This document shows, piece after piece, positions 1 through 35,091 of a stretch of 35,091 bases of DNA (positions are counted from its first letter, which is position 1; each line of letters starts with the position of its first letter). Source of the stretch: a virus (lineage: Duplodnaviria > Caudoviricetes); the IMG/VR virus record IMGVR_UViG_3300049070_000074, positions 1 to 35,091 of that record; one strand, given 5' to 3'. The translations under genes were made by a program, and so were the position numbers. The notes beneath the pieces are model-generated. The model ran no database searches. It was not told where the DNA came from and saw only the letters and a program-made list of their open reading frames with translations.

Positions 1-441
1 GCGGCTGATGGCGGTGATGACGGCTAGCGGGTCCGCGGTGACGTCGATGATCTCGCCGCCCGGATGCCGGCGTGCGAGGACGCGGTCTTCCCAATGCGGG
101 ATGACGCCGAGCGGGATGTCGGGGACGATGGGGTTCTTGATGAGTAAGGGAACCAGCAGACCTGGGTCGCCATGCACCGGCGCCACTCCGCTGAGTCGTC
201 CACGGAGCGCAACGACATTCGCCGCAGACAGGTCAACGTGGTCAGCCTTGCGAGCCTTTCCGGTGCCGAACACCGTCCCCTTCCATCCACGCGGCAAATG
301 GGTCAGGACCGAGCCGCACATCACCAGGTCGGCTTGCTTGGCCGGTGTCCATTCCGCCTTCTGGCCTAGCAGGCGCTCGATCAGCAGAGGCGTGAGGGCA
401 TCGCCGAAGTTCGGATGGCCTATCCACCAGTAGGCTCTCAC
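1..441 (-). CDS. Polysaccharide pyruvyl transferase (ExoV-like), 3' end truncated by the window edge
   Basis: Not in the ORF track. Translating from GTG 441 (GTGA overlap) gives MRAYWWIGHPNFGDALTPLL...MCGSVL...VFGTG...ALRGRLS...HGDPGLL...LGVIPHW, open to base 1. The NFGD, GS, RG, DP-LL and IPH motifs are typical of this family. Confidence 0.8.
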   Translation of the reverse strand, partial: MRAYWWIGHPNFGDALTPLLIERLLGQKAEWTPAKQADLVMCGSVLTHLPRGWKGTVFGTGKARKADHVDLSAANVVALRGRLSGVAPVHGDPGLLVPLLIKNPIVPDIPLGVIPHWEDRVLARRHPGGEIIDVTADPLAVITAISR

Positions 442-545
442 CGCACGCCAGTCCCGAGATAGACCCCGCAACAGAAGGCGGCCAGGATGAACAGGACGAT
501 GGAGGCGGCCTGGAACAGGAGGCCGATGAAGCGGTCGACGTTCAC
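438..545 (-). CDS. 35-aa single-TM membrane protein
   Basis: MNVDRFIGLLFQAASIVLFILAAFCCGVYLGTGVR; GTGA overlaps at both ends. Confidence 0.6.
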   Translation of the reverse strand: MNVDRFIGLLFQAASIVLFILAAFCCGVYLGTGVR

Positions 546-766
546 GTCGGTTCTCCCAGCTCGGCGGACGTGAAGGTGGCCCAGACGGTCGCCTCGAAGT
601 CCTTGTCGCTGATCCGGCGCAGTTGATCGTTCGACGCCGCAAAACCGCGGCCGATACGTTCGCGTGCCTCGCTGATAGCGTTATCGCTATCGGAGTGCTG
701 CCGCAGGAAGGTCCACAGGACGATGGCGGTGCCGGCGGCGAAGCCAGCGATGGCGGCGAGCTTCAT
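542..766 (-). CDS. Small protein with an N-terminal membrane anchor
   Basis: MKLAAIAGFAAGTAIVLWTFL...; ATG 766 overlaps the upstream TGA. Confidence 0.65.
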   Translation of the reverse strand: MKLAAIAGFAAGTAIVLWTFLRQHSDSDNAISEARERIGRGFAASNDQLRRISDKDFEATVWATFTSAELGEPT

Positions 767-1035
767 GGTGCTTCTTGCTCGCGGAGTACCAACGTCTCCT
801 CCGCAGGAGCCTCGATGCTCGGCGCTGCCAACTCGCGCACCTCGGCGCACCAGCGGCAGTAAATGAAGCCCATCGACTGCTCGCCGTCCCACGCAGAAGC
901 GGCGCGGAAGTTGTGCGGCGGGCACGTCTCGTCAACAGGCTTAGACATGGCCACAATCAGTTCGACCAGCTCGGCCCGCGTGTGTTCGCCTATCAGTTCG
1001 CGGATGGTGTCGTCGGCCGACTTGCCCTTACTCAT
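763..1035 (-). CDS. Hypothetical protein with CPPH...CxxC zinc-binding motif
   Basis: ORF track; translationally coupled to both neighbours. Confidence 0.65.
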   Translation of the reverse strand: MSKGKSADDTIRELIGEHTRAELVELIVAMSKPVDETCPPHNFRAASAWDGEQSMGFIYCRWCAEVRELAAPSIEAPAEETLVLREQEAP

Positions 1036-1321
1036 CGTCTACCTCGTCGTGGCTGCCGGGTGGACAGGTATCGCGGAACACCTTGTGCAGCGGGCAGATG
1101 ACCGCGGTGGGGCGGCGGGCGAGCTTGGCGGAGTCACGCTGGCGGCGCCAGGCGGTGAAGTCGCCTTTGCTGGCGGGGTGGTCGTTCATCCATTGCTCGT
1201 GGTCCCGCAGGTCGCGGTTCTGCCATGCCCACAGCAGGGCGATGACGACGAGCAGCAGGATCAGGAAGAAGTCTCGGGATTGAATGATGCGGAGCAGGTC
1301 GTGAACGCTGTCATACGGCAT
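1028..1321 (-). CDS. Hypothetical membrane protein
   Basis: Likely start MPYDSV at 1321; TM segment FFLILLLVVIALLWAW. Confidence 0.6.
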   Translation of the reverse strand: MPYDSVHDLLRIIQSRDFFLILLLVVIALLWAWQNRDLRDHEQWMNDHPASKGDFTAWRRQRDSAKLARRPTAVICPLHKVFRDTCPPGSHDEVDDE

Positions 1322-1349
1322 GGCCGCACCCCAGCCGGCCCCCCACCTC

Positions 1350-1368
1350 TTGACAGGGGTGGTATCAT
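1350..1368 (+). promoter_or_regulatory. Extended -10 promoter (TGG-TATCAT, 1360-1368) with TTGACA at 1350-1355
   Basis: Direct sequence match; predicted start near 1375 coincides with the first hairpin of the leader. Confidence 0.5.
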
Positions 1369-1400
1369 GTAGATGGTTGGTAGAAGCAACCGATTTGATT

Positions 1401-1439
1401 ACCCGGTTCCGTGCTTCTACCACGGGGCCGGGTTTTTGA
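1401..1439 (+). terminator. Intrinsic terminator / attenuator in the leader of the plus-strand cassette
   Basis: 13-bp stem ACCCGGTTCCGTG/CACGGGGCCGGGT (two G-U pairs on +), loop CTTCTAC, followed by a T run. Confidence 0.7.
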
Positions 1440-1451
1440 TTGGAGTCGACA

Positions 1452-1607
1452 GTGACGACCGCGACCGAGAAGTGCACCCAATGCGGTGGCCCGATGGTGA
1501 TTGAGGTCATCGACGGCAACGACCACGAGTCGTGGGTCTGCCCGAACGACGCGACCGCGTGGGCGGTCGATCAGGAGTGGGCCAACGAGGAGGTGTGGGA
1601 TGACTGA
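1452..1607 (+). CDS. 51-aa zinc-ribbon-like protein
   Basis: GGAG 6 nt before GTG; MTTATEKCTQCGGPM...WVCPND...EEVWDD; below the ORF-track cutoff. Confidence 0.6.
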   Translation: MTTATEKCTQCGGPMVIEVIDGNDHESWVCPNDATAWAVDQEWANEEVWDD

Positions 1608-1815
1608 GCGGACATGGGACCCAACGGACGGTTGGCCCCTGCCTCTGGCCGATGGTCAACCTAAGCGCCGACGACTAACCATCACATGCGTATGCGGGCA
1701 TGAGTTTTCATCCCACCGGCAAGATCCGAACGATCCCTGGGTAGCTGAACGCTGCAAGACCTGTGGGTGCGCCGCCTTCGACGACGGGCGACCCTCAGAT
1801 GACGAGGACGACTAG
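1600..1815 (+). CDS. 71-aa Cys/His-rich zinc-binding protein
   Basis: GGAGG before ATG 1600; CVCGH..SH...CKTCGCAAF; its stop overlaps the convergent stop in CTAG at 1812-1815. Confidence 0.65.
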   Translation: MTERTWDPTDGWPLPLADGQPKRRRLTITCVCGHEFSSHRQDPNDPWVAERCKTCGCAAFDDGRPSDDEDD

Positions 1816-2831
1816 AGCCGGATCTTGTACTGGGCACTCACCACGCCCTTCTCGACGTCCACGAAGTGCAGGCGCTGGGAAGGCTCGGAGGACGTTCCCA
1901 GCCCGTCGCGGGCGTAGCGGTTGTCGCTCTCGGTGGAGCCGGTCTGATACCAGGCGCCGGAGCCGTCGGCCATCGCCCATTCGTTGTGGGTGTGCTTGTG
2001 GCCGGTGTAAGCGTCGCGGAAGTCCCAGCCGAAGGCGCCGGCCTTGAGCCGGTTCAGGTAGTTCAGGAAGGTCCGCTCGCTGACGAAGCCGTTGCGGCCT
2101 GTCTCGTCGCCGTGGAGGCTGATGGCGCGGTAGTTGCCGATCTCGACGCGCTGGATGTCCTCGGGGCAGTCCTGCCAGGTCAACCGGGTTTCGGCTGACA
2201 GCAGCTGGCGGGCTGTCTCGTAGCACATGCGGTCGAAGTTGTCGGCGCGCGGCACGCTGTCGCGCTTACTGCCTATGCGACCGTGGTTTCCCCACTCGGG
2301 GATGACCTGCACCCGCTCGTAGATGCCCAGCGCCCGCTGGACGACTTCACCGACCAGCTTGGATACGCTGGCCCATTGGGCGAACAGCGTGGCGTCCACC
2401 TCGAACGCCTGTGCTGGGAACTGAAAGAGGCCCTCCAGCATATCGCCGCCGAACAGGATGACCCCATCCCGCACCGGGTGGTCGGCCCGCTGGATCTCAG
2501 TGATCCGCTCGGCCTTGTCGACGAAGCGGTGGACCCGCTGGCGCATGACCTCGCTGTTGTAGGACGTGGTGAGCTTCCCGCCTTGCCAGTCGGTCAGGTG
2601 CCACAGCGCGGCCTCGATGCCCTTGCTGCGGGTGTCCGCCTTGGGCTTGCGGGTGGCCGGCGCGGTGAACTCCACCACCAGGGCGTCGTGGGCGGCCCGG
2701 TAGGTCGCCGCGACGAGATCTTCGGTCTTGGCCTTGGCGCGAGCGAGGTCGCGGAGCGCCCGATTCAGCGCCTCTCGCAGTTCCTCGTCGGCCAGTTCCG
2801 CCCTAAGCCCGTCCACAGCTGCACGCCCCAT
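1812..2831 (-). CDS. Calcineurin-like metallophosphoesterase
   Basis: Motifs HLTDWQ, GGDMLEG, GNHG, LHGD, GHKH. Confidence 0.85.
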   Translation of the reverse strand: MGRAAVDGLRAELADEELREALNRALRDLARAKAKTEDLVAATYRAAHDALVVEFTAPATRKPKADTRSKGIEAALWHLTDWQGGKLTTSYNSEVMRQRVHRFVDKAERITEIQRADHPVRDGVILFGGDMLEGLFQFPAQAFEVDATLFAQWASVSKLVGEVVQRALGIYERVQVIPEWGNHGRIGSKRDSVPRADNFDRMCYETARQLLSAETRLTWQDCPEDIQRVEIGNYRAISLHGDETGRNGFVSERTFLNYLNRLKAGAFGWDFRDAYTGHKHTHNEWAMADGSGAWYQTGSTESDNRYARDGLGTSSEPSQRLHFVDVEKGVVSAQYKIRL

Positions 2832-3069
2832 TTCGATGGCGCGTGACCGGGTTGTCGGTCATGGAGAACCCGTGCAGCTTCATCAGCCGGTAAACCTGGC
2901 TGTGCTGCAACCCCTTGTCGTCGACTATCTCGATCCAGTCCTCTGGACCGCTAGCGCATGCCTTGTGGTTGGCGTGTGTCTCAGCACACGGCTTGGACTG
3001 GACGAACGTCTTGACCGAACACTCGCCACCGTTCTTACCCGGTGGCGGCAGCTCGTCTCGCAAACTCAT
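2803..3069 (-). CDS. Small Cys-containing putative DNA-binding protein preceding the phosphoesterase
   Basis: Start MSLRDEL at 3069; ends RHRNGACSC. Confidence 0.6.
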   Translation of the reverse strand: MSLRDELPPPGKNGGECSVKTFVQSKPCAETHANHKACASGPEDWIEIVDDKGLQHSQVYRLMKLHGFSMTDNPVTRHRNGACSCGRA

Positions 3070-3251
3070 TACGCCGCCTTGTCTTTGGTCGCCTCGTACA
3101 CGATCTTTGCTAGGCACTGGCTGCAGACAAGGATCTCGATGCCGGGTTTGAGGGTGTAGGCGTAGCCGAGTCGGTCCACCCATCCCACCACGCGGCGCTC
3201 CTTATCGGTGATACACCAGCTCATGCAGTTGCGGCACTTGGCGCGGGCCAT
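3069..3251 (-). CDS. 60-aa zinc-finger protein
   Basis: CRNC...CSQC. Confidence 0.55.
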   Translation of the reverse strand: MARAKCRNCMSWCITDKERRVVGWVDRLGYAYTLKPGIEILVCSQCLAKIVYEATKDKAA

Positions 3252-3678
3252 CGGACAACGCCGTATCAGGCAGAGCAGTCGCCGGCGTTACGGTGACGTG
3301 GAACAGGCCGCGTGACCTCATCCCCCATAACCCCAGCCGGTGAAGCGTCGCCGGATCCAGGTCCACCAGTCGCTGCCGGGGTGTCCCGGTGTAGCAGTCG
3401 CAGTACATCGTCGGGGTGACGACCACCGAACGCCCAGTGGACCGAGCGGTAATCCGAATCGGTTGGCAGGTTGTCCAGGGATAGACGCAGTCGTTCCGAG
3501 CCACGCCGGGCCCCTGCCACCATGAAGCCAACCCGTCGCCGTAGATCTCGCAGCCTGCGATTCCCGTAGGCGCCCATGATGGGTTGACCTCGATGCTATG
3601 GCACCCTCCGAGGGCGCCGGTTGGTTCCGTTAGCAGCAGTCCTGCCGCTAGAAGTAGTGCGACTATCAGCCGCTTCAC
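3202..3678 (-). CDS. Secreted RlpA-like double-psi beta-barrel protein (lytic transglycosylase/expansin-like)
   Basis: Signal peptide; GLASWW, TGRSVVV, RLVDLDPATLHRLG motifs. Confidence 0.65.
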   Translation of the reverse strand: MKRLIVALLLAAGLLLTEPTGALGGCHSIEVNPSWAPTGIAGCEIYGDGLASWWQGPGVARNDCVYPWTTCQPIRITARSTGRSVVVTPTMYCDCYTGTPRQRLVDLDPATLHRLGLWGMRSRGLFHVTVTPATALPDTALSDGPRQVPQLHELVYHR

Positions 3679-3936
3679 TCAGACGGTGGTGGTGGCCGGA
3701 GGCTCGGAGTCCTGAATTCGGACCTCGGTGCCCGCCGGCAGCGTTGGTGCGGCGACCGGCGTGACCTGCGAGCGGGTCAACAGGACCACGCCGAGCAGGA
3801 TGACGGCGTTGCCGAAGGCAACCAGTGCAACTTGGATCTCGGTGGACAGGCCCGGAATCAGCAGCGCCGCGAGGGCGACGCCGGTAGAGAGGACGCCGCC
3901 GAGAGCGACGTTGATGGCAACTGGCTCGGTGTTCAC
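3679..3936 (-). CDS. Holin (2 TM)
   Basis: Two hydrophobic helices, EPV...RSQVTPV signature, directly after the endolysin. Confidence 0.7.
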   Translation of the reverse strand: MNTEPVAINVALGGVLSTGVALAALLIPGLSTEIQVALVAFGNAVILLGVVLLTRSQVTPVAAPTLPAGTEVRIQDSEPPATTTV

Positions 3937-4745
3937 TATTCCTCCTGAATCTGTGCGGCGAGTTCCTTGATGGCGCGGATGCGGCGGAGCAGGCGCGGCA
4001 CGCGGGCCGCCTCTTTCTCCAGCTCCTCGACTTGGGCGAGCAGGTCAGCGTTCTTGGCGCGCACGCGGCCGAGTCGCTTGTGACACAGCTCCAGCGGGGA
4101 GAGGCTGTCGGCCGGTTCCTCGGCAGGCAGCGCGTTCAGCGCGGCCAAGAGCTGATCCCGTCGGGAAGGACTGCCGTTGACGAAGCCTGGGTCGTCCAAC
4201 CACGGACGCCAGCAGTAGGGCTTGTTGGGGCCGGATATCTGGTGGTGGTCGATGAATCCCGTCTTGTCGCGGGGAATGTCGGCGCCGTCGCGGGCGACTG
4301 AGTCGTTGCGGACGGTGACGCCAGCGGCGCGGATCTTGGCCGGGTCGCCGCTGGCGAGGATGACTTGCAGGTCCATGCTGGCCTGCCATATCTCTTCGGT
4401 AACGACGCCGCGGTTGGCGGCGCCACCGTCCTCATGCTCGATGGTCCAGGTGTACAGGTTGGGGTTGACGTTGGGGATGAGGCCGGGCCACGTCGGGTCG
4501 CGGACGTCGCCGTTAGTCCACGCCGAGTCGTCAAGGGCCACGAACTGCCAGATGACCAGCTTGCCCTGCTCGTTGTGGCCGATGCCGAAGTGGCTCGAGG
4601 CGTTGCTGGTCGGGTTCATGAATCGGTCACGCGCACTTGTCAGCGTGCCGACGATGCGGTGGTTGACGATGGCCTTGGTCGGGTAGCCCGATGGACCCTT
4701 CCAGAAGTTGGGCGACGGCTTCCAGATGACGGGCGGAAGGGTCAT
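3936..4745 (-). CDS. Endolysin, N-acetylmuramoyl-L-alanine amidase (Amidase_2) with a C-terminal coiled coil
   Basis: PSPNF, IVNH, ASSHFGI, AWTNG, NPNLYTWTIEHE, HHQI...KPYC; start MTLPP at an ATGA overlap (4745). Confidence 0.85.
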   Translation of the reverse strand: MTLPPVIWKPSPNFWKGPSGYPTKAIVNHRIVGTLTSARDRFMNPTSNASSHFGIGHNEQGKLVIWQFVALDDSAWTNGDVRDPTWPGLIPNVNPNLYTWTIEHEDGGAANRGVVTEEIWQASMDLQVILASGDPAKIRAAGVTVRNDSVARDGADIPRDKTGFIDHHQISGPNKPYCWRPWLDDPGFVNGSPSRRDQLLAALNALPAEEPADSLSPLELCHKRLGRVRAKNADLLAQVEELEKEAARVPRLLRRIRAIKELAAQIQEE

Positions 4746-4855
4746 TCGTGCCTCATCGCCCACTGGCCAAGCCGATTGTTCAGTAACCAACAGGCGCCGG
4801 CGTGACCCAGAGCGGCACAGGCGTACATGAGGATGGCTTCGACAAAAGGCTTCAT
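4742..4855 (-). CDS. 37-aa hydrophobic peptide
   Basis: MKPFVEAILMYACAALGHAGACWLLNNRLGQWAMRHE; GAGGT upstream; fills the gap exactly. Confidence 0.5.
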   Translation of the reverse strand: MKPFVEAILMYACAALGHAGACWLLNNRLGQWAMRHE

Positions 4856-4857
4856 TG

Positions 4858-5292
4858 CTACCTCGGGTCGCAGAACAGTTGGACGCCGTACATGGCGCCG
4901 TCAGGGGCGACGTAGATGGCCGCTCCCATGCGTCGCCAGCCAGTGCCCAGCATCAGGGCGCGGTGGGTCGGTGAGTTCTTCCAGGCTTCGATGAACCACG
5001 CCACCCGCTCGCCGTAAGGCAGCGCCGGTTTGCGGTAGGCGAGGTTCTCGCCGCCGACCTCGCAGTGTGTCTGGTTGACCCACTCGAAGCTGTGGAAGAA
5101 GCCGTCGCCCACGATCTGGCGGGCGCGGCGGTGGGCGAGGCGGTCAAGGTTGTCGTTGGTCCGCAGCGGCCGCAGGTCGTGGTCGACGCGGAAGGCGTTG
5201 GTCCGGCTGACGAGCCAGTCGTGGGCGTAGGCCGGTTGGGCGGCGGTCAGGAGCAGGACGGCGGCGAGGGCCGCCGCCAGCAGACGACGCAT
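4858..5292 (-). CDS. Secreted CAP (SCP) domain protein
   Basis: Signal peptide AxA; NAFR...LRPL, FFHS, GENLA, WKNSPTHRALML, YGVQLF. Confidence 0.9.
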   Translation of the reverse strand: MRRLLAAALAAVLLLTAAQPAYAHDWLVSRTNAFRVDHDLRPLRTNDNLDRLAHRRARQIVGDGFFHSFEWVNQTHCEVGGENLAYRKPALPYGERVAWFIEAWKNSPTHRALMLGTGWRRMGAAIYVAPDGAMYGVQLFCDPR

Positions 5293-5295
5293 TGG

Positions 5296-6309
5296 TCAAC
5301 TCGGTAGGTCGATGGTCAGCCAGTCGATCTCGATGTGGCCTTGGTTGTCCGGCTCAGGGATGGTCTGCCCGGCCAGGTAGGTTTCGGTCTGGAACACCCA
5401 ATACGAGGTATCGGTCGTCACGCCGGAGGTGGCGTGTAACACGGTCACCCCGTCGAGGATGAAGTCCACGAACTGGCCCGGCTTGACGTGCATCCGGTAC
5501 TCATGCCAGTCGTTCAGGTCGATGCACAACGCCTTGCCGTTCTGCTGGGTGGACGACTCGAGGTGGTGGAACGCATTGCCCTTGCAGGCGCCGCCGTCCA
5601 GTTTGCCCTCGACGAAGTTGTCCTCGCAGTAGCCGGGGTCGCCGACGCCAGGACCGCACCAGCGCAGCACCGCGACCTTGCGACCCGGGATGTCATCGAA
5701 GCGGGCGGCATAGGTAACCACGAACTCGTCCTGGTCAGGCAGCGTCCACTTCGGGCCGCTGACGTAGTTGCAGCCGCCCGAGCCGTTGTGGACGAAGGTG
5801 AACCCCGACGTCTTGCAGGATCCGGTTTCGGTGTGGTGCCAGATGTCGAGGATGCCGTCGTGCTCGGATGTGGTGGCCTTCCAGCAGTACTTGCCACGGC
5901 CCGAGCTGTCGTTGTAGGTGCAGTCGCGTGCCGCGTCGGGGCGGGGCTGCAGGACGGTGGCGGTGTTGCCGGTGGGCAGCTGGCCGAGCGGCTGGTTGCC
6001 ACAGAAGTCAGCCAGGCCGTCGCGGACATAGCCGCTGATCGTCCCGCGAATCTGGATGCCGCTGGCGTTGCAGCCTGCCGGGGCCGGCGTGGGCTCCGGA
6101 GTCGGGACAGCGGTGGGCACCGGAGTCGGAACCGGCGTCGGGATGGGCGTGGGCACGGATGTGGGCGTCGGAGTCGCGTGCGGCTTAGCGCGCACGATGA
6201 CTTCCTGACCGGGTTCCAGCTCTACGGTCGGAACCGGGTCAACGGCGAAGGTGGTCAACGGAACAGCGACCACGATGCCGGCGAGGACGCCCGCGATGAA
6301 GCGGGACAA
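5296..6309 (-). CDS. Secreted protein with a Pro/Thr linker and a GH16-like (ConA/LamG fold) domain
   Basis: Signal peptide; PT repeats; EDNFVEG (compare ExDxxE); [19 protein letters not shown]; GGAGG before TTG. Confidence 0.6.
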
Positions 6310-6415
6310 CAGGGCGCCTCCTTGCGTCAGGCGCTAAGAAGGACGGCCACGCAAGGGCCGCCCTTCGGGAGAATCCTGCCGCGCTTGCGTCGCGGCGGAA
6401 AGCCGTACTTTCGGG
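6310..6415 (-). promoter_or_regulatory. Structured leader with three hairpins whose loops are mutually complementary
   Basis: mRNA loops in order: ACGCAAG, CUUGCGU, GACGCAAGG; the third hairpin overlaps GGAGG. Confidence 0.65.
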
Positions 6416-6685
6416 CTAGGGAGTGACGGGTTCGACGAGGAAGGAGCAGTCCACGTCGGCGACGTTGACGTGCGGGTAGGGGTCGCGGATATCGAGGTCG
6501 GCCAGGATGTCGTGAAGCATGGTGTTGGTCAGGGCGGAGTAGCAGCGGGACTGCTCCGCGCGCTCGCGAGACTCGCCGCCGAGGACCAGCGACAGCAGGA
6601 GAAGCAGGAGCAGCGTGACCACGGCGGTCAGCACGGCGAGGGCCAGCGGACCGGCGATGTAGGCGGCGACGGCGCGAATAGTCAT
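6416..6685 (-). CDS. Membrane protein (N-terminal TM, two Cys) in the lysis region
   Basis: Long hydrophobic N-terminus; ATGA coupling. Confidence 0.65.
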   Translation of the reverse strand: MTIRAVAAYIAGPLALAVLTAVVTLLLLLLLSLVLGGESRERAEQSRCYSALTNTMLHDILADLDIRDPYPHVNVADVDCSFLVEPVTP

Positions 6686-6870
6686 GGCTTCAGGGCCATT
6701 TCGACTAGGCCGCGGATATCTGAGGACCTGTAGCGATCGGGGTCACTCAGGATGTCGAGCAGGAGATTGGTCAGCCGATCCTTCTGCCCTTCGGTCAGGT
6801 CGTCCTCAGACAGAAGTCGATGACCGGCAAGCTGGTAGGCGGCGGCCAGAATCTTCTTGGAGTGGCTCAT
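6682..6870 (-). CDS. Hypothetical protein
   Basis: ATGA overlaps at both ends. Confidence 0.6.
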   Translation of the reverse strand: MSHSKKILAAAYQLAGHRLLSEDDLTEGQKDRLTNLLLDILSDPDRYRSSDIRGLVEMALKP

Positions 6871-7097
6871 AGCAGGCCGATGCCTTTCCCGATGCCAGCC
6901 GCGGCCAGCAGGCCGGCGGTGATGGCGTAGACGCGCAGCTCCAGGCGGTCGATGCGAAGCCCCTGGCTGGTTTGGGTTGGCACGATGACCTTCTCCACGG
7001 TGACCTCGATGCCAGCCAGCCGCTTGTCTACGTCAACGAGCTTGTCGTAGATCTGCTGGTTGGTGACGCGGACTCCGTTGGTGTGTTCGTCGGGCAT
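6867..7097 (-). CDS. Coiled-coil protein with a C-terminal TM (XhlA/holin-accessory-like)
   Basis: IYDKLVDVDKRL...RIDRLE followed by a hydrophobic tail; first gene of the late operon. Confidence 0.65.
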   Translation of the reverse strand: MPDEHTNGVRVTNQQIYDKLVDVDKRLAGIEVTVEKVIVPTQTSQGLRIDRLELRVYAITAGLLAAAGIGKGIGLL

Positions 7098-7300
7098 GAC
7101 GAGGCTCGCCCCTCGCTGAAGTTCGATGCTGCGTAGGGGCAGCGGATGGGTAAAGTGCAGAGGTCAGGTCGGTCCTGACGGCGCGAGGAGAAGCCGCTGG
7201 AGAAAATGCCAGCGGCTTCTTCGTTCGGCAAAAAGGGTAGGCGAAGCCTAGAGGGTGCGGCGGAGCAGGAGCGGCCTGCCCGGCGGGAGGATTCGCTTGA
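7098..7300 (-). promoter_or_regulatory. ~200-nt highly structured late leader / possible sRNA
   Basis: Six hairpins, the largest AGAAGCCGCTGG/CCAGCGGCTTCT (7189-7220); no credible ORF. Confidence 0.6.
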
Positions 7301-7304
7301 CCGG

Positions 7305-7327
7305 AGTATAGCGGTCGCGACTGTCAA
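7305..7327 (-). promoter_or_regulatory. Late promoter candidate TTGACA-N11-TATACT
   Basis: Near-consensus hexamers at the head of the lysis operon; spacer abnormally short. Confidence 0.55.
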
Positions 7328-7343
7328 GTGTGGCGTGATTGCG

Positions 7344-7472
7344 TCATCGACCGCAGCGCGCGCAGTAGCGTCCGAACGCGACCTGCGCAGGCTGGTTGAA
7401 CCGCTGCACCACGTCATATGCCGGTCGCCACTTGTGGCCGATAAACCAGCAGATGATTCGCTGCCGCTTCAC
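7344..7472 (-). CDS. 42-aa DUF1660-like phage protein
   Basis: ICWFIGHKW...CARCG pattern; GTGA overlap. Confidence 0.6.
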   Translation of the reverse strand: MKRQRIICWFIGHKWRPAYDVVQRFNQPAQVAFGRYCARCGR

Positions 7473-7720
7473 GCCACGTCCTCCTTCCACGAACCGTGCA
7501 GCCGGATCATCCCCGGCCGGTACAGCGTCATCCTGATCGGCACCCCGCAAGCGGCGCAGATGTAGCAGGGGCCGACGTCGCGCTCGATGACCTCGCCGCT
7601 GTTGACGTGCGCGCCGGCGCAGACATCGTAGGCCAGGCTGGTGGCGATGTTCAGCGGGGTCAGCGTCATGGCGGCGACGCGGCGCGCCTTGCCGTGGCTG
7701 TCGATGCGGAGGCCGGTCAT
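7469..7720 (-). CDS. Hypothetical zinc-binding protein
   Basis: C...H...CAACG; coupled at both ends. Confidence 0.6.
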   Translation of the reverse strand: MTGLRIDSHGKARRVAAMTLTPLNIATSLAYDVCAGAHVNSGEVIERDVGPCYICAACGVPIRMTLYRPGMIRLHGSWKEDVA

Positions 7721-8319
7721 GGAACGTCAGTCCCGATAGGTTCTCGGACTAGAGGTTGGGAGTCCGCGGAGTCGCTGATCTTCTTCCCACGCTTGTCGGT
7801 TGACGGACTTCCATCCTTCGCAGCCCTCCGCCTCGTCGTAGCAGGGCCTGACGACCCGCCCGTGTCGTCGGAGCCAAGCAACAGTGACCCCCGACCGCTT
7901 GGCGTATTGCCGTTCAAAGTCGTCTGCAGTAATGCGAGGCCATCGCGCTTTGGCTTCCACTTGAAGTCTCCTGCGTCCCATGCATCGTAGTGCGAGAACG
8001 GCAGGAAGTAATAGGTGCCGTCCTTCGTACGAGCCACGAGTTCTGTCTGATAGCGGTGCTTCTCGCTGAAGTACTGGGGATCTTCGCGCTGAATGATGAG
8101 GATGGTGACTTCCTGCCCGTGAAGCTCCGTCCAGTCGTAGTGACGGATGCGCTCATGCTCCTCGAACTCGTGGTCCCTGAGTGCTAACCAACCATCGTCT
8201 GTCTGTGGATACCGGACGTCGCAGGACCGGCAGGCGTGATAGATCCCATCATCCGTGAACCAGAACGATTGACCACCGGGGCCTTCCAGGTCGTCAATCG
8301 TGTGCGGCAAAGTTTTCAT
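7717..8319 (-). CDS. Hypothetical protein (CxxC...H..H N-terminus, low-complexity C-terminus)
   Basis: ATG 8319 at an ATGA overlap. Confidence 0.55.
   Translation of the reverse strand: MKTLPHTIDDLEGPGGQSFWFTDDGIYHACRSCDVRYPQTDDGWLALRDHEFEEHERIRHYDWTELHGQEVTILIIQREDPQYFSEKHRYQTELVARTKDGTYYFLPFSHYDAWDAGDFKWKPKRDGLALLQTTLNGNTPSGRGSLLLGSDDTGGSSGPATTRRRAAKDGSPSTDKRGKKISDSADSQPLVREPIGTDVP
7727..7981 (-). CDS. Small phage protein nested in another frame of 7717-8319
   Basis: FERQYAKRSGVTVAWL...PC...CEGW reads as a globular phage protein; start uncertain. Confidence 0.55.
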   Translation of the reverse strand: MGRRRLQVEAKARWPRITADDFERQYAKRSGVTVAWLRRHGRVVRPCYDEAEGCEGWKSVNRQAWEEDQRLRGLPTSSPRTYRD

Positions 8320-8903
8320 GCGGCGTTCCTCCGGCACTGCATGCAGTCCTCCTGGTGCAAGCCCTCGAGGGCGTGATGCTCATGCTCTGGCGCCAGCCAG
8401 TCGTGCCGCCCGCTGTCGCTGTGGACCTTCTCGCTGGCGCGCGCCTGCAGCTCGTCGATCTTCTGCTCGATGCGGTGCAGGGCGCGGTGCAGGGTCGGCT
8501 CCGTCCTGACGGGGTCCACCCACAGGTCGAAGCAGGCGCGGGTGTACGCCACGTCGAAACGGCAGACCGCGCTTACCAGCGCGTAGCACAGCGAGCCGCG
8601 CCACTCCGGTCGATGCCAGTGGTCGCTATGCCGACGGCGGCACTCTTGGCGCAGCGCTTTCAGCCCGGCCGACCAGTAGAAGGTGCCGAACGACTCATCG
8701 AGGAACCGCTCAAAGGGGTGGCTGAAGGGCACGCCGATGCCGAACTCCCCGTCGCGCTGGTGCAGGCGGGCGATGGACACCTCAGCGTGGGCCAGGAGGC
8801 GATGCAGCGCGATCCGCGGGGCCAGGGGCAGCTGCGGTGCTGACGCTTCGGCATCCAACTGCTCGGGCGACTTGTCTACGCGGGTCATCGGCTGGCGTCG
8901 CAT
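8316..8903 (-). CDS. Hypothetical protein, candidate late-transcription regulator
   Basis: Lies after the resolvase and before the late promoter (Q-like synteny); Cys/His motifs. Function inferred from position only. Confidence 0.45.
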   Translation of the reverse strand: MRRQPMTRVDKSPEQLDAEASAPQLPLAPRIALHRLLAHAEVSIARLHQRDGEFGIGVPFSHPFERFLDESFGTFYWSAGLKALRQECRRRHSDHWHRPEWRGSLCYALVSAVCRFDVAYTRACFDLWVDPVRTEPTLHRALHRIEQKIDELQARASEKVHSDSGRHDWLAPEHEHHALEGLHQEDCMQCRRNAA

Positions 8904-9382
8904 CAGGCGGCCTCCTTCTGGCCGACGTGGAGGGCGATGAAGTCCTCAATGTCCATGACCACATAGGCCCGCCGGCGGTGGCCGGCGCCTGGGGTATCGG
9001 TGACGACCAGCAGGGCGGTCTGCTGACCCTGGACGGTCAACCGCTTCAGCTCGGTCCAGTACCGCTCGGTGAAGTAGCCGCCGCTCTTGACCTGCACAAC
9101 CCACGGGTCGTCGGCCGCGCCGCCATCCTCAGCTGCCCCATACATGCCGACGCGCTTGATGCCGAGCAGGTTGCAGACCCAGCGCTCGATGGCGTTGCCC
9201 CTCGAGCGGTTGTTGCGGCCTCGGCGGGTTGATTCAGTGGACACGAAGGACGAACAGCGAGGACAGAGGTAGCCCTGCACGTCACCCGTCGTGGAATCGA
9301 ACACCGGGGTCCGAAGGGACTTGTCGGCGAGGTGGCGGCACTTACGAGGCGTGTGGCCGGGATGGAATAGCTCAGGGGTCAT
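8903..9382 (-). CDS. Holliday junction resolvase-like PD-(D/E)XK nuclease with an N-terminal zinc finger
   Basis: RGNAIERWV...EDG...VQVKS...LLVV...YVVMDIEDF; CRH...CPRC. Confidence 0.75.
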   Translation of the reverse strand: MTPELFHPGHTPRKCRHLADKSLRTPVFDSTTGDVQGYLCPRCSSFVSTESTRRGRNNRSRGNAIERWVCNLLGIKRVGMYGAAEDGGAADDPWVVQVKSGGYFTERYWTELKRLTVQGQQTALLVVTDTPGAGHRRRAYVVMDIEDFIALHVGQKEAA

Positions 9383-9801
9383 GCTGCCCTCCCAGCCTCG
9401 CAAACGGCGCAGTTCGGATGGCGTCCGTCATGCAGTGCGTTAGCACCTTTCTCTTCTCTTCTCTTCTCTTCTCTTTTAGGCAATGCGTCCGGCACTGCGT
9501 CCCGCAGTGCGTATCGGCTGCGCGCCGCAGTGCGCGCCGCAGTGCTGCGCCTATTGCGTTCGGCATCCAATCCGCGGATCCGGTAGCAGTCCGCCTCGTC
9601 GACGATCAGCAGCCCGTTCTCCTGCAGCGCCCGCAGGGCGGCGCCGTTCACGCGGGGCAGCGGCGGCCGGTCCGGCCAGAACTTGTCGGCCAGGACCAGC
9701 AGGCGGACGAACAGCGCCAGCTGCGCGTCGCTGCGCCACAGCGTCGGGTACTCGTTCATCAGCCGGTGGTACACCCGCGAGTAGACGTGGCTGTCGGTCA
9801 C
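9379..9801 (-). CDS. Replication initiator-like protein
   Basis: Helical N-terminal domain (LALFVRLLVLAD), Arg/Ala linker carrying DNA repeats, EEKRREEK segment; GTG at 9801. Confidence 0.65.
   Translation of the reverse strand: MTDSHVYSRVYHRLMNEYPTLWRSDAQLALFVRLLVLADKFWPDRPPLPRVNGAALRALQENGLLIVDEADCYRIRGLDAERNRRSTAARTAARSRYALRDAVPDALPKREEKRREEKGANALHDGRHPNCAVCEAGRAA
9432..9546. repeat. Putative replication origin: GCA(G/C/A)TGCG iterons plus a (CTCTT)5 tract
   Basis: Copies at 9432, 9480, 9492, 9504, 9527, 9539; CTCTT x5 at 9451-9475. Confidence 0.6.
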
Positions 9802-9953
9802 TTCTTGTCCGCCTGTTCCTTGTGACACCTGTCGCAGATGGCCACGGTGATGCCGGCCGGTGTGACATGGGGATGGCGCACCTCGTCACCAGGCAGCCAC
9901 CGGGCACAGCGGTAGCAGCGCCAGTCGTCCCACTGAGGCGTGCGCTTTGTCAT
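9798..9953 (-). CDS. 51-aa zinc-finger protein
   Basis: MTKRTPQWDDWRCYRC...ICDRCHKEQADKK; below the track cutoff; GTGA-coupled to the initiator. Confidence 0.6.
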   Translation of the reverse strand: MTKRTPQWDDWRCYRCARWLPGDEVRHPHVTPAGITVAICDRCHKEQADKK

Positions 9954-9957
9954 CGGA

Positions 9958-12183
9958 CTACAGCCGACCAATCGGCGGGAAGTCGGCGGTGATCTTCTTC
10001 ATGTCGCCCTTGTAAGCGACGATGATCTTCTGCTCCCGCTTGGGGAACTTCCGCATGTCCAGCGTTTTCTTGGCCTGCGCCAGCCTGGTGAACTCAGCCT
10101 CGAGGTAGACGATCTTGTTGTAGACGCTCAGGCCGTGGTCCTTCATCCATATCTCGGTCTCGGCCTCGTGACAGTGATAGGCACCCTTGGTGTCGCGGCT
10201 GTCGCCGGTCATCACCACGAAGAAGCGGTTGTTGGCCAGCCGTGACAAGGCCACCTCGTAGCCAGCGAACAGGGTGTCGCGGAACTTCTCGTATGTGGAC
10301 AGCGCGTTGATCTCGCCATCGGGAATCTCGCCGTCGTAGTCGACGTACCGCTCGACGCGGTAGTACGGCGGACAGGTGAAGATTAGGTCGAACTCCTCGC
10401 CAGGGTCGTAGGTGGAGCTGTCAGCCTTTACCCACTTGACGTTCTCGAACTCGGAGCACAGCGCGTTGTTGGCGTCCACCTGGTTCTGTCGGATCTCGCT
10501 GGCCAGATAGCCGTAGCCGCTGGCGCCGGTCACGTAGCCGAACTGGACACCGCCACCGAATGGGTTGTAAACCTTGCCGCCGTCGGGAGTGAAGAACCGC
10601 AGGATGACCTCGCAGGCCACCGGGTCGAGGACCGAGGCGTTGCCGTTGTGCGACCGCCCTGTCACCACGTTGGCGAATCCCTGCTCACCCTGCCAGCATC
10701 CCTCACGGCTGGCGAAGGATGGGTTGGGGATTCCCTCGCGGACGCCGGCTTCCTCGATGCGGTCCTTCCATTCGCCCTTGAGGCGTAGCCAGTCTCCCTT
10801 GGTGCTGTTCCACACGTTGGTCATCGAGATGTGCGCCAGCGTCTTGCGCCGATGCACCGCCGGGTCGCCAGCCAGCATGTAGTGGAAGCCCGACATCTGT
10901 AGGTACGTCTCGAACCCCAGGCTGTTGAACACCGCCGGTGTCTCGAACTTGCTCTTTGGGTTGGTGGTCATTAGCGCCGGATAGCCCGCGGTGTTGGCTG
11001 CCAGCACCTGCTCGGCCATCGCCCGGTACAGCTCAGGCGTGTAGTGCTCCGGCTCGATGACCGACTGCAGCAAGCAGAACTCCCCGACCTTTTCGTTGAC
11101 TTGGAAGGTAAAGAACCCGGCGAACTTGCCACCAACCAGCAAAATGATCGCCGAGTGGATCTGCATGTTCTTGCGGGCCGCCCGGTGGGCGATGCCGTCC
11201 TCGAGCGCCAGCTTGGCAACGTCGGCCTCGAACCCCGAGCCGATGACCGACTCGACGTAGCGGAACTCATAGTCGCCGTCACCGTCGATTAGTGAAGGCG
11301 ATGGGTCGTCGGCTTCCTCGAAGCCGGGCAGGTACACCTGGTCGATCATCTGTAGCTCCTTCTTGGGTGGCTGTAGTGCTCCGCACTGATCGGGGCATGC
11401 GGCACACGAACCTAGATACACGTCCGGCTTGTGTAGTGAAACAAACGTTCCGCCCACACTGTCCGGCCGATTGGTGGCCCGAATATCCCCGTTGAGTAGG
11501 TGGGGATTGTTCGGGGAAACACGTAGCGGATTATCGATAACTGGCGGTAGGGTCAGCAGGTAATCCTGCTTGGCCTTGGCCGCCCTCCCCCATTCCGTAT
11601 CACCGTAGTCCGCGGTCACTACGCGGTTGACGCTGCGGATCCCAAAGTCACGCAAGCGTTCGTATTGACGCACCCGATGGCGCAGTTCCGCGTCGGTGTC
11701 AAAGCCGCTGGTCGAGGTGTTGACCACCACATCCAAGTCCAATAGTTGGCTGATGTGGTCATCGGTCAGCGGTATCCAATGCTTGGTAATGATGACGGCG
11801 GTCATCTCGGCGCGGCGTAGGGCGCGGATAACCTTGACCGTCTGGTTCCAGTCGTGGCACGGATCGCCCATCACCCCGATGCGATACCAAGTAGCCGGGA
11901 AGGCGCGCAGTTGTTTGACGATGGTGTCCCGGTGCTCACGCCAGTCGGTGAAACCGCGGGTAACGCTCTGAGCGAAGTCGTAGCCGTAGCGTGAGGCAAC
12001 GCGCTGGGCGTAGCAGTCGTCATAGCAGCCGTGCTCCTTGCGCGCCCGCATGCCCATCGTGCAGCCCTTGACGGTGTCCACGTCGATAACGCCCTTGAGG
12101 TTTACGGTGGCGGTGATGGCGTCGTGGTATCGGATGGGTGTTCGCTCGATGTTGAACAGCCTTTGCTGCCCGTGCTTGCTCAC
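9958..12183 (-). CDS. Fusion: radical SAM-like domain, GNAT-like domain and amino-(N4/N6) DNA methyltransferase
   Basis: GCx11Cx3CYA, RIGVMGDP, IITK (radical SAM-like); LLVGGKFAGFF..FCLLQSVIEPE..FNSLGF (GNAT-like); NPFGGG and FTCPPY (MTase). Start GTG 12183 at a GTGA overlap. Confidence 0.75.
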   Translation of the reverse strand: MSKHGQQRLFNIERTPIRYHDAITATVNLKGVIDVDTVKGCTMGMRARKEHGCYDDCYAQRVASRYGYDFAQSVTRGFTDWREHRDTIVKQLRAFPATWYRIGVMGDPCHDWNQTVKVIRALRRAEMTAVIITKHWIPLTDDHISQLLDLDVVVNTSTSGFDTDAELRHRVRQYERLRDFGIRSVNRVVTADYGDTEWGRAAKAKQDYLLTLPPVIDNPLRVSPNNPHLLNGDIRATNRPDSVGGTFVSLHKPDVYLGSCAACPDQCGALQPPKKELQMIDQVYLPGFEEADDPSPSLIDGDGDYEFRYVESVIGSGFEADVAKLALEDGIAHRAARKNMQIHSAIILLVGGKFAGFFTFQVNEKVGEFCLLQSVIEPEHYTPELYRAMAEQVLAANTAGYPALMTTNPKSKFETPAVFNSLGFETYLQMSGFHYMLAGDPAVHRRKTLAHISMTNVWNSTKGDWLRLKGEWKDRIEEAGVREGIPNPSFASREGCWQGEQGFANVVTGRSHNGNASVLDPVACEVILRFFTPDGGKVYNPFGGGVQFGYVTGASGYGYLASEIRQNQVDANNALCSEFENVKWVKADSSTYDPGEEFDLIFTCPPYYRVERYVDYDGEIPDGEINALSTYEKFRDTLFAGYEVALSRLANNRFFVVMTGDSRDTKGAYHCHEAETEIWMKDHGLSVYNKIVYLEAEFTRLAQAKKTLDMRKFPKREQKIIVAYKGDMKKITADFPPIGRL

Positions 12184-12389
12184 GCTGCGTTCCTCCGGAT
12201 CCACTCCTCGAAGCGATTCGCCGACTCCACCGATACGCCGGAGCGCAGCAGCCGCGCCCGCCGCTCCTGCGCGTCGTGGGCGTGGCGCCAGGAACGGGTG
12301 TACGCGCGAACCTCGCACTCGCAGGGCCACTGCCGCGGCGTCAGCCGGTGGGCGAGGTCGTGCAGGAGGTTGCTGACTAGCAGTCTCAT
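12180..12389 (-). CDS. Hypothetical protein
   Basis: MRLLVSNLL... from the ATGA overlap at 12389. Confidence 0.55.
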   Translation of the reverse strand: MRLLVSNLLHDLAHRLTPRQWPCECEVRAYTRSWRHAHDAQERRARLLRSGVSVESANRFEEWIRRNAA

Positions 12390-12658
12390 CGCAGGACCGT
12401 CCACGCCAGCGCGTTGACCGTCGCTCCCGCCAGGCCCGCCAGCACCGCCAGCGACAGCCGCAGGTTGGAGCGTCCGGCGACGAGGATGAGCAGGAAGGCG
12501 CCCGCGGCCTTCAGCGCCAGCACGCCGGCCGGTCCGGCGGCGCCCCACAGCGACCGCGCCAGCGGGTTCAGCTCGCCGCCGATGCCGAACTGCGAGGCCA
12601 CGATGAGCAGCGTCAGCGCGTCCAGCGCGTGGGCGGAGAGGATGAGGCGGGCGTTCAC
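12386..12658 (-). CDS. DUF5658-like membrane protein
   Basis: LDALT...ELNPL...LK pattern; about 3 TM segments. Confidence 0.65.
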   Translation of the reverse strand: MNARLILSAHALDALTLLIVASQFGIGGELNPLARSLWGAAGPAGVLALKAAGAFLLILVAGRSNLRLSLAVLAGLAGATVNALAWTVLR

Positions 12659-13218
12659 TTCTGCCCCTCTGTCGCGAGGCGGGCGATGATGTAGTCGGCG
12701 TCACTCAACCAGTCGGCGAACCGTGCACCGCCGAAGTTGCGGCCATAGGTTGCGTTCAGAGCAGCCGCTAATCGTTCACGGTCGTCCAGCAGCGCGGGCT
12801 GCGGGTCGGTAAGAAACGCGGGCTTGATGCGCTCGTACTCGCTGCGCTTGAAGGCAGCGTATTCCTCGTCAGAAAAGCGGCGATGAATGTTTGGGACACC
12901 CTCTTGCAGCATCGCCACTTGTTCCGCTACTACGTCCACTTCCTCTTGACGCGGCGCGGGCTGCGGGTCGGCTGCGAGGGCAAGCGTCAATCCGTGACGC
13001 TGCAAGCGATCCATGAACATAGACCACGGCTCGTCGCCTTCCTCGATGTCGAACGGCTCATGCGCCGTGACGGGATGCGGGTCGCCGTCCTCGCACCGCT
13101 CGTGCTCGGCTTCGGTCCATGCTCGCTCAAGCGGTTCCATATCACGTAGATAGCGCGGCAGCAGCGCCAGCGCGTCGGTGACTGGCGCGCCGTCAGGGGT
13201 GCCAGGCTTGTCAGTCAT
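12655..13218 (-). CDS. Hypothetical mosaic phage protein
   Basis: Coupled ORF with two DPQPA linkers. Confidence 0.6.
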   Translation of the reverse strand: MTDKPGTPDGAPVTDALALLPRYLRDMEPLERAWTEAEHERCEDGDPHPVTAHEPFDIEEGDEPWSMFMDRLQRHGLTLALAADPQPAPRQEEVDVVAEQVAMLQEGVPNIHRRFSDEEYAAFKRSEYERIKPAFLTDPQPALLDDRERLAAALNATYGRNFGGARFADWLSDADYIIARLATEGQK

Positions 13219-13568
13219 GCTGCCTCTCGCTTTCTACGCTGATACTCCCGGTCGCGCTCCAACCTATTGGCCTTGGCCCGCGCCGCACGCAGCTCGGCTC
13301 GCTCGTCAGGCTCCACGCAGTCCTTCTGAATCCAGTCGAGGAAGGTGACGGCGCTGCTGATGAGCTGCGCCTCCTCGGCGATCTCCTCGTACTCCGCCGC
13401 CGCGACCAGCAGCAGGTCGAACTCGTCGCGCGTCAGCCACAGCTGCGTCGTCCAGGCATCCCCCGGCCGCGGCTCGCCGAACTCGGTGCGGGCGTCGCAG
13501 GACGCGCAGCGCGGCGCGCGGCGCTTGCACTCGGAGCACTGGTTGGTCCGGCCGCTCTTGGTGCTCAT
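13215..13568 (-). CDS. Hypothetical zinc-finger protein
   Basis: MSTKSG..CSEC..CASC; ATGA overlap. Confidence 0.6.
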   Translation of the reverse strand: MSTKSGRTNQCSECKRRAPRCASCDARTEFGEPRPGDAWTTQLWLTRDEFDLLLVAAAEYEEIAEEAQLISSAVTFLDWIQKDCVEPDERAELRAARAKANRLERDREYQRRKREAA

Positions 13569-13807
13569 GCCGCCTCCCGCGTATAGACGGGCACAGGTAC
13601 GCAACCCTTCCGCCCGCGGCGATGCTGGCCGTCGCAGTCCAGCGCGTGCAGCGAGCCGATGGCGTTCTCCCACCGCTTAGCGCGGCGGCGGCGCATGTAG
13701 TCGCGCATGTAGGCGTTGTGGCCTTCGCGGGCCACACGGTCGGCATCGTGTTCCCACGGGTCGGGTGTCATCCAGTCTGGTCGGTCCATGTGCTCGGAAC
13801 TCCCCAC
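13565..13807 (-). CDS. Hypothetical basic protein
   Basis: HNAYMRDYMRRRR; start could be 13789. Confidence 0.55.
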   Translation of the reverse strand: MGSSEHMDRPDWMTPDPWEHDADRVAREGHNAYMRDYMRRRRAKRWENAIGSLHALDCDGQHRRGRKGCVPVPVYTREAA

Positions 13808-13808
13808 T

Positions 13809-14108
13809 TCAGGCTGCGGTGAACATCTCCGTTTGCTCGTAGTCGTCGGCCCGCAGGCGGCGGGCGGTACTGCGGACGGCCCACGCCGTTCGCATCTGGC
13901 TGGTCACGCGGCGCCGCAGGGCGTCGAAGGTCGCCAGCAGCTCGGCCGGGTCATCGGTCAACCACACGCCGTCCTCGCTGGAGGCGATGGGTTCACCGGC
14001 CAGCCGGCGCTCCTGCACTTCCGCCTGGACGGCGCGCGGCGTGGTGCCGTAGTCGTCGGCGAGGTCGGCGTAGGTTCTCGCGTTGTCGCGGCCGCGGGGC
14101 AGGTTCAC
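13809..14108 (-). CDS. Winged-helix/HTH DNA-binding protein
   Basis: TYADLADDYGTTPRAVQAEVQERRLAGEPIASS..GVW. Confidence 0.65.
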   Translation of the reverse strand: MNLPRGRDNARTYADLADDYGTTPRAVQAEVQERRLAGEPIASSEDGVWLTDDPAELLATFDALRRRVTSQMRTAWAVRSTARRLRADDYEQTEMFTAA

Positions 14109-14677
14109 GCGGCCACCTCCAGCTCGCCGAGGACGCCCCACTGTTCGGCGATGGCGTCGGCCAGTCCCTGGTAGGTCCGGCTGCGGTTCTTCCAGCGGTC
14201 AGGCGAGGGCGGTTCCTTCCAGACGCGCCCCTCGCGGCCGGCGACGACGTTGGTCGGCGCCAGCGGCGGCAGGTTCTTCAGCCACCAGCAAGTGGCCTTC
14301 GTCTCGGGGTGGCCGAACATCCAGGGCTGGACAATCTGGTCCGGCTTGCGGATGCGGGAGCTGATGACGCTGACCGGGTTCTCCAGCGCGATCCGCGGAA
14401 TGGGTGCGTCCAGCAACTCGCGGACGAACTGCAGGGCGTACCACTGTTCCATCTGCTTGTCCTTGAACCAGCGAGCGCCGGACACGGCGAGGTGGGTGCA
14501 AGGCGGGTGGGCGATCATCAGATCCCAGCCGGCGTTGAGCACGTCCAGCACGTCGCCCTGATGGTGGGGGCCGGGCCGCTCGGTTGGCAGCAGGTCGACA
14601 CTGATCGCGTCATGGCCGCGAGCGATGAACGCATCGCGCACGATGCCGCTGAACTCGCAGGCTACCAGGACCTTCAC
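14105..14677 (-). CDS. Short phage DNA cytosine-C5 methyltransferase-like protein
   Basis: VLVACEFSG, SVDL, GDV, AHPPCT (catalytic PC), LENP. Confidence 0.85.
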   Translation of the reverse strand: MKVLVACEFSGIVRDAFIARGHDAISVDLLPTERPGPHHQGDVLDVLNAGWDLMIAHPPCTHLAVSGARWFKDKQMEQWYALQFVRELLDAPIPRIALENPVSVISSRIRKPDQIVQPWMFGHPETKATCWWLKNLPPLAPTNVVAGREGRVWKEPPSPDRWKNRSRTYQGLADAIAEQWGVLGELEVAA

Positions 14678-14865
14678 GCCGCCTCCGCTGCCACAGCGGC
14701 CGTCTGAGCGGCCCACACGGCGTCCTGCGCGGCGTTCAGCGCCACCGACTCCGCGATGGCGTCGCGCACCTTGGCGAAGCTGCCAGGCTGGACGTCCTTG
14801 GCGGTGCCGGTGAGGACGGCGAGGCGCCACTGGCCGGCGACGAGGAGGACGCAGTAGCGGGTCAC
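14674..14865 (-). CDS. Hypothetical protein
   Basis: GTGA coupling on both sides. Confidence 0.55.
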   Translation of the reverse strand: MTRYCVLLVAGQWRLAVLTGTAKDVQPGSFAKVRDAIAESVALNAAQDAVWAAQTAAVAAEAA

Positions 14866-15068
14866 GCCTTACGCCTTCGCTTGCGTCCTTCGCGCCCGTC
14901 CATTACCTGCGACCACCGCTTACCGCACTGCTCACAAAACAGGGGCGGGTTGTCGATGGAGAAGTGGTGCAGGCACTTGCCGGTCTTGTTCCAGTGCCTA
15001 ACGTGACGCATTACCCACTCCGGCTCGGCGTCGGTGAACGGCTCGTACCGCCAATGAACTGGCGTCAC
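14862..15068 (-). CDS. Hypothetical zinc-binding protein
   Basis: CLHHF...CEQCG; GTG at 15068. Confidence 0.55.
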   Translation of the reverse strand: MTPVHWRYEPFTDAEPEWVMRHVRHWNKTGKCLHHFSIDNPPLFCEQCGKRWSQVMDGREGRKRRRKA

Positions 15069-15463
15069 GCCGCCACCGCCCGCTCCGCCGGATGGGCCTG
15101 CGCCCATTCCTTGGTCGGCTTCTTGGAGCAGTACGAGCCGTCGTCGTTCTTGCCGTTGCACTTCCAGAAGGCGTTGTAGGGCTTGCCGGCCTTGCTGATG
15201 CCCCCCTCCTTGACCTCCCAGGGGCGGAAGTGGACGGGGCACTCGCTGAGGACGTCGACCGATGCGCGCGTGGGGTATGACGCCGGCTCGTCGAACGGCG
15301 ACGCCTCGTAGGAACTGGCCAGAGCGGGCGAGGGAGAAGCACCCGCCCCGGCACCATCCGGCCTCGCAGGACCGGAAGCGTCCGCTGCGCCGAGCTGATT
15401 GAACAGATCGGCCAGCTTGTAGAACTCGTCGGCGATAGCTTTTTCGATATCAGACTTGCTCAC
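15065..15463 (-). CDS. Protein with an N-terminal helix, a disordered linker and a C-terminal zinc domain; candidate recombination/ssDNA partner
   Basis: CPVH...GISKAGKPYNAFWKC...C; GTG at 15463; follows the exonuclease. Confidence 0.6.
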   Translation of the reverse strand: MSKSDIEKAIADEFYKLADLFNQLGAADASGPARPDGAGAGASPSPALASSYEASPFDEPASYPTRASVDVLSECPVHFRPWEVKEGGISKAGKPYNAFWKCNGKNDDGSYCSKKPTKEWAQAHPAERAVAA

Positions 15464-16266
15464 GCTGCTACCTCTACTTCCGGTCGTGGTACGGATTCCC
15501 CGATGGGCTTGCTGTCCCGCCGCCAGTTCGTCAGACGCAGGCAGGCCAGGAAGGCGTCGTAATCGGCGTCGGTCACGCGGAACTCGATGAGCCGGTAGCC
15601 GCGCGCGTACTTGTCGGGGCGGATATGCAGGACGGCGTGGCGCTGCACCTTCGGGATCCGGTACTTCTTCGGGTCGCCGGGCAGGCCGCAGAAGTCGGCG
15701 CGACTCAGCGCGGCCAGCTGCATCGCCGTCTCCTCGTACACCGACTTCGATGTCTTGGTGTCGATGAGGAAGGTCTGGCCGTTGATGGCGGCGATGCTGT
15801 CGAAGGTGCCGCCGTACCCGTGCTCCTCGCTGAACACCATGCGCTCGAGGCTCTTGAACTCCGGCTGGTAGTCCTCGAGGAACCGCCGGTAGGCTTCGAC
15901 GTAGGGCAGGTGGTCCAGCTCGACGCTGAACTCCTGGCCGCGGCTGATCTTCTCGGCGATGGCGTGGACGGCGCTGCCGAGCTGCGCAGCGGTGTCGCGC
16001 GCGAAGTCGGGAATGGACGCCACCCACTTGCGGGCGGCTTCGTCGCCGCCGCGCTGGCGCAGGTCTTGGATGAAGTCATAGTTGTCGATGGCGCAGCGGG
16101 CGGTTTCCCGCTTCGCCCACTCGATCAGCGCCGGCTTGTCCAGAGCCTTGATGACCGACGTGACGCCGGGGAACGGGCCTGCGCCATTCCAGTAATAGCG
16201 GTGGCGGTCGTCGCGGAACAGGCCGACGGTGGGTACGCGGGTCGACGGCGTGATGACGTTGGTCAT
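15460..16266 (-). CDS. PD-(D/E)XK exonuclease (RecB/Cas4-like phage family)
   Basis: HRYY, PGVTSVI, GSAVH, E..YGGTFD, IDTKTS, QLAAL. Confidence 0.85.
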   Translation of the reverse strand: MTNVITPSTRVPTVGLFRDDRHRYYWNGAGPFPGVTSVIKALDKPALIEWAKRETARCAIDNYDFIQDLRQRGGDEAARKWVASIPDFARDTAAQLGSAVHAIAEKISRGQEFSVELDHLPYVEAYRRFLEDYQPEFKSLERMVFSEEHGYGGTFDSIAAINGQTFLIDTKTSKSVYEETAMQLAALSRADFCGLPGDPKKYRIPKVQRHAVLHIRPDKYARGYRLIEFRVTDADYDAFLACLRLTNWRRDSKPIGESVPRPEVEVAA

Positions 16267-16709
16267 GCCGCGCTCCTCCAAGTACGTCCCCGAAGGACGG
16301 CATAGATCGTGTTGGGGTGCACGCCGAACCTCCGCGCAAGCGCCACCCCTTGGGTTCCCTCAGCGGCCATCTGCCTTATCAGGCGCACATCGGATTCGGA
16401 CAGCAAAGCGTTGTAGTTCTTGCTGCCCGGGTGCATCCGTCCCTTGGCGACGGCATCAGCGAAGTTGTCAGCGTGCGTCCCGAGGAATAGGTGGTCAGGG
16501 TTCACGCAGGGTGGGTTGTCGCATCGGTGGCAGACCTCGATGCCGGGCGGAATGTCGCCACGGGTGAGTTGCCACGCGACCCGATGCGCGTACCGCGGTG
16601 TGTTGCCATCCCACCGCAGACGCCCGTAGCCATCCTTCTTGCTGGCCTGCCATTCCCAGCAGCCGGACTCCTGGACGGCCACCGTCTGCCAGAACTTGGC
16701 GGCATTCAC
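16263..16709 (-). CDS. HNH endonuclease with a C-terminal HTH
   Basis: CWEW, GYG, AHRVAW, VCHRCDNPPCVNPDHLFLGTHADN, LARRFGV. Confidence 0.9.
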   Translation of the reverse strand: MNAAKFWQTVAVQESGCWEWQASKKDGYGRLRWDGNTPRYAHRVAWQLTRGDIPPGIEVCHRCDNPPCVNPDHLFLGTHADNFADAVAKGRMHPGSKNYNALLSESDVRLIRQMAAEGTQGVALARRFGVHPNTIYAVLRGRTWRSAA

Positions 16710-16921
16710 GCAGCCACCGAGCCTTCATAGACTGCCGCGGCAAACCGCTCGTCATGGCAGCTGCACCGCTCGTTGTCACACCATTCGCATCGGACGTTTG
16801 GCTCGCCGCGTTCAACGGCCAACCACTCGCAGGAACAGGTGGAACAGGCGTATTGGCAGAATCCAAAGTAGAGATGCCACGACGCCTCGACGCCGATGGG
16901 CTGCGGAACCTTGATCGTCAC
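16706..16921 (-). CDS. Cys-rich small protein
   Basis: Multiple CxxC motifs; GTGA coupling. Confidence 0.5.
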   Translation of the reverse strand: MTIKVPQPIGVEASWHLYFGFCQYACSTCSCEWLAVERGEPNVRCEWCDNERCSCHDERFAAAVYEGSVAA

Positions 16922-17643
16922 GGCAACGCCTCGCGTCCCACCGCGCACATGCGCTCCAGCAGGTCCTCGGCGGAGGCCGTCAGCTCCTTGACCGTCTCGG
17001 CGAGCGCCGCATCAATCAGCGGGCGGGCGGCCTTGTACGCCGCGTCGTACTGCGCGCTATAGCCCTTCTTCTTGGAAGCGGCGGCCCGAGCGGCGGCCCA
17101 AGCGGCGGCCCGAGCGGCGGCCCAAGCGGCGTCCCAAGCGGCGGCCCGAGCGGCGGCCCAAGCGGCGTCCCAAACGGCGGCCCAAGCGGCGTATGACGCT
17201 TTGCGGGCATCGTCGATGATCGGCTGCGCCCGTCGCGCGAGGTCCGTGCTAGTCAGCTCATTGAGTCCTCGCAGCCTGATGGCGTGCTCGGTCAGCCCAG
17301 CCTTGTCCAGCCAGGTCGGGGTGAAGGTCCGCACCAGCCAGTCGGTCGCCAGCCACACACGCCGCTCCTCGTCGGCCGGCGTGGTGCGCGTCTCGATCAT
17401 GGTCGGGATAAAGCGCTTGAGCCGCTGTCGCTCGGTATCGGGCAGCGAATCGTTCCAGGACCGCCCGAAAGCGGCGATCACCGGCGACACGCATTGCGGA
17501 GCATCGCTGAACGGCTGGCCCTGAACGTAGGACACGGCCTCCAGCAGGCACATCCCCTTCTCCGGGGACGAGTGCCAACCGGACTCCAGCTTCAGGCCCC
17601 GGATGAAACTGCGCCAGTTCTTGAGGCGCGGGGTGGCAGTCAT
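16918..17643 (-). CDS. Phage protein with AAW/AAR tetrapeptide repeats
   Basis: MCLLEAVS...FSDAPQCVSPVIAAFGRSWND N-terminal domain; repeat region. Confidence 0.75.
   Translation of the reverse strand: MTATPRLKNWRSFIRGLKLESGWHSSPEKGMCLLEAVSYVQGQPFSDAPQCVSPVIAAFGRSWNDSLPDTERQRLKRFIPTMIETRTTPADEERRVWLATDWLVRTFTPTWLDKAGLTEHAIRLRGLNELTSTDLARRAQPIIDDARKASYAAWAAVWDAAWAAARAAAWDAAWAAARAAAWAAARAAASKKKGYSAQYDAAYKAARPLIDAALAETVKELTASAEDLLERMCAVGREALP
17077..17196. repeat. 10 x 12-bp tandem coding repeat (AGCGGCG[G/T]CCC[A/G])
   Basis: Read directly from the sequence. Confidence 0.9.
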
Positions 17644-17654
17644 GTTTGCTCCAG

Positions 17655-17837
17655 TCACGTCGACCACCCGAGCCACAGCAGGAATGGGATGCCGAAGAAC
17701 AGAGCCAGGAACACCACCACACCCAGCACGATCTCGCCGCCGTCCTTGGCGTGATCCCTCCAGCTGGCCTTGTATGGCGCGGCCTGCTGATACATCGGGT
17801 GGTAGGCGCGGCAACGGCGACAGTAGCGACCGTTCAC
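17655..17837 (-). CDS. Small protein with CxxC and a C-terminal TM
   Basis: GTG at 17837; hydrophobic tail. Confidence 0.6.
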   Translation of the reverse strand: MNGRYCRRCRAYHPMYQQAAPYKASWRDHAKDGGEIVLGVVVFLALFFGIPFLLWLGWST

Positions 17838-18013
17838 GCTGCGTCCTCCGGCGTCCACTCGGACATGTCCTTCGGCGGCAGGCCCTTGGTCTGCATCCGC
17901 TGGATCCAGACGGGCTTGCGCTCCCGCCGGAACGGGATGACAACGCCGCCGCTGACCGGCTGGCGGTGCTTCTTCTCGATGCGGTCGAGGATGGGTGTAG
18001 GGCTTCCGTTCAT
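17834..18013 (-). CDS. Hypothetical protein
   Basis: MNGSPTP... from an ATGA overlap. Confidence 0.55.
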   Translation of the reverse strand: MNGSPTPILDRIEKKHRQPVSGGVVIPFRRERKPVWIQRMQTKGLPPKDMSEWTPEDAA

Positions 18014-18210
18014 GACTCCACCTCGTAGATCGGAAGGGAGCAGTTGGCGCAATGGAGAGTTGTCTGCGCGAAGCACCACTCGGCCTCGCAGGCGTCCGCG
18101 CGGTCGCAACTAGTCGTGTCCTTGGCGTGACGGTAGAACGTCACCAAGCGCGGATCGGCGTAATCGCCGCCGGCTCCGTCTTCGGGGTTTCGGATCGGTG
18201 TCGGGTTCAT
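18010..18210 (-). CDS. Hypothetical zinc-binding protein
   Basis: AAAGGAG RBS; C..C..C..HCANC. Confidence 0.65.
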   Translation of the reverse strand: MNPTPIRNPEDGAGGDYADPRLVTFYRHAKDTTSCDRADACEAEWCFAQTTLHCANCSLPIYEVES

Positions 18211-18272
18211 CTACAATCTCCTTTGCTGGACCCGTCGCGTGCCTGTCTCCAACAGATGCGGCGGGTCCGGTG

Positions 18273-18518
18273 CTATGCCGCCAGCGGGGCGGCGCTGATG
18301 TCGCTGGCCCACCGTCGAGCGGTGTTGCCGATGGCTGCGAAGGTCGTGTTGATGCGATCCACCGCATCGAGGTACGCGCCCCAGTCGTCCTGTACGTGCG
18401 CCGCATGGGCGCGCACCAGGTACACCCTCCCCTCTTGGGCCAACGCCACGATGTCGTTCGCGGCATCCAGCGCCTTCGATTCAGGGATGGCTCGGATCAC
18501 GCTGAAGCGCCGGTCCAC
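18273..18518 (-). CDS. Hypothetical helical protein
   Basis: Abuts the HTH gene; AAGGAGG upstream. Confidence 0.6.
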   Translation of the reverse strand: MDRRFSVIRAIPESKALDAANDIVALAQEGRVYLVRAHAAHVQDDWGAYLDAVDRINTTFAAIGNTARRWASDISAAPLAA

Positions 18519-18689
18519 CTACGCAGCCTCCTTGACGGCGACGCGCTGGACCCTGATGCCGAACGCATCCATCCGCCGGTACAGCGTCCGTTCGCTGACC
18601 TTGAGCGCGTCAGCGGCCTTGGCGACCGTTCCCTCGCGCTCGATGGCCGCCAGGATCTGCTCGGCGGTGATGGCCTTCGTCATCTGCAT
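18519..18689 (-). CDS. Fis/NtrC-type HTH regulator (Cro-like role), probably leaderless
   Basis: ILAAIEREGTVAKAADALKVSERTLYRRM; ATG at 18689 (or 18683). Confidence 0.8.
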   Translation of the reverse strand: MQMTKAITAEQILAAIEREGTVAKAADALKVSERTLYRRMDAFGIRVQRVAVKEAA

Positions 18690-18756
18690 GGCAGTAATCT
18701 GCCACAGATGGCAGAAATGTGTCAAGCCCTATTTTTGATGCGGCAGATGTCTGCCA
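18689..18756. promoter_or_regulatory. Early promoter (minus strand, TTGACA-N18-CAGATT) with three TGGCAG-N4-CTGCCA operators
   Basis: Operators at 18689-18704, 18709-18724 and 18741-18756; -35 at 18720-18725; -10 at 18696-18701. Confidence 0.7.
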
Positions 18757-18766
18757 AAGTGCGACG

Positions 18767-19168
18767 ATGCCGGACGTGCAACAGCTCCTCGCGTTGGCGA
18801 ACGGCGCGGCGCTGCTGTGGAACGGATGGCGACCGATAGCGTGGGGCATGCTCATTGTGTTCATCAGCGTCGCCTTCTGGCCGCAGCTGTGGGTTGACTG
18901 GATCGCCGTAGTCCGCGCCTCGAGCGACGCACATCCGCTGGCGGACTGGCTCCTCCCCCGCTTAGCGATTGCCGTGGCGCTGGTGCTCGTCGGCCGCTGG
19001 CGCGGCTGGCGCTGGACGGTGCCGCTGGCGGTCATGCTGGCGCAGCCCATCCTGTGGTACACGTCCTTCGCCATCCTGACGGGCTGGGTGTGGCTGCTCA
19101 GGCAGTCAGGTCAACCGTCAGGTCGTACTGCTTCAGCGATGCAGCCGTCAACGTCCCCCGGTAGTTGA
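18767..19168 (+). CDS. Membrane protein resembling the C-terminal part of GT87/DUF2029 glycosyltransferases (5'-truncated or relic)
   Basis: LLW..WR...WPQLWVDW...LPRLAIAVALV...WTVPLAVMLAQPILW; about 4 TM segments; recognised from memory of the family. Confidence 0.5.
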   Translation: MPDVQQLLALANGAALLWNGWRPIAWGMLIVFISVAFWPQLWVDWIAVVRASSDAHPLADWLLPRLAIAVALVLVGRWRGWRWTVPLAVMLAQPILWYTSFAILTGWVWLLRQSGQPSGRTASAMQPSTSPGS

Positions 19169-20225
19169 CCACCGTCAGGGTGGCGTCGCCGGTGGCGAAG
19201 ATGTCGCCGTAACCGCCGTCGTCGTTAGTGGTGTCGATGTACTGCGGCGCGCTCCACGTCGTCCCGCGGTCAGGGCTGAACCAGACGGCGTTGCGGCGGC
19301 CCTGCGAGTTGCCAGGGTCGGTCTGGACGTAGCCGACCATGACGAGGTTTGGATCCTTCCACCAGCCCGCCTCGCCGCGCAGGTGCATGCGGGTGTAGAC
19401 CCGGTTCCGCCCGAGGATGTCGGTGCTGCTGGTCACGTTGTCAAGGCTGCCCCAGGTGGCTCCCATGTCGGTGCTGACGCGCCGGTAGCCCGCGTTATGG
19501 GCGAGGCTGCGGAGCATGGCGATGATGGTCGAGTTGCCGACGTACTCGATGCCGACCTCGATGCAGGCCGTCTCGGAAGGGCCGGTGATGTCGCTGACGT
19601 ACTCCCACGCCGCCACGTCTAGGTCGGGCGTCGCGTTCTTGACGAGGCTCATGTAGCAGTCGGTGTAGGACGCGCCGTTGTAGGTCCGCACGCCGGCGTA
19701 GGTCACGCCGTTGTACACGAAGTCGTCATCGGTCTGGAAGGTGTTAGTGCTCGACAGGCTGCCGCCGGTCCACGCCAGCTTGCCCTCCTCGACCCACTCA
19801 TGCGCTGCGGGGTCGTAGCGGAACTGGTAGGAGCCGTTGTTGCTGCTACCGTAGTTCACCCGCCAGGTATGCAGCACCAGGTCGCCGTTGGGCGCAACGT
19901 ACAGCCACGGCTCGCCAGCATCCTCGCCGGCGCCGGCGGCGGACGGGATGATGTCGGGGATGACGTTGGCGTCGAGGTCGGTGTCCTCCGCCGTCCACGT
20001 CGCGCCGTCGTCATCGGACATAATGGTGTGGCAAAAGCCATCGTTGGTAACGTGGCCGGTGGAGCGGTAGTAGACGAGGACCAGCACGCCGTCCGGCCGG
20101 CGCTTGACCGCGGACCGCCCCCACCAGTCAGCGCCGCCACCGGAGCCGAGGGTCGTGGTCGTGTCAACAGTAATGCTTGGGTTCCACGGGGCGACGGTCC
20201 CGCCACCGCTGCCGCCCGATAGCAT
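19098..20225 (-). CDS. BNR/Asp-box beta-propeller (sialidase-like) receptor-binding tail protein
   Basis: SDDDGATW, STDMGATW, SPDRGTTW; last gene of the tail module. Confidence 0.75.
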   Translation of the reverse strand: MLSGGSGGGTVAPWNPSITVDTTTTLGSGGGADWWGRSAVKRRPDGVLVLVYYRSTGHVTNDGFCHTIMSDDDGATWTAEDTDLDANVIPDIIPSAAGAGEDAGEPWLYVAPNGDLVLHTWRVNYGSSNNGSYQFRYDPAAHEWVEEGKLAWTGGSLSSTNTFQTDDDFVYNGVTYAGVRTYNGASYTDCYMSLVKNATPDLDVAAWEYVSDITGPSETACIEVGIEYVGNSTIIAMLRSLAHNAGYRRVSTDMGATWGSLDNVTSSTDILGRNRVYTRMHLRGEAGWWKDPNLVMVGYVQTDPGNSQGRRNAVWFSPDRGTTWSAPQYIDTTNDDGGYGDIFATGDATLTVVNYRGTLTAASLKQYDLTVDLTA

Positions 20226-20929
20226 CAGGCGGTCAGCTTGGAGATGCGGATGAAGCCTGGCATGGTGTTGCCGCTGCCGCCAGCACCAGCGGTGATCAGT
20301 GCGGTGCCGGTGCTGACCGTGGCGCGGATGGAATAGGTATGCGAGGCGTTGCTCGGAGTGAGACGGCGCACGATATATACAGGGCCGGCGCTGGCGTGAG
20401 TGCTGCCTGACTGGTTTATCACGCCTAGCTTGCCGATGGAACTGCTGCCGTCGTATAGCCAGAAGTTGAGCTTGGCGTCGCTCGTGATCTGAGCGCGAGC
20501 GAGCGGCGAGAAGAACTCGACGATGGCGATGGTCGAGCCGTCGAAGCTGACCGCGCCGGCCGTGACGACGGTATCGGCTGAAGCTTCCGCCGTCTGTGTC
20601 GGGCTGACGTTGCCGGTGAACTCCACGTAGTTGACCTCATATGGAGTCCCGGCATTGCCTCCGCCCGCCTCGGCGCGGAACTCCACGCCGCCCGCGCCGT
20701 CTGGCGCGAGGACCAGCGTGTCGTCGGTCTCGGCAGTCGGCAGGTCGAGGATGTCGGCCACGTTGCCGCCGATGTCGGTAACCGCGCCCGCCGAATCCTT
20801 GACGTGCAGCTGAGCGTCCTCGCCCAGGAACAGGCGCCGATAGTCGGCGGCGGGGTTGGTGAAGTCGGAGCCGTCGTTGGCCGACTCGCGGATGGTCATA
20901 CCGTGGAGCAGGGCGTCCTTGAAGGTCAT
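20225..20929 (-). CDS. Minor tail / fibre protein
   Basis: Gly/Thr-rich, beta-sandwich-like C-terminus; position in the tail module. Confidence 0.65.
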   Translation of the reverse strand: MTFKDALLHGMTIRESANDGSDFTNPAADYRRLFLGEDAQLHVKDSAGAVTDIGGNVADILDLPTAETDDTLVLAPDGAGGVEFRAEAGGGNAGTPYEVNYVEFTGNVSPTQTAEASADTVVTAGAVSFDGSTIAIVEFFSPLARAQITSDAKLNFWLYDGSSSIGKLGVINQSGSTHASAGPVYIVRRLTPSNASHTYSIRATVSTGTALITAGAGGSGNTMPGFIRISKLTA

Positions 20930-20940
20930 CGGGTTGTCTC

Positions 20941-23811
20941 CTATACGTCGGTGTACAGCAGCCCGATGCCTTCATCGGGTTGCAAGATGTCAGCGAAGTC
21001 GATCGGGCTGGTGGCGTCGTCGGCGATGAGCAGCGCCCCCACCGCCCCGGTGGACGGGTGAACATGATCCGAACGGCTGGCGTCCGTCGAGATGCCCGGG
21101 TCGCCAGCACCGGAGATGGCCAGCGGCGTGTCGTCGGACAGGCTGGCCATCCCGCCACCACCGCCGTCGCCGAACCAGACGGTCCCGCCGTCCATCGTGA
21201 ACAGCGTCACCCAGTTCCAGGCGTCCTCGTCCATCTCGAGGACCGGCGCAGCTCCGCCGATCCACTCCACGCTGCCCGGCCAGGTGACCTCCCACGGGGC
21301 GCCGCTGCCCTGCCGCAGCAGGACGTACATGTAGCAGCCGACGCCGTTGGTCGCGCCGGCGAGGGTGACGGTGCAGTCGGCGGTGAGCGTGACGTCGTGG
21401 ACGTTGCCGGACGCCAAGCTCAGGGTTTCGGTGGCGCCCGCAGCGGCGACCACGTTGATGGTGTGCTTCTCGCCGCCGTCGGTGCGGAGGTACTGCGGAT
21501 GGTCGTCGTCGCCGAGTCCGGTCAGGTCGCCGTGGTCGACCACCGCCTCCTCACCGGCGGTGGAGGTATCCGGCACGCCCCACCACTGGATGTAGGGTGA
21601 GCTGGCGTCATCGAAGATGATCTGCCCAACTGCCCCCGCCGAACGGGTGGCGTCCGTGTCAGCCTCGCCTGCGACGGCGGAGGTATAGAGGTAATCCAAG
21701 TCCGCAGCCCCGGACGCCCCGTTGACCGGGAAGCGGACCAGCCCTTCCCACAGGACCACGCCCACCGCGTCAGCGGCCACACCCTCGGTCATCACGCCGA
21801 CACGCTGCGCGGTCTGCGCGGCATCGGTGGTGGTGGTCACAGCGGCCCCATCGGTATACGACGGATCGGCGATGACCACGTCGCCAGCGTTGAGGGTCGC
21901 GCCGGAGTTGTTCACCACGCGGCCCTTGAGGGCCGTCGTCAGATGCTGGTCGTCGTTGTCGAAGCGCGGGTCATCGCTGCGTGCGAAGAACGGTGACTCG
22001 CCACCGGAGCCGGGCGGGATGCAGAACTCGTCATTGTCGGGGACATCGGCGGGGTCGACTTCGCTGATGGTGCCGATGTAGCGGACACCGCCCAGCCGGT
22101 TGCCGATCTTGACGCGGGCACGATCGTAGCCGGTCGGGACGGTTTCCGTCGTTGAGTGGGTGACGTTGATGCAGCCGACGTTGTGGTACCGCTGGTCGAC
22201 GATCTGATGGCTGATGATCGGCAGCCCAGGCGCCGCCCGCTCGAACTCCAGGTAAGCCTGGTAGTTGTAGTTGTCGACGTTCTCCCACGAGTCATTGCCC
22301 GTTTCCTCGCGGAACTCAACCGCACCGCGGATGATGTCGCCTGCCGACACGACGACCTGCGAGGACGAGCCGCCGCTGGCGCCCATCGACATGTGGTGAT
22401 CGCCGCCCCAGCAGCTGCCCGTCGTGACATCGCTGCCCGGCCAGTTCAGCGGGCTGCTGGTCGAGTCGGACAGGACCGTGACCACGTCATCCGGGACGGG
22501 GATGCACTCCGGCGCCGGCTTGGGGCTGGTGGCGGCGGGCTGCGCGTGGCCGCCACCGCTTCCGCCGCCGCCGCGACCCTTACGCGGGCGCTCCAGATTG
22601 AGGTGCAGCCAGTACAGCTCGTCCGCGGCCGGCTCGACGATGACCTGCGCCACCCGGCGCCACTTGAAGGTTTCCTTGTCGGCGCCGGTATTGACGACGA
22701 CGCTCTTGATCTCGATGGCCTGCCCAGCGCGGACGAGATGCGCCTGCGCGGCCTTGACCAGGATGCTGACCTTGTTGGACTGGTACGGGTTCTTGTGCTT
22801 GTTCAGGTATGTGGTGGCGTGGCGGGTAGCGCCGCCCTCGGTTCGCGTCTCGTCGTCATTACGAACTGCGACCCACGTCTCGGCGTCCTCCGGCGCCGCG
22901 CCAGTCTCGACGTACACCGTCCTCGGGTCGTCGTTGGTCCCGCCGTAGATGTTGATGACGCCGCTGTACGTCTCCATGAAGTCAGACTCGCGGCCAGCAC
23001 CCTGCATCCAATGAGGCTCAAAGGTGGGCGCCGTTTCGTCATCGGGGTCATAGTCAGCGAGGTCATCGCTGATCCGTACTGCTGTCTGCCAGCGGTCGAG
23101 ATCCTCAGTATCCACGTAGAGGAGACACTTATGGGTGCTGCCGGCGGTGTCGTGCAGGACCACGCCCCACTGCTTGCCGGCCTCCTCGGCGATGTGGGCG
23201 ATGACATCGTTGACCTCGGTACCCTCTGGGTAGGTCCACGCCTCCATATCGACCGGCGTGTTGTGCTCGGCGAGGTGGCCGTTGGCGAAAGAATCGAAGG
23301 TAATGTCGGTGGTAATGCGGAACAGGTTGGGCGCGGTGCTGGCCGAGCCGGACAGCTTGCGCTCGAATAGCGCCTCCAGCCGCTCGATGTCCGTTTCCGC
23401 CGGCCGCTCCCACGCGCTGCGGAATGGGATACCGCGCAGGTCGATGTTGCAGTCCGACAGCTGGGGTAGGTGCTCGACATCATCGCCACCGATATAGACC
23501 CCGCGTCGTTCTACGTCACGGCTGGTGAAGCGCATCCAGGCCAGCGTCAGCTCGTCGCCACTCGCGTCCTCGGTCAGCCGTACCTCCGCCCACGGAAGGA
23601 TCTTGAAGCCGCTGGTCGACTCGACGCCGTTGGGATCCACGACACGGAACTCACCGCCGGCGGCAGCGCCATCGCTCCACTGCTGGCCCATCCTGACCAG
23701 CGGCGTGTTCTGATCGAAGAACGGCGCGCCCTTGCGCGCAGTGAAGGCGTTGGCGAAGTCAACTTCGGTCGCCGACCCACCACCCTGTCGGACAAGAATC
23801 TTGGTTGTCAT
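20941..23811 (-). CDS. Large multidomain tail tip/hub-fibre protein
   Basis: Directly follows the TMP; hub-like N-terminal ~410 aa, Gly linker, fibre modules (NNSGATLNAGDVV, HGDLTGLGDDDHPQYL, VTWPGSVEWIGGAAP, ASRSDHVHP). Confidence 0.75.
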   Translation of the reverse strand: MTTKILVRQGGGSATEVDFANAFTARKGAPFFDQNTPLVRMGQQWSDGAAAGGEFRVVDPNGVESTSGFKILPWAEVRLTEDASGDELTLAWMRFTSRDVERRGVYIGGDDVEHLPQLSDCNIDLRGIPFRSAWERPAETDIERLEALFERKLSGSASTAPNLFRITTDITFDSFANGHLAEHNTPVDMEAWTYPEGTEVNDVIAHIAEEAGKQWGVVLHDTAGSTHKCLLYVDTEDLDRWQTAVRISDDLADYDPDDETAPTFEPHWMQGAGRESDFMETYSGVINIYGGTNDDPRTVYVETGAAPEDAETWVAVRNDDETRTEGGATRHATTYLNKHKNPYQSNKVSILVKAAQAHLVRAGQAIEIKSVVVNTGADKETFKWRRVAQVIVEPAADELYWLHLNLERPRKGRGGGGSGGGHAQPAATSPKPAPECIPVPDDVVTVLSDSTSSPLNWPGSDVTTGSCWGGDHHMSMGASGGSSSQVVVSAGDIIRGAVEFREETGNDSWENVDNYNYQAYLEFERAAPGLPIISHQIVDQRYHNVGCINVTHSTTETVPTGYDRARVKIGNRLGGVRYIGTISEVDPADVPDNDEFCIPPGSGGESPFFARSDDPRFDNDDQHLTTALKGRVVNNSGATLNAGDVVIADPSYTDGAAVTTTTDAAQTAQRVGVMTEGVAADAVGVVLWEGLVRFPVNGASGAADLDYLYTSAVAGEADTDATRSAGAVGQIIFDDASSPYIQWWGVPDTSTAGEEAVVDHGDLTGLGDDDHPQYLRTDGGEKHTINVVAAAGATETLSLASGNVHDVTLTADCTVTLAGATNGVGCYMYVLLRQGSGAPWEVTWPGSVEWIGGAAPVLEMDEDAWNWVTLFTMDGGTVWFGDGGGGGMASLSDDTPLAISGAGDPGISTDASRSDHVHPSTGAVGALLIADDATSPIDFADILQPDEGIGLLYTDV

Positions 23812-23814
23812 GGG

Positions 23815-26088
23815 CTAACCGTTCAGGAGTCCAGGCGTGAAGCCCGAGCGGAAGTCGGCGTGGGTGACGCTGCGGATGACATCGTTGATGGAGACTTGCG
23901 TCGTCACCGGAACGTTCACGTTGACGTTGGGGCTGAAGTCCTTGCCGGCGATGGTGTTCAGCTGGGAATTGGTGGTGCCCTGCTGGTCGTTCATCCGCTG
24001 GAAGCCGGTGCCGATGCGTTCGCGGGCTGCATCAATCCTGCGGGCCGTCTCGCGCTGCTCCCGATTCCCTTCGTCAAGGTTGCGATTGGCCTTCGACAGC
24101 CCCTGGTTGACCTCGCCGATGCGGATGGCGATACGGTTGGTCCGAGTGTCGAGAGTCCCATTCAGACGGTGGAGGGTCATCAGCTGCCGCTGGGCGCGGG
24201 CGGCCGCCAGCACATCACCCTTCCTAATGGCTGTGTTGATCCCCTTTTCGGTTTGCTTGATCGCCAGCTCGGTGGCCTTGAACGCGGCCGGCGGGAGCTT
24301 CTTGACATTGACCGGGACGGTGCCGCCCTGGTTGGCCGGGTTGAACTGGCCCTGCGGAGTCGATGGGTTCTGCGGTGGCCCGAACAGGTTATCCAGCAAG
24401 CCATGACCCGTCTTGCTGGCGGCGAAACCGACTCCGTCAATGGACTCCTCGAGATCCTTCAGCGCGTTGGCTGCGGTCACAGCGAAGCCGACGAACCCCA
24501 GCAGGCCGAGGGCCGCCCCGAACCTACCCAGTCCACCGCCAACTCCCGGACCAACGCCCGTTCCACCACCTGGGATTCCCACGTCCTTGACGAACAGCGG
24601 AGCGGCAGGCGAGTTGCCGCGGGTCAGCAGGCCGCCGAGGCCCTTGCCGATGTTCAACAGACCGCTGGTGATGAGTCCGAGCGCCCCGCCGGTAGCACGG
24701 TTGACGACGGCGCCAGCGATCAGCGCCGACTTGAGTGGACCCGGCAGAGCGTTGAAGGCGTCAAACGCCGTCTTCATCACGCCGGCGGCTTGCTTCAGCG
24801 TGTCGATGGCATCATCGAACCCGCCGGACTTGAACTCCTGGACGAAGCCGCGGACACCGTCGGCCAGACCAGTGGCGAACTCTTTGATCTGGCGCTGCGT
24901 TCCCGGCTTGTTCAGGAAGTCCACGAACTCTGCGGACAGGTCGCGGATAACCGGCAGCAACTCGGCGCCGATGGTGTTCGCCGCGATGCGGACGTTGTTG
25001 ACGACCACCCTCAACGCGCTCTCGGTGGTGGCGGCCCGCTTGGCGAACTCCTCGTTGAGCGCGGCGTTCTTGTCCCACGCCTCTGACGCGTTATCTAGGC
25101 TCGTGGTGAGGTTGTCGGTATTGCCGGCCAAGCCCAACAGCACGCGCTGGAGCCGGATGCCCTTCAGGTTCAGATCGTCCAGCACCTGGAGCTGAGCGGC
25201 CTTGGGCAACTTACCAAGCCCGATGAGGAAGTCTTGCAGCGCCCCGCCGGCATCTTCCTTGAACGCCTTTTTGAAGGCCGAACCAGTGACACCGGCAGTG
25301 TCGGCCATGATCTTTAGGCGATCTGTGAGGCTGACGTTCTTCTGCGCCTGGAGGAAGAACGTCTGGAGCGCCGAACCGCCAGCCTCGGTCTGCACGCCAA
25401 GGTTGGCCACCGCCGATGACCAGCCAAGCGTCGCGTCCTTGGCCACGCCGATCAGCGCAGCACCGGCACCGGCGCGGGATGCGATCTCGAGGATTTGGGA
25501 CTCGGTGCTGGCACCCTTGTTGCCGAGATCCACCAGTGCGGCGCCGAAGTTGTCGAACTCGTCTGCGGTCAGGCCGAGGACGTTCTGCAACTGGCCCAGC
25601 GCCGTAGCCGCTTGATCGCTGCTGACGTCGGTGGTCGCACCGATCTTGGCCACGACCTCGGTGAAGGCGAGGATGTCATCCTTGGCGATGCCCAGCGCAC
25701 CAGCCTGCTCACCGATGCCCTCCAGCTCCTCGACCGAGAGCGGGATGGTCTTGGACAGGTTTAGGAATCCCTGCTCCAGTTTCTCCAACTCAGCGGGAGT
25801 GGCCTCCACCGTCTTGGCCACGCCCGCGAAGGCGGATTCAAAGTCGATGGCCGTCTTGACCACCGCCGTCAGCCCACCTGCCGCCACCACGCCGGCGCGC
25901 ACACCGAGCGTGGTCAGGCCGCTGCCTACCTGCCGGATGCCGTGGCCAATCTGGACACCGCTGCGCTGAAGGCTGTTCATCCGGCCTTCAAAGCTGCCGA
26001 GTTGGCCCTCGGCCGCCTTGAGCGGCTTGCTGAACTGATCCTGCAGCGTCAGCTGCGCGACAAGCTTGGCGGTATCGGCAAGTGCCAC
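23815..26088 (-). CDS. Tail tape measure protein (TP901-family core)
   Basis: AIDFESAFAGVAKTV, AGALGI, LVDLGNKGASTESQI, EAGGSA; Ala/Gly-rich helical. Confidence 0.92.
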   Translation of the reverse strand: MALADTAKLVAQLTLQDQFSKPLKAAEGQLGSFEGRMNSLQRSGVQIGHGIRQVGSGLTTLGVRAGVVAAGGLTAVVKTAIDFESAFAGVAKTVEATPAELEKLEQGFLNLSKTIPLSVEELEGIGEQAGALGIAKDDILAFTEVVAKIGATTDVSSDQAATALGQLQNVLGLTADEFDNFGAALVDLGNKGASTESQILEIASRAGAGAALIGVAKDATLGWSSAVANLGVQTEAGGSALQTFFLQAQKNVSLTDRLKIMADTAGVTGSAFKKAFKEDAGGALQDFLIGLGKLPKAAQLQVLDDLNLKGIRLQRVLLGLAGNTDNLTTSLDNASEAWDKNAALNEEFAKRAATTESALRVVVNNVRIAANTIGAELLPVIRDLSAEFVDFLNKPGTQRQIKEFATGLADGVRGFVQEFKSGGFDDAIDTLKQAAGVMKTAFDAFNALPGPLKSALIAGAVVNRATGGALGLITSGLLNIGKGLGGLLTRGNSPAAPLFVKDVGIPGGGTGVGPGVGGGLGRFGAALGLLGFVGFAVTAANALKDLEESIDGVGFAASKTGHGLLDNLFGPPQNPSTPQGQFNPANQGGTVPVNVKKLPPAAFKATELAIKQTEKGINTAIRKGDVLAAARAQRQLMTLHRLNGTLDTRTNRIAIRIGEVNQGLSKANRNLDEGNREQRETARRIDAARERIGTGFQRMNDQQGTTNSQLNTIAGKDFSPNVNVNVPVTTQVSINDVIRSVTHADFRSGFTPGLLNG

Positions 26089-26367
26089 TTACATACTCCG
26101 CAGGGCGCGGCGGCGCGCATCGTCAGCCGCGTTCATCCGCGCCTCAGATTCCTCGATCAAGCGACCAACCCCCATCTGCGCTAGGAACTGGAGTCGCCAT
26201 CGAGCGACGCCGTGATCGTCACGGTGCCGTCCGTCTGGGTAGTGGTAGTCGAGGATCGCTTCGAGCGCTTCCGGCGCTTGGTTGACGATGCTGTCCCAGT
26301 CGTTGCTGATGTCTCGCCGGTGGCCGGCGAAGTCTGCGATGAGACTGCGGCCATCGTCACTAAAGGG
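26089..26367 (-). CDS. -1 frameshift extension (gpGT-like) of the tail assembly chaperone
   Basis: Slippery C CCT TTA at 26361-26367; the -1 frame is open for about 90 codons to TAA abutting the TMP start. Confidence 0.8.
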   Translation of the reverse strand, partial: PFSDDGRSLIADFAGHRRDISNDWDSIVNQAPEALEAILDYHYPDGRHRDDHGVARWRLQFLAQMGVGRLIEESEARMNAADDARRRALRSM

Positions 26368-26702
26368 ACGACCACCTCTTTCGCGTAGAGTTCGTCGCCC
26401 TTCAGCGCCACTAGGATGGACCGCGGGTCATCCTCGGCGAACTTCGCCAGGTGGTCGCCGTCAATGGGCATCGTCCGACCGTCGCCGTTGGACAGATTCC
26501 AGTCGGCAATCCCAAAGCGGGTGTAGCCGATGGCCAACTGCATTTCAGCGACGGCCACGTCGTCTACCGCAGCGCCGCGGATCACGGCCAAGGCGCGAGC
26601 CATGCCGAGCTTGGGCCGCAAATACACTTCGTCGCCGTCTGCGTGCGGCGTGCCGGGGCATGTGCAGGTCCCGATTGGGACCCGCACCAGTCCGTCTTCC
26701 AT
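26181..26702 (-). CDS. Tail assembly chaperone (gpG-like)
   Basis: Between the tube and TMP genes; Ser/Thr-rich tail after the slippery site. Confidence 0.8.
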   Translation of the reverse strand: MEDGLVRVPIGTCTCPGTPHADGDEVYLRPKLGMARALAVIRGAAVDDVAVAEMQLAIGYTRFGIADWNLSNGDGRTMPIDGDHLAKFAEDDPRSILVALKGDELYAKEVVVPLVTMAAVSSQTSPATGETSATTGTASSTKRRKRSKRSSTTTTQTDGTVTITASLDGDSSS

Positions 26703-26714
26703 TGTTCTGGCCTC

Positions 26715-27794
26715 CTACAGGTCGGCGGTGGCCAGCGTGTTCACTACGGTCGTGCTGAACGGGAAGCCCAGCACCTCGTCGAGGAACGCCTCAGCGGTCA
26801 GGATGACCACCGAGTTGTTGCCGATCTCGCCATGCTCCCGCTGGAAGTACCGCGCTGGCATGCTGAACTCCCAGCTGTACGGGGTGGCCGGCGTCTCGGC
26901 AATCGAGGTGGACTCGAAGGCGAATCGGAAGTAACGCGCCACCGGGTCATCCGCACTCCAGGCATCGGACTCCGATCCAACGCCCACCGTGTCGGCCGTC
27001 TTGGCGTAGGTCACCGCCAGGTTGATCCGCGTCGCTCCCCGGCCGTACTGCTCCACCGCGAAGCTCTGCGTGCCGTCGGCATACCGCTTCTCATCCACTT
27101 CCTGGGTGAGCTCGAGGTTGAACTTGTGGACCGCGCCCGACAGTTGCGTGGTGCCGATGTCCGACCCATCGCTGTCGAGGTAGACGGTGCAGTCCTTGAG
27201 GTAGACCCGCGTGGGCTGCGTGTCCGGTCGGTCGGTGATCGACGGGATGGTGAAGCCGGGAGCGATGTCGGTCGAGCCGGCATAGCGGATGTCCGCGAAC
27301 TTCAAGCCCAGCGCTGCGGTCAGAACACCGCCGCCCTGGTCTGGCGAGTCAATGGACAGGCTGGTGATGATGCCGTCGATGTACTGCTCCCAGTCGTTCG
27401 GGTTGCCGCCAGTGCCGTCGGCGTCGTCGCCGAACTCGTAACTGAAGACGTCGAAGTCCTCGCCACCGAGGCCGTCCGGCGTCCACTCCCACGTCTTGCC
27501 GGTGCCGGCACCGGCAGCCGTCTCGGCGTTGCCGAAGAAACCCGCGAACATCAGCGGCAGGTCGTTGTACGACAGGTTGGTGTCGTTGAGGGTGAAGTTC
27601 AGATCCGGTGCGCCCTTGAAGCGAGGCACGACCGGGTACAGCGAACCGAAGTCGCCTTCAGGCTCCTGCAGATTCAGGTTGGGGGTGGGTGTTCCGCTGA
27701 ATGGGTAGGCACGCACGGCTGGAACCGCGGTACCGATGGCCGACTGCCGTCCAAACAGGTGGCGGCGCAATCGGCTCTTGCCGAGGATGGGCAT
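26715..27794 (-). CDS. Major tail tube protein
   Basis: Size, beta-rich acidic sequence, strong AGGAG RBS, synteny. Confidence 0.8.
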   Translation of the reverse strand: MPILGKSRLRRHLFGRQSAIGTAVPAVRAYPFSGTPTPNLNLQEPEGDFGSLYPVVPRFKGAPDLNFTLNDTNLSYNDLPLMFAGFFGNAETAAGAGTGKTWEWTPDGLGGEDFDVFSYEFGDDADGTGGNPNDWEQYIDGIITSLSIDSPDQGGGVLTAALGLKFADIRYAGSTDIAPGFTIPSITDRPDTQPTRVYLKDCTVYLDSDGSDIGTTQLSGAVHKFNLELTQEVDEKRYADGTQSFAVEQYGRGATRINLAVTYAKTADTVGVGSESDAWSADDPVARYFRFAFESTSIAETPATPYSWEFSMPARYFQREHGEIGNNSVVILTAEAFLDEVLGFPFSTTVVNTLATADL

Positions 27795-27864
27795 TGGAAG
27801 CTCCTACTTCGCTAACGGGATGTGCCCCTACCGACCGGGGCGGTGGTCTATGGAGCTGGACGGC

Positions 27865-28329
27865 TCAGTCCTCGATGTTCACCTCCAAGGTGATGACCGT
27901 CGCGTAGTACGCGACCTGCTGTGCCGGAGGCACCCAATCGGGGACGTAGTTCGCGTTGTCGCGCAGTGACAGGCGGGCCAAGACCGAGGTAGGACCGGCC
28001 AGCCCGGCGGCGCGATGGGAGCGAAGCCAGGAAAGGAAGGAATCAACGAAGGCGTTGCGCTGCTCGACCGCATCCTTGGAGTCGAACAGGCCATGCAGCG
28101 CCACGATGTCCACCTCCATCGTGTGATCCATCGCCTGAAAGTCGTGGACGCCGCTGAACTCGACCGTATCCCGACGCTCGTCCTGCCAGATTGACGGCGG
28201 GTGCAGGCTGGCCGGACGGCCGGGGTAGACCTGCAGGTTCAGGCCGGAGTCGGTCTTGAACGCCTGCAGCGTGGACTCGATGTTGGTGGAAACGCTGACG
28301 GCGGCGGTGGTATCGGGCCAGGTAACCAT
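27865..28329 (-). CDS. Tail terminator / completion protein
   Basis: Synteny; LQVYPGRPASLHPP pattern. Confidence 0.6.
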   Translation of the reverse strand: MVTWPDTTAAVSVSTNIESTLQAFKTDSGLNLQVYPGRPASLHPPSIWQDERRDTVEFSGVHDFQAMDHTMEVDIVALHGLFDSKDAVEQRNAFVDSFLSWLRSHRAAGLAGPTSVLARLSLRDNANYVPDWVPPAQQVAYYATVITLEVNIED

Positions 28330-28752
28330 CTACGCCGCCTCGTTCCACAACTCGATGAGGCGCCGGGACAGTGGATTGCGGCGCAGTCCCTCATGCGCGG
28401 CACGGCTCTTGAACTTGTTGCCGGCGGTGGCGCGCTTGTGGACCTTCTTGGCGAAGACGGTGCGCCCGCCCTCAACCTCGAACGCCAGGATCTTGGCGTT
28501 CTTCGGCACGATGTCATGCGCCTTGGTCCCGGCGTCGATGAAGTTGACCGGGTAGAACCCGACCACGGTAGCCGTCTTCTGGCTGCCGAGGCGGCGACGG
28601 ATGGACGCCTGCGTCTTGCCGGTTCGGACTGGCACCATCGTCTTGGCGATCTTGGCGGTGTCATCCGCCCAGGTGCGGCCGTAGTCCTTGCCGACTAGGC
28701 GAATCGCCTTCAGCCGTCGCTTGAGTTCCGGTGACCCGATCAGGCGCGTCAT
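28330..28752 (-). CDS. HK97 gp10-like tail completion protein
   Basis: PVRTGK..SI, FIDAGTKAHDIVPK, VFAKKVH. Confidence 0.8.
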   Translation of the reverse strand: MTRLIGSPELKRRLKAIRLVGKDYGRTWADDTAKIAKTMVPVRTGKTQASIRRRLGSQKTATVVGFYPVNFIDAGTKAHDIVPKNAKILAFEVEGGRTVFAKKVHKRATAGNKFKSRAAHEGLRRNPLSRRLIELWNEAA

Positions 28753-28905
28753 CTACTCGGTTGCCTCGCCATCGGCCGCAGGGGCCGTCTCAGGGGCTTC
28801 AGGGGCCTCCTGCTCGACCGTCTTGGCGGCACGCTGACGGCGTCGACGAGGCGCCCTCTTGGCTTCCTCGCGGCGCTTGATTGCTTCGTAGGTCTTGCTG
28901 CTCAT
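28753..28905 (-). CDS. 50-aa basic/acidic low-complexity protein
   Basis: MSSKTYEAIKRREEAKRAPRRRRQRAAKTVEQEAPEAPETAPAADGEATE; fills the gap exactly. Confidence 0.6.
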   Translation of the reverse strand: MSSKTYEAIKRREEAKRAPRRRRQRAAKTVEQEAPEAPETAPAADGEATE

Positions 28906-29231
28906 GCGATGGCAAACCTCCGGCGATGGCCGCGGATAGCGGCCTGGTACACGGGGTCTTGGCGGATGGAGGTCACCGCCGCCACCTGCCGCTTCAGGGT
29001 TGCGAACTTGATGGCTGCCGCCATGGCAGCGTCGGCTAGAGACGCGTCTGGTTCATCGACCAGCTCGTCCCAATCGCCGACGTCCTGCTTGACGTAGGCG
29101 ATGGCCGCAGCCAGCGCCCGACTGAGGCGGGTGGAGAACGCGTCTTCCGACTCGTCCTCCAACCCGTCCCACTCGTTGCCGGTGACGTCGAGGAACTGCT
29201 TCAGCTCCTCCACGTCAGGCCACTCGACCAT
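28902..29231 (-). CDS. Head-tail connector (HK97 gp6-like)
   Basis: WPDVEELKQFL...ALAAAIAYV; follows the capsid gene. Confidence 0.75.
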   Translation of the reverse strand: MVEWPDVEELKQFLDVTGNEWDGLEDESEDAFSTRLSRALAAAIAYVKQDVGDWDELVDEPDASLADAAMAAAIKFATLKRQVAAVTSIRQDPVYQAAIRGHRRRFAIA

Positions 29232-30884
29232 TTAGGAGGCCAGGTCGAACGTGGTGAACGCTGCCGGGGCCAGCGGCATATAGAAGATCGTGCCCGCCAG
29301 AGCGATGTCACGACCCAGGATCGCCGGCTTGTCAGCCTGCAGCTCGAACGTGCCGTCCTCGGCCCATGCGTACTGCTCACTGGGACCGACGATGGCATCC
29401 ACGCCGGAACCTGCCAGCGCGGGAACCACAACCACCCGCAGACCGGACACGGTGCCCGACTGCCCGCCCGCGTTCAGCGAGCTGGTGATGCCCGCATACA
29501 GCGGAGCATTGGTGGTGTTGGCCTTGGCGTCGATGAACGCTGCCATCGCCGCCGGGGACAGCCACAGGGTGTCCGGCGGAGTCAGCGCCACGTCCATCGC
29601 GTTCTCCCACGCCTGACCCAGGGTCAGGTCGTTCGGGTCGATGGATCCGCCGTCCTGCGGCGTGGTCGCCGGGCCGGACCCGACGGTGATGCCGTTCAGC
29701 AGGGCGGCCACGCCCTCGGCCTCAGCCTTGGCGGCATAGGCCGCGAACATCGCTCGGCGCAGCAGGTCGAAGTAGGTGCGAGGCCCACGACGAATGAACT
29801 GCATCGAGATGTCCACCGCGCCGGCGATGGTGATGCCCGGGATCAGGGCGTTCTCGATCTTCAGCGCCGCGCTGGCGACCTCGGTCTTCTCCTCCGACTG
29901 GACGTCGGCCTCGGGACTCTGGGTCATCACCGGGATGCTGATTGCGGCACCCGACTCCGGCGCAGCCACCTCGTTGGTGGATGACAGGAACGGGCGGCGC
30001 GGGTTGACGAAGGCGACGATCTCGGGGCGAACCGCGTCGGGGACGTACTGGTCACCGAGCAGGACATCCGCCAGCTCGCGCTCCTCGAGCTGCCGCGAGT
30101 TCAGCGGCTCACCGGCGCGAGTCTTCAGCACGGCCTCGAGCCAGCTGTAGAACTTCGGTGCGGCATCCGCCTTATGCGGGACGACGATGGCCGAGCGCTC
30201 GCGCTCCTCCATCTTCTCTAGACGATCAAGGATCTTCTCGTTGGTCTCGTCGGACTTCTCGTCCCGAGCCTTGAAGGCGGCCTCGATCTGGTTGCTAATG
30301 ACCGAGAGATCAACGGCGGTCGTCTGCTCGGCCGGGTTCTCGGCCACTGGGGTCTCCTCTTCCTGCTCGCGGATAGCGAGCACTTGTGCCTGCTGGTAGG
30401 CAGGCATCCAGGTGGTGGACACCTCGCGCAGAACTGCGCGGGTGTAGACAGCCGTCCGGTGGCCATCGACGCTGCGGTACTCGGTTCCACCCGGCACCGT
30501 CTCGAAGCCAACGGACACACCCTTCGTCACGCCATCGCTGGCGAGCGTCAGGATCTCGTCGCCTTTCTGGGTCTTAGAAACCCGGAAGGCCATGTAGGCG
30601 CCGTCCTCGCGGTCCTCGATGGAGAGGCCACGGCCGGCGGGTGGGTCCTGGTGCGACATCCGCAGCACCACGTCCCCGGCTTGGGTGTCACTGAAGGCGC
30701 CGCGAGCGAACATCTCCCGACCAGCACTGGTCTGGATGACGCTGTTCCACGGCACGATGCGGGCTTCGATCTCCCGCTTCTCGAGGTCGCGGACTTGGAT
30801 ACCGTCAAGCGGCAGCTCGCGGCTCTCGGTCTGCTCTACTTCGGCCTCTGCCGATTCCTCAGCCTGCTGCTCGATGTCAGGCAT
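29232..30884 (-). CDS. Prohead protease - major capsid protein fusion (HK97 fold)
   Basis: Protease EMFARGAF, MSH, GVSVGF, LREVS; coiled-coil delta region; capsid motifs such as ISMQFI and VSGLRVVV; start MPDIEQQ at 30884. Confidence 0.9.
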   Translation of the reverse strand: MPDIEQQAEESAEAEVEQTESRELPLDGIQVRDLEKREIEARIVPWNSVIQTSAGREMFARGAFSDTQAGDVVLRMSHQDPPAGRGLSIEDREDGAYMAFRVSKTQKGDEILTLASDGVTKGVSVGFETVPGGTEYRSVDGHRTAVYTRAVLREVSTTWMPAYQQAQVLAIREQEEETPVAENPAEQTTAVDLSVISNQIEAAFKARDEKSDETNEKILDRLEKMEERERSAIVVPHKADAAPKFYSWLEAVLKTRAGEPLNSRQLEERELADVLLGDQYVPDAVRPEIVAFVNPRRPFLSSTNEVAAPESGAAISIPVMTQSPEADVQSEEKTEVASAALKIENALIPGITIAGAVDISMQFIRRGPRTYFDLLRRAMFAAYAAKAEAEGVAALLNGITVGSGPATTPQDGGSIDPNDLTLGQAWENAMDVALTPPDTLWLSPAAMAAFIDAKANTTNAPLYAGITSSLNAGGQSGTVSGLRVVVVPALAGSGVDAIVGPSEQYAWAEDGTFELQADKPAILGRDIALAGTIFYMPLAPAAFTTFDLAS

Positions 30885-31074
30885 TGAGGCGCTCGACAAT
30901 CTCGGCCTTGGTGCCGGAGGCATCCACGCCCCGCTCCTCGGCCTCAGCGACGAGTTCGGCCTTGGTCAGCGACTCGTCAACTACGGGGGCGGTAGCAGCC
31001 TTGGTGCGCTTCCCGCCGATGCGGCGCAGACGGATGGACCGTCCGACCTGGAAGGTTTCCCACTGCTTAGACAC
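30877..31074 (-). CDS. 65-aa SAP/HeH-like helix-extension-helix protein
   Basis: LTKAELVAEAEERGVDASGTKAEIVERL. Confidence 0.75.
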   Translation of the reverse strand: MSKQWETFQVGRSIRLRRIGGKRTKAATAPVVDESLTKAELVAEAEERGVDASGTKAEIVERLNA

Positions 31075-31079
31075 GAAAA

Positions 31080-31120
31080 CGAGGACCTCCTAACCCCGCT
31101 CGGGGTCTCGAAGGTCCTCG
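31080..31120 (-). promoter_or_regulatory. Hairpin sequestering the AGGAGG RBS, followed by a short U run
   Basis: CGAGGACCT...AGGTCCTCG outer stem with inner ACCCCG/CGGGGT. Confidence 0.65.
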
Positions 31121-31184
31121 GTGAGCGTTTACTAGTTGATGCGACTGGGGCTCGGTGGCCCTCGGCGCTGTTCAGTTGCTTCGG

Positions 31185-31209
31185 ATTATATACCGCTTTG
31201 CTTTGTCAA
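31185..31209 (-). promoter_or_regulatory. Capsid-operon promoter candidate TTGACA-N13-TATAAT
   Basis: Two perfect consensus hexamers in an AT-rich gap; short spacer. Confidence 0.6.
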
Positions 31210-31218
31210 GTGCCCCTT

Positions 31219-32355
31219 CTACGCAGTGCGCTTCCACATGCGGACGGTGATGTACGGCGGCAGGTTGCTGCTGGTGGAGTGGGCATCCACGGCGGCCCCG
31301 GACAGGGTGTGCGTGTGAGCTGACCCGGCCGCCGTGGTGCCCGTTGCAACACCGCCGGTTGGGTTGGCGGTGGACAGGCCGGTCGCTTCCGAGCCTGAGG
31401 TTGAGGTGTCCTTCAGCGCCGGGAAGCCAATGACTCCGCCGGTAATGGCGGTGTTGATGTTCTCGACGTGGACGTGGTTGGGAACCTGGGTGTAGGTATG
31501 GGTGTGCGCCGACTCGTTGGCAGCTGTCGGTTGCGTCACCGAATGGTTGGAATGGGAGTGCGTCTTGGCGCCGCCCGTCTCCTCGTCGGTGTCGAAGTCG
31601 GTATCGCTGCCGTTGAAACCGACCAGCATCCGACCAGCACCGAAGGCTGACCACGTACCGTAACCCAGTAGAGTCGCTGGGTTTGTACTGACCACCGACA
31701 GGAAGATGGAGCCGACCGGAAAGGCTTGGGCGGCGCTGCCATCCTGTCCGGCCGGCCCTTCTGGCCCGGTGTCACCCGTATCGCCCTTGGGGCCTTGTGG
31801 TCCGACGTCTCCGGTATCACCCTTCGGTCCCTGCGGACCCGTATCTCCGGTGTCGCCCTTGACGCCTTGCTGGCCTGCCGGACCTTCCGGACCGGCCGGG
31901 CCTTCGGCACCGGCCGGTCCCTCCGGTCCCTGGGGGCCACCTGGACCCTCGGCGCCTACTTCTCCTTGCGGTCCCTGCGGGCCAGTGTCACCAGCAGGCC
32001 CTTGTGGCCCCGTAGAGCCAGTCGCACCAGCAGCTCCATCCGCTCCTGTCGCTCCCTGTGGACCTTCCGGTCCCTGCGGTCCGGCAGGGCCTTGGCTACC
32101 GGCAGGCCCAGCGGGTCCTTCGTTCCCTTGTGGCCCTTGCGATCCGGTGGCACCTGTGTCTCCCTTGTCGCCCTTGGGTCCCTGCGGGCCGGGTGGCCCC
32201 ACCACCCCGCCACTGGCATCGTCAACGGCATTACCGGGAAGGGCCTGCGTGTCTTCGTAGCCAAGGGTCCGCAGGCTCGGCTCGCCAGGCGGCCCGTCTA
32301 CGCCGAGCCGCTCAAACCACAGTTGTCGGAACTTGCGACGAGACCGCTGACTCAT
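31219..32355 (-). CDS. Collagen-like fibre protein with a T4 gp10-C-like terminal domain
   Basis: About 51 uninterrupted Gly-X-Y triplets, then FPVGSIF...[11 protein letters not shown]...GRMLVG...TGGAKTH...[15 protein letters not shown]. Confidence 0.85.
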
Positions 32356-33677
32356 GCCACTGACCTGTAACCCATCTCCCCACAACTACGGCACTTGATC
32401 TCGGCGTTGCCGTCCGTCTTGCCGACGAGGTGGCCCTTGGCGCAGTGGACCTCCACCATCTCGGCCTTCGAGCGGGTCTGCGGCAGCGCCCGCGGCGGCG
32501 CCAACGGGATCGGCGCGGTTTCGATGTTCGGCTCTAGGCCGACGATGGCACGCGCCTCGTCGCGCTCCAGAACGCCCTTCTCGAAGCCGAGCGCCGCCAC
32601 CTCGTACTGCGTCTTGACGTCGGCACGCAGCAGTCCCTGAGTGTCGAAGCGGGCGACCTGGTTGCGGGGCAGCAGGTCGGTCATCGCGTTCTCGATGGGT
32701 TCGAGGTAGCGTGGCCCGAGGCAGAACTTGTAGAACTGCTGGGTCAGCATCTCGAGGTTGCGGTAGGTCAGGCTGGCACCGGGCTGGTTGTACTCCAGCA
32801 GCGCGCCGGGGATGCCGAACATGTTGGCCACCTCGCCGTTCTGGTAGAGGCGGCTGGTGAGCATCTGGGCCCCGGCCTCGTTCGGCTCATGGTGCTCCAC
32901 GCTCTCGATGTTCTGGTCGATGATGCGGGTGACGTTGTTAGCCTCGCGCTCCTGCCACTGCGCCAGGAATCGCTGCGCCTCGTTCAGCCCATCGACGTCA
33001 GGCGTGGGGTCCAGTTCGGCGGCATGCTTGATGAGTGTCGACGCGAAGCCGCCCTGCGAGTAGAAGTTGGCGGCCCAGTCCTGCGCCTCGACAGCCACGC
33101 TGACGGCTGCGCCGGCCAACTGGAGTGGACCCATGCCGCGGGTGTCGCCGAGCTGGCGCAGATAGGTGATCTGCACCAGGTCGCGCTCGGGGATCTCCTT
33201 GTCGCCCCAGCGGAAGCGGAGCGCACCCTCCACCCGGTCGATGTGGAGCTGGACCGGGTTGATGGGGACCAGCGCCAGCGGCGAGCCGTCGGTCTCACGC
33301 TTGGCGATCCACAGCCACGCCTCGCCGCGGGTGGCCATCGAGAAGGCCACGTCGCGGTAGAAGTCGGATGGCGTGGTCAGCGGGTTAGGACGGCGGATGA
33401 CCGGCGGGCGGTCGATGGCCACGCCGTTGCGCATGACCTCCATCGATAGCGAGCCGACGGTGGCGGAGATCATAGTGACGGCATTCAGCACCGCCGGGAC
33501 GCCAAGCGCCTCCTGCACCGTCCTCGTGCGCCACTCGCGGCGGCCGCTATTGCCAAGGACCGCCCACGCGAAGTCCTCGAGCGTCATCGACTCACGCTTC
33601 TGGATCTGCGGGACGCGGGCCTCGGGCTGGATGCCCTCCAACGCGAAGAACCGACGCATGTTGTCGAGGAGTGCCAT
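32352..33677 (-). CDS. Portal protein (HK97 family) with a C-terminal zinc ribbon
   Basis: [50 protein letters not shown]. Confidence 0.93.
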
Positions 33678-35075
33678 CTACGAGTACACCTGTGCTCTAC
33701 CGGAGGGACGGGGAACGGTGGCGAACCACACTGCGCGGATGGCCGCCTCGGCGGCGGTGTTGGTGACTTCGGGTGACGACTTGACGGCGATGAAGCTCCC
33801 GCCGACGCTCTTACGCGGGACGGTGACGCCAAGATCCTTGACGAGGATTCCGTTCTCGTCGTGCACCCGCAGCTGACGCGCCCTTACCAGGTCGATGAAC
33901 TTCCGCGTGGCGTTTCCGTAGTCGCGGCCAGTGATCGGCTTGGACTGGCGTAGGTGGCGGGCGATGTCGGCGTCGGTGAAGGGGTCATATCCGACCAGCG
34001 TTGCACGCTTCCGCAGTACGACCTTCTTCAACTCGTCGGCCAACAGCTCGGTGTCAATCGGCGAGCCGGTCACATCGGCCACCACGTCGAGCGCCACCTT
34101 GTCGCCGTCCTGCCAAGCGAGGACCGCACTGGCGCGCTCGCCAGAGACGTCCATCTTCACGCCGAGGGTGGGGCGCTTTGGGTCGAGGTCGACGGTGAAC
34201 TGCTGAGACTGCCACTCATCCAGCGTGACGATGGCGTCCACGCTGGTCATCGTCGGCCGGCACAGGCTCTCACGCTCAAATGAGGTCTGCGGCCGGCTGC
34301 GGAGGAAGCCTTCGATGGTTTCCTCCGTGATGCCGCCGTGGCCCAGCGTCGGGTTGGCCTCGGCCCAGCCGTCGCGGTCGTCAATAGCACGCTCTGGCGC
34401 CGACGACCATTCCAGATAGGCGAGTCGCGGGTCTATCCCCTTACTGCCTCGGTCACGCAACTCGTTGAGGACGACGGAGTTCATATCGCCGGCGTTAGAC
34501 AGGTAGACGATCTGAGCGTTAGGGCGGGCAGCGGTGGTGTAGACCATCGCGTCCATCAACTCCTGGTCCCGCTGGTGCCACACCTCATCGATGATGACGA
34601 GATCAGCAGTCTCGCCGCGGGAGCTGTCATTCGGCGCCACGATCTTGTAGCGACCGCCGCCGGGAGCGACGATCTCCTCTTGCCCGTTCGCCTTGCGGAT
34701 CTCGTAGTCGTCGCCAGTCCGCAAGACAGCGGGAACGACCTCGCGCATGAATGTCTTACGCGGGATGTCGCGGTTCTGCGCGGTGTGGAGGATGGACTCG
34801 CCGCGGTCCAGGCCCATGAGGATCCGCGGCACCATCAACTTGGTCTTGCCATTCTGCCGGGCGACAACCACGCCGACCTCGCGGTACAGCCAGTCGCCGG
34901 CGGCATCGACCGCAGTCATGTAGTGACCGGCGACGCTCTGCCAGGGATAGAGCTTCATGCCGAGCCGCTCGGCAGCAGCCTCATACTCAGCGAGCAGCGA
35001 GCGCAGCGGACGCGGTGGACCGATCCGCGGCGTGTCTACGCCTAGCAGCGGTTTCGGCAGCGTAGCCACCACCAT
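33678..35075 (-). CDS. terL: Terminase large subunit
   Basis: LYPWQ, Walker A VARQNGKT, Walker B VIIDE, SNAG, WAEANPTLG. Confidence 0.95.
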   Translation of the reverse strand: MVVATLPKPLLGVDTPRIGPPRPLRSLLAEYEAAAERLGMKLYPWQSVAGHYMTAVDAAGDWLYREVGVVVARQNGKTKLMVPRILMGLDRGESILHTAQNRDIPRKTFMREVVPAVLRTGDDYEIRKANGQEEIVAPGGGRYKIVAPNDSSRGETADLVIIDEVWHQRDQELMDAMVYTTAARPNAQIVYLSNAGDMNSVVLNELRDRGSKGIDPRLAYLEWSSAPERAIDDRDGWAEANPTLGHGGITEETIEGFLRSRPQTSFERESLCRPTMTSVDAIVTLDEWQSQQFTVDLDPKRPTLGVKMDVSGERASAVLAWQDGDKVALDVVADVTGSPIDTELLADELKKVVLRKRATLVGYDPFTDADIARHLRQSKPITGRDYGNATRKFIDLVRARQLRVHDENGILVKDLGVTVPRKSVGGSFIAVKSSPEVTNTAAEAAIRAVWFATVPRPSGRAQVYS

Positions 35076-35091
35076 CAGTCAGACTTCCGGC

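Follow-up and report, generated by a model that had tools for sequence, protein, structure and literature searches.

Three predicted RNA hairpins with mutually complementary loops ahead of a GH16-fold gene in an uncultured tailed phage

What might three hairpins be doing in the spacer ahead of a phage gene, when the loop of the middle one can pair with the loop of either neighbor and the last one covers the ribosome-binding site (RBS)? The window considered here, i.e. the whole stretch of DNA analyzed, is a 35,091-base virus record from an uncultured HK97-like tailed phage that encodes a terminase, a portal, a protease-capsid fusion and a tape measure protein, with nearly all genes located on the minus strand; the best match of the terminase to actinophages is 29%. 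The three-hairpin spacer comprises 107 bases between an 89-aa gene (stop 6416) and a 337-aa gene (TTG 6309), which is followed by the genes for a CAP-domain protein and then an amidase, and we interpret this region as probably the lysis/late block of the phage. Throughout the text, X denotes the loop heptamer and X' its complement, and the features of the region are as follows.

6416..6685, minus strand: upstream gene, 89 aa, with a hydrophobic N-terminal half of the membrane type; its TAG stop lies 20 bases before H1
6398..6412, minus strand: H0, a weak hairpin (-4.0 kcal/mol) directly after the stop, which competes with a 3-bp extension of H1 and lies in the stretch kept in run X5, one of the sequencing runs compared below
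6396-6378, minus strand: H1, 6-bp stem, loop X = ACGCAAG (6390-6384), -12.7 kcal/mol alone; the proposed decoy
6366-6338, minus strand: H2, 11-bp stem, loop X' = CUUGCGU (6355-6349), -21.8 kcal/mol alone, with a terminator-like shape and a short U tail
6334-6314, minus strand: H3, 6-bp stem, 9-base loop GACGCAAGG containing X (6327-6321), -10.7 kcal/mol alone
5296..6309, minus strand: downstream gene, proposed to be regulated; TTG start, 337 aa, hydrophobic N-terminus, Pro/Thr linker and GH16-fold domain

Several other features of the window were recorded in passing. A non-coding leader of ~200 bases (7300-7097, minus strand) lies ahead of the late block and contains a strong hairpin at ~7220-7189 and a small U-tailed hairpin at 7250-7238. 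A 12-base unit is repeated ten times at 17052-17216 within a 341-aa ORF (16918-17943). The gene at 31219-32385 (minus strand) carries a collagen repeat, resembles Gp10-like tail/baseplate genes and has the portal gene on one side and the protease-capsid gene on the other; a promoter-like box comes after it.

The sequence-only reading that drew attention to this locus described three minus-strand hairpins with loops X, X' and X, a single mismatch in the middle stem that becomes a G-U pair on that strand, a middle loop complementary to both flanking loops, and a third hairpin overlapping the RBS, and all of this is present in the sequence. The G-U pair is located at 6361/6343. The loops of H1 and H2 are complementary at 7/7 bases, and the H3 loop matches X' over 8 bases; computed as free strands, the X1:X' duplex has -10.4 kcal/mol and the 8-bp X3:X' duplex -13.0 kcal/mol. 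The Shine-Dalgarno (SD) sequence AAGGAGG (6323-6317) is positioned 7 bases before TTG 6309; the H3 loop takes up four of its bases and the H3 stem the other three. The linkers measure 11 bases between H1 and H2 and 3 bases between H2 and H3, all three loops falling within 83 bases, and prefix folding of the growing RNA makes the hairpins appear in 5'-3' order. The three stems are unrelated and only the loops match, so the element is not a plain tandem repeat. H2 folds at -21.8 kcal/mol on the minus strand versus -18.2 on the plus strand, the G-U pair favoring the former by 3.6 kcal/mol, whereas H1 folds 1.1 kcal/mol better on the plus strand; the evidence for the strand is therefore thin. A scan of the sequence for tRNA and tmRNA returned nothing.

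Could such an arrangement arise by chance? To count as a triple, three hairpins had to have stems no shorter than 5 bp and loops complementary over at least 7 bases, and we applied this rule to 574 dinucleotide shuffles of one strand and to 179 loci (2.66 Mb, both strands). The real sequence has one triple per strand, namely the X/X'/X element, and none was found in the 574 shuffles or in the 179 control loci; when the required complementarity was lowered to at least 6, a triple appeared in 16/574 shuffles. The three-hairpin element is real, and chance is excluded. The overall folding energy of the region is ordinary for its GC content (z -1.14), and genome-wide the heptamer is not enriched (6 seen versus 5.1 expected), its other three copies lying in coding frames and lacking comparable stems. 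A shared start-associated motif was rejected, since ACGCAAG precedes no other listed start.

Part of 5200-7500 is present in five sequencing runs, one of which is a possible source of the record; the other four were aligned with a cut-off of 80% identity. A 545-base contig of run X5, obtained in another study (record 30), matches 6314-6426 with 5 other letters in 113 positions (108/113 kept), and both of its flanks beyond 6314-6426 fall below the cut-off. Upstream this contig reads as the end of another gene, and downstream as a similar N-terminus (19/27 bases, counted by hand). Both flanking genes are covered by six further X5 pieces at 84-91% similarity; these come from separate contigs with less depth, perhaps those of other phages. 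In run X2, several contigs carry the GH16-like gene, record 7 also with upstream genes, and none covers 6201-6354 at 80%. This gap in X2 counts against the switch proposed below, as does the fact that no covariation of the loops was seen. The single X5 contig is the only evidence for the apparent conservation of the spacer.

Wider searches did not recover a family, and the absences at related loci and in pattern scans weigh against the proposed switch. The element is missing from all seven loci of more distant homologues (L115-L119, L147, L148); at L115/L116 the upstream stop is accompanied by a lone SD hairpin. Scanning viral contigs with four patterns returned 26, 8, 4 and 30 stretches, and no instance with three good stems; 80 loci of the nuclease encoded at 1812-2831 (904 kb) gave 13 loop-pair rows and no triple; 23 terminase loci, mostly fragments without the spacer region, contained no relative of the element; and cultured phages and plasmids yielded only short chance matches, none longer than 31% of the query. 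A covariance model built from one sequence found nothing below E 2 except itself in 60 sources (859 kb). Among 151 genomes, 5 had hits at E<=0.05, about the number expected by chance; all of these hits match the H2 stem only, and the three-hairpin pattern did not occur in the 151 genomes. The unpublished genome G011 (L186) is not used as support for any conclusion. A locus in an unrelated phage of 50% GC (L012 1485-1600, minus strand; the same element with 1 difference in 600 bases in L025) has X, X' and X heptamers between a stop codon and the next RBS, probably between two tail-region genes, with a bulged H2-like hairpin, the same RBS letters and ten bases shared with the 5' arm of H2. It was set aside as a relative and is regarded as a doubtful analogue, because its X1 follows the stop codon outside a good stem and the covariance model missed it.

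The view that the spacer holds a selected RNA structure over the RBS is supported by the shuffle statistics, by the near-equal alternative folds described below, and by the one relative that keeps the spacer with changed flanks. We consider selection on the RNA structure probable.

The product of the downstream gene had been labelled GH16-like from its letters, and the fold is borne out by matches of the predicted structure. The model of the 337-aa protein (pLDDT 81.9) has its best solved-structure matches among GH16 glucanases, with a Foldseek E-value of 3.8e-11 to 3dgt, an endo-1,3-beta-glucanase, and its comparison with a structure atlas likewise gave the GH16 fold (TM 0.73); the protein received no Pfam or PHROG call. 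Among 35 matches there are 19 clear homologues besides the protein itself, mostly unnamed, and E229 and E234 are invariant in their alignment. Relatives were found in metagenomes (4/340) and genomes (2/51), and in viral contigs among none of 8 candidates and then, using the alignment, among 1 of 20. The usual GH16 motif is E-x-D-x-x-E. In this phage-borne family of secreted-type GH16-fold proteins, whose N-terminal modules are variable, it is replaced by E-D-N-F-x-E. The 89-aa upstream gene could not be assigned to a family and had no homologue except itself among 11 candidates.

The start of the GH16-fold gene differs from those of the neighboring late genes in that it is not overlapped by the upstream stop. 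It also uses the weak start codon UUG, and both traits speak for the switch proposed below. An in-frame stop 27 bases upstream of TTG 6309 leaves no alternative ATG or GTG. Read-through of the upstream stop into the GH16 frame was rejected, as the upstream frame stays open until about 6240 and is not the frame of 6309. To open the region from the SD to the start takes a computed 10.2 kcal/mol. This value, within the range of 22 other starts of the genome (2.8-17.4), counts against the switch, although many of the other starts overlap an upstream stop.

Pseudoknot-free folding of the spacer gave three folds within 0.8 kcal/mol. Fold A (-56.8 kcal/mol) consists of the three hairpins. Fold B (-57.0 kcal/mol), which differs from A by 0.2 kcal/mol, has the loop and 5' strand of H2 paired with a stretch that comprises the H3 loop, the SD and the following spacer as far as UUG. 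In fold C (-57.6 kcal/mol), the start region is paired with the 3' strand of H1; since the X5 contig has other letters at those bases, this fold was set aside. The value computed for fold B is 0.30 at 50 C and climbs to 0.80 at 15 C. The reverse complement of the 5' half of H2 matches the RBS region at 15/18 positions and the H1 region at 13/18, and among all 256 possible four-base spacers 4.3% stabilize fold B as well as the real one. Fold B owes its extension to four spacer bases; read by hand, the X5 contig has other letters there, and at best G-U pairs remain, which speaks against the switch. A nested fold with X1:X' paired has -45.6 kcal/mol, 11 kcal/mol worse, so X1 would reach X' only via a loop-loop kiss, which ViennaRNA cannot score. 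The nested-path barrier from A to B amounts to 26.8 kcal/mol, so fold B would need loop-loop nucleation, a point that counts against it. A further argument against a switch is that a tetraloop capped by C-G (GCAA in the case of H1) can form within each loop and would make the loop less prone to pairing.

On these grounds we propose a cis-acting translation switch on the late mRNA, in which H1 serves as a decoy for an extended anti-RBS formed by X' and the H2 stem strand; we judge this reading to be evenly balanced between right and wrong. Since X3 overlaps the SD, pairing of X' with X3 would close the site (OFF), and pairing of X1 with X' would be permissive. H1 and H2 would be transcribed first, their 7-base loops would kiss, and X' would thereby be sequestered. 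With X' tied up, H3 would keep AAGG in its loop and the start codon would be free, which would be the permissive state; given that H3 alone is stable enough to repress, this state may be only leaky. Once released, X' would pair with X in H3 (8 bp, ~2.6 kcal/mol stronger) and zip into fold B, burying the site. The predicted outcome is that newly made mRNA is translated for a short time and that a strongly transcribed operon yields the cargo protein at a low and fixed level. An outside trigger, such as an upstream ribosome, temperature or a protein, might shift the balance. By a rough estimate, the 11-base linker can span the H1-H2 kiss, whereas the 3 bases that join H2 to H3 would suffice only if the base of H2 frays, which leads into fold B. 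With a gap of 3 bases, a side-by-side kiss of H2 and H3 is probably a nucleation step for the longer duplex rather than a stable end state.

The sequence-only reading also reported the same design with unrelated sequence at 1375-1437. The geometry of H1 plus H2 is indeed repeated there in unrelated letters, but the element has two hairpins instead of three, neither of which contains an RBS, and the second one is a classical plus-strand terminator.

1374..1438, plus strand: two-hairpin element in which 8 bases separate a 6-bp hairpin from a 13-bp, U-tailed terminator; the 7-base loops are complementary (11 bases with flanks)

Its loop centers are 34 bases apart, compared with 35 for H1-H2. In its nascent RNA, an 11-bp antiterminator-type helix (-19.8 to -22.8 kcal/mol) is favored as long as the terminator is unfinished; no comparable helix forms for H1-H2. 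The element precedes the only likely plus-strand genes, two small Cys-rich ORFs at 1440-1815. On the opposite strand, a weak hairpin pair (1367-1322, minus strand) with loops CCACCCC and GCUGGGGUG is positioned just before ATG 1321; its 6-base complement may be due to chance. Intergenic boxes of the type CTTGACA...TATCAT occur at 1350-1368 (plus strand), with TATACT as the second part at 7327-7305 (minus strand) and TATAAT at 31209-31185 (minus strand), each ahead of a gene block. Their spacers are 7, 11 and 13 bases, respectively, versus the standard 16-18, and standard promoter scans identified no promoter in the whole genome.

Does the three-hairpin element belong to a described class? An Rfam search gave 2 matches at E<=5 in the whole record, and a search of 6200-6520 gave 3 matches at E<=10; none of them came near its gathering score, and none was to P4 CI, C4 or IsrK. 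The guanidine-II riboswitch has two identical conserved ACGR tetraloops and is associated with guanidine-related genes. The element is distinguished from the riboswitch by its complementary 7-mer loops, its different gene context (PMC5558903) and the lack of an Rfam match. A likeness to seqA/seqB/seqC of phage P4 had been suggested as well; it applies to the layout and goes no further, there being no immunity operon and no Rfam match. The P4 CI RNA lies between two sites of one transcript and is complementary to both (PMC4825925), and the C4 antisense RNA of P1/P7 has the same X/X'/X layout in phage DNA (PMC8198154). In both systems the middle part is a processed small RNA of an immunity operon, acting in P4 on termination. 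In the present case the middle part is a 29-base hairpin, all sites are hairpin loops, and the operon is of the late/lysis type, its neighboring genes encoding the GH16-fold protein, the CAP protein and the amidase rather than immunity or antirepressor functions.

Closer in mechanism is the repZ leader of the IncI-alpha plasmid ColIb-P9, where an intramolecular pairing opens the SD, the competitor is the trans-acting Inc RNA, and the stop of a leader peptide lies in the masking hairpin (PMC4705826). The two share one loop with two competing partners, one of them in an SD-masking hairpin, and a weak start codon (GUG in repZ, UUG here). Unlike in repZ, the X':X3 pairing would close the SD (the computed forced fold pairs both SD and spacer), the competitor is a hairpin in cis, the upstream stop (6416) is 82 bases from the start of H3 (6334), and the downstream gene encodes a GH16-fold protein and not a rep protein. 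The proposed timing resembles that of the MS2 maturation-gene leader, in which an upstream anti-SD strand held in a metastable hairpin allows a short translation window before the closed fold forms (PMC4615214). MS2 is, however, an RNA phage, and its leader uses a long-distance helix in a cloverleaf, with no complementary loops and no decoy. IsrK of Gifsy-1 combines a leaky terminator in a structured leader with its own promoter and activates in trans, and its short and long forms could pair (PMC4825925); here no promoter was found, termination is only putative, and Rfam gives no match. As proposed, the element would work like the P4 CI, IncI repZ and MS2 leaders; it belongs to none of them and is uncatalogued in Rfam. 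In the literature searched we found no publication describing the three-hairpin design, and it was not found in bioRxiv 10.64898/2026.10.21.760802. The terminator loops described in PMC11979758, which likely act without pairing, were considered and do not match the design. Four motifs of the element are absent from the supplements of the phage RNA catalogue PMC10690425 as far as these are searchable, and this catalogue may still contain the design.

Three other explanations have to be weighed against the proposed switch. In the main rival, the H1 loop gates H2, which serves as a pause hairpin or a weak intrinsic terminator, while the role of H3 is limited to masking the RBS on read-through RNA; RNA ended at H2 might also pair in trans with H3 of the read-through RNA. 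The stem of H2 is GC-rich (8-bp core, -15.0 kcal/mol) and followed by UUCUU, near-identical stems with U-rich tails, found among the H2-only hits of the covariance model, occur in two genomes of the actinobacterial phylum between convergent genes (L190) and behind a gene end (L187), and the element at 1374-1438 combines the same geometry with a clear terminator. Trans pairing would in addition remove the problem of the 3-base linker, and it has a precedent in the action of short IsrK on long IsrK (PMC4825925). Yet the H2 tail UUCUUAGC has 4 U among its first 8 bases and H2 is absent from the terminator scan list; its terminator score is -7.4 versus +24.0 for 1402-1432, under an E. coli rule. 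An X1:X' fold that is 11 kcal/mol worse and a nascent RNA that keeps H1 argue against a classical antiterminator, no promoter was found near H1 (0 of the sigma-70 type in 1-10500, in a scan that also misses the boxes at 1350 and 7327), and the amidase and further lysis-type genes lie downstream of H2. On balance we regard a terminator-based explanation as unlikely.

The shared letters of the loops could alternatively reflect sites of one protein, either RNA hairpins that combine a C(GCAA)G cap and a bulged A (with H2 contributed by an antisense RNA) or ACGCAAG boxes in double-stranded DNA. Translational operators of the bulged-A hairpin shape exist, such as the MS2 coat operator, and A-C-GCAA-G is indeed common to all three hairpins if H2 is read on the plus strand. 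But the minus strand is the one that gives H2 its more stable fold, and there the loop reads X' and not X; a DNA site would need no hairpins; the arms differ between the sites, unlike those of recombinase or repressor sites, with neither conserved arms nor recurrence observed; and the unenriched heptamer lacks such stems at its other three copies. Protein binding is accordingly improbable as the explanation. It is also quite unlikely that the element is a relic of a local inverted duplication, in which a terminator-like hairpin and an SD-masking hairpin share letters by descent and mark a module boundary with no switching. The RBS region recurs, inverted and degenerate, in the 5' half of H2; simple anti-SD stems and single hairpins whose loop is GCAAGGAG are frequently met (L115/L116, L028); and no family of the element was found, all of which would fit a relic. 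A relic is less easily reconciled with the centering of the same heptamer in three unrelated stems, with 96% identity in a relative with changed flanks, or with the presence in this genome of another, independent element that repeats the geometry.

The proposed cis switch can be extended to a broader reading, which we advance tentatively and hold to be rather doubtful: the element would be a self-contained, protein-free RNA timer made from a terminator-shaped hairpin whose loop meets first the upstream decoy loop, allowing translation, and next the SD loop, shutting it off, a portable module that phages swap between genes, and part of a wider undescribed class of hairpin-plus-terminator kissing leaders, with 1374-1438 as the second member in this genome.

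The known X/X'/X controls of phages and plasmids need a separate antisense RNA, whereas here all parts are present in cis within ~90 bases. If the proposed switch is correct, the element would provide a compact model for the control of translation by the order of folding and by loops that compete for the same partner, and its swappable 7-base loops would make it a part for synthetic control. It would link the three-hairpin leader to two-hairpin terminator leaders such as 1374-1438. For the phage itself, it would explain a low output of the cargo glycanase from a strong late transcript.

Follow-up and report, generated by a model that had tools for sequence, protein, structure and literature searches.

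Few radical SAM (rSAM) enzymes are known to act on DNA; a 2021 report names spore photoproduct lyase and gp53 of Pseudomonas phage M6 (PMC8989533, 2021). M6 gp53 resembles spore photoproduct lyase, carries a second Fe-S motif, and acts after replication on a group that has been added to the DNA enzymatically; together with PaMx11 gp48 it shows that amino groups on DNA can be tailored by a lyase-like rSAM enzyme and by a GNAT (PMC8989533). On the GNAT side, the closest described protein is Mom of phage Mu, a GNAT whose substrates are Gly-tRNA and adenine N6 and which is proposed to work on a base amine with no canonical use of acetyl-CoA (PMC13219725). Methylases of ParB-terminase loci have been named as predicted DNA modifiers (PMC4738411).

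ParB-fused phage methyltransferases (MTases; phrog_498) include Croceibacter P2559S gp66, Pseudomonas ZRG1, Pam4 gp70, and Listeria B054 gp77. Iyer et al. 2013 reportedly treats the ParB-terminase loci and may predict parts of the cassette described below. Among cellular tRNA enzymes, the wybutosine pathway employs an rSAM enzyme and a methylase-fold acp transferase (TYW1/TYW2), and Elp3 contains an rSAM and a GNAT domain; these enzymes have canonical cysteine triads, and Elp3 binds acetyl-CoA.

The window analysed here is the whole of a 35,091-base virus record from a tailed phage, in which genes for terminase, portal, capsid, and tape measure were found. One of its frames joins an rSAM, a GNAT, and an MTase domain, an architecture that the preliminary description did not recognise as characterised. 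A literature search, over listings and the openings of abstracts, found no description of it, and an earlier prediction is possible. In contrast to M6 gp53, which has a canonical CTVGCAFC motif and belongs, as described, to a 5-hmdU pathway with a kinase, an aGPT-Pplase2, and a PLP enzyme, the rSAM domain here has cysteines spaced Cx11Cx3C and a GNAT-MTase as its partner. None of those pathway genes recurs among the neighbour clusters of 92 loci. Mom is described as a single enzyme working with Gly-tRNA, whereas the window GNAT is joined to an MTase. The ParB-fused MTases have the same non-permuted CPPY domain, at about 19-35% identity to the window MTase. Relative to them the window protein has a GNAT in place of ParB, has gained clamp-type motifs, carries NPFGGGVQF as motif I, and has an rSAM partner rather than AdoMet decarboxylase (AdoMetDC) or a PLP enzyme.

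The 741-residue frame and its domains

The gene starts with GTG at 12183, and GGAGG lies 7 nt 5' of it. At least 119 near-full-length relatives, self excluded, were present among the matches listed (coverage 94-100%, identity 62-81%), so the single frame seen in the preliminary description is not an assembly accident. Among 7997 scored candidates, 2111 matched at E<=0.001, many of which may match the MTase only. No record among 50,697 GenBank phage records covers 80% of the protein, and all 29 GenBank phage matches were confined to the MTase part. Sequence libraries (Pfam, PHROGs, NCBIfam, PADLOC, and PDB) likewise returned only MTase-type matches.

A model of the full protein had a mean pLDDT of 83 and a pTM of 0.55. 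Structure models of the separate domains matched rSAM, GNAT, and amino-MTase folds, which confirms the earlier three-domain call, and the motifs quoted with it are all present: C41-x11-C53-x3-C57-YA, RIGVMGDP (101-108), IITK (131-134), CAACPDQC (260-267), NPFGGG (from 540), and TCPPY (603-607). The gene had also been placed just upstream of the replication genes. A RusA-like gene (phrog_244) does lie downstream, but the other downstream ORFs have no family match, leaving replication genes unconfirmed.

Table 1. Features of the 741-residue frame, with positions in the window
Feature	Position	Strand	Remark
Whole ORF, rSAM module and GNAT-MTase module in one frame, 741 aa	9958..12183	minus	
QQRLF, putative clamp-type motif (QxxLF) in disordered N-tail, residues 6-10	12154..12168	minus	
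Divergent spore-photoproduct-lyase-like rSAM domain, residues 12-270	11374..12150	minus	
Predicted SAM-binding [4Fe-4S] motif, C41-x11-C53-x3-C57-YA	12007..12069	minus	Invariant Cys
C260-xx-C263-xxx-C267, putative further site for a metal or Fe-S cluster	11383..11406	minus	Invariant
Disordered linker with internal AAGGAG and ATG (M279, 11347-11349) and degenerate clamp-type QVYLP	11275..11373	minus	
GNAT-fold domain, residues 304-440	10864..11274	minus	AxRAARKNMQxHSA and EFCLLQS invariant; R/QxxGxG loop absent
Non-permuted amino-MTase fold, NPFGGGVQF (10540-10566) and TCPPY (10363-10377)	9958..10863	minus	Related to ParB-fused phage MTases

Folded alone, the N-terminal domain gave a pLDDT of 96. 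All 12 of the Foldseek matches listed at E<=0.001 were rSAM enzymes, including 3cb8 (E 6.5e-5), and the domain has the partial TIM barrel of the radical SAM fold. VIA ranked spore photoproduct lyase first (Z 12.3, 221 aligned, rmsd 4.1); viperin-like enzymes scored less than 1 Z away, in effect a tie. The window domain differs from the lyase in that identity is 13%, the cysteine spacing of the window domain is non-canonical, and an extra CxxCxxxC lies at its C-terminus. As had been noted from the first, the canonical CxxxCxxC triad is absent; instead, three invariant cysteines follow the first strand, spaced Cx11Cx3C in 70 of 90 distinct rSAM domains. All six cysteines are invariant in the 50 of 50 aligned full-length homologs, and the C260/C263/C267 site is kept in 120/120 rows too. 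We predict that the domain binds Fe-S clusters and performs rSAM catalysis.

Sequence profiles missed this relationship: Pfam Radical_SAM matched none of 120 members, and the domain's profile gave only chance matches in the PDB (E>1). The preliminary description had proposed a likeness to spore photoproduct lyase and DUF5131. The lyase fold was matched; DUF5131 (PF07505) matched 0/120 members and GP88 (PF17338) 1/120 (E 0.046), neither reaching the curated cut-off. Atlas features place both families as neighbours of the domain (GP88, 0.95; DUF5131, 0.90).

The second domain best matched 7l1k (Z 16.1, rmsd 2.1, 131 aligned), a GNAT fold, and viral NAT_SF matches support this assignment. An Atlas score of 0.82 for the segment is a lead only, and the best PDB match of the GNAT profile was 3bln at E 0.85. 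The core is highly conserved, with an invariant strand 4, E-F-C-L-L-Q-S. In GNATs, the motif A loop R/Q-x-x-G-x-G/A binds the pyrophosphate of CoA. This loop was found in 0 of 104 distinct GNAT domains, which weakens the idea of acyl transfer from acyl-CoA that had been put forward at the outset. A CoA-independent donor has precedent because Mom uses Gly-tRNA, and a non-catalytic, DNA-binding role for the domain is also conceivable.

A Mom-like order of events is one way to read these features: the GNAT would aminoacylate the base from a charged tRNA, the rSAM would isomerise the amino-acid adduct in an M6 gp53-like reaction, and methylation by the MTase would follow. The missing CoA loop and the basic RAARK patch fit such a scheme, as do the precedents of Mom on adenine N6 (PMC13219725) and of M6 gp53, described as a lyase-like rSAM that contains about two clusters and converts a glycyl-thymine in DNA to its isomer (PMC8989533). 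However, no similarity to Mom was detected when the GNAT profile was aligned with the single Mu sequence by hhalign (probability 0.1%, E 0.65). Moreover, among the loci found, save for those cut at a contig end, the GNAT was in an MTase-bearing frame, and CPPY motifs act directly on base amines. We consider a GNAT-first order fairly improbable.

Two paired modules and their clamp-type motifs

Among 101 GNAT-seeded loci (80 viral and 21 from genomes, duplicates kept), 93 had this rSAM either fused to the GNAT-MTase or next to it, on one side or the other. The remaining eight comprise L168 and L185, which have another, canonical rSAM; L184, with a broken copy of that rSAM; three loci truncated by the end of a contig; and L146/L147, from one phage record that is 43% complete, in which the GNAT-MTase is present and no rSAM was found. 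Conversely, the GNAT-MTase was present in 85 of 92 rSAM-seeded loci. Two of the other seven are truncated, and five (L019, L020, L089, L090, and L091) are in or beside terminase loci, where several carry a ParB, TAGT, PAPS-reductase-like, PALP, or other rSAM gene; L091, from a complete record, has the rSAM without a GNAT. The cassette is therefore two modules, an rSAM and a GNAT-MTase, in near-obligate pairing.

The pairing takes several forms. The 109 distinct GNAT domains pooled over all searches, a tally that is biased upward, divide as follows: 59 are fused to the rSAM, 19 have it upstream and 14 downstream, 13 are partnered by the other rSAM, 3 are truncated, and 1 stands by itself. In a FastTree analysis of 101 GNAT-MTases, the fused state required at least nine changes (fusion or fission) and the replacement rSAM at least five. 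Thus the triple fusion of the preliminary description, which does hold for the window frame, is not a fixed triple but a labile join of two genes. A Shine-Dalgarno sequence with an ATG was found within the linker of 32/54 distinct fused genes versus 44/842 ATGs inside domains. In the full model of the window protein, linker residues 277-301 are disordered, and the sequence predicts that a second, shorter product of 463 aa is likely to be made from M279.

The replacement rSAM has a canonical CxxxCxYC motif and matches Pfam Radical_SAM at E 4e-8. Its motifs align in register with those of the window rSAM (175 columns, hhalign E 6.6e-4, probability 27%), but its C-terminal cysteine pattern differs. 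Below-cut-off matches to NF033668 and TIGR04470 give it, and through it the cassette, a likeness to rSAM mobile pair B and the PA0069 family. The GNAT-MTase is found with it at 14 of its 80 loci; at the other 66 there are ParB (40), ABC-GNAT (12), formyltransferase (10), and Vut_1 (9) genes. An ABC-GNAT pair has been described as a predicted DNA-modifying system (PMC7824862), and a formyltransferase as a predicted member of 7-deazaguanine pathways (bioRxiv 2023.04.13.536721). When either rSAM lacks the GNAT-MTase, it is often in a ParB-terminase locus, with TAGT, PAPS-reductase-like, PALP, ABC-GNAT, formyltransferase, or Vut_1 genes as neighbours. Guilt by association links these rSAMs to DNA base chemistry. 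The cassette itself lies mostly among early recombination and replication genes. Clustering of the neighbours of 92 loci gave no third conserved partner; the commonest cluster, C5-methylase-like genes, was seen at 11 distinct loci.

This variety of arrangements bears on a comparison with Elp3, whose domain pair and order are those of the window protein. By analogy, the rSAM and GNAT could add a carboxymethyl radical from acetyl-CoA to a base, which the MTase would then methylate. The replacement rSAM profile did match Elp3, non-significantly (E 0.29), and neither the 741-residue protein nor its profiles matched Elp3 at significance. Against such a scheme, the window GNAT lacks the loop with which acetyl-CoA would be bound, the modules can also be two distinct genes with either one first, and the rSAM fold is nearest spore photoproduct lyase. 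We regard Elp3-like chemistry as far-fetched.

It is also conceivable that the MTase is an ordinary methylase making m6A or m4C, in which a dead GNAT serves as a DNA-binding substitute for ParB and the rSAM works independently, for instance in lesion repair. The GNAT does occupy the ParB position of the relatives and lacks the CoA loop, either module is occasionally found alone, and the closest match to the rSAM is a repair enzyme. Yet an rSAM partner has been retained through swaps of order, fusions, and even a change of rSAM family, and GNAT strand 4 is invariant. An ordinary methylase is decidedly improbable.

The N-tail and the linker share a further feature. The beta-clamp consensus is given as Q-L-x-L-F (PMC4549789), and the window protein has a motif of this type, QQRLF, in a disordered tail (pLDDT under 50 for residues 1-9); the motif in its own linker, QVYLP, is degenerate. 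QxxLF-type motifs were found in 61 of the 78 linkers that were parsed from 120 proteins (0.9 expected), in the N-tails of 34/115 fused proteins (1.2 expected) and 58/117 stand-alone rSAMs (1.6 expected), and in 21/36 stand-alone GNAT-MTases (0.6 expected). Outside tails and linkers they occurred in 1/101 rSAM cores and 0/87 GNAT-MTase bodies, and in ParB-type MTases in 1/149. The tails of the replacement rSAM carry the motif in 6/12 cases when paired with the GNAT-MTase versus 1/22 when unpaired. All these counts are over related members and so are not independent. From its sequence, QQRLF is a putative ligand of the host beta clamp.

The MTase domain and the group it transfers

The C-terminal domain matches phrog_12517 (E 6.6e-41) and phrog_498 (E 2e-34); Pfam N6_N4_Mtase reached only E 0.051 against the 741-residue protein. 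It has a Rossmann fold with the motif I FxG (NPFGGG) and motif IV CPPY of amino-group DNA MTases, so that the initial assignment as an amino-MTase is upheld by both family and fold. An xCPPY motif is present in 101 of 109 distinct members and is lacking from the stretch compared in the other 8. The profile of the sister-clade MTases matches DNA amino-methylases (TTHA0409, 2zie, E 7.6e-14; CcrM; and N4C MTases). The best structural matches of the domain are to the m2G tRNA methyltransferases Trm11, TrmN, and Trm14 (Z 16-17.5).

These last matches (Z 16.3-17.5 at the top) raise the question of whether the target is RNA, a host or phage tRNA, rather than DNA, and the combination of rSAM and GNAT is reminiscent of Elp3. 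However, the structural ranking may reflect only the non-permuted motif order, and the clamp-type motifs, the ParB-terminase contexts of the relatives, and the sequence matches to DNA methylases all argue for DNA. An RNA target is highly improbable.

CPPY enzymes normally methylate, and the preliminary description had made methylation the first step. The amino-MTase fold is consistent with this, but plain methylation as step one is doubtful because the sister clades resemble aminoalkyl transferases. In Croceibacter P2559S and Pseudomonas ZRG1, the gene that follows the MTase relative encodes AdoMetDC; in Mae-JY30, a PLP enzyme gene adjoins it; and in Pam4 gp70, whose annotation is PLP enzyme, the MTase match contains an insert. 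Of the 64 distinct loci where Asp follows FxG, 52 have AdoMetDC no more than 3.5 kb away; these are not 52 independent events because the Asp clade is essentially of one origin in a quick tree. For MTases with Gly at this position, the corresponding counts are 0/13 (after exclusion of a single locus with a different motif) and 0/74 distinct loci, with a PLP enzyme near 16 of the 74 and not near the other 58. In spermidine synthase, D103 (GGGD) is described as selecting dcSAM, and changing it converts aminopropyl into methyl transfer (PMC3725402). The Asp of the sister clade falls at the D103 position, an equivalence that is an alignment by motif. Our literature search found no report of aminoalkyl transfer by phage DNA methylases.

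The window clade has Gly, not Asp, after FxG, and has Phe, Met, or Tyr where 85/86 Gly-type relatives have Arg. AdoMetDC was encoded in 0 of 50 carrier records, 27 of them at least 90% complete, in a search whose positive control detected 7/14. With Gly instead of Asp and no AdoMetDC in these carriers, we rejected dcSAM use by the window clade as the main reading. In the quick tree of MTases the window clade is a long branch (4.08) that the tree does not place firmly relative to the Asp and Gly clades. The cofactor of the window MTase is likely to be SAM, and the family may transfer the amino-acid arm of SAM rather than its methyl.

The same observations can be turned toward methyl transfer. 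The MTase would then make m6A, m4C, or m2G, and the rSAM would abstract a hydrogen from the methyl and couple to it a co-substrate that either the second cluster or the GNAT holds in place, in the manner of TYW1. TYW1 acts on m1G and is a precedent for radical coupling at a methyl. The CPPY motif and the nearest sequence matches, which are to DNA amino-methylases, suit this scheme, as do the invariant second three-cysteine site, the lack of AdoMetDC in the carriers, and the absence from the window clade of the Arg of its Gly-type relatives. It is countered by the sister clades, which indicate aminoalkyl transfer, by the different C-terminal cysteine pattern of the replacement rSAM, and by the lack of the acyl-CoA loop in 104/104 GNAT domains. 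Taken together, a methyl-first route seems unlikely, if still worth serious consideration.

Proposed route to a modified base

The reading we favor is clamp-tethered hypermodification, in which a base in DNA receives more than a methyl and both modules are needed; we give this roughly three chances in four. That acp transfer comes first, followed by GNAT and radical tailoring, is tentative and has less than an even chance. More doubtful is the full version, in which, at the replication fork, the methylase-fold enzyme adds the aminocarboxypropyl arm of SAM to a DNA base. The product would then be turned into a new nucleoside by a CoA-independent GNAT working with a non-canonical, two-cluster rSAM, both held by the clamp.

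In the acp-first scheme, the QxxLF tails would hold both modules at the host beta clamp, replacing the ParB domain of the relatives and placing the modification on newly replicated phage DNA. The CPPY domain would flip a base and put on one of its exocyclic amines (A N6, C N4, or G N2) the 3-amino-3-carboxypropyl arm of SAM instead of a methyl. The GNAT might then bind or acylate the new alpha-amine using a donor other than a canonically bound acyl-CoA, possibly an aminoacyl-tRNA as in Mom; acetylation of acp is known on tRNA, in acacp3U, as described in PMC12588516. Finally, the rSAM would abstract a hydrogen from the arm and so trim or rearrange it. The likely purpose, as we infer it, is protection from host nucleases or restriction.

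It is likely that the modifying group is larger than a methyl, undescribed, and put on new phage DNA by way of the host clamp, and the cassette, which would belong with phage DNA hypermodification, has a real chance of involving new chemistry. It is common in uncultured phages and compact, a single 2.2-kb gene, and could reveal a new DNA base and an alkylation of DNA by a methylase fold using the other arm of SAM. If the acp reading is true, hypermodification of canonical bases would be self-contained and would not require the nucleotide pool to be altered, and the "methylases" of a large phage family would be aminoalkyl transferases.

No k-mer in the carriers pointed to a target sequence. A palindrome test was not specific and is not counted in favor of restriction protection: avoidance at first appeared weaker in carriers (p 3e-7), but it was equal when they were compared with Gly-type controls (p 0.28), and the difference was reversed in the highest GC bin.

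AdoMet decarboxylase beside Asp-type methyltransferases

Among the 64 loci in which a ParB-fused methyltransferase (MTase), a phage relative of the cassette MTase, carries Asp after the FxG of its glycine loop, 52 have AdoMet decarboxylase (AdoMetDC), the maker of dcSAM, as a neighbour, and the same count gave 0 for Gly-type ParB-fused MTase loci. We regard the Asp-type enzymes accompanied by AdoMetDC as candidate DNA aminopropyltransferases. In an Asp-keeping subclade (AGDTQK), AdoMetDC was absent within 3.5 kb at L325, L327, L334, L345, L346 and L348 (L, compared locus); host dcSAM may supply these MTases. A Gly-bearing MTase placed within the Asp clade (L293) had no AdoMetDC. Gly-type MTases are accompanied by a PLP (PALP-type) enzyme in 16/74 loci, as an MTase insert, fusion or neighbour.

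Radical SAM genes and interrupted cassettes

At L019, L020, L089 and L091 the divergent radical SAM (rSAM) module occurs without GNAT-MTase; its neighbours there are ParB plus another rSAM, a gene resembling PAPS reductase, TAGT together with an FkbM methylase, or PALP. ParB-terminase loci (L200-L272) house a canonical SPL-like phage rSAM family, whose neighbours there include ABC-GNAT, formyltransferase and Vut_1; another neighbour was judged by eye to be DpdA/TGT-like and had no Pfam match. Cassette copies in five loci are interrupted by a frameshift or stop, reflecting either sequencing error or decay.

Other genes in the window

Family searches with the possible plus-strand membrane protein gave no match, and those with the Ala-Trp repeat ORF gave weak matches to phrog_8332, 18326 and 3416. 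By neighbour clustering of 92 compared loci, C5-methylase-like genes also flank the cassette at 11 distinct loci.

Features in the window and compared loci
Feature	Positions	Strand	Remark
Second, short DNA MTase	window 14105-14830	-	phrog_757, E 7e-69
Ala-Trp low-complexity repeat ORF	window 16918-17943	-	AAWAAARAAAWD type
Possible membrane protein	window 18719-19168	+	all else in genome minus-strand
Prohead protease + major capsid protein	window 29232-30923	-	single ORF
ParB-fused MTases (phrog_498)	L273-L356; L095:3536-5177; L097:3494-5339		scored for Asp/AdoMetDC
PLP enzyme + Gly-type MTase	L094:3101-5590; L098:4759-5469; L393		examples
Divergent rSAM without GNAT-MTase	L089:5968-9221; L091:5506-7926; L019:1652-3491; L020:370-4419		
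Canonical SPL-like rSAM	L220:6267-7430; L215:5996-6655; L240:7004-7786; L262:7172-7849		examples
Interrupted cassettes	L046:5962-8195; L084:5947-6799; L016:6001-6792; L020:3617-4419; L184:7311-7622
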